Below, in pieces: positions 1-40,510 of a stretch of 40,510 nucleotides of DNA. Under the pieces are notes generated by a model, which worked only from the letters and a program-made list of their open reading frames with translations, ran no database searches and was not told where the DNA came from. The stretch's first letter is position 1. Each line of letters opens with the position of its first letter. The translations under genes and the position numbers were made by a program. Origin of the DNA: Rozella allomycis CSF55 (Eukaryota); the NCBI GenBank assembly GCA_000442015.1, contig KE561087.1:1-40510 (forward strand), read 5' to 3'.

Positions 1-1353
1 ATTCAAGGAAAGAGCAAATTTTAATGATATTGAAGATTATTTAAAATTTAGACAAGAAGGAATCAATTCAAGTATTCTCAGTTAATCAACTTTATTAAAG
101 GTGATGGATTTCAAGACTTGAGGCGAAGAATTTCAAACAATTTCTATTTCAATTCATGGAACCCTCAAGGTGAATTGATATCAAACTTGAATGAACACAA
201 ATCTCCTTTAACGTGCATTGCTGTTTCTTTGGATAGCAGAATGTTTGCAACTGCTGATGAATCTGGTGTTTTAAAGATTTGGGATTCTCTAAGACTTCAT
301 GTTAAAATTACAAATCGTTCCAGATTATCTTTTTCTTTCAGTAATAAAATATTTTGCTTTAAAATGATGCGAATATAAACGCCATGAAGTTTATCGGATT
401 CCATGTTATTGCTATTGCATTGGATGACGCTACGTTAAATATAATGAGGTTCATTGATGTTTAATTGTTTAATAGAGTTGAATGCGTTTTAAGAAATGAA
501 CACATAAAGTTTCAAAAATTGACGTTGGTAAAGAAAATACAAATTAACGATGTTATGACTATAATGGCACCTTCTAACCGTACTCTTTATATCTTCAAGA
601 ATATCTAGTATTCAAAAATTGCATCATAGTAGCATCAAAGAATAATTCAGTCTATTGTTTGGATATCGACTCTTGTTCAATTAAATATCACTTCAATGTG
701 AAATATTCCAATGGTAACTTTCTCATTAACACTTTAAAGGATACATAACTACCCTTGCTGTTCACAAAAGTGGTTTATGGCTAGTCACTTGCACATCAAA
801 AGGATTCATCGACTTTTGGGATTTAAGATTCCATCTAATCTTCAAATCCATTCAATTCAATTCAAAAATAACAAAAGTTTCAATAATAAATCACCATCAA
901 GAACCCAAAATAGCTTTTGCTGCCAACAACGAAATCCACATTTGGAATATTTCAGAACACAAAACCCAAATATTGTACAGGATAGTCGATGAATCTAGTT
1001 TTATTACAGATCTATTATCGATCGAATACGAAAACTCTGTATTATTGCTGTCATCCAGCAGCGATGGGTCCGTCAGAGTATGGAATGTAGATGACCCTGC
1101 AGCTTCAAAAGTCACTATTCCGAGCTACAGGCAAGAGTCAGATGCTGTGGTGTTTAAGAATACAGCGGCCTTTGTAAATGGAGTCTTGGTGGTGACTCAT
1201 GAACAGGATTTAAATGTTAAAGCGAATTCGCAGAAGTATATGAATGTCACCAGATCGCATTTCGATCATATTGTTCAATTGGAAACTTTAAGATACCCGT
1301 GTCCTTTGTTGATCACTGCAAGCAGGGATTGCCAGGTGAAAGCATGGAAATAA
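1..1353 (+). CDS. VPS15: Vps15/PIK3R4 (PI3-kinase regulatory subunit), C-terminal WD40 part; 5' truncated by the window edge; 5 short introns
   Basis: WNPQGELISNLNEHKSPLTCIAVS..FATADESGVLKIWD, DFWDLRF and terminal HFDHIVQL..LITASRDCQVKAWK match the Vps15 WD40 pattern. Introns at 72-100, 341-366 (GT-TG), ~449-475, ~580-608 and ~714-739 restore the frame. Confidence 0.85.
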
Positions 1354-1931
1354 ATCAAAAGTCAAAGCGCAATTTAACAATCTATTTAAATAAATTCTAA
1401 AACATTTTGTTATAAGATTATCTCACTAACCATAAAAAATATGAGCTGGCTTTATTGTCTTTTTATGAATATGAGTTTCTGCATAACGCACAAGAAATAA
1501 ATGATCCTCATGGAACACCTCATTGCACTCAGACCAGGTACATGTAACCTCATCATCATCTGATTCTAATGACTCTGCACTATCCAGTTCTCTTCCAACT
1601 CTTTCCAATGTTCTCCTGCGTAATTTGAACCCAGGTATAACATCTCCAGCATCCAAATCTCTTCAATTCTCTCACAGATCCTTTTCAAAACCACCATCGT
1701 CTGTTCGGCGAAAAAACAAATACCACTTGATTCACAGGATCAATTAACCACATCAATTCACAATTACCCTGACCGAAATATTTTTCAGTTACTAGTGTTT
1801 AGAGTTTACCGATCCGCTGACACCATTGAAGATTTCCAAAATTTATATCCAATCGCAAACTAAAATTTATAAATGTCATATAGCTATATCTATTGAAATG
1901 TGCTTCGGAATCTCATCATGAAATCCATTCT
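904..1931 (+). repeat. Copy 1 of a ~1 kb direct tandem duplication
   Basis: Starts cccaaaatagcttttgctg and ends ...catcatgaaatccattct. Near-identical to 1936-2888 except for indels in the middle part. Confidence 0.95.
1426..1700 (-). pseudogene. Degraded C2H2 zinc-finger-like fragment (copy 1)
   Basis: CTWSECNEVFHEDHLFL.. motif. Has a premature stop (tgg>tga) and indels relative to copy 2; no ATG start. Confidence 0.4.
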
Positions 1932-1935
1932 ATNG

Positions 1936-2385
1936 CCCAAAATAGCTTTTGCTGTCAACAACGAAATTCACATTTGGAATATTTCAGAACACAGGACCGA
2001 AATTTTGTACAGAATAGTTGATGAATCGAGTTTTATTACAGATTTATTATCAATAGAATACGAAAACTCTGTATTATTACTGTCATCCAGCAGCGATGGG
2101 TCTGTCAGGGTATGGAATGTGGATGACCCTGCAGCTTCAAAAGTCACTATTCCGAGCTACAGGCAAGAGTCAGATGCTGTGGTATTTAAAAATACAGCGG
2201 CCTTAGAAAATGGAGTCTTGGTGGTGACTCATGAACAGGATTTAAATGTTAAAGCGAATTCGCAGAAGTATATGAATGTCACTAGATCGCATTTCGATCA
2301 TATTGTTCAATTGGAAACTTTAAGATACCCGTGTCCTTTGTTGATCACTGCAAGCAGGGATTGCCAGGTGAAAGCATGGAAATAA
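1936..2385 (+). pseudogene. Duplicate (or allelic copy) of the Vps15 last-exon 3' part, lacking upstream exons
   Basis: Near-identical to 904-1353 with a few amino-acid changes (A>V, K>R, Q>E, FV>LE). Confidence 0.7.
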
Positions 2386-2481
2386 ATCAAAAGTCAAAGC
2401 GCAATTTAACAATCTATTTAAATAAATTCTAAAACATTTTGTTATAAGATTATCTCTAACCATAAAAAATATGAGCTGGCT

Positions 2482-2739
2482 TTATTGTCTTTTATGAATA
2501 TGATCTTTTACATAATGTGCAAGAAATAAATGATCCTCATGGAACACTTCATTGCACTCAGACCAGGTACATGGAAACTCATCATCGTCTGATTCTAATG
2601 ACACCATCCAGTTCACTTCCAACTCTTTTTTGAACCCAGGTATAACATCTCCAGCATCCAAATCTCTCCAATTCTCACACAGATCTTTTTCAAAACCACC
2701 ATCTAATGATTTCAGTACTTTATGCCAAAGTGGCTTCAC
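2482..2739 (-). pseudogene. C2H2 zinc-finger-like fragment (copy 2)
   Basis: C-x-W-x2-C-x3-F...H-x4-H pattern (CTWSECNEVFHEDHLFLAHYVKDH), Gli/Zic/Zap1-like spacing; no upstream in-frame ATG. Confidence 0.45.
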
Positions 2740-2874
2740 TTTTAGTTATTAAAGGTTATAGTTTCCCGGTTCGCCGGCACCCTTGAAGATTTCCAAAATT
2801 TAAGTCCCATCGCAAACTAAAATTCATGACTGTCATATAACTATATCTATTGATATGTGCTTCGGAATCTCATC

Positions 2875-3507
2875 ATGAAATCCATTCTCTTTCTCACTAT
2901 CGCAATTCAATGCATTTTTGCCGCTCCCTCAGTTCTGGACATTGATGGCAAATGCAAATGCAAGCCTAAAAGAACTAAAACATTGACTGAATCGAAGTTT
3001 GAAACCATTACGAAAGTATCAACGTTAACTGTTACCGAAACACCATCGCCAATTACTGAAACAAGAACAGAAATGGTCACTTCCACTGTTCAAGAAACCT
3101 TAATTCCAGTTACTGAAACTGTGAAACTTACATGTTCTCCAGTTACAACCACTGAGGTCACAGTTGAAACACCTCCGGTCGTTACGAAAACTGGATTTTG
3201 TGAAACTGTAACCAAGACAGAGTCCCTCCCTACAGTCACTGCGATACCCAAATGTAAAAGAAGAAAGGTTTGTGACGGATATAGTAGTCAATGTGTTAAT
3301 GAGTATGATGATGTAGCTCGCGATGGCGACAGAAGAGGTAAAAGTCACGACAAGGATAATAAACTAGATGGTCACGGAAAAGATCATGAAAGAGATCATA
3401 GAAGAGACCGTAACAGAGACCATAGAAGAGACCGCGATAGAGACCACGGAAAGGATCACGACAGAGATCATGGAAGAAATCGCGACAGGGATCATGGGAG
3501 AAAGTAA
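2875..3507 (+). CDS. Secreted Thr/Val-rich, Cys-flanked protein with an Asp/Arg/His repeat tail
   Basis: Signal peptide MKSILFLTIAIQCIFA, Thr-rich core, C-terminal repeats; intronless ORF from ATG 2875. Confidence 0.75.
   Translation: MKSILFLTIAIQCIFAAPSVLDIDGKCKCKPKRTKTLTESKFETITKVSTLTVTETPSPITETRTEMVTSTVQETLIPVTETVKLTCSPVTTTEVTVETPPVVTKTGFCETVTKTESLPTVTAIPKCKRRKVCDGYSSQCVNEYDDVARDGDRRGKSHDKDNKLDGHGKDHERDHRRDRNRDHRRDRDRDHGKDHDRDHGRNRDRDHGRK
3367..3504 (+). repeat. Degenerate 12/24-nt coding tandem repeat (RDH[GR][RK]D[RH][ND])
   Basis: agagatcatagaagagaccgtaac agagaccatagaagagaccgcgat agagaccacggaaaggatcacgac ... Confidence 0.85.
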
Positions 3508-4117
3508 ATATTAAAAAATAAGCAAATAAATCGCATTAACAATTTTATAATTGTTCATCAACTTTGATAATTAAAGATGACTTCATATCACCCTATATCT
3601 TCACATCAGTCGATTCTGCCTGATTTTATATTGAATCTGCTCATTTCTTTGTGTTCTATGAATTGAATTGTGAATAGTTTCAGAATGTATGTTTTTTATT
3701 GGGCATAACTTATCTTCTAGTATATTATAAGTATAGTCAATGAATGTATTATGTGAATGTGATGATAGATTTTTGTCGTAAATGCTGGTGACGTGAGAGA
3801 GTTATTGGAAGCCAAATAGACAATTGCCAATTTTATATCTTTTCCAGCCAAATGTAAACCCAAGTATGACATCTTATAGCGCACGGCTCTATTATTCTCA
3901 CGTAGATACTTTTATATACCACCATGGAGTGTTCATCGAAAGCAAAATGTTCTTGGTCGATGTCAATATACTCTATTTTACTATGAAAACTGAAAAGATC
4001 TATAATTTTAGTAAAAATCTTACTGTGATATTTTTGCTCACACTGTAACAGAAATGTCTCTAGTTGGTTTTTCCTACAAATTATTAATAGTGTCAGCCAT
4101 AGTAACAAAATTCTTTG

Positions 4118-7100
4118 ATGTTTTCCTCGACCAAAAAATTTTTCAAGACGATCTTACAGAAAAAGAAAAAAGTATGATAAATCAATCTATTTAATACAGG
4201 TTGTTTCAAGCCAAAAGGATAAACCACCCGAGATTACCATTGACACACCAAGAAGGTATTCCACTAAAGGAGCGGACGAAATATATGCAATGTATCTGCT
4301 AGTGCTTCATGAAATCACTAAAGATGGTGATGAGGAACAGGTTTCATTGACGAAAATAAAATCACTGCCTACAATAACGGTTGCGTTTGGGGAGGACAAG
4401 GTCACAGAGATATTTAATGATTTCGGGAAAAAAGGTGGATTAAAGCTGAGGTTTATTTTTTGTAAATTGTTGTCCTGGACTTCTGGGTCAATTGATGATA
4501 AATTCTTGTCCTGTGCCAAAGTTTATTTGAAGGATAAATCTAGTGTGTCTGGGATTAAATTGCAGGAATTGTTTAATGATATCAGTTTAAAAGCGGAAAA
4601 AAGTAAGGGCAAATCCATAAAGAACATTGTATCGGAATGGCATTTGGATGTAAAACAGCCGTCTACATTGTCTTCGTTTAAATCACTTTCTTCTGTTAAT
4701 AAGATTCCAAAAAGCAGTTCATTCTACGACAGTTATAATATTTTTCTCAAAGGAAGAGTAAGGTCTAGCTCAATGGAAAGAGACTCAACGAAGCAGACAA
4801 GCAAAAAATCTACTCAGTGTAGTATTTGTATGATTTGTCACGATTTTGACAGCGATATTGATGATTTTGTGCACGAAATATTTTTGGAAAATCAAAATAG
4901 GGTTGTAAATGGTGAGTTGCCAGTGTCTTGTGTTATTTCTTGGATTCATCAAAATCCCTCAAAGGCGAAATTCTTGTGGAATTTGCAAGAGAATGCAAAT
5001 GATTTCTCTTTGATACTTGAAGAAAAGAAGGCCGTTAAATTGTGCTTGAAAAATGCGCGGTACCGTGTTGGAGATCCTTGTTATATTTTGTCAAGTAGAT
5101 GGTGGCAATGTTGGTGTGAATATGTTCAATTCTATGAGACATCTGACGATATTTTAAATAAAGAGACTATTTTTCCCGGACCGATTGATAATATGGAAAT
5201 AATTGATTATGAATATAGCATTGAACCAATTGAATTTTATGCGTTGAAGAAAGAGTTACAAGAAGGATTGGATTTTATTTTGATTCCAGAAAATGTTTGG
5301 GAGCTGTTTTTTCTGTGGTATGGAGGAGGGCCGGTCATGGCGAGACAGATATTCAGTATTGAAAAGACCGAGGCTTTTATGGATGCACCGTTTAAAATCA
5401 AGAGAAATAAAATATTTAACGTGGAAGTTGAGCTTTTTCCTTTATTAATAAATATTAAACAAGCTGATGGTGAAACTAGTGAATGCATTGTAAGTTCTAT
5501 TAGTACTTTGCAAGATTTGATTAATATATCATGCAAATACTTGAATCTTGATGTATCTAAGCGATATTTACTTAGTATAAGCAAGGACGGAAATACATTT
5601 TTTGATTTTTCTATTGACCATGAAAACCCCAGAACTTTGGGTGAAATCGGATTAGAGAGCGGAAATATAGTAATGCTAACACAACAAGATGAAATCGCTG
5701 ATTTAGAAAAGAGCCAGCCTAAGGTTTCATTAACGGATGATAAAGAAAACATATATCATGGAATAGTCGGTCTTGAAAATTTGGGGAACACTTGCTATTT
5801 GAATGCTTCTCTGCAAAGCTTGATTAATTTATCATCATTTTCAAATTTGTTTATAAAGAATTTGTATGCATCGAGTATGAATGTGAATAAAGGCAGAAAG
5901 TTTAAAATACTTGACGAATTTGGCTTACTAATTAAAAAAGTTTTTCATTCAGTGGATGGATCCTGCTTAGCCCCACAAGAGTTTCGCAATGCTGTTTCTA
6001 AAATTTCTATTGAATTCGCTGGATACGCTCAACACGACGCACAAGAATTTTTGGGCGCATTGCTGGATGCCCTTCATGAAGATTTAAATAAGAATGTCGC
6101 CAAATCTTTTGTTAAAAATCCTGATTGGAAAGGTGAAAATGAAAACATGTTTGCTTCTATTTTATGGAAAAATCATCTGCAAAGAAATAATTCAATTCTT
6201 GTCCCAATTTTTCAAGGTCAATTAAAATCATTTACGGAATGCAATAGTTGCAAAAAGAAATCATTAAATTTCGATCCATTCTTATTCTTGTCAGTTCCAA
6301 TTCCGAGCATTCTCAGCAGATCTTTTCTTATAACCATAATTAATTTGGAATCTATTGTTTACCAAATTAAACTCACTGTAAATACCCAAGGAACTGCTGC
6401 TGATATTATTGCTGCTTGGAAAAAGATGTCTATTGAAGATCGTAAAAAGGAATATTTGTTGGCCGAAATAAATAATGGATATGTTTCAAATGTTATTAAA
6501 AGAAATAGATTGATAGATAACATCAGACAAAGCGATAATCTCGTTCTTTACGAATACAAAATTGGAATTACCAGAGTTGATTCAGAATTCCAGTTTGAAA
6601 CAAATCCATCATCAACATTGAAGAACAAATACGGATCAAGTGCTAGAATTCACTTTATAAATCGTAAATATAAAACTGAATTATTCAAATCCAAAGGAAA
6701 GTTTCTTCCCTTCGGCCTTCCCATTATTCATTTCTTTACTCTATTGGATGATAATACGATTCCTGTTAAAACTATATACGACACAATTCTTTATCGTCTT
6801 TCCAAATTATTAAATGTTTTCATTCCATTTAATGTTAAGGAAACATCACAAACAATTATTCCATGTAATTCAGATCCGTTTCAAGATGGTGAAATTCCCT
6901 TTGTTCTTCGATTTATTAACATAAAAGGAAGCCAATGCCGCTCATGTCAAGATGTCAATTGCACCGGCTGCATTCTTGGTTACAATAACGACACATTTCC
7001 CTTGTGTTGGGATGATTCTTTTTCAATTGATTGGAAAAACAATAAGTTGGCAGAGTTAGTTAAATTTGATAATCTAAAGAAACCAAATATAAATCTAAAT

Positions 7101-7619
7101 GTAAATCTCTCTGAAGACGAAGTATTTCTTGAAGACTGTCTATTGAAATTCCAGTATCCAGAAAAGCTTTTAGCAGATGAATATTTCTGCTCCAACTGCA
7201 ACACATATTCGGAGGCAACCAAAAAGATTTCTATCCATAGAGCGCCACTTGTTCTTATCGTCCACTTGAATAGATTCAAACAAAACATGTTCAATGTCAG
7301 TAAAAATTCTAAATTGGTTCGCTATCCATTTGAGCTCGTTTTAGAAAATGTTATTGTCGGTGATTCTTTTGATCATCCGCAAAATGTCAAATACGAGCTA
7401 CAAAGTGTTATTTGCCATGTTGGCGATGTTTCCAGTGGTCATTACATTTGCGTCGCTAAAAATACATACAGGAATAATTGGTATCTCTTTGATGACAACT
7501 ATTGCGGCCAAGTCGAAGATGTTCAACAAATTGTTTGTGAAGAAGGTTACATTTTGCTTTACCAGATGGTTGACTGCAATCGGCATCTAGATAAATTAGT
7601 AAAGGAATACTTTAAATAA
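4118..7619 (+). CDS. Ubiquitin carboxyl-terminal hydrolase with DUSP + UBL + USP catalytic domains (USP4/15/32-like)
   Basis: DUSP (YILSSRWWQCWCEYV..PGPIDN..WYGGGP), Cys box GLENLGNTCYLNASLQSL, QHDAQEFL, His box VICHVGDVSSGHY..WYLFDD. Proposed exon 1 is 4118-4171, then intron 4172-4199. Confidence 0.9.
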
Positions 7620-7877
7620 AAAAACAAAAATTTTATGATTTACTTGCGATATTTTTTATTTGGTAACGTGGATCATTTGAATCGATGAAATACAATTATT
7701 ATTTGCGCACCGGGTGATTCAACCGAAGTAGTTTACAATTGCCCTGGCGGAATTATGCTTACTGCTTACAAGTACATGATAGAAGCATTATAAATTCGTC
7801 AGTTTTAATTTTTTGAATCCGAAATAGAAGTTCACGACGTGGCAACTTATTTATACCTTGCTGCGCCATTAATTAGC

Positions 7878-8848
7878 ATGTCTAAACTGTCATTATTGCT
7901 GTCTATCTTGCTAGCCATGACAGTGAAAACAGATGAAATCTCTAGCTGGGTCCCAAAAATTCTCACATGGAATATTTATGCCTTTCCTCAACTTCCCTTC
8001 CCTGAATGGTTTCTAAGAACGTTGCCACTGTCTAATTTAACAAAGTCATACAGCTTTAAGGAGCGTACTGAAGCGATTGGAAACCATGAGCTTCTACAAG
8101 GTGCTGATATCATAGTGTTTTCAGAAATGTTTAATGATGGAGTCTACGAGTTGATAAAGGGCAAATTGAAGGATACTCACCCGCATTCTTCGCCAATTCT
8201 AATGTCTAAAAGACGAAATAGAGCGTTGAAGTTTACCATAACAAATGGTGGTTCAGTTATTTTTAGCAAGTGTAGGATCCTGACTATACAACAATTTGCT
8301 TTTAAGAAGGCTTGCGGGAGTGACAAATATGCATCAAAGGGCTTTTTTATTGCTGAAATCGACGCCCCTCAACGTACCTTGATAGTCTCAACACATTTGC
8401 AGGCAACCGATGATGGTTGCAATCCGGGACAAAGTGCACAGATAAGAAAGGAACAGCTCACCTATATTTACCAGGTTTTATCATTGCGCGCTTCTAGTGA
8501 TGACATTAAATTAGCGTTCTTGGTTGGTGATTTGAATGTCAATTATGGATCAGCGGAATACATAGACTCTGTAGAAAGATTTGATACAGGTAAGATATTT
8601 TTGTTTTTATAAAAGGCAATTATACAGTAAAAACAAACATTAAAAGTTTTGACACAAAGCACAACGGGATAGCGTTGAGGAGAGTTCCTGAAAGTCCTGT
8701 AGAACATTTGGATTATATTATACCTTTTAAAGGAGTTAATAATTACGTAAACGAAGCTTTAAATGTTACCTACAATGGCTCAAATGGTAAAGTCAAAGAC
8801 TATAGTGATCACTATCCTTTGCTTGGTTATTTACCAGAGAATATTTAA
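7878..8848 (+). CDS. Secreted sphingomyelinase C, bacterial beta-toxin/SMase type (EEP/DNase I-like fold)
   Basis: Signal peptide; motifs LTWNIY, VFSEMF, NGGSVIFSK, FKKACGSDKYASKGF, STHLQA, GDLNV. A 26-nt intron (8590-8615) adds EHLDYII and DYSDHYP; stop at 8846-8848. Confidence 0.85.
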
Positions 8849-8895
8849 GTCTACAAAATAAAATATTTAAAATCTTAGTTTTTATTTCTTTTTCT

Positions 8896-11610
8896 TTATT
8901 TCTTTTTCTTATCATCTTTCTTCTTTACTTCCTCAGGCTGTTCTAACCCGAGGTATGCTTGGCGTTTTTTAAATTGAGGTAATTTCTCCATCCAATCCTA
9001 ATTTGAAGCCTTAATAAATCCATACCTTGAAAGGTTTTTCCAATTCGTTTTCTTCAAAAATCTTTCTCCTTATATAACCAATGAAATCTTCCGTTGACAA
9101 AGGCCTCATTTTTGTCAGCTACAAATGAAGTACAATATTTTACCATTCGAATTCTTCTATTAGTTAAAATAGAATTTAACATGTCCGTTATCTATTTACA
9201 AATAATTGAATTTCCAAACCTCGTCTAATGAATAGTTTTCCGTCATCTTGGCAATAACACTCAAATTCAACGTTTTTGGAACAGGAGCTATACCTTTTTG
9301 ATAAACCATTTGGCTTATAACACTAAACCTCGTTCCATAATCAGGTTTTGGTATATAGATGACTTTTTCAAAACTTGACGCCAAGCCTTTATCGGCATCC
9401 CAAGGTTTGTTGGTGGTCCCTATTACGATTATTCTATCCTCTGATTTCAGCGTTTTCAAAGCTTTTGCCAAATCTTTTTTAATTCTTTTAGGATCTGATG
9501 CATCATCCTTTGGCACTTTCTTTGCGAAAACCATTTCAGCATTATCAATATATACAATAGCGGGCTTTAACTCTCTGGCTACTTTGAATACCATATGAAT
9601 CATTTTAACAACATTGGCTTTTCCTTGAAAAGGTGAATCCGCAGTATTTCTTGGTGTCAAATTGAAAACCGCGGCACCGAGCTCGTTAGCCAAAGCATTT
9701 ACCATCATTGTTTTACCAGTACCTGTCTTGTTCGCATTTTATTCTTACCTTTGGCTCCGACTAATAAAAGTGATTTCACAAAAGGAAAATCAGTTCGTGG
9801 AAATTGGAATCCTAATGGTAGTATGACATATTCAGTTAATAGTCTACGAATATCTTGAAGGGAATGCTCAACCACTAGCTTCGACGTGGCTTCATATTTG
9901 ACAGGCGCCATAAAGTTATGCTCGCAAAGATATTCTGACAATTTGATTTTCTGATAACGTTGAAGAATTCCTGATGTTGCCAATTCTTCTATAAGACTTT
10001 CCATGGTCCTGTTTGCGGTAAGATCTTTTTCTTTCTTTCCCTTCTTGCCTTTTGGTTTCTTTTCTTTCTTCCCCTTTTTCTTTTTTCCTTTGTCTTTTTC
10101 CAGAGTCATCTTTAAATTTGCTAATTCATCTTCAAGAAGTTTAAATATTTGATCTTTAATCTATTATCACTATTTAATCAAGAAGTTACTTCCGCCTCTA
10201 CTTCAAGGCGTTTATCCGCCTTTATAATATCAGGGTCATGCTTCTGTTGGAAATTTTCCTTATCAGAAGGATTATTATACCATTTATTCAAGTATTCCGT
10301 ATTGCTATCATCAATCATTATGATAAGATTACTATTTTTTGATATCGGCGACAAATTCAGATGGCTTCATGCTGAACTCATCTTCTTTCTCCTCTTGTTT
10401 ATCCTTTTTCTTTTCTGGCTTTGCAGAACTTTTTTTCGATGAGGCGCTTTGCGGCTTTACATTGCCAGAAACTGGGGTGTCGACTACCTTTTGAACACCA
10501 AACTTGAATGTTGGATCTCGCCATTCTTCCTCGGAGGGAAATTCAGGAAACTTCCCAGTCTCTTTCTTAACATTCATGTACCATTGACGGAAAGTATCTT
10601 GAATCGACTCACGAATATCTGGCCCCTCATTTTTTAGAAACCTTTTACGGCAGGATTGAGTATTTACTTTTCCTTAATATTCACCAAAGCTTGCTGATAT
10701 TCTTCTTCATATTGTTGTCTTATAAGACGTCTTTTCGCTGCATTGGATTCTGATATTTGGATAGGATCATTCTTAGGATCTTTCGCGGGCATCGTCATTC
10801 CTAAAAACAGCTGCTCCTCATAGGCCTCTTGTTTAGCGGCTTTTCTTGCGAGATATCCTCTCCAACTGATAATAATGCTGGATTTATCTTACACTCTTTG
10901 AATTGTTAATGCAGCTTCAGAAACGTCGATTTCATTGTCTACACTATCCAATAACCTTTCCCGCTCAGCCTGCATTCTAAAGTTAGAACTTTGAACGATA
11001 TGTACCTTATTTCATGAATAAATTTTGCACGCAGACTTCCTTGCCTGCCTCTTTCATTTGTCTGAATGCGCAATATGGCATCAGACAAGGTCATTGTTGT
11101 TTCTTGCTTTATTTTTTCCTGATCTAAAATCCTTGACCCATAGTTAGCCAAAAGTCTTTCACGTTCAGCACAAATAGCTTTCCTCTCTTCCATGATGAAT
11201 TTGGGAATATGGATATCAATGTCCTTGGGATTCAATTTTAGATCGAGTAGGAGATCATCGAGACATCCAAAATCTGAAAACTCCGTGTTTGCTATTTCCA
11301 GCTACAATAATAAATGTAATTTTACATGTTTGATTTCGAGCAATCGGCCCGCTACTGAAACTAGCAGGTCGCCCAGAAGGCGCCGTTTTTGAGGCTGCAC
11401 TAATTGGTCGTAGGACTCTTCAAGCTTGTTGAAGAAAAGAATGTATTTGATATATGAGGGCAATAATTGCTGTATTTTGGCATCCTTATCTGCAATGCGT
11501 TCTAGAGATGCCTCTTTTTCTAATTGCTCCATTATTTCCATGTTGGTGTGCTTCCATTGTTGGTCAAAGGTTCTAATCTCAAGATTAAATAAATTTTACA
11601 ATGACGACAT
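8896..11610 (-). CDS. IQCA1: IQ and AAA domain-containing protein / dynein regulatory complex subunit 11
   Basis: YDQLVQPQKRRLL N-terminal motif, IQ motif IQRVWRGYLARK, Walker A GAKGTGKT after splicing, AAA domain; 11 GT-AG introns of 24-29 nt. Confidence 0.88.
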
Positions 11611-11908
11611 GATGAGAGTATTGTGTTACTAGGGAGCTTCTGCATCAAATTGTTCTATGTTGTACTCATAAAATATAATTGTTGAATAGTTCAATGAATT
11701 AACTTTTTGCGCCGAGTATTTATTTGATCGCATGCTTCGTATTCAGAGAATCAGAATGGCATGGCCCCAGATAACATTAACAAAAATCTTAATAGCAATA
11801 AATACTAAAAAGTCATTCAAATTTCAAGGTGTCAACACATTATTTTCTGCTTTGAGCCACGAACATGCCTCTACAAGATTTGATTTCACCCTTGTCAAAA
11901 GTTCGCAA

Positions 11909-14900
11909 ATGTCAAAAAGCGAGCTAGTAGATCCCACCTATGTAGAAAAAGTGAAGGAATACGTGGTAAGCAATATAAATAATTTTTCCCAGAACAAACA
12001 GCCGCTAGTTCCTGCGTATTTGCAGTATAAAGGCCTGGTGCACCAGCACCTGCACTCGTTCAACTATTTCACGAGCACTGACATGCAGTATATCCTCTCT
12101 GCGAATTCTCTGGTGTCTTCAGACGTTGACCCGCATTTCTATTTGCGGTATACGAACATATACGTGGGCGAGCCTACACTTGACGAAGAGTTTATATCGA
12201 AAAAGGTGACGCCGCAGGAATGCCGGTTGCGGGATGCGACGTATTCGGCGAATATCTATGTGGATGTCAAGTATATGAGACATAGGAATGTGCTTGTTGA
12301 GAAGAAGGGGATTGTGATTGGGAGATTGCCGATCATGTTGCGCAGCAAGAATTGTGTGTTGTATGGGAAGAGCGATAATGAACTGTTCAAGGACCATGAG
12401 TGTCCGCTGGATCCTGGTGGATATTTTATTGTGAGGGGAGTTGAGAAGGTTATTTTGGTGCAGGAGCAGCTGAGCAAGAATAGAATATTGGTTGATGTTG
12501 ATAAGAAAGGGGAGGTGTGTGCTAGTGTAACGTCGTCGACGCATGAGCGCAAGTCCAAGACGAATGTTGTGGTGGTGAAGGGCAAGTTGTATGTGAAGCA
12601 TAATTCGTTTACGGAAGATATGCCTATTGTTGTGGTGATGAAAGCGTTGGGTGTTGTGTCTGATAAGGAAATAGCCATGATGGTTGGACATGAATCGCAG
12701 TATTTGACAACGTTTGGACCAAGTTTGGAAGAGTGTTCGCAGTTGCATATTTTTACACAGAATCAGGCGTTGGAATATATTGGAAGAAGATTGAAGATTA
12801 CAAAGAGATTGAGCAAAACGTATGCGGATGAAGCAAGAGATTTGTTGGCTGGTGTTGTCCTGGCTCATGTGCCAGTTGAAGGAGTTAATATGTTACCAAA
12901 GGCTATTTACTTTGCGTTGATGGCTAGAAGAGTTATTCAAGTAATAAACAATAATTAAAAATAAAAGGCACTGAATAAGACTGTAGATATTGATGATAGA
13001 GATTTTGTTGGAAATAAAAGACTTGAATTAGCTGGCCAATTGTTGTCATTATTGTTTGAAGATTTGTTTAAGAGATTTAATTCTGATTTAAAGAAGAGTA
13101 TGGACAAGGTGTTATCAAAGCAGAATAGAGCCCAAGACGTAGATTTAGTGAGATTGTTGCAATTACAAGTTGATTCTATAACGCAAGGGTTCTCAAGAGC
13201 TATTTCGACAGGGACATGGTCGTTGAAAAGATTTAAAATGGAGAGAGCTGGGATTACCCAAGTGTTATCTAGATTGTCTTTTGTTTCAGCGTTGGGAATG
13301 ATGACTAGAATAACATCGCAGTTTGAAAAAACAAGAAAGGTTAGTGGGCCTAGATCTTTGCAACCATCTCAATGGGGGATGTTATGTCCTTCTGATACTC
13401 CTGAAGGTGAAGCTTGTGGGTTAGTCAAGTAACGAAATTTCGTAAATCAATAAAATAGAAATTTAGCGCTGTTGACTCATATAACAACTGATATTGAAAG
13501 TGAACCTATTGTTAAATTGGTTTATGTGTTGGGAGTTGAAGATATTTTGACAGTTCAAGCTATTCATAGACCAGGAAATGTTTTAGTGTTTCTGAATGGT
13601 CTAGTTGTTGGGATAACAAGAAGAGAAGAAGAATTTATTAAAGACTTTAGAACGATGAGAAGAAAGGGGAAGATTAATGAATTTGTATCAATTTATTTTC
13701 ATAATCAAACAAATTCTATTCATATTTCATCTGACAGTGGAAGAGTTTGTAGACCTTGTATTATTGTAGAGAATGGAGTGTCTAAAGTGACAAGAGAACA
13801 TATGAAAGAATTGGAGAATGGGATTTTAACATTTAATGATTTTGTTCATCAAGGGTTGATTGAGTATTTGGATGTTAATGAAGAAAATGATTCGTATATT
13901 GCAGTTTATGAGAATGAAATAATAAAAGAAACAACACATTTAGAAATTGAACCATTTTGTGTATTGGGGGCTGTTGCAGGGTTGATTCCATTTCCACATC
14001 ATAATCAATCACCAAGAAATACTTATCAATGTGCTATGGGTAAACAAGCTATGGGTTCAATTGCCTTTAATCAATTAGAAAGATTTGATACTCTATTGTA
14101 TCTGTTGCAATACCCACAACAGCCAATGGTTAAAACTAAAACTATTGAATTAATTGGCTACGATCAACTCCCCGCTGGTCAAAATGCAACTGTTGCTGTA
14201 ATGTCTTACTCTGGCTATGACATTGAAGACGCTTTGATTATGAATAAATCTTCTCTCGATAGAGCGTTTGGCCGTTGCATTGTCTTGAAAAAGTTTGGTA
14301 CAAATATTAGAAGATACGCTAATGGCTCTTTTGATAGAATTGTTCCAACTTCTAAAATTGATGGTAAAATTCCTTTCAAGGGTGCCATTCTTGATGATGA
14401 TGGAATCGCAGCTCCTGGTGAAAGAATTTTACCTGGTCAAATTTATGTTAATAAACAGATGCCTGTATCTCTCGCAAATGAAACTTCTTTCACACCCGCG
14501 CCTTTATCTTACAAGGGTGCTGTTCCTTCTTACATTGATAAAGTTCTTTTAACTTCAAATGGTGATTCACAAGAAACTGTCAAAGTTTTATTAAGACAAA
14601 CTAGAAGACCTGAAATTGGTGATAAATTCTCTTCAAGACACGGTCAAAAAGTAAATATTTTAACTATATGAAAATAAAGGGTGTTGTCGGTTTAATTGTT
14701 CCTCAAGTTGACGTTCCATTTAATGATCAAGGTATTTGTCCTGACATTATTATGAATCCTCATGGGTTTCCTTCCAGAATGACAGTTGGAAAAATGATTG
14801 AATTGTTGGCAGGCAAAGCCGGTGTTCTTGAAGGTAAATTACACTACGGAACAGTAATCTATCTATCCTTGTTTAATTAGGCATTTGGTGGAAGCAAAGT

Positions 14901-15390
14901 TGAAGATGTCAGTAAAACTCTAATTGAACATGGGTATTCCTACTCTGGAAAAGATTATCTAACATCAGGAATAACAGGTGAACCTCTACAAGCATACATA
15001 TTCATGGGTCCCGTCTACTATCAAAAACTCAAACACATGGTCATGGATAAAATGCACGCTCGTTCACGCGGTCCAAGAGCCGTTCTCACACGCCAGCCAA
15101 CTGAAGGTCGTTCCAGAGACGGTGGGTTGCGTCTTGGTGAAATGGAGCGCGATTGTTTAATTGGTTATGGTGCGTCGATGCTTTTGCTTGAGCGATTAAT
15201 GATCTCGTCGGATGCTTTTGAAGTTCATGTTTGTATGAAATGCGGGCTGCTTGGGATGAAGGGATGGTGTACTGGATGCTCTACTGGAAGGCATATTGTG
15301 CAGATGAAGATTCCGTATGCTTGCAAGTTGCTGTTTCAAGAATTGCAGTCGATGAATATCGCGCCTAGATTGGTACTAGATGATATTTAA
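11909..15390 (+). CDS. POLR3B: DNA-directed RNA polymerase III second-largest subunit (RPC2/Ret1)
   Basis: [70 protein letters not shown] (pol III type). Five introns, including an in-frame one at 11966-11992. Confidence 0.95.
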
Positions 15391-15477
15391 TTATCTTTTT
15401 AAATAAACCGTTTTCTCACATTTAATATCTGGTCAACGTGTTTATGAAATTTCTCATTGCAATTTGTTATCCCAAAA

Positions 15478-16879
15478 ATGCTATTTAGATCCATCAGGTT
15501 ATTTAATCGTGAACCAATCAAACAAACAAGACGATATTCCAAAGACTTTTTCAATGTTAAAGGCCTAGGAAATCTCACCGAAGAGCAAGCCCAAGTAATT
15601 ACCTTGACACGCTCATATAAATTAGCTTAAAGAAACGGTCAAAAAGTTTTCAGAAACCGAGATTGCCCCTCGCGCCGCATCGATTGACAAGGAAAATCAG
15701 TTCCCCATGGACCTTTGGCGCAAATTCGGCAATCTCGGCATTCTCGGGGTCACAGTCCCTGAAAAGTATGACGGTCTTGGTCTGGGTTATCTCGACCATG
15801 TTCTAATCATGGAAGAAATCAGCCGTGCATCGGGAAGCGTCGCACTCAGCTATGGCGCGCATTCCAATCTCTGTGTCAACCAGATATCAAGAAACGGCAA
15901 CGAAAAGCAAAAAGACAAGTACCTTCCGCGCGTATAATTGACGTTTGGATTTGATATAGTTGATATCCGGCGAGCATGTTGGCGCCTTGGCAATGAGCGA
16001 GGTTGGATCCGGCAGCGATGTCGTTTCGATGAAGCTGAAGGCTGAAAAGAAGGGTGATTATTATATCCTCAATGGCACTAAAATGTGGATCACCAATGGG
16101 CCCGATGCCGATGTTATAGTTGTTTATGCGAAAACGGATCCCGCGGCTGGGTCCAAGGGCATTTCTACATTTATTGTCGAAAAGGGTATGGAGGGTTTTA
16201 CGACTAGCCAGAAGCTTGATAAACTTGGGATGAGGGGGTCTAACACTTGTGAACTTGTTTTTGAGAATTGTAAAGTTCATGGTAGCTGGATTGGCTTAAT
16301 TTGATTAGAATCTCAGTTGATGGGTAAAGAGGGGCAGGGTGTGTACATTTTAATGAGTGGATTGGATTATGAAAGAGTCGTGCTTTCTGGGGGTCCTTTA
16401 GGACTTATGCAAGCGGCAATTGATTGTGCGGCTCCTTATGTTCACACTCGTAAGCAGTTTGAGACTCCAGTTGGTGAATTTCAAGTAACATGATTTACAA
16501 TCTAGTAATGTTAATGCAAGGGAAACTTGCTGATATGTACATAAATCTGAATACCTCAAGATCCTATGTATATGCGGTAGCAAAGGCATGTGATAATGGC
16601 ATTCGTGATAACAAAGTAAGAACGTTTTAATAGCACGATAGGATTGCGCTGGAGCGATTCTTTATTCTGCAGAAGCCGCCACAGTAACATTTGTTTTTGC
16701 TCAATTTAAAGAAAGTTGCATTAGATGCTATTCAATGTCTGGGTGGAAACGGTTACATTAACGACTATCCTACTGGCAGGATATTGCGAGATGCAAAGCT
16801 GTATGAAATTGGAGCTGGAACAAGTGAAATACGAAGACTTATTATAGGCCGTGAGTTCAACAAATTTTACAAGCAATAA
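15478..16879 (+). CDS. IVD: Isovaleryl-CoA dehydrogenase, mitochondrial
   Basis: [84 protein letters not shown]-terminal presequence; 6 introns, one of them GT-TG. Confidence 0.93.
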
Positions 16880-16967
16880 ATAATAGATGATTCCCACTAA
16901 AGACGCATTATTCATGTACATTATTCACATTGCTTGTTATTCTCACCTTAACTGCTGTGCCACATTT

Positions 16968-17723
16968 ATGGACGCCAGCAATGAGCAAATTGATCCACTG
17001 CTTTGCATGCCGACTATAAAGCAAAACCTGGACAAATTTTCGCCGAGATATGCCGATCGAAGCAAGGCGCTGGCCGACATTATTGACAAATCATACCACC
17101 GCGACAGAATTGAAAAGATGTTAAAAAAGGCGTTTGAAAGCAACGTTGACCGAGATTATATAGAAATGAATGATATAGAAGCGAATAATGTAAAGATGCA
17201 GAAGAAACATGCGTGTAGCGAATCGTTGACAAGTTGTTCGCTGCTGAATTTGATGTTGGCGGAAACTGGTGTTACGATAACGGCGCTGTTGTTTGAGCTT
17301 CATAGGGGATTGAACAATGAGTATTGGAAGCATGTGGGGAATGATATGCGGAAGATTATATTTTCATTCTTGTATAGTGAAACCAGCTACTATTTCCTGT
17401 CGAGCCTTGAGCTGCTTTTGAACCGCTATTCGGGTGAATGTGTGAGAGATGATGTGAAAGAGTATATTGACAATTTGTGTTCTCTGCAGTATATGGCGAG
17501 GGAGTACAAGTCATTCAAGGAGGTATATAAGCCGCTGCTTAGTTTGAGGAGTGAGCATGATGGAGACTGGGTTCCACAGCCAGCCGATTTTGATAATATA
17601 ATACGAAATAGAGAATCAAATATGATTAGGAAACAGCGGCTGATTAACTGGACTACGCCGTTGATTATTGTATTGATTGTAGTAGTTGGAAGACTGTTTA
17701 TTGTAACTAGAAAAACTAAATAA
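16968..17723 (+). CDS. Hypothetical protein with a C-terminal transmembrane helix (start uncertain)
   Basis: Long intronless ORF; C-terminal PLIIVLIVVVGRLFIV followed by a basic tail; no recognised domain. Confidence 0.55.
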   Translation: MDASNEQIDPLLCMPTIKQNLDKFSPRYADRSKALADIIDKSYHRDRIEKMLKKAFESNVDRDYIEMNDIEANNVKMQKKHACSESLTSCSLLNLMLAETGVTITALLFELHRGLNNEYWKHVGNDMRKIIFSFLYSETSYYFLSSLELLLNRYSGECVRDDVKEYIDNLCSLQYMAREYKSFKEVYKPLLSLRSEHDGDWVPQPADFDNIIRNRESNMIRKQRLINWTTPLIIVLIVVVGRLFIVTRKTK

Positions 17724-17748
17724 AAAATTGGCTTTGATAGAAATTATT

Positions 17749-20029
17749 TTATTGAGAGACTTCTTTTATGATTTGTAATTCAGAGAGAGTTGATGACCCT
17801 TTGATTTCCAGACCATTTTCGTTTGCGAGATGGAGAACGCATATGAAGCAAAATGGGACTGAAATATCGCGAAACTTTTCTTCTGGATAAAATGAGGAGA
17901 GGCCATTGACGATATTTTTAAAGTCTATTGTGTTATTTTGAGGGACTGTTTCAATTTCAGTCCAAATGTTTTCTTTGAGTTTTTTGACGTCGACTTTTTT
18001 TGAGGTTTTAGCGTAATTCATTTTTAAAGATTTTGTTAATTTTGGTTCAGCGACTAGGGTGTTGCCGAAATCGAAATCTAATTCTAGACCATTGTAGAAT
18101 GGCTGTGAAGTTGGAATGTCGTCGTCTTCATTGAAATCGAAGCCAGCGAATTCTTCTTCTTCAGAGGCAACTATTAATCATTTAGAAGAATTTATTACGA
18201 TTGTCATTGAAGAGAGATCCTCTTTGTTGAGTTGTCGTTAAATCTAATGGTTGAGCAGTAGGAGAAACATCACCCATAGGAGAAACATCATCAACATTAA
18301 CATTGTGATTATCATTACAATCATTATAGTTATCATTATTGTTGTCATATTCAAGTTGGTTTGAGTCGAAACCTTTGCCTTGTGTAAATTTTACTCTCGT
18401 TGAAGGTTTTAGAGTAAATTTTGGTTTAGTGAAGAGACAAGTGAATTCTTTTGAAGAGATTTGAAAATCATCTGGCAAAAGATGAATATTTTTTGTTTGT
18501 TCTTGAAGATTATTTCTAGTAAAAGTGATTGGAGCTTGATTTGTTGCTTTTGTAGCAAAAAGTTGATCTAAATTGATTGGTTCCATTGAAAAGAAATCTA
18601 TAAAAAATTCCTTCTTTTCTTTCTTTTGTTTTGTTGGTTTATTTATAGAATTTTTAGTTTTAATAAAATTTGTTAATTTCCAATGTTCTGGACCTAGATT
18701 TGATCTAAAAATAAATTTTGATTACCAGCCCAATTCTTAAATATTCTAGAATCAAAATACGAAAAAATATTTTCCTTTTCATTCGCCATTGAAGACAAAA
18801 ATTCTTCTTCAATTGGAATTCTTTGTTGCTGAGTTTCTTCATTAATTTGTTCAGGCAAAATATCTTCATTTTCTTCAAATCCTTCATTAAAATCAAAATT
18901 ATTTATATCTTCTTCATTAATCAATTCTTCTATTTGAAGTGGAACATTATCTTCTATCCTTTTAAACATCTCCTGCATATCAATCGTCATGCTATTCGTT
19001 GAATCCCCAATCGAATAATCCTTAAACGTTGGGCAAATGTCTCTACTAAAAACATCTTCAATATCAGGTATAAATTTATCTATCTTCAATCCACATTCAA
19101 TTTACCAATCAACTTTGAAATATCCAACTCTTCATTCCTCTCCAATGAACTTGGAATCTCTTCATCTATCACATCAACCGCCTCACTCGAATCAAACAAT
19201 ATCTTCCCTGAACTCGTAATCATCAAATTATTCAACAACAAGCCCCTCGCTCCCCCTTCATCAAAGTCTGCACTAGTCTTCTTAAACAACGGATCAACAT
19301 CAAACTCCAAATCAAAATTCTTTATGCTAATATGCGCCAAGTTCTTCTCTATCGTATTCACACGGTTTCTCCGCTTCACCTTTTCAACATTCACCTCTTC
19401 ATCATCCTCTTCATCCTTGTCCTTTATATTCGCTTTCCCTATCTCACATTATCACCATCATTACTCTTTTCTGATTCAGACAATCCAGACAACAGCTTTC
19501 CAGTCTCTGTCGCTACAGAATCAACTCTCGACGTATATATCTTCACACACCCATCCAACGTACACGACGCCTACATCCCCCACCACTCATCTCCCTACCT
19601 TTTGAAAGTTAATCGAATCCCCATCTCTCAGCAAACTCATCTCACTAAAATAATCAATCAGCGCCAAATTCCACGTATTATTCACATTAATTTTCTATCC
19701 AATCCCTAACAAAATTTTACATTATCAGCAGCAATCTTTATCCACTCCTCAAACTGCTTGCTCGCAATCTCCTTGCTCGGAATAACAGCTGGCTTTTCGT
19801 TCGACAACACCATTTGTTGTTTTTGTTTGTTTGGACTCTGGAATAGCAACCGACCACCAGTCGGACTAAGAAGCAACGGACGGCCCTGCTTTGGTGATTG
19901 CATAGGCGAAGGTGATAGCAGCGCCAACGAGCGTCTCTGGCGCTCCTGCATAATGTTTCTGCGCTTCTTGCGGATTTCAGTTGCATCGTCGTTAAAAGGA
20001 GACATTAATGGTCTCTTTTGTCGCGTCAT
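17749..20029 (-). CDS. NCAPH: Condensin complex subunit 2 (barren/Brn1/CAP-H)
   Basis: EEWIKIAADNKIN..NTWNLALIDYF, NFQKASCTLDGCVKIYTSRVDSV, DPLFKKTSADFDEGGARGLLLNNL, WAGPEHWK, ISVPFCFICVLHLANE; 6 introns. Confidence 0.93.
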
Positions 20030-20192
20030 TTTCGATTGCGAAATTTACAAATTGGAAAATGGCGCGCTCAAGGAGGAATGGATTTATGAAGAAATTGTTG
20101 TGGAACCTAGAGAGAAACGGAGCTGAAAGAACTTCTTTATAAATTAACTATCAGAGTGGACGAACTGATTCTGAAACCAATTGAGAGGTAGT

Positions 20193-20275
20193 ATGTTTTG
20201 AATCTAGTTAGGCCGAATAGAAGATCATCAGAAATGAACATAATTGATGCAATCCACTAACTAGATTCAAAACAT
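20193..20275. repeat. Perfect 19-bp inverted repeat with a 45-nt spacer
   Basis: atgttttgaatctagttag (20193-20211) and ctaactagattcaaaacat (20257-20275) are exact reverse complements. Confidence 0.9.
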
Positions 20276-20785
20276 CAAGCTTATTTGGCACTGAATATGG
20301 AACTCCTAAGTACTCTTCATTGAGTGTTTGTAAAACGCGCTCATAAATAATACTGTGAACTCAGTGACAAGCTCTTTTCCTAATTGGTCAGTTTGTATGA
20401 TTCCTCCGGCCACTGTTCTTTCGGAAGTTCTGGCAAACTCCCGCCGACACTACCACTGAAGAGTTGTTATCAATCGCAAAGCGACTTGGAGTGGATTACT
20501 TGGGACCGCTGTTGAATTTCCTTGTTCCTTCCCTAAATCTGGAAAAATGCATGGAAACAACAAACTTCTTATCGTCTTTCTCTTGTCGCAGAGAAGAAAA
20601 TAATTCAAAGAAAGCCAGGTGTCATATTTTCTGCAATAGTACGATAGCAATCACGAAAATAAAGGTTGTGCAAAGAGGTGGACAGAATTATATTGTAATT
20701 GTCATTCATTACAAAAGTTTCAGGGTCGATACGAACGCAGGAACTTACAAATCGGAAAAATAGTGCTAAAATCATTGGGTTTTTA

Positions 20786-22241
20786 TTAACCGTGGTAGAT
20801 CTCTGCATCAATTTGGTGCATGCTTTTCTTTGTCAAGGCGATGCCTCGTTCTTTTCGCCGCTTTCCTTCAAGATATATCATGGCTTCCTCATAGGTTCTT
20901 GGCATGATTTTTGGGACATTGTCTTCCTTGGATCGAAATGTAAAGTAAAATGTGTTGGTTGTGTCACTTTGTCCTGTTTTTACATCAGTAACGTCAGCGA
21001 TGACCTTTTTTTATGAAGCCACAAGATTACCTGAACCTGAAATGAATGATGTGGTGCTCCTTCAGAATAAACAACTTGAGCAGTAAACGTCAAAATGGAG
21101 CCAATAGGTACTGGTTTTTTAAACGATAATTCATCTAATGCAACAAAATATGCTTTTGACTTTATGAACAGCGATGCATTGGCGAAAGCAAGTTCAAATG
21201 CTTCTCTCATTAGAAAACCCCCAAAGATAAAATTATGAATGTTTCTATCCTACTTATGTAACGCTTCTTAAATGTACTTGTGGGTGACAAAATTTTGTCG
21301 ACTTTAGTATAGTATCTTCCATATACATAAAATTATTATGCTTTTCGATTTTATTCTTTTCCAAAAATAAATTATGTATGATCACACTCTCCATGCTTGT
21401 TGGAGGCTGCCTGTCCAAAGACAATTGTGCTTCAAGCTGCTTTCTCTTTCTATGTTCTACAAAATTCGAATCACATCCATACCATCCGCTAGTTGAAAAT
21501 TCAACAATTCTTCTTCAGTTTCTAGTTTTAGCGGATTGACCATGACCGCCTTATTCGCTTTGGGATCGCGTGCGACCATCGTAAACTTTGCGATCGCTAC
21601 ACTGTTCCATTTAATTTCTGAATCAATTTCCTTTTTCGTTTCTACTTTTATTGTGACTTCCATACTACTAGACCCAACATACGTAACATTCCCGCGCAAA
21701 TACACGTCTTGGTCTTTTCTCAAAAATGATATCAAATCAATTCGATCAACCGATGCTGTAACAATAACAAGTTGTTGATGATGAAACGAATCACAGTGTA
21801 AATATGCTATAGACCCAGCTACGGCATCCAGATCTTCCATTATGCGGCCAAATCGCAGCCCTCCATAAACATTCACATATTCTTCCCTCAATGTTTCATT
21901 GCTCTTAAAGGCAAGGCATCTATTTTATTTTATGAATATAAGTACATCTCGAAATACGAATCTGACATTTTCCTCGCTGCAAGGTTAGAGGCACCACCAA
22001 CAATGATGGGGTTCTTTAATTTTCTAGAGCTTTTTTCATATTTAATACTCTCTGCTTCCGCTTGATACTTTCGCTCTCCCCATAATGATCTTGGCAGAAT
22101 GGATAACGTTGGGTGCTGTGTCCTCATTGTGGGCATCACAATCTTGGGATCGTCGGTTTTGTTGCTAAAATATCTTCTTGGTAAAATTAATTTTCTCGTG
22201 TGATGATTCCCAAGGATTCGCCTAAAACAACAAGAAAACAT
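20786..22241 (-). CDS. ACOT9: Mitochondrial acyl-CoA thioesterase, double hot-dog fold (ACOT9-like)
   Basis: Arg-rich presequence; YVNVYGGLRFGRIMEDLDAVAG..IVTASVDRID, HPQDRNIHNFIFGGFLMREAFELA, TNTFYFTF..MPRTYEEAMIYLEGKRR; 4 introns. Confidence 0.85.
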
Positions 22242-22375
22242 GAAAAGGTAAATTTCGTAGATTAACCTGTCAGCTTGATTCTGGTTATATTGCTGCTTAA
22301 TACTTTGTGGAAAAAGTAAAGTTCTGCACAAAAGAACAATATAAAATGAAAAATATGTTATTAAGCCCAAAATAA

Positions 22376-22448
22376 TGCCTTCTGGGGGATTCGAACACCC
22401 GACCTCATGCTTACTAGGCATGCGCTCTGCCAACTGAGCTAAGAAGGC
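22376..22448 (-). tRNA. tRNA-Thr (anticodon AGT)
   Basis: GCCTTCTTAGCTCAGTTGGCAGAGCGCATGCCT-AGT-AAGCATGAGGTCGGGTGTTCGAATCCCCCAGAAGGCA. Acceptor, D and anticodon stems pair fully; TTCGA loop present. Confidence 0.95.
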
Positions 22449-22602
22449 TGTTGTGTCCTCATTTCTCTTGTTTTGATAATGTTGAATACCCTTTACCGCA
22501 TTCATCTGCTGTGTTATGTCTTTTTTCCCAGTTACGATAGCATAGCTACAAATTTTGGCACATTTCTGTTATCTAAATTATCCGTTTTGATTTTTCTTAA
22601 CC

Positions 22603-23306
22603 ATGAATTTTCTTGAATTCGGGCCAGCACTAGATACAATATTGGGCGAGCTGAACGCGCTCAAGGATGTCCTTGAAGATTTTGTCACTATACAAGAAAA
22701 TGCAAATACTCTAAACTCATGCCTACGATCCTTTCTTCATTCCACAGAGCTGATATCAGATTCCTTGGCATTCAAATTGGTAAAATACAATTATCTTCTC
22801 ATAGATGAAACCATCCTTGAAAAAAGATATCAAATCTTACGAATGTGTAAAGTCTGTAGTTGAAAGTCAAACAACATTGCATAAACAAGAACCTGATGAA
22901 GAAGATAAAGAAAATAAGATTATGGAAAGCGAAGAATCGAAAATACAAAATAATTTCAACAACTTTGTGAAAAAAGAAATTAAGAAAAAGCCATTAAAGG
23001 GACGATCTGTATTCATTAAGAAATTGCTGTCAAACCTGGAAATGAAATACCGCCAAAATCCAGCGAAAGAGGTGATTGTCCATATCTTGGGACTTTTGTA
23101 TGATTCTCGCGAGATGGGGGTCCTTTTTAGTGAACTTGCCATGGAAGCTGGTGCAGCGAAGACCAAAGTTACTGAGTATGTTAACATGCTCTTAAGGAAT
23201 CGTGATATTGTTAGGGTGAATAAAAAAGTAAATATATGTTATGTCTTAAACAAAGGGGTTGATTTATTCGATCAATTTTGACAAGCACAGGATGGATTTT
23301 AAATGA
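22603..23306 (+). CDS. Putative DASH/Dam1-like kinetochore protein with a winged-helix-like C-terminus
   Basis: N-terminal helix PALDTILGELNALKDVLEDFVTIQENANTLNSCLRSFLHSTEL resembles the Dam1 core pattern. Introns at 22780-22804 and ~23228-23255. Confidence 0.4.
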
Positions 23307-23364
23307 AATTGAAGTGTTTGTTGCAACCTGAATAAATGTTTACGTTTCTAGGTATCTGTTGAGA

Positions 23365-24975
23365 ATGAGTTTGCATTCGTTAAATTTCGCTGGAGATGAA
23401 ACACCACCAATTTTTCTTTCGCTAAAACCCGCTCTTTCCACAATCTCCTCTGATACAGACCAATCATCTAACCTTGGTCGTCCGCGGTCTGCAGAAAAGT
23501 CAATGAAAGGAAGATTAATAAAAGAGGAACACTTACAATCAGGGAGGCACGTCAAACAAAATACGCCAAAACTGATGAGGAAAGGAACGAAGATAAGAGC
23601 AAGTAACATTAAAAATCAGATAAACGATATTGATCTGAGTGACGATGAACACGAAAGCAACGAAACAATTAATACTCAAATTGATTCAGAACTAAAGCAT
23701 GATGAGTTTGTGGCAAAGATACCCCCTAGAAAAAGATTTCAAAATGCCATTAAAGCAGTGCGGAAAGCAGTTTGGGCTGTTAGCATTTTTAATACAGATT
23801 GTTCAAATTTTTATGAAGAAGTAGAGGAAAAAGAGGATAATAGCAAATCTGCAAGAAAATATGGGAATGGCTTAATTTTTGATTTCAATGATTATAGATA
23901 TTCGAAGCAGGCTGTTACCAGATCCAAAATTAGGAAGGTCTTAAAGACCGAACCTGAATCGAGAACTCCCAAAGATATTGAGTGTATATTACAGCTTTTC
24001 ATATCCGAAGACATGTTTGATAAACACACGGACGATGTTAAACGGGCGATTGCGAAAGTAGCAAAATTTCAAAGTATTGGGCCAAACAGACATGTTGTTA
24101 AAGAAGGCCACAAAGGGATCAGTTTCTATTATATCTTAAATGGATGTGTTGAAGTTACAACAAAAGTGGAAACTGGAGAAAAAAATGGAATACGCCAGTT
24201 GACTTATCTGAAAGACGGTGAAATGTTCGGAGAACTGGCCTTAATGAAAGATTGTAGGCGTTCCGCGACTGTAACTACAGTTCAACCTACAGAATTTCTC
24301 AAAATAGACCGTGAGGAGTTTCAAGATATTCTGCAATCATTTTTTGAAAGAAATCTCTCGAATAGAATGAAGATATTGTCCAAAGTGGGCATCTTTAAAG
24401 AGCTGAAAAATGGGCATTTAGAAAGCTTAGCATCGGCTTGCATCGACCGCGATTTTCCAAGGGGGGAACAGATTGTATTTCCGGGAGTTGAATCGGAATC
24501 TTTGTATATTATCACAAAAGGAGTTTGTTCTGTTTATGTAGATATACCTTTAGTTCATACCAAGACTGGTCCTAGACAGAGAACACTTCGCAAATTGACC
24601 GGGAATGAATTGAGACCCAATGAAAAAATCATATTTAAGAGATGCCATGTTGCTGACATTAAAGCATATGATATTTGCAATCAAGGAACTTTGTTCCTGA
24701 ATGGAAGGAGGGCTGCTCTAAGCAAATTATTGCAAGATGATTACATAAATGACCGGCAATGGATATGCATAACCACCACTAAAGTGACTGCCTTCTTACT
24801 ACCAAAAATAGACTTATTAAGATCTGTTACAGACGAAGAATACAATTCTATGGTTACTGCTAGTGTTCCAATGCCTCCAGTGAGTTTTGTTATCGATGAA
24901 TACTTTCGACAGAGAGAATGGAGTTTGTTTAAAGATAATTACCTTAAGGATATTTATCGGATAAATAAAAATTGA
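23365..24975 (+). CDS. Tandem cyclic nucleotide-binding domain protein (CNBD2-like)
   Basis: VVKEGHKGISFYYILNGCVEV..GEMFGELALMKDCRRSATV, plus a second degenerate CNB domain (GEQIVFPG..LYIITKG). Confidence 0.8.
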   Translation: MSLHSLNFAGDETPPIFLSLKPALSTISSDTDQSSNLGRPRSAEKSMKGRLIKEEHLQSGRHVKQNTPKLMRKGTKIRASNIKNQINDIDLSDDEHESNETINTQIDSELKHDEFVAKIPPRKRFQNAIKAVRKAVWAVSIFNTDCSNFYEEVEEKEDNSKSARKYGNGLIFDFNDYRYSKQAVTRSKIRKVLKTEPESRTPKDIECILQLFISEDMFDKHTDDVKRAIAKVAKFQSIGPNRHVVKEGHKGISFYYILNGCVEVTTKVETGEKNGIRQLTYLKDGEMFGELALMKDCRRSATVTTVQPTEFLKIDREEFQDILQSFFERNLSNRMKILSKVGIFKELKNGHLESLASACIDRDFPRGEQIVFPGVESESLYIITKGVCSVYVDIPLVHTKTGPRQRTLRKLTGNELRPNEKIIFKRCHVADIKAYDICNQGTLFLNGRRAALSKLLQDDYINDRQWICITTTKVTAFLLPKIDLLRSVTDEEYNSMVTASVPMPPVSFVIDEYFRQREWSLFKDNYLKDIYRINKN

Positions 24976-25562
24976 GGCTTTTCGAAACTATCCATTTAAT
25001 ATGCTGAATTGTTTAAACATTTGATTTTAGTCTACGAAAAGTACCGGATTTTAAAGGACTATAGGAAAAAATCAGACTGATCTAAAAAGAACATTATTTT
25101 CGTCGTATAGTTATCAATAGTGTACTCGCAATCTTTGCATCCTCTGAAGAATAGAGAATTACCCATTGGGGAAATTGGCGACTAAATACTAATGAGTTCC
25201 CTGTGGTCAATTGATAACACTGGCTAACGATCATTTTGTTATCCCTCTCTAAAAGCCTTGAAATATTTCATGAATACGCAGGGTTTAACAGTTTTGATAG
25301 AATCCAAGGAACAAAATAGAAACCTTCTAAAGGAAACTTTGTTATCGCCATTGAATCTATAAAATAAAAGATTCTTTTTTCATATATACAAGGGAACGTT
25401 GTAAACTTGTATTCAGTATTAAGTGTAGATTGAATTAAGTGTAGACTGTAGAGCATCATCTACGGTAAGATTTTCCTTCAGGGCTTTATGAATGCCATAA
25501 ATGGTGGAATATAAGACAATTCAAGAAATATCCCCTGACAAACCTAATTACCTAAACCCTGA

Positions 25563-27701
25563 ATGGATAACACAAAACCACATACTAAAGCAAAGTTAGC
25601 CACTAAAACGAATCCTCCAAAGGGACCACATAAAGGATTTCAATCTGAACCAAATGAGCAGCATCCAACAAAACAAGAAGGAAAGCCGGAAACTGAACAG
25701 ACCACATTCACCAAACATAATCATAAACATTTTAGGATTGAAAAGCTTCCAGAAATTGAAAAGAAAAAACAGCAAAACAAAAAGAATAAACCTATCATTA
25801 AGAAACACGGCATGAAGGACGAGACGGCAACAAATCGTCATCAAGCTGACGCGAAAGATCACCACGTGCGGAAAAAGAGAAAAAATCATAACATTAAGGA
25901 TAAACTGATGCCGACATCTATAGTGTACACGAAAAGCTCGGAAAATCTCCCTACCAGAATGGCTCAAGCCGACCACGACGACAACCAAATTGATTATGAC
26001 TTATCTTGCGCGACATCTTTTGTTAATTACCCCACTGTCAGAAAACCGCAAGAAATAATTCATGCACTTAGTTGGAAAGTGGTATTTAAAGTGGGCAAAT
26101 CAGTACCGATCCCCAAATTTCACATAGGAGATTTTCCAGGAAAAAATAGGTTTCATTTGGATACAATGACTAACAGAGTCAATGTCTTGTATCGCCCATG
26201 GATGAAAGAGGTATTAGAGAGATGGTCAAGTGTCGCGATGCTAAACCGCGCACAGAAGGCGCCAATTTTAATCGGACCCCAGGGAGTTGGAAAAAGCCAT
26301 TTTCTCTATTTGTTTGCAGCATATATGAAAAGCCAAGATAACTTTAGAGTTTTGTATTTGCCCAATTGCTCAGATCTGTTTTTGCAAGAGATTTTGGTAG
26401 ATGAATTAAAGGTTTCATTTTACGATCCTGAAGCACTGAAACTTATTTTTGATTTTGAGCGGCGATGTGATAAATACCTTTCAAAAGGGAAGATGGAATC
26501 TAAGTATTTTACAATGCTGGAGAGCTTGTTTAGGCTTCTGTATCGGGTATATCATAAAATGCAGATTATACCTGTCATGGTGTTTGACCAATATAATACC
26601 ATTGACAATGAAAATATTATGGAATTAAAGTGTATGCATACATTAAGCAAACTTTTTCCTCTGTTTTGCTCATGTTCATCAAACAATAATGTTAAGATTA
26701 ATGAAACACAATTTTTCGTTATTGAGAATATGAGGAATTATGAGGTCCATCCCACCGAGGTTTGGGCATTTTGTAAGCTTATAGAAAAACAAATTTCATT
26801 GACGGATGCCAAGAAGGTTCATAGAGTCGCTGGAGAAATCCCACTTGAATTAATTACATGCTGTAAACAGGAAGGCGCTACTTACGAAATAAAAATTGAC
26901 CGGTACAACCAAGTGAGATATAGAGAATTTTTCAAAGCCGCGCATGATTATCTTAAACAAAATGTCTCAATTAAAAATGGTAAAGAATCAACAAATACGT
27001 TTTATGTAGAAGTTATGCAAAATCTTCGAAATCTGCTCGTAGGTATTTTCCCAAGGACTTTATCGTATGATCGAACATTGATTAGGGAAACCAATGAAGG
27101 CGATTGCAGATTTATTAATAATTTGGCATGGTTGGCCACGGTGGACGTTTTAGTGACACATCACGCCGATATTTTCAATTGTTATGTTGGCGGCACAACT
27201 ATAGATATTATAGGATCAAATGGATCGGAACGTGAAGTGGTGAGATATGTAATTATGAATTCAATTGCCAAAGGCCGCTTTAAAATCGGCCAATTTATTG
27301 ACGTTCTAATTTCTGGACCTGATGCAATCCAAAGAATTTCAACTGACAGTACTCTTTTCACCGATTGCGTTTTTTTCGTTCCCATTCAATCTAATTTTCC
27401 TGGATTTGATTTAATTGTTCATGACTCAACGAAAAAGGAAATATATCTTGTGAAAATCACGATTGAGAAAAATTGCGATACTCATCGTAACAATGTTATG
27501 GCTATGTTGAATAACAATAATCACGAATTGACTAAATTCTTAAAGACCCTTGCTTCAACTTTTAGTCGTCACACCTTTTATGAAGTTTATTTGACAAACA
27601 CTGAAGCATGCATTATTTCTGAAGATGGCGGCAACACTGGCTATAACGATCTTCCATTATCCATTTTGTTTCACGATTATCCCTCTCTCAAAGCCTTTTG
27701 A
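25563..27701 (+). CDS. P-loop NTPase with a C-terminal PD-(D/E)xK-like nuclease domain (Crinkler/RHS-type effector architecture)
   Basis: Walker A LIGPQGVGKS, Walker B VMVFDQYN, AGEIPLEL (GxP motif), C-terminal FFVPIQSNFPGFDLIV..IYLVKIT; intronless; low-complexity K/H-rich N-terminus. Confidence 0.7.
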   Translation: MDNTKPHTKAKLATKTNPPKGPHKGFQSEPNEQHPTKQEGKPETEQTTFTKHNHKHFRIEKLPEIEKKKQQNKKNKPIIKKHGMKDETATNRHQADAKDHHVRKKRKNHNIKDKLMPTSIVYTKSSENLPTRMAQADHDDNQIDYDLSCATSFVNYPTVRKPQEIIHALSWKVVFKVGKSVPIPKFHIGDFPGKNRFHLDTMTNRVNVLYRPWMKEVLERWSSVAMLNRAQKAPILIGPQGVGKSHFLYLFAAYMKSQDNFRVLYLPNCSDLFLQEILVDELKVSFYDPEALKLIFDFERRCDKYLSKGKMESKYFTMLESLFRLLYRVYHKMQIIPVMVFDQYNTIDNENIMELKCMHTLSKLFPLFCSCSSNNNVKINETQFFVIENMRNYEVHPTEVWAFCKLIEKQISLTDAKKVHRVAGEIPLELITCCKQEGATYEIKIDRYNQVRYREFFKAAHDYLKQNVSIKNGKESTNTFYVEVMQNLRNLLVGIFPRTLSYDRTLIRETNEGDCRFINNLAWLATVDVLVTHHADIFNCYVGGTTIDIIGSNGSEREVVRYVIMNSIAKGRFKIGQFIDVLISGPDAIQRISTDSTLFTDCVFFVPIQSNFPGFDLIVHDSTKKEIYLVKITIEKNCDTHRNNVMAMLNNNNHELTKFLKTLASTFSRHTFYEVYLTNTEACIISEDGGNTGYNDLPLSILFHDYPSLKAF

Positions 27702-27812
27702 ATAAAATATACTCTTTAATCGCCATTGTCTTTTTTATTCAATATTACAAAATTTCGGGCCCATGTAAGATCCTGAAATCTTTTTTCTTCAAGTACAAGC
27801 CACAAGCCACGC

Positions 27813-28541
27813 ATGAAGTGCCAAAGCATAGTTTCAGTTTTTCTGGCCTTGTTATCAGTCTCCCACATCTGCGCCAGTGGACTCAGTCCCAAGACGCTAC
27901 CTCTCGCCAACCAGGAAGAGTTGCTAGAACTTATAGATGGTTGCTTACAACTTTGTGATCTGCACGAAAAACTAGACAAATCTATTGACGCGCGACTTGA
28001 AAAGATTGAATCTGCGGGAGATCTCGAGATGAAATGCTTCGAAGATCTCTTGAAAACCGACAACAAGAAGGCTATTATGGATTTCTTGTTGAAAGAAATG
28101 GAAGCTAGAGGCGTATGTGATGCTATTAAAAAGACATGTGAGAAGGCTTTCAAATCCAAGTTTAACAAAAGATTGGATATTAAAAAGATTTTTAGTATTT
28201 TGAAGGGGATTAAAGGAGACAGTAATTCATTAGAGTCGCAGCTGGATTTAATGTCGCAATTTGAGATTGTCAAGATTGCAGAAAGAGAAGAAAAGAAATT
28301 CATGCTCAATTGGATTGACAGGGATTTCCAAATCTCATTGAATGATGTTAGAGACTCTGAAATTTCGACGGAGAAAATTGAATCTTTGATTGAAGAATTG
28401 GCAAGTAAATTATATGATGAGAACTTTGAACTGATTGAGGAGAATGACTGCAATGAATTAGAAAACTTATTAAAGGAACTTGAAGTAGAAATTCACTTTG
28501 AGAAGCAAAGAAGAAGATTAAGTAGAATGAGCATAAATTAA
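27813..28541 (+). CDS. Hypothetical secreted E/K/L-rich helical protein
   Basis: Signal peptide MKCQSIVSVFLALLSVSHICA; intronless 242-aa ORF. Confidence 0.7.
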   Translation: MKCQSIVSVFLALLSVSHICASGLSPKTLPLANQEELLELIDGCLQLCDLHEKLDKSIDARLEKIESAGDLEMKCFEDLLKTDNKKAIMDFLLKEMEARGVCDAIKKTCEKAFKSKFNKRLDIKKIFSILKGIKGDSNSLESQLDLMSQFEIVKIAEREEKKFMLNWIDRDFQISLNDVRDSEISTEKIESLIEELASKLYDENFELIEENDCNELENLLKELEVEIHFEKQRRRLSRMSIN

Positions 28542-28577
28542 ACAAAATAAAGACATTAAAATAATATTAAAGAAAAT

Positions 28578-30474
28578 TTATTCAAGTTTTGTTGAGCGAG
28601 AGAGATTTGTCTTGATACCAGTCTTTTCACCATCGTAAGCTTTATTTTGACCCTTGTATTGAGATCTAACAGTTTTCAATTTCTTTGAAGCTATTTCAAA
28701 TTTCATTCTTCTCATGACACGAGGATTTCTAGCTTCTTTCTTTCTGTGAGGAGTTAAACCTTTATTCTTCATCATTTTGTAATCGATTGGTCTCTTTGAA
28801 TTTTTATCTTGATCGTTTTCAGAGTCATTGTCATCATCAGCATTTAAGAATTCATTTAATTTGTTGTTCATTTTAGCGTCTCTCTTAGCAATCATATTTT
28901 TTCTGACTTGCTCATAAAATTCATCACCTCTCTTTTTGTTTTCAGTTTCTTCGTATTCTAAGACTTCATTTTGATTTGAGAATGAAACTCTTTGTTTTTT
29001 AATTGGCATTTCATCTAATTGATCATCATTTCTATTATTTTTTCTTTTTCCTAATTGATCTATTCTTGAAGTGTATTTATTTATAGATTTCTTCTTTCTG
29101 ATTGAATCTAAAATTTCTTGATCTTTTTCTTCTTCTTTTTCATCTAAAAATGAAGTATCACCAAAATCATCCAATTGGCTTAAATCATTTCTAAGTTTTT
29201 GTTTGGAATTCAACTTCTTCATTTCTTTCTTTGAGAGAATCAATCTATTAAAGTTTTCTTCTTCATACAAAAGTTTTTCTTTCAATCTCTTCATTTCTTC
29301 ATCTTCATCATCTTCAAAATTATCTTTAATCTCCTCTGGCCTTTCTGAAAATTCTTCACGCAAATCTTTCAACAAGCGACTCTTCATTGCCTTTTCTTTC
29401 ATCAATCTTTCCTTCTTCTCTTCTTTCGTCGTCTTATCATTGAAATGCATTGGCGCTATCTTTGGAGCTTTATAGACTTGATTCTCTTCTTTCTCACTCT
29501 CTTCTTCATTCACTTCCAAATTATCAACATTAGCTTTGAATTGAAGTGGATCATTCTTCTCCAAACTTGATTTAAGGATTTTATCAATTTGATATTTCAA
29601 TTTCATTTCCATTGGCTTCATCTTTTCTAAAATAATTCTCAACTCAACCAATCTATCAATCACTGGATGATCCTTGACTCTCTTTCCTCTAGCTTTCAAC
29701 AACAAATAAAATGAAATATTCGTGCAATAACTCAACAGCAATTCTATTATTATTTCCTTAAAAATTATTTACGATATTTAACTTCTAGAAAACTCAGCCC
29801 CTTGCTGGTTTGGATTTCTCCATTCTTCACCCTGGTCATCAATGGTTCCAATGTATTTCTAATCTCTCCAAGATACTTTTTAAAATCAACAAACAATGAT
29901 AATAACTCGGGCGCTTCTTTTTGTAACATGTCAATCTTTTCTTGTTTAGATATCTTATTAATATCTTGCTTTTGCTTCATTGCTGATCCAAATGTATCAT
30001 CTTCAACCTCTTCTTCTTCTTCATCTTCCTCTTCATTGAAATCTTCTTCTTCAAAGGATTCCAATCTTTGCTTTTGAATCTTCAACGCCTCCTTTTCCTC
30101 TTCTTCATCTACCATTATGTCATCCAAAATATTATACCTGCATCGGAATCAGCATCATAGTAATCATGTTTCTTCTCTCCCCACTCTTCTTCCTCTTCAC
30201 TCTCCTCACTATCAGAGTCATCTGATTCAACTCCTTCTAGCCCCATAACTTCCTCATCCTCTTCACCAGGAAATACCTCATCATCTTCACTCTCATCTTC
30301 TCCCAACATCACCTTTTCTCTTTGATCATAAACTATTTTTATTATAGAAAAAGAAAACTTACATTGATCAACTTCATCTTGCTCAATATCATCAAGGTTT
30401 ACTTTCACAGCACGATATTCGTCGTCACTGTCATGCTTTGGGGCACTTTTGTTTTTTTGATATTTTTTCACCAT
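28578..30474 (-). CDS. UTP3: Sas10/Utp3 small-subunit processome component
   Basis: Acidic N-terminus; LLSYCTNISFYLLLK..HPVIDRLVELR..KLKYQIDK; C-terminal KNKGLTPHRKKEARNPRV..YDGEKTGIKTNLSRSTKL; 3 introns. Confidence 0.9.
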
Positions 30475-30652
30475 GGTGGCTTGGCAAAGTTTACTTGGTA
30501 TAAATACTCGAACTCGAAAAAATAGACTTCTATTTACAAAAGCTCTTTAAATTGTTTATTATTTTATTATATTTTAACATTTTAACGGATGTTTATAAGT
30601 ACTCAAAATTGACTTTATAGATGCAATTTCATGATTCACGCCAATGCTTACT

Positions 30653-31131
30653 CTAGTATTCTATTCTTGTGTCCATAGGCATATCCAACGTGCACTTGGC
30701 TAGTCCATTCAGTGTATCCACCAAATCCATATCTTCTGCCGTAATTGGTATCCTAATAACCACGCAAACATCATCTTACTCTGAAATTTTTCTAACCACA
30801 CATTGTATCGGCTCCAATTTATCATGCTTTGGTCCTTTTAATCCAAAAAATATCAAATACCAAACGTCAAATCGCTGCTCCCAATTTTCAAGGGAACAAG
30901 CCAAATAAAACCAATGCGACGCGACTCTACTTTATCATTCGGATCGAATTCCAGCCGCGTCACACATACCCGGTACAGCTTGTTGTCTTGGCCGGCTATT
31001 TCTAGCACGTCGCCGACGCGGATAATGTACCCGCGGAAATTGAAGGCTAGTGAATTTGGTTTTGGTGGGGCAATGTATGGGTTTCCTTCAGGGCTGAATC
31101 GGAAGGATGGGAGTTGGGTGAGATCGGGCAT
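30653..31131 (-). CDS. Small BAH-like protein resembling the GATAD1 C-terminal domain
   Basis: FRGYIIRVGDVLEIAGQDNKLY..GFIWLVP..FGPKHDKLEPIQCV; two 26-27 nt GT-AG introns restore the frame. Confidence 0.45.
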
Positions 31132-31392
31132 GATATCTTAAATTTCCAAATATAGATCGTAAGGGTTACAAAGCCCATTCGATTTATATTTATATACTGG
31201 ATTCTTTAATCTTTAAAACTGCAAGCAAATATGCAACGAGTGGCTGCAGAAAAGTTATGTCGAATTTTTGTCCCGATGGACCGGATGGATGAAAGGTTCG
31301 ACTTATTCGATCATGTATGATTAAAAAATACGTAACTAAGTAAGGATGTAGAGGTATTTTCTTCTTAGAAATTAACGTTCTCGTTTATTGAT

Positions 31393-32742
31393 TTATCGAT
31401 TGACTTGTTTTTGGTGACTTTCAACTTCTTTATTATGAGTGTCAAGAGCGTCCGCAAAACTGGTTTTGAAATATAATTCGCTTATCTTTTTTTCATGATG
31501 TCTTTGACAATCCAAAAAAGCCTCATTCTGCTCCAATGCTTTTTTCGCTGTTGAGAGAAACTCTTCTATTAATGCGATAACGGCACTGGTGCTGACGTTA
31601 CCCAAAGTTAATGATTTAGTTGCTTCTATTAATTTTTCGATTTTATTGAAATTTTCATCAATTTTTGACCTTATGCTTAAGAGGTTATTTTTTAGAATAC
31701 TCATAGGCATCGTGTAAAGAAACTTTGGTATCAACGGTTGGTTGACCAGTAATTCATCTTCTATTCTTTTACTTTGATATTCATCTGTGGAATATACCCT
31801 CGATATTGCAAAATCTTCATTTAAATAAACAAGGGTCCAATCCACATCGTTAAAATAGGGCGTAGTCAAAAGATAGAAAATGATCGATTCAGCGTCGTTT
31901 TCTATATGTTCAGTTCCGACAGTCAATAGTAAAGGTTTCAAAGCATTCAAAAACATCATATCAAATTTAATGTGAGGATGAGATAGTACTTTCAGTCCAT
32001 CACAAAGTTCGACGCAAGGATCCATATACTTTTTTAAACTTTGTTCAGAATAAAAATATGGTGCTGTTGCTGAAGAATGAATTTTGTACATAATTCTTGC
32101 TATCGTCATGTAATCAAGTAATGGACCTTTCGCGAGGCCTTTTTCCATTGGTGGAATAAAATATGCTTTATCATTAACATGTTCGGAAATCCCAAAGTCA
32201 ATAATTTTCACAATGTTTTTGCCGGTTATCATAATGTTTGCTTCGCTGAGGTCTTTATGACATAGCCCAACTTTTCTCATTTCCTCCAATGCGATAATCA
32301 ACTTTGCAAATACTATTTTTTGCCATTGAGGAGAAAGCTTGTTTTCTCTATGCTGCCACTGGACTCTATGAAGCGTGATACCATTGATATACTCCATGAC
32401 ATAGTATTTTTCAACATAGGCGTTATTAAGCGGACTCATGCATATCAAGTTTGGAAAGAAATTTGAAAAACGAAGCAAGTCTAATGCCCTAATTTCACGT
32501 AAGAAAGCACTGTCCGCTGCCTGTTGTCTTGTCTCCGTATCTTGAATCTTCATAACCTTAAAGGCAACCTGCAATTGATCAGACTTTCTAACAGCACGAT
32601 AGACAGTACCATAACTTCCTTCGCCCAGTGTTTCTATAAAGGTGAAATCATACCCGTGGCAAATAGGTACTTTTGAAAAATCGTAGTCGATGGCTTTAAC
32701 AAAGCATACGGCAAAGACAAATATGTATGCTAATATCAACAT
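31393..32742 (-). CDS. Divergent Ser/Thr protein kinase with an N-terminal signal peptide and C-terminal coiled coil
   Basis: MLILAYIFVFAVCFVKA; LGEGSYGTV, VAFK, HKDLSEAN, IIDFG; AGC-like PYFNDVDW; intronless. Confidence 0.8.
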   Translation of the reverse strand: MLILAYIFVFAVCFVKAIDYDFSKVPICHGYDFTFIETLGEGSYGTVYRAVRKSDQLQVAFKVMKIQDTETRQQAADSAFLREIRALDLLRFSNFFPNLICMSPLNNAYVEKYYVMEYINGITLHRVQWQHRENKLSPQWQKIVFAKLIIALEEMRKVGLCHKDLSEANIMITGKNIVKIIDFGISEHVNDKAYFIPPMEKGLAKGPLLDYMTIARIMYKIHSSATAPYFYSEQSLKKYMDPCVELCDGLKVLSHPHIKFDMMFLNALKPLLLTVGTEHIENDAESIIFYLLTTPYFNDVDWTLVYLNEDFAISRVYSTDEYQSKRIEDELLVNQPLIPKFLYTMPMSILKNNLLSIRSKIDENFNKIEKLIEATKSLTLGNVSTSAVIALIEEFLSTAKKALEQNEAFLDCQRHHEKKISELYFKTSFADALDTHNKEVESHQKQVNR

Positions 32743-33260
32743 ACTGGTACCCTTGTCACGTGCCTTTCAAGCCCCTGAAAAAAATGAAGGTGACCCATGT
32801 GTCGTAATGAGGCTTAACATTAAGACCATGTAAGTCGAATTAATAAAAATCTTAGATTTATCTCGGTTAATTTTATTCATTTACAAAACTATAGTGCTGA
32901 AGAGATCTGACAACTTCCAATTTAAGCAGTGCATCTACAATTATAGATCTGTATTAATAAGTGTCATTGAGATTATAAGTAACATTAACTGCACTGCAAT
33001 AGTCATTTCCAATTGAATGAACAAGTGAGGCGTTAAGTTAAAATGTTTGGCAATACGTAAATCCATGTGATGCAGCAGTGCCTTAAGCCCTAAGGCCTTA
33101 GTACCTATAAAGCCAGGTTGAACTATATATGAGCTTAGATTCGATTTAAAGAGAGAGCCCCTCAACGCTCCCTTGCACTTAGACTCAATTACCAAAATCA
33201 ATCTCACCAAAAACTTCATAAAATAGAAAATTATAGAAATAAAGAAACAGTTTTAATTTA

Positions 33261-36200
33261 TTAAAAAGCCACAGTGGTTCTCATATCCTGAATCTTTTTA
33301 GCAACATCCCCCGAATTTCGTTCCATAGCCTGAGCGATATCAATTTTCTTATCCGTTGGCAAAGACAAATACTGTTCGACCAATTCGCCATCAATCACAT
33401 TTTTCACAGGAAGATAGTACGATCTGTACGACAGATAGTCTCTTCCCACAAGCGACGGGTACTCGTTTCTTAAATGCATTTCCAAATACTGAAAAAACTC
33501 TACATCTTCCTTTGTAACAAACGGAATGAAAACACCAATGGCGCCTTGTAAAGTTGTGTAGACCAACACTTCACGGCCGCCGAATACTAGACTTGTTTTG
33601 TTAATGGAGGTGATTGCGTCGCCAACATGGAAATGAACAACTTGTTCCAACTAAATGAATAATGATTGTGATTGTTACTTTGTGCGGAGCGCCTTGAAGG
33701 AATGCTTTGTCTGACATTAGTTTATTGCCAGAAGGATCTTCGTCTAAATCTTTAGCGACATGTTTGGGCAATCTCAAGACAAAGAAATTGCCAAATTTAT
33801 CAGCAGCAGCCATAGTGTCATAGTCCAATGGAATGAAACAAGTAAGCCAGCGTGGTAGAGTGTCATCAGCGTAAATGTAAAATTGATTCAAATCTGGTCT
33901 GTAAAGCCCATAATGAAGAGATTCTTGAATATCACCAACCACAATTCTATTTCCTTGAGTGTGAATTGAAACAATGCAATTTGGTAATTTCTTTGTTTCA
34001 CATTTTCTTAAAAGTTTCTTTTTGCCTAAATCATATAATCTTAGACAATTTCCCATTCCTATTAATAATCTACCTTGAAACCCACAGATGGCCAATGGAA
34101 GATCTTCTAGTGGCGTTTTATGAACTAAGTCTAAAGATGTTCCATCAGAAGAGTATTTAAATACATAAATGTAACCACTGGAACAAGTTCTAGGTGATGT
34201 TATTGTATCTTTTGATGTTCCAACAACAAGAAACGCTTCACCAGGCCTTGTATGGAAACTACAATTGGCAACACTAAAATAAGTCATTCAATTAAAGTTT
34301 ACCTAAAAGCAGCTTCGTTGTTTTCAAATTCATATAAAAATGTTGTTTCACCTTTAAATGGATGAATGACTCTTAAACAAGAAGCCCAATGACAACCTTC
34401 ATGGACATTAACAGTTGCTTCTCTCATCCATTCAGGCAATTTATTAATTAAATCTTCATTTTCATCTTCCATATCATCAGGATCAGTCAACTTTTCTTTA
34501 ATCAATTCTCTCTTCTTTGTTTCTGTTAGAGTATTATGGTCAGATTCAATAACAACAAAAGTTTTAAATTCTGGCTGGAATAATAATTTTCTGGGTGTAT
34601 ATTTTAATGGTAAAGATTGTTGATTAAAGTTGTTTCCCAAATTATCAATTACGAAAATTCTCAAACTGTTTCCAGCCACAGCGATGATTCCATTGGAGCA
34701 TTGTGGAGATGAAATACTTGAGCCATATTCTAATGTCTCATAGAACAATGGACATATAGTTGATTTATTTTGATATGTGTATTGTAGCCATGGTCTTGTT
34801 GAAAGTGCCAACACTGCATTTCCAGTTTCTAATGCAACTTTTCCTAATCTAACAGCACGTGGGCCCAAGAACCTGGTTCTAGCATCAGATAAAGTTCCAG
34901 TTATTTGGTCAACAGTCAATCTAACAAAAACACCATTTTCCAATCCAATATTCAAATAAAGAGATCCATCTTTTTCATGGGAAACATCAAACATTTCAAT
35001 CAACAACACAGAACAAGGTTTAGAAGAAAGTGCTTGCATAGATAAAGGTTGAAGACAATCATCAGGATTCAATGAAAATATTCTAACAGTTGAATCTTCA
35101 CTTCCAACAGCAACAAATCTGCATCTTTGACGTCCTTCAGGAACTGGACCCAAAGACAAACTTATTATTTGACTGTTCAATTGTTTCTTCTCTTCAAACT
35201 CTTGCAAATTTCCATTCAAGTCCATTTCAAAATAAACTAACTCTCCTCCACTCAAAGCAAGTACTATTTGGCTTGTATTGCATGTCGCCTGTTGCACAGT
35301 CTGCTTTCCCGGTGGCTTCCAATCTTGAATACTTCCATCCTTTTTTATCAATCGAAGTCCACTTGAATGTGCCTTAAACAATGAAATTAAATAAATTTAC
35401 TTGAACTAATGAATCATCATTCAATCTTCCAACACAAATTGTTTTAACATTGTTTAAAAATCCAGAATCTTGTACTTCTTCAACTGATTCTCCAATGGAT
35501 AAAATAACTGTAGCATTTACAAAAGATACAATAATATATGAATCAAATTCATCATTCTCTGATTTTTTAACAGTCCAAACAGCAATTGGATTGCCAGGTA
35601 GTTCAGAAACAGCCATTTCTGAAATTTCCAATCCATGTCTCAAAATTCTTAAACTACTTTCACTTCCTTTTCCGCACGCTGCATAAAATTGTGGTGTTTC
35701 TTCATTTGTTAAATTCATCACCTTGCAATCAATTATTGGATTTAAAGATTCCAATGAAGAAACAACAGAAAGATTCTTCAACTCTCTTGGCTCAATCCAT
35801 GCTTCCTTCAAGTTTTGACTAGATGAAAATGAATATTCTTCCTCTTCGCCAAGTCCATGGATTTGGTACAATAAACTATTTAATCTATTAATCATTATTT
35901 ACTGATGGCCATTTTCTGTAGCTAAAAATAAAAATCCTGTCTTTAAAACATTCAATGAAACTGATCTAGGAACAGAATCAAAATATTTCACAACAAGATT
36001 TTTAACATTGCCCTTGTCACTCTCAATCGTTACGTTAAAAAGATCTCCATCTTCATTTTGCACAAGAAAGAAAAAGAAATTCTAATTTCATTCAACTTTA
36101 AAATTTACTTTCTTTTTAAATAATGAATAGGAAACAATTAACGCATCTCTCTCTTTACTTTCAAGTGGATTTCTTCTTCTTGGTATTGGAATTCTATGGG

Positions 36201-37018
36201 CCTTTTGTCCCTGATGTCTCCATTCAATAAATCCTTCAGAGCAAACCAACACACCTCCAGGTCCATCAGATCCACCAGGCACTTTATCAATAAATTCTTT
36301 CACATTTACCTGGTATCAACATATTGGCTCTATTATCCACAACTTCACTCCAACGTCTCACCACATGATTCAATCCCAGATCCAGTTCATAATAAGTAAC
36401 CATCTTCTCACAACTATCAATCCCATTAGTTTCCAAATCAGCCTCCGTATAATCAACCTCCAAACACGCAAAAATAGGATTCTCATATCCCACATCAACC
36501 CCAACACACGCAAACGTCAGCATATGATTCTTATGCGCTTCAAGAGGCGACGATATCGTCATTCGAGCCTCAGCATCTCTATTCAGCACATACACAAACT
36601 TTTGCTTCTCCACAGCGCATATCATTGTCGCACGACCCATCGGATCACTCGCAACATACTGTCCAGGCACTATCCTCCTGCACCCAGTCTTGCCAAATGT
36701 CTCCTGGTGCAGCTTCTCAAAACTATTCGACTCCTCCTTGTACTCCAAAACAACGATGCGGCCACTGTCACTGCCAATAATAATATAATCCTTGGTCGCA
36801 CCAATAAGTCGGAACGGCGTAACACTGCGGATAACGCCAAATACATCCTGGCTCAGCAAACAGTTCATTTTGCCAGTCTCGGCATCGACACGGTACAGCT
36901 CCAAAAGAGACGCCCCTTTGCTCACAAGTATCTCCTGCTGCTTGCCGCCAGAAAAATTTCCTGCGACCGATATATTGATGGAACTCGGCTTTTGTAAAGA
37001 TAGGTTGTACAAATGCAT
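33261..37018 (-). CDS. SF3B3: Splicing factor 3B subunit 3 (Rse1/SAP130)
   Basis: [92 protein letters not shown]; 6 GT-AG introns. Confidence 0.96.
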
Positions 37019-37165
37019 ACCGATTTTCTACAAATTTTGCAAGGGTTATGCTAAAACCTTTACTGGAAATAGTTGTGATTACAGACAGTCTTTATGTATT
37101 AAAAATAATTCATGTTGGGTTTCAATTTATTTAAACCATTCGTTGACCCCTGTTTTAACAAATCA

Positions 37166-37443
37166 ATGCGATTGCAATTATTAAGAGTAAAAGATTCTTC
37201 ACTGTATTAAAGCCATTGAGAAATTGTTCCTTAAAGTCAATTAATTACTATGCGACCGTCAAAGGGGATAAAATCGACATGGTTCAACAACTCTACCTCG
37301 AGGAATTGCCCAAGGCTGTGGATGAAGTAAAGCAAAAGTCTCAAGGAAAGCCTGTACAAAAAAGTGTGCCGGAAGAAAAACCAGATGCCGCCCCAAAAGC
37401 TAAACGCCCGGATTCAAATTCAAATTCAAAAAAGAAAAAATAA
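37166..37443 (+). CDS. Small mitochondrial protein, possibly ATP synthase subunit h/F6-like
   Basis: Exon 37166-37186, intron 37187-37212, exon 37213-37443 gives MRLQLLRPLRNCSLKSINYYAT (presequence-like) followed by DMVQQLYLEEL. Confidence 0.4.
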
Positions 37444-37477
37444 ATCAAGAATTCACCAATTAGGTTTAGAGCATTAT

Positions 37478-38793
37478 TTATTCTACAGTTTGAGTTTTTG
37501 GCTTCTTTTCCTCCACACGATTAATGCTCTTGCGGCGGTTGTTATTGTAGTTGTAGCGGCGATAGGTATTGTTTTGTTGCGTAGGTCTAGGTCTACGTTC
37601 TTCTGAAACAAAATCGCGGCCATGCAGAGTAAACTTGTGTCCAACTGCCTTCTTCGCATCTTCAACAGTGTCATAATGTATGACTGCATAATTTTTTGTC
37701 AACTCAACTCTTTTAACAGGAGAAATTTCATTAAATATATCTTTCAATTCCTCATAAGTTGTCTCTTTTGGAACATTTCCAATATATATCATGAAACGAT
37801 GTTCTATGATCCTCTATAAGAATAATCCTTACGTGGCTCTTTATATTCTCTGTTCTCCTTGTTGTGAAAGTCACGTCGGAATTTTCTTGGTGGAGTATTT
37901 TCCTTCACTTCTTCTTCTGCGTGAGTTGAGTAGCCCTTAGCTGATGAACTATGTCCTCCCCATTTATTGGTTTCATGAGCTGCAAGCTTTGCCCAAGAAC
38001 TTGGCTTCTTTTGATCCTTCATATGCACAACTGGCTCACTTTCTTTATCTTCAACAGTCAAATTTTGAACACTTTCAACCAAAACATTTTCGTCTTCCTC
38101 AATAATTGGTTCGGGAAGAGATGGATCTTCAGGCGATTCTTCTGTTACAGACTCGGGTCTTGTTTCCGAAGGTTCTGGAACCATGCTATCTATTTCAGTG
38201 TACTTATCGTCCTCATCAGCAGCGGGCATTGATGGGATGCACAAATCAAGATCCTCATTCTGAACTGGCTTTTCTTCCTCTACTGCATGTTGGACAGCTT
38301 GTTCAACAGTCAAGGATTTCGAAGCTGAAGTTTGGATTCCGGCATTTTGAAGATAAACAAGAATGTCATTAAGAACATAATAACCATTTGGTTGCTCAGC
38401 AAGAAAAAAGGTTTGTGTGAAATTATTTAATTTGCCACGGCAGTCCATACGACCGACAACGACAAGGATAATTCCATTAGCTGCAGATGGCTGCCACGTG
38501 ATGCTAGACACGGCAACAACGCAACCCTGCAAACCTGCACTTTCATAATAGGAGCATATTTCCTATTTAAAACCATTAAATACTTTTACACTTTGATTTC
38601 TAAGCACTTTCCGATCAAGATCACCATCCAAGCCAACTGTCATACTAGAGTTTTTATCATAGAAATGATGAAGACGCTCTGGTTCGTTGCTCATCATGGT
38701 ATAAAAATTTTTGACGAATTTATAACACACGTATTGGATGTCTAACTTTGGTTGAGGTACAGAGGACGCTGGCGCCGTAGAAGTTTCCGTCAT
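37478..38793 (-). CDS. NTF2 + RRM protein (G3BP/Bre5/Nxt3 family)
   Basis: NTF2 domain (FVKNFYTMMSNEPERLHHFY..FTQTFFLAEQPNGYYVLNDI), acidic linker, SSWAKLAA motif, RRM (IYIGNVP); 2 introns. Confidence 0.88.
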
Positions 38794-38885
38794 TGAAGAC
38801 AAAGAAGTCCAAGCCACGAAAAGACTGCAGGGGTCTTTCGTTGCGCTAATTTGCAAATTTTAATATAAAAAGATAATTTATTGGT

Positions 38886-39851
38886 TTATCGGTTATTGCT
38901 GGTTAAAATAATACCAACCGCCAGTATAGCACAAACCACCACTACAATTAGAAGAAGGAAACACTTCTTTTTCCTCGCACTTCTTTGATGCCTGCTTGCA
39001 GAAGTTAATTCTACCGCCGCATTTTGAGTTCTTGTTGCTGTTGTTTCAATATTAGATTCGATATTATCGATAAGCGATTGCTGCTCATTAACTAAGGTAC
39101 CAAGATCCCGAAAAATCTCATTGACTTGGAGAATGGCTGTTTCAATTTCTTGAATACCTTCTTCTCTTTCCTTAATTAAGTCTTCATTGTAGTCGATTTC
39201 ATTTTTCATAAAGGTCAATTCTTGCCTAGTCAATTTTGAAATATCGTGTTACCTTCTCTCATAATCATTAATTAAAGATTCTTTTTCTTGGATATCTTCA
39301 GAGTCATGCCTGGCTTGAGATTCCAATGCTTCAGTGGCGGCTTTGGCCCTCACAATATACTCCCTTGACTTTTCTGCAGCTTCCCTTTCAACCTGTTGAA
39401 ATCTTTTCAACACGGCTTGAAGATCCTTTGACAATTTATTCTGTTGTATTCTTCCATTCCTCTAGTTTCATGCCTATGTCACTTTCATTACCTCTTTTTC
39501 AGGCTGATCGAAATGCGCCGCATTAAGCTTTTTCATATCTTCGCCGGCTTTTCTTGCAATATGACTTGTAGTTTCAGTTAGATGATGACTATGTGATTAA
39601 AACATATGTTTTTGTACAGTTTCTGTCTGATTTGTTGATTATCTCTGGGTGTTCCAAACAATGTCGCAATCTTTTGTATTGCGGCTATATTATTTGACAT
39701 TTGAAAAATAGCTGAACTAATAGAATCACTCAATATCTTGAAACTAGAATCTTGATCTTGTATTTAACTTCCTTTGGTTATTACCTTGTATTTCTATGGA
39801 AAACTCATTATTTTTGTTCTCTTTTTTCTTGGTATAATTAGAAAACGACAT
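38886..39851 (-). CDS. Syntaxin, Pep12/syntaxin-7 family t-SNARE
   Basis: Habc region (LFGTPRD), SNARE motif EREEGIQEIETAILQVNEIFRDLGTLVNEQQSLIDNIESNI, C-terminal TM helix; ATG at 39851; 4 introns. Confidence 0.9.
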
Positions 39852-39892
39852 TTATAAGTCCTCTAAATTGTGGCTCAGTATTGAAGCAAAAA

Positions 39893-40210
39893 TGAATGAT
39901 ATAATTAGATCAGAGTTCAATAAAGATCTCCGAAGAATTTGTATCAAGTAATGCTTTATTTTAATTTCTATTGACTTAATTTCCACCACGGCAGATTATT
40001 AAGATGTATTTCTAATCCCTATTACAGGTTCAGGGTTAGGTTTGGAAATGAGCGCGCCAACAGATTTTAAGAGATATTCAAAATTTCAATTTGTCGAAGA
40101 AAGAGACCATAAATAGAAAAGAGAAAATGAAGGCGCAGGACGCTTATCAGCATTTACGGAAAGAGTCAAGAAAATTTATTAAACAAGAAAGAGCAGTAAT
40201 GAGAGGTTGA
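39893..40210 (+). CDS. Possible small multi-exon hypothetical gene (structure unresolved)
   Basis: ATG followed by a GT donor at ~39949, and a basic open frame ILRDIQNFNLSKKETINRKEKMKAQDAYQHLRKE..; no homology recognised. Confidence 0.2.
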
Positions 40211-40510
40211 ACTTTTATATTTAAGGCAACATCGTAGAATAATACATCATTAGAAACATCTAACAGAAAAACACCATCAAATGATCCAATATTGACAATA
40301 GGCGCTTTTTCTACTTTTTTAGAGTCAGGGATAGATTAAATAAAGAGGTGTATTGAATGATGTTTTTAGAAATTAGAATATAACAGTAAACTGAGTAGAT
40401 TATTGCTTCACCAACAATTAAGATTAAATCTTTAGTTTGTCTTAAAATTCTCTTATCCGAAAAGAATTTTATCATATTCAAGCAATCTTTCAAGAAGATA
40501 GAAGATTTCT

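What the first reader, a model, noticed from the sequence alone, without database searches (positions are those of the whole stretch)
16485..16510. Second GT-TG intron, in the conserved IVD GEFQ|LMQGK motif, skipping a nearby AG
Seen: GAA TTT CAA|gtaacatgatttacaatctagtaatg|TTA ATG CAA GGG AAA CTT GCT GAT ATG TAC. Splicing at TG (26 nt) gives the canonical acyl-CoA dehydrogenase sequence [14 protein letters not shown]. The AG five bases earlier (21-nt intron) gives an immediate TAA, and the next AG is out of frame. Both TG introns end in aatg and are 26 nt. Inference: 3' sites in this organism may be chosen by distance (a ruler) with relaxed AG recognition. About 2 of ~59 introns here would be a high non-canonical rate and could reflect an unusual spliceosome.
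Basis: partly seen in the sequence, partly recalled or inferred. Interest (0 to 1): 0.78.

Follow-up and report, generated by a model that had tools for sequence, protein, structure and literature searches.

The report
Probable GT-TG mini-intron in Rozella IVD
In the parasite Rozella allomycis, the isovaleryl-CoA dehydrogenase gene gives its conserved, cofactor-binding sequence only if a 26-base intron ending in TG instead of the near-universal AG is removed, and the public gene model avoids this by deleting four conserved residues; no RNA data were available to show which splice is really used.

Summary
The window is a 40,510-bp scaffold of Rozella allomycis CSF55. Removing 16485-16510 (GT...TG, 26 nt) joins two IVD exons so that they abut residue-for-residue on 5 of 5 solved IVD chains and gives a 411-aa open frame. 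The TG is real DNA: an independent DNA run has a depth-230 contig across it with no differences.

The public protein model uses GTGAAT(16474)...AG(16505) instead. That replaces GEFQ with VM. It removes a Phe kept in 117 of 117 homologues and the Gln that contacts the FAD adenosine in human IVD.

In my census of 53 window introns, lengths are 24-33 nt and 49 of 51 AG introns use the first AG at 24 nt or more from the donor. The skipped AG at position 21 is therefore normal here. The two TG candidates (this one and 341-366) are the only ones with no AG inside that length range.

No RNA evidence could be obtained, so TG splicing is inferred (about 0.65). TG 3' sites are known in humans, but only as alternative sites. 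Here TG would be the productive site, which would be a new variant of a known kind.

The parts
15478..16879 (+). Isovaleryl-CoA dehydrogenase (IVD) gene of Rozella allomycis CSF55; 7 exons and 6 introns; 411 aa under the TG model
   Evidence: P0001, named by its source; Pfam PF02771/PF02770/PF00441; the model built from coordinates has no internal stop, ends in TAA, and is 67.6-73.2% identical to six homologues.
16309..16484 (+). Exon 4, ending ...TPVGEFQ
   Evidence: residues 2-56 of the translation align to 8sgr_A 269-323 and 1ivh_A 237-291, and residues 1-56 to 4o5m_A 232-287. The last residue is the Gln equivalent to human Q323.
16485..16510 (+). Proposed 26-nt GT...TG intron (GTAACAT...TAATG)
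   Evidence: The donor 7-mer is the same as that of the intron at 16684. 26 nt is the most common length (13 of 51). DNA confirmed.
16504..16505 (+). AG inside the intron (positions 20-21 from the donor). It is skipped; using it gives CAA|TAA
   Evidence: Internal AGs ending at positions up to 22 (and one at 25) are skipped in other window introns.
16474..16479 (+). GTGAAT, the donor used by the public gene model together with AG 16504-05 (32-nt intron)
   Evidence: the model rebuilt with these coordinates is identical to P0001. 0 of 51 census introns have G at +3 (the census favoured GTA).
16511..16615 (+). Exon 5, starting [10 protein letters not shown]
   Evidence: it starts at 4kto_A 308, 4o5m_A 288, 1ivh_A 292, and 8sgr_A and 9jq4_A 324.
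16519..16520 (+). Next AG downstream (position 36 from the donor). Out of frame and beyond the longest intron seen (33 nt)
15595..15625 (+). IVD intron 1, GT-AG, 31 nt
   Evidence: exon joins reproduce P0001
15932..15959 (+). IVD intron 2, GT-AG, 28 nt
16282..16308 (+). IVD intron 3, GT-AG, 27 nt
16616..16641 (+). IVD intron 5, GT-AG, 26 nt, with a skipped internal AG at position 18
16684..16711 (+). IVD intron 6, GT-AG, 28 nt, starting GTAACAT like the TG intron
341..366 (+). Second candidate non-AG intron (GT...TG, 26 nt; or 341-363, GT...AA, 23 nt) in a Vps15/PIK3R4-like WD40 gene
   Evidence: no AG until position 49 from the donor; the upstream exon matches PIK3R4 residues 978-1039.

Best explanation
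16485-16510 is a genuine ultrashort U2-type spliceosomal intron of the R. allomycis IVD gene, and its productive 3' splice site is UG rather than AG.

Proposed mechanism (inferred):
1. Introns here are about 24-33 nt and have no clear branch-site motif, so the 3' site is chosen mainly by distance from the 5' site and branch point.
2. The AG at position 21 lies too close to be used, as do the other internal AGs in this window.
3. The next AG, at position 36, lies outside the usable range.
4. The second catalytic step therefore takes the UG at position 26. UG keeps the terminal G.

The mRNA then encodes an intact FAD-binding stretch ...[17 protein letters not shown].... By-products from other sites may be made and would carry stop codons or lack GEFQ. 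The public gene model (GTGAAT..AG, 32 nt) is most likely an artefact of predictors that allow only GT-AG.

Shown: the DNA sequence, the collinearity, the conservation and the window-wide length rule. Inferred: actual use of TG in RNA, and the mechanism.
For: 1. Exact collinearity of the two exons on 5 of 5 solved IVD chains. The same test gives the right answer for a canonical SF3B3 intron in this window.
2. Of the 120 proteins listed, 118 carry the DYE[RK] anchor. 117 of the 117 non-Rozella ones keep the same spacing and a Phe at this site (111 FQ, 6 FE). Only the public Rozella model P0001 is 2 residues shorter. For P0032 and P0067 the spacing was read by eye from the printed segments, because the script's regex missed them.
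3. The junction 9-mer under the TG model is identical to that of 6 homologues.
4. The exon's last Gln aligns with human IVD Q323. A cryo-EM paper reports that Q323 holds the FAD adenosine from the neighbouring subunit, and used Q323A as an FAD-binding negative reference (PMC12369846, passages).
5. The TG model gives 411 aa with no internal stop. Against 6 of 6 homologues compared, it scores 12-15 bits higher with one gap opening fewer than the public model. At 67.6-73.2% identity the gene is not decaying.
6. The donor GTAACAT equals that of another IVD intron. 49 of 51 census donors are GTA, and 26 nt is the modal length.
7. 49 of 51 AG introns use the first AG ending at 24 nt or more. Both TG candidates have their first such AG at 36 and 49 nt, beyond the longest intron seen, 33 nt.
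8. Four AG introns skip a TG that lies 3-4 nt before the AG, so AG wins when it is in range.
9. With any acceptor allowed, my gene finder calls non-AG ends at only 3 of 51 introns, this one among them.
10. The TG is confirmed in DNA of another sample, with no variant listed there.
11. Three of 10 short ORF fragments from other organisms break off 1-5 residues after FQ. One ends FQVT, like the window's read-through. This suggests an old intron position at this codon boundary.
Against: No transcript evidence was obtained. No RNA run holds the stretch, and the one RNA run laid gave only 18-27-nt chance pieces.

In humans, TG 3' sites were found only as alternatives next to an AG, never as the sole site, and the paper's text reports that AG>TG mutations activate neighbouring AGs rather than splicing at TG (PMC2374985, sections read).

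A canonical in-frame alternative exists. The 32-nt GTGAAT..AG intron obeys the 'first AG at 24 nt or more' rule, has T at -3, lies inside the observed length range, and is what the public record uses.

My census penalised non-GTA donors and lengths outside 24-34 nt. The 0-of-51 GTG count and the 33-nt maximum are therefore partly built in. With flat priors the finder became noisy and called 6 GTG donors.

The sample is two candidates in one 40-kb window, and one of them can equally be read as GT..AA.
Confidence: 0.65

Rival explanations
1. The public model is right. The mRNA uses the GTGAAT donor at 16474 and the AG at 16504-05 (32-nt GT-AG intron), and Rozella IVD really carries VM in place of GEFQ.
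For: It is fully canonical and in frame. It equals the deposited protein. Its length of 32 nt is within the observed range (2 of 51), and it uses the first AG at 24 nt or more from that donor.
Against: It removes a Phe kept in 117 of 117 homologues and the FAD-contacting Gln. The four 'intronic' codons would then spell the conserved GEFQ, in frame and directly before a consensus donor, by chance. G at +3 occurs in 0 of 51 census donors (biased census). The model scores lower against 6 of 6 homologues. The one flat-prior GTG call that I tested against solved structures, in SF3B3, lost to the overlapping GTA intron, which gave collinearity.
Confidence: 0.15
2. The TG is a fixed A-to-T lesion of a former AG acceptor in this cultured strain. 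Splicing now goes to cryptic sites or fails, so the gene is crippled or only weakly functional, and TG is not a normal acceptor in this organism.
For: Human AG>TG mutants do not splice at TG (PMC2374985). A single base change (taatg to taaag) would make a typical acceptor of this genome, where A at -3 occurs in 13 of 51 and A at -4 in 29 of 51. R. allomycis is an obligate parasite with reduced metabolism (recalled, not from a call).
Against: The rest of the gene is intact and 67.6-73.2% identical to six homologues, with no other defect. No variant is listed at the site at depth 230, in an organism reported to show a triploid pattern (PMC6784888, passages). A second non-AG candidate lies in an unrelated gene of the same 40 kb.
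Confidence: 0.13
3. The 26 bases are removed at the DNA level (a ciliate-type TA-bounded excision from 16486 to 16512, with TAACAT/ATGTTA inverted ends), or they are an assembly artefact.
For: TA dinucleotides lie 26 bp apart and the ends form a 6-bp inverted repeat. Removal would give GEFQ-V-MQGK, in frame.
Against: The DNA contig of another sample contains the 26 bases, and no DNA record skips them (tables 4 and 5). The hairpin is no more stable than shuffles (-3.4 kcal/mol, z 0.04, 86 of 200 shuffles fold as well). The other TG candidate lacks such ends. The product would carry V where 115 of 117 homologues have L and 2 have F.
Confidence: 0.02

Closest known systems
TG 3' splice sites of human U2-dependent introns (Szafranski et al. 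2007, PMC2374985; abstract and one results section read)
   Same: A GT donor with an ordinary U2-type consensus and TG as the last two intron bases. An AG lies close by (here 5 nt upstream and 10 nt downstream, within the 28-nt limit reported for TG-AG tandems).
   Different: In humans TG is only an alternative site, never the sole or productive one, in 36 genes and in introns of ordinary length. Here TG would be the only site that yields a functional protein, the intron is 26 nt, and the rate would be about 2 of 53 in this window. Use in RNA is not shown here.
Ultrashort introns of R. allomycis noted in the S23 gene (Whelan et al. 2019, PMC6349667; passages read)
   Same: About 30 nt, introducing premature stops, and lacking the 5' and branch-point motifs of microsporidian introns. 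This matches the 24-33-nt introns without a clear branch motif found here.
   Different: In the passages I read, that paper mentions two putative introns in passing and says nothing about non-AG ends or a length rule.
Tiny-intron lineages such as Paramecium and dicyemids
   Same: A narrow intron length distribution near 25-30 nt, which suggests recognition across the intron with a tight distance constraint.
   Different: Different lineages. I know of no report there of frequent TG acceptors (recall only).

Membership tests
U2-type spliceosomal intron with a TG 3' splice site | GT at the 5' end within the organism's own donor consensus | tested here: met
   GTAACAT. +3 A occurs in 49 of 51 and +4 A in 35 of 51. 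The 7-mer is identical to that of intron 16684.
U2-type spliceosomal intron with a TG 3' splice site | TG as the terminal dinucleotide in genomic DNA, not a sequencing error | tested here: met
   The X3 contig spans 15528-16622 at depth 230 with 0 differences.
U2-type spliceosomal intron with a TG 3' splice site | The exon-exon junction is seen in transcripts | not testable with these tools
   No RNA holder was listed. RNA run X10 gave no real cover. No transcript-derived protein fragment was found.
U2-type spliceosomal intron with a TG 3' splice site | A nearby AG (TG-AG tandem within 28 nt, as in the human cases) | tested here: met
   AG at -5 (16504-05) and at +10 (16519-20). For 341-366 the nearest AG is 23 nt downstream.
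Ultrashort intron class of this genome | Length within the organism's range, and retention gives a stop codon | tested here: met
   26 nt, the modal length (13 of 51; range 24-33). Read-through gives GEFQVT then a stop.
U12-type (minor) intron | Long conserved RTATCCTT-type 5' motif (motif recalled, not from a call) | tested here: not met
   The donor reads GTAACATG.
Ciliate-type internal eliminated sequence | Absent from somatic DNA; TA-bounded | tested here: not met
   TA..TA boundaries exist, but the DNA contigs keep the 26 bp and no skipping record was seen.
Isovaleryl-CoA dehydrogenase (acyl-CoA dehydrogenase family) | The three ACAD domains and close similarity to solved IVDs | tested here: met
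   P0001 carries PF02771, PF02770 and PF00441. Best solved-structure hits are IVDs, E 2.6e-22. 67.6-73.2% identity to six homologues, five of them fungal or fungal-like.
Isovaleryl-CoA dehydrogenase (acyl-CoA dehydrogenase family) | FAD-contacting Gln (human Q323) present | tested here: met
   Met under the TG model only. It is absent from the public model.

The most novel reading that the evidence does not exclude
R. allomycis places 3' splice sites with a molecular ruler, about 24-33 nt from the donor in introns that have no recognisable branch motif. It routinely accepts UG, and perhaps other non-AG ends, as the constitutive and productive acceptor when no AG falls in that range. A few per cent of its introns would then be GT-TG, and the deposited gene models would be systematically wrong at those sites.
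Probability: 0.4. Interest if true: 0.75.

Novelty: new variant of a known kind. Interest (0 to 1): 0.55.

Why it matters
If RNA confirms it, this would be, as far as my searches show, a case where TG is the productive and possibly sole 3' splice site of a U2-type intron, in a lineage with ~27-nt introns next to the microsporidia. The human study (PMC2374985) concluded that TG cannot act constitutively.

It would give a natural system for asking how the second step of splicing picks its site when distance, not sequence, dominates.

There is a practical point that holds regardless. The deposited R. allomycis IVD protein lacks a conserved FAD-contacting segment, most likely because GT-AG-only gene prediction forced a wrong intron. 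Similar hidden errors may exist elsewhere in this proteome, which is widely used in fungal and microsporidian comparative work.

Tried and rejected
- **Whole genome:** none is held. No genome-wide census and no look at U2AF, Prp8, Slu7 or snRNA genes was possible.
- **RNA evidence:** no RNA holder was listed. RNA run X10, laid on 2500-22499, gave only 18-27-nt pieces and none in IVD. Runs X5 and X6 do not reach 16485.
- **341-366 in reads:** I left 1-2499 out of the laid stretch because of an N and a ~500-bp repeat, so 341-366 was not checked in reads.
- **Protein searches for transcript-derived fragments across the junction:** none were near-identical, either longer or 30-98 aa.
- **Metagenome scan with P0001:** all 80 loci kept are 61-74% identical IVDs matched as one stretch, without introns. 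No close Rozella relative appeared, so there is no comparative view of the intron.
- **Search for an annotated long protein holding the Vps15-like exon:** none found. The 26-aa exon after 341-366 is too short to hit a solved structure, so collinearity at that junction is untested.
- **Hairpin pairing the two intron ends:** not better than shuffles. Rejected.
- **Branch-site motif (yTnAy):** absent from 22 of 53 introns and at scattered distances in the rest.
- **ORF-pair scans:** too noisy. Replaced by a small dynamic-programming gene finder.
- **Flat-prior gene finder:** noisy, with 56 introns and many spurious long ones. Used only as a caveat.
- **Literature:** seven completed searches found no paper in the held library on non-AG splice sites in Rozella. 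The genome paper (James et al. 2013) is not held, so I do not know whether its gene models used RNA. Supplementary files were not consulted.
- **Earlier findings of this scan:** nothing on this genome.

Full report
**What the window is**

A protein search with the exon before the finding returned a 409-aa protein, P0001. Its source names it 'acyl-CoA dehydrogenase NM domain-like protein [Rozella allomycis CSF55]', and its longest contig is 40,510 bases, the size of this window. The window is therefore one scaffold of that rozellid, an intracellular parasite of the water mould Allomyces. Rozellids are treated as sister to the microsporidia (PMC6349667, PMC6784888, passages).

The window is gene-dense and about 36% G+C, and it uses TAA as a stop. 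No whole genome is held for it.

**The observation**

I enumerated every GT donor from 16457 to 16485 against every AG or TG acceptor from 16505 to 16532:
- GT16485..AG16505 (21 nt) gives CAA|TAA.
- GT16485..AG16520 (36 nt) is out of frame.
- GT16485..TG16510 (26 nt) gives ...[17 protein letters not shown]....
- Only two GT-AG pairs stay open: 16474..16505 (32 nt, GEFQ replaced by VM) and 16474..16520 (47 nt, loses GEFQLMQ).

No shift of the 26-nt intron boundaries gives the same mRNA, because the flanking bases differ (direct reading).

**Homology**

The two exons abut without loss or overlap on all five solved IVD chains that both exons match.

| Chain | Exon 16317-16484 ends at | Exon 16511-16615 starts at |
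|---|---|---|
| 4o5m | 287 | 288 |
| 4kto | 307 | 308 |
| 1ivh | 291 | 292 |
| 8sgr | 323 | 324 |
| 9jq4 | 323 | 324 |

As a positive control I ran the same test on a canonical intron of the SF3B3 gene in this window (36309-36282, minus strand). The exon ends at residue 246 of chain 7b9c_A with one query residue left over, and the next exon starts at 249. That leaves room for exactly that residue plus the split codon.

Of the 120 proteins listed, 118 contain the DYE[RK] anchor; P0012 and P0113 do not. All 117 non-Rozella ones have the same spacing from that anchor to the ADM motif and a Phe at this place (111 FQ, 6 FE; 116 have the Gly). For P0032 and P0067 I read the spacing by eye from the printed segments, because the script's regex missed them. 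Only P0001 is two residues shorter.

The Gln at the exon's end aligns with Q323 of human IVD. A cryo-EM study describes Q323 as holding the FAD adenosine from the neighbouring subunit, and used Q323A as an FAD-binding negative reference (PMC12369846, passages).

**The public model**

P0001 reads ...QFETPVVMLMQGK.... Rebuilding the gene from coordinates with donor 16474 and acceptor 16505 reproduces P0001 exactly. With 16485-16510 removed instead, the gene gives 411 aa with no internal stop. Against each of the six homologues compared, this model scores 12-15 bits higher with one gap opening fewer, at 67.6-73.2% identity.

I could not learn whether that model rests on RNA, because the genome paper is not held.

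**Is the TG real DNA?**

Yes. A contig from run X3, a different sample, spans 15528-16622 at depth 230 with no difference and no gap. No variant or indel row falls between 8781 and 17045. Contigs can drop rare variants, so a minor allele is not excluded.

**RNA**

None was available. No RNA run holds the stretch. The one RNA run I laid gave only 18-27-nt pieces. No transcript-derived protein fragment crossing the junction is in the protein collection.

**Intron census of the window**

I wrote a small dynamic-programming gene finder. It uses codon log-odds trained on 12 long ORFs of the window and allows GT donors only. Non-GTA donors are penalised, lengths of 24-34 nt carry no penalty, and TG acceptors carry a penalty of -6.

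It predicts 51 introns: 49 GT-AG and 2 GT-TG. Adding two IVD introns that it missed by starting the gene late gives 53.

Features of the 51 AG introns:
- **Length:** 24-33 nt, median 28; 44 of 51 are 26-29 nt and 13 are exactly 26.
- **Donor:** +3 is A in 49 and T in 2.
- **Acceptor:** -3 is T in 34 and A in 13.
- **Branch motif:** no yTnAy match in 22 of all 53 introns.
- **Skipped internal AGs:** AGs ending at positions up to 22, and once at 25, are skipped.
- **Acceptor rule:** 49 of 51 use the first AG ending at 24 nt or more from the donor.

Skipping the AG at position 21 is therefore ordinary here.

In the two TG candidates the first AG at 24 nt or more lies at 36 and 49 nt. Both are beyond every AG intron seen. 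Four AG introns contain a TG at 24 nt or more that is passed over for an AG 3-4 nt further on.

The pattern fits a hierarchy: an AG within the range is preferred, and TG is used only when no AG is there.

When any dinucleotide is allowed as acceptor at the same penalty, non-AG ends are called at only three places:
- 16485-16510 (TG).
- 341-363 (AA, an equally open alternative to TG at 366).
- 4172-4197 (AC, next to a canonical AG option).

Caveats:
- The priors favour GTA donors and 24-34-nt lengths, so the donor count and the 33-nt maximum are partly built in.
- With flat priors the finder becomes noisy and GTG donors. One of these, in SF3B3, overlaps the GTA intron that searches confirm by collinearity.

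**Further support for the donor at 16485**

GTAACAT is also the start of IVD intron 6.

Three of the 10 short ORF fragments from other organisms found stop 1-5 residues after FQ. One ends FQVT, the same read-through as in this window. This suggests an intron at the same codon boundary elsewhere. I could not fetch their DNA.

**Mechanism (inferred)**

Introns this short, without a branch motif, are likely defined across the intron with a tight distance constraint. After the first step, the AG at 21 is too close and the AG at 36 is too far. The UG at 26 keeps the terminal G. From recalled structural work (not checked here), that G pairs with the first intron G during exon ligation.

The human precedent shows that TG can be used at the second step when an AG is near (PMC2374985). 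Here AGs lie 5 nt before and 10 nt after the TG.

**Rivals**

- **The public GT-AG splice is real (0.15).** It is canonical, but it deletes invariant, cofactor-binding residues, and it would leave conserved in-frame codons sitting inside an intron by chance.
- **A fixed AG-to-TG lesion in a crippled gene (0.13).** It fits the human mutant data. It does not fit the otherwise intact gene, or the second candidate in an unrelated gene.
- **DNA-level excision or an artefact (0.02).** DNA contigs keep the 26 bp, and the end-pairing hairpin is no better than shuffles.

**Novelty**

TG 3' sites are known. About 30-nt introns in R. allomycis have been noted in passing (PMC6349667). Seven completed searches of the held library found nothing on non-AG splice sites in Rozella.

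If RNA confirms it, TG as the productive acceptor at about 2 of 53 introns would be a new variant of a known kind.

**Verdict**

- Observation: confirmed.
- Interpretation: partly supported.
- TG splicing: probable (about 0.65) but unproven.
- The deposited IVD model is probably wrong at this intron.

Noticed in passing
window 905-1400 and 1937-2432; N at 1934: The last ~500 bp of the Vps15-like gene and its 3' flank occur twice, well over 90% identical (one search gives 86% over the whole alignment, unaligned starts included). The second copy starts right after the single N. This is either a scaffolding or haplotype artefact or a recent tandem duplication.
   Followed up: partly
window 22376-22448 (-): A tRNA-Thr(AGT) gene. 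In the DNA runs this ~79-bp piece has far higher depth (up to 1840) and many different flanks, as expected of a multi-copy tRNA gene.
   Followed up: partly
window 3132-3195, 4347-4408, 6431-6492, 8770-8781, 17045-17069, 17561-17612: Clusters of base differences carried by about a quarter to under half of the depth in run X3. This is consistent with the non-haploid (triploid-like) pattern reported for R. allomycis (PMC6784888, passages). None lies in the IVD gene.
   Followed up: no
window 15019 / 16265: One contig of run X5 joins these two places on opposite strands (table 5). It looks like a chimeric contig, not a feature of the genome. X3 is collinear on either side of these places (records 8 and 9, with a gap at 15463-15527 in the pieces shown).
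   Followed up: no
window 10892-10860 (-): This intron of the IQ/AAA-like gene has two in-frame AG acceptors 6 nt apart (27 or 33 nt). It may be a pair of alternative acceptors.
   Followed up: no
window 4172-4199 (+): Near the 5' end of the ubiquitin-hydrolase-like gene, the gene finder switches between a 28-nt GT-AG and a 26-nt GT-AC intron depending on settings. The gene start is unresolved.
   Followed up: no
window 9199-9157 (-): The only AG-ended intron that links two exons of the IQ/AAA-like gene here would be 43 nt. Some introns may therefore exceed the 33-nt maximum of my census.
   Followed up: no
window 33261-37018 (-): An apparently intact SF3B3 (U2 snRNP) gene with six 27-29-nt GT-AG introns. 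At least this core U2 component is present.
   Followed up: partly
proteins P0121, P0124, P0125: Short ORF fragments of IVD from other, unnamed organisms stop just after the FQ codon pair. P0125 also seems to start at the same exon boundary as Rozella exon 4. This hints that both intron positions are shared with other early-diverging fungi.
   Followed up: partly
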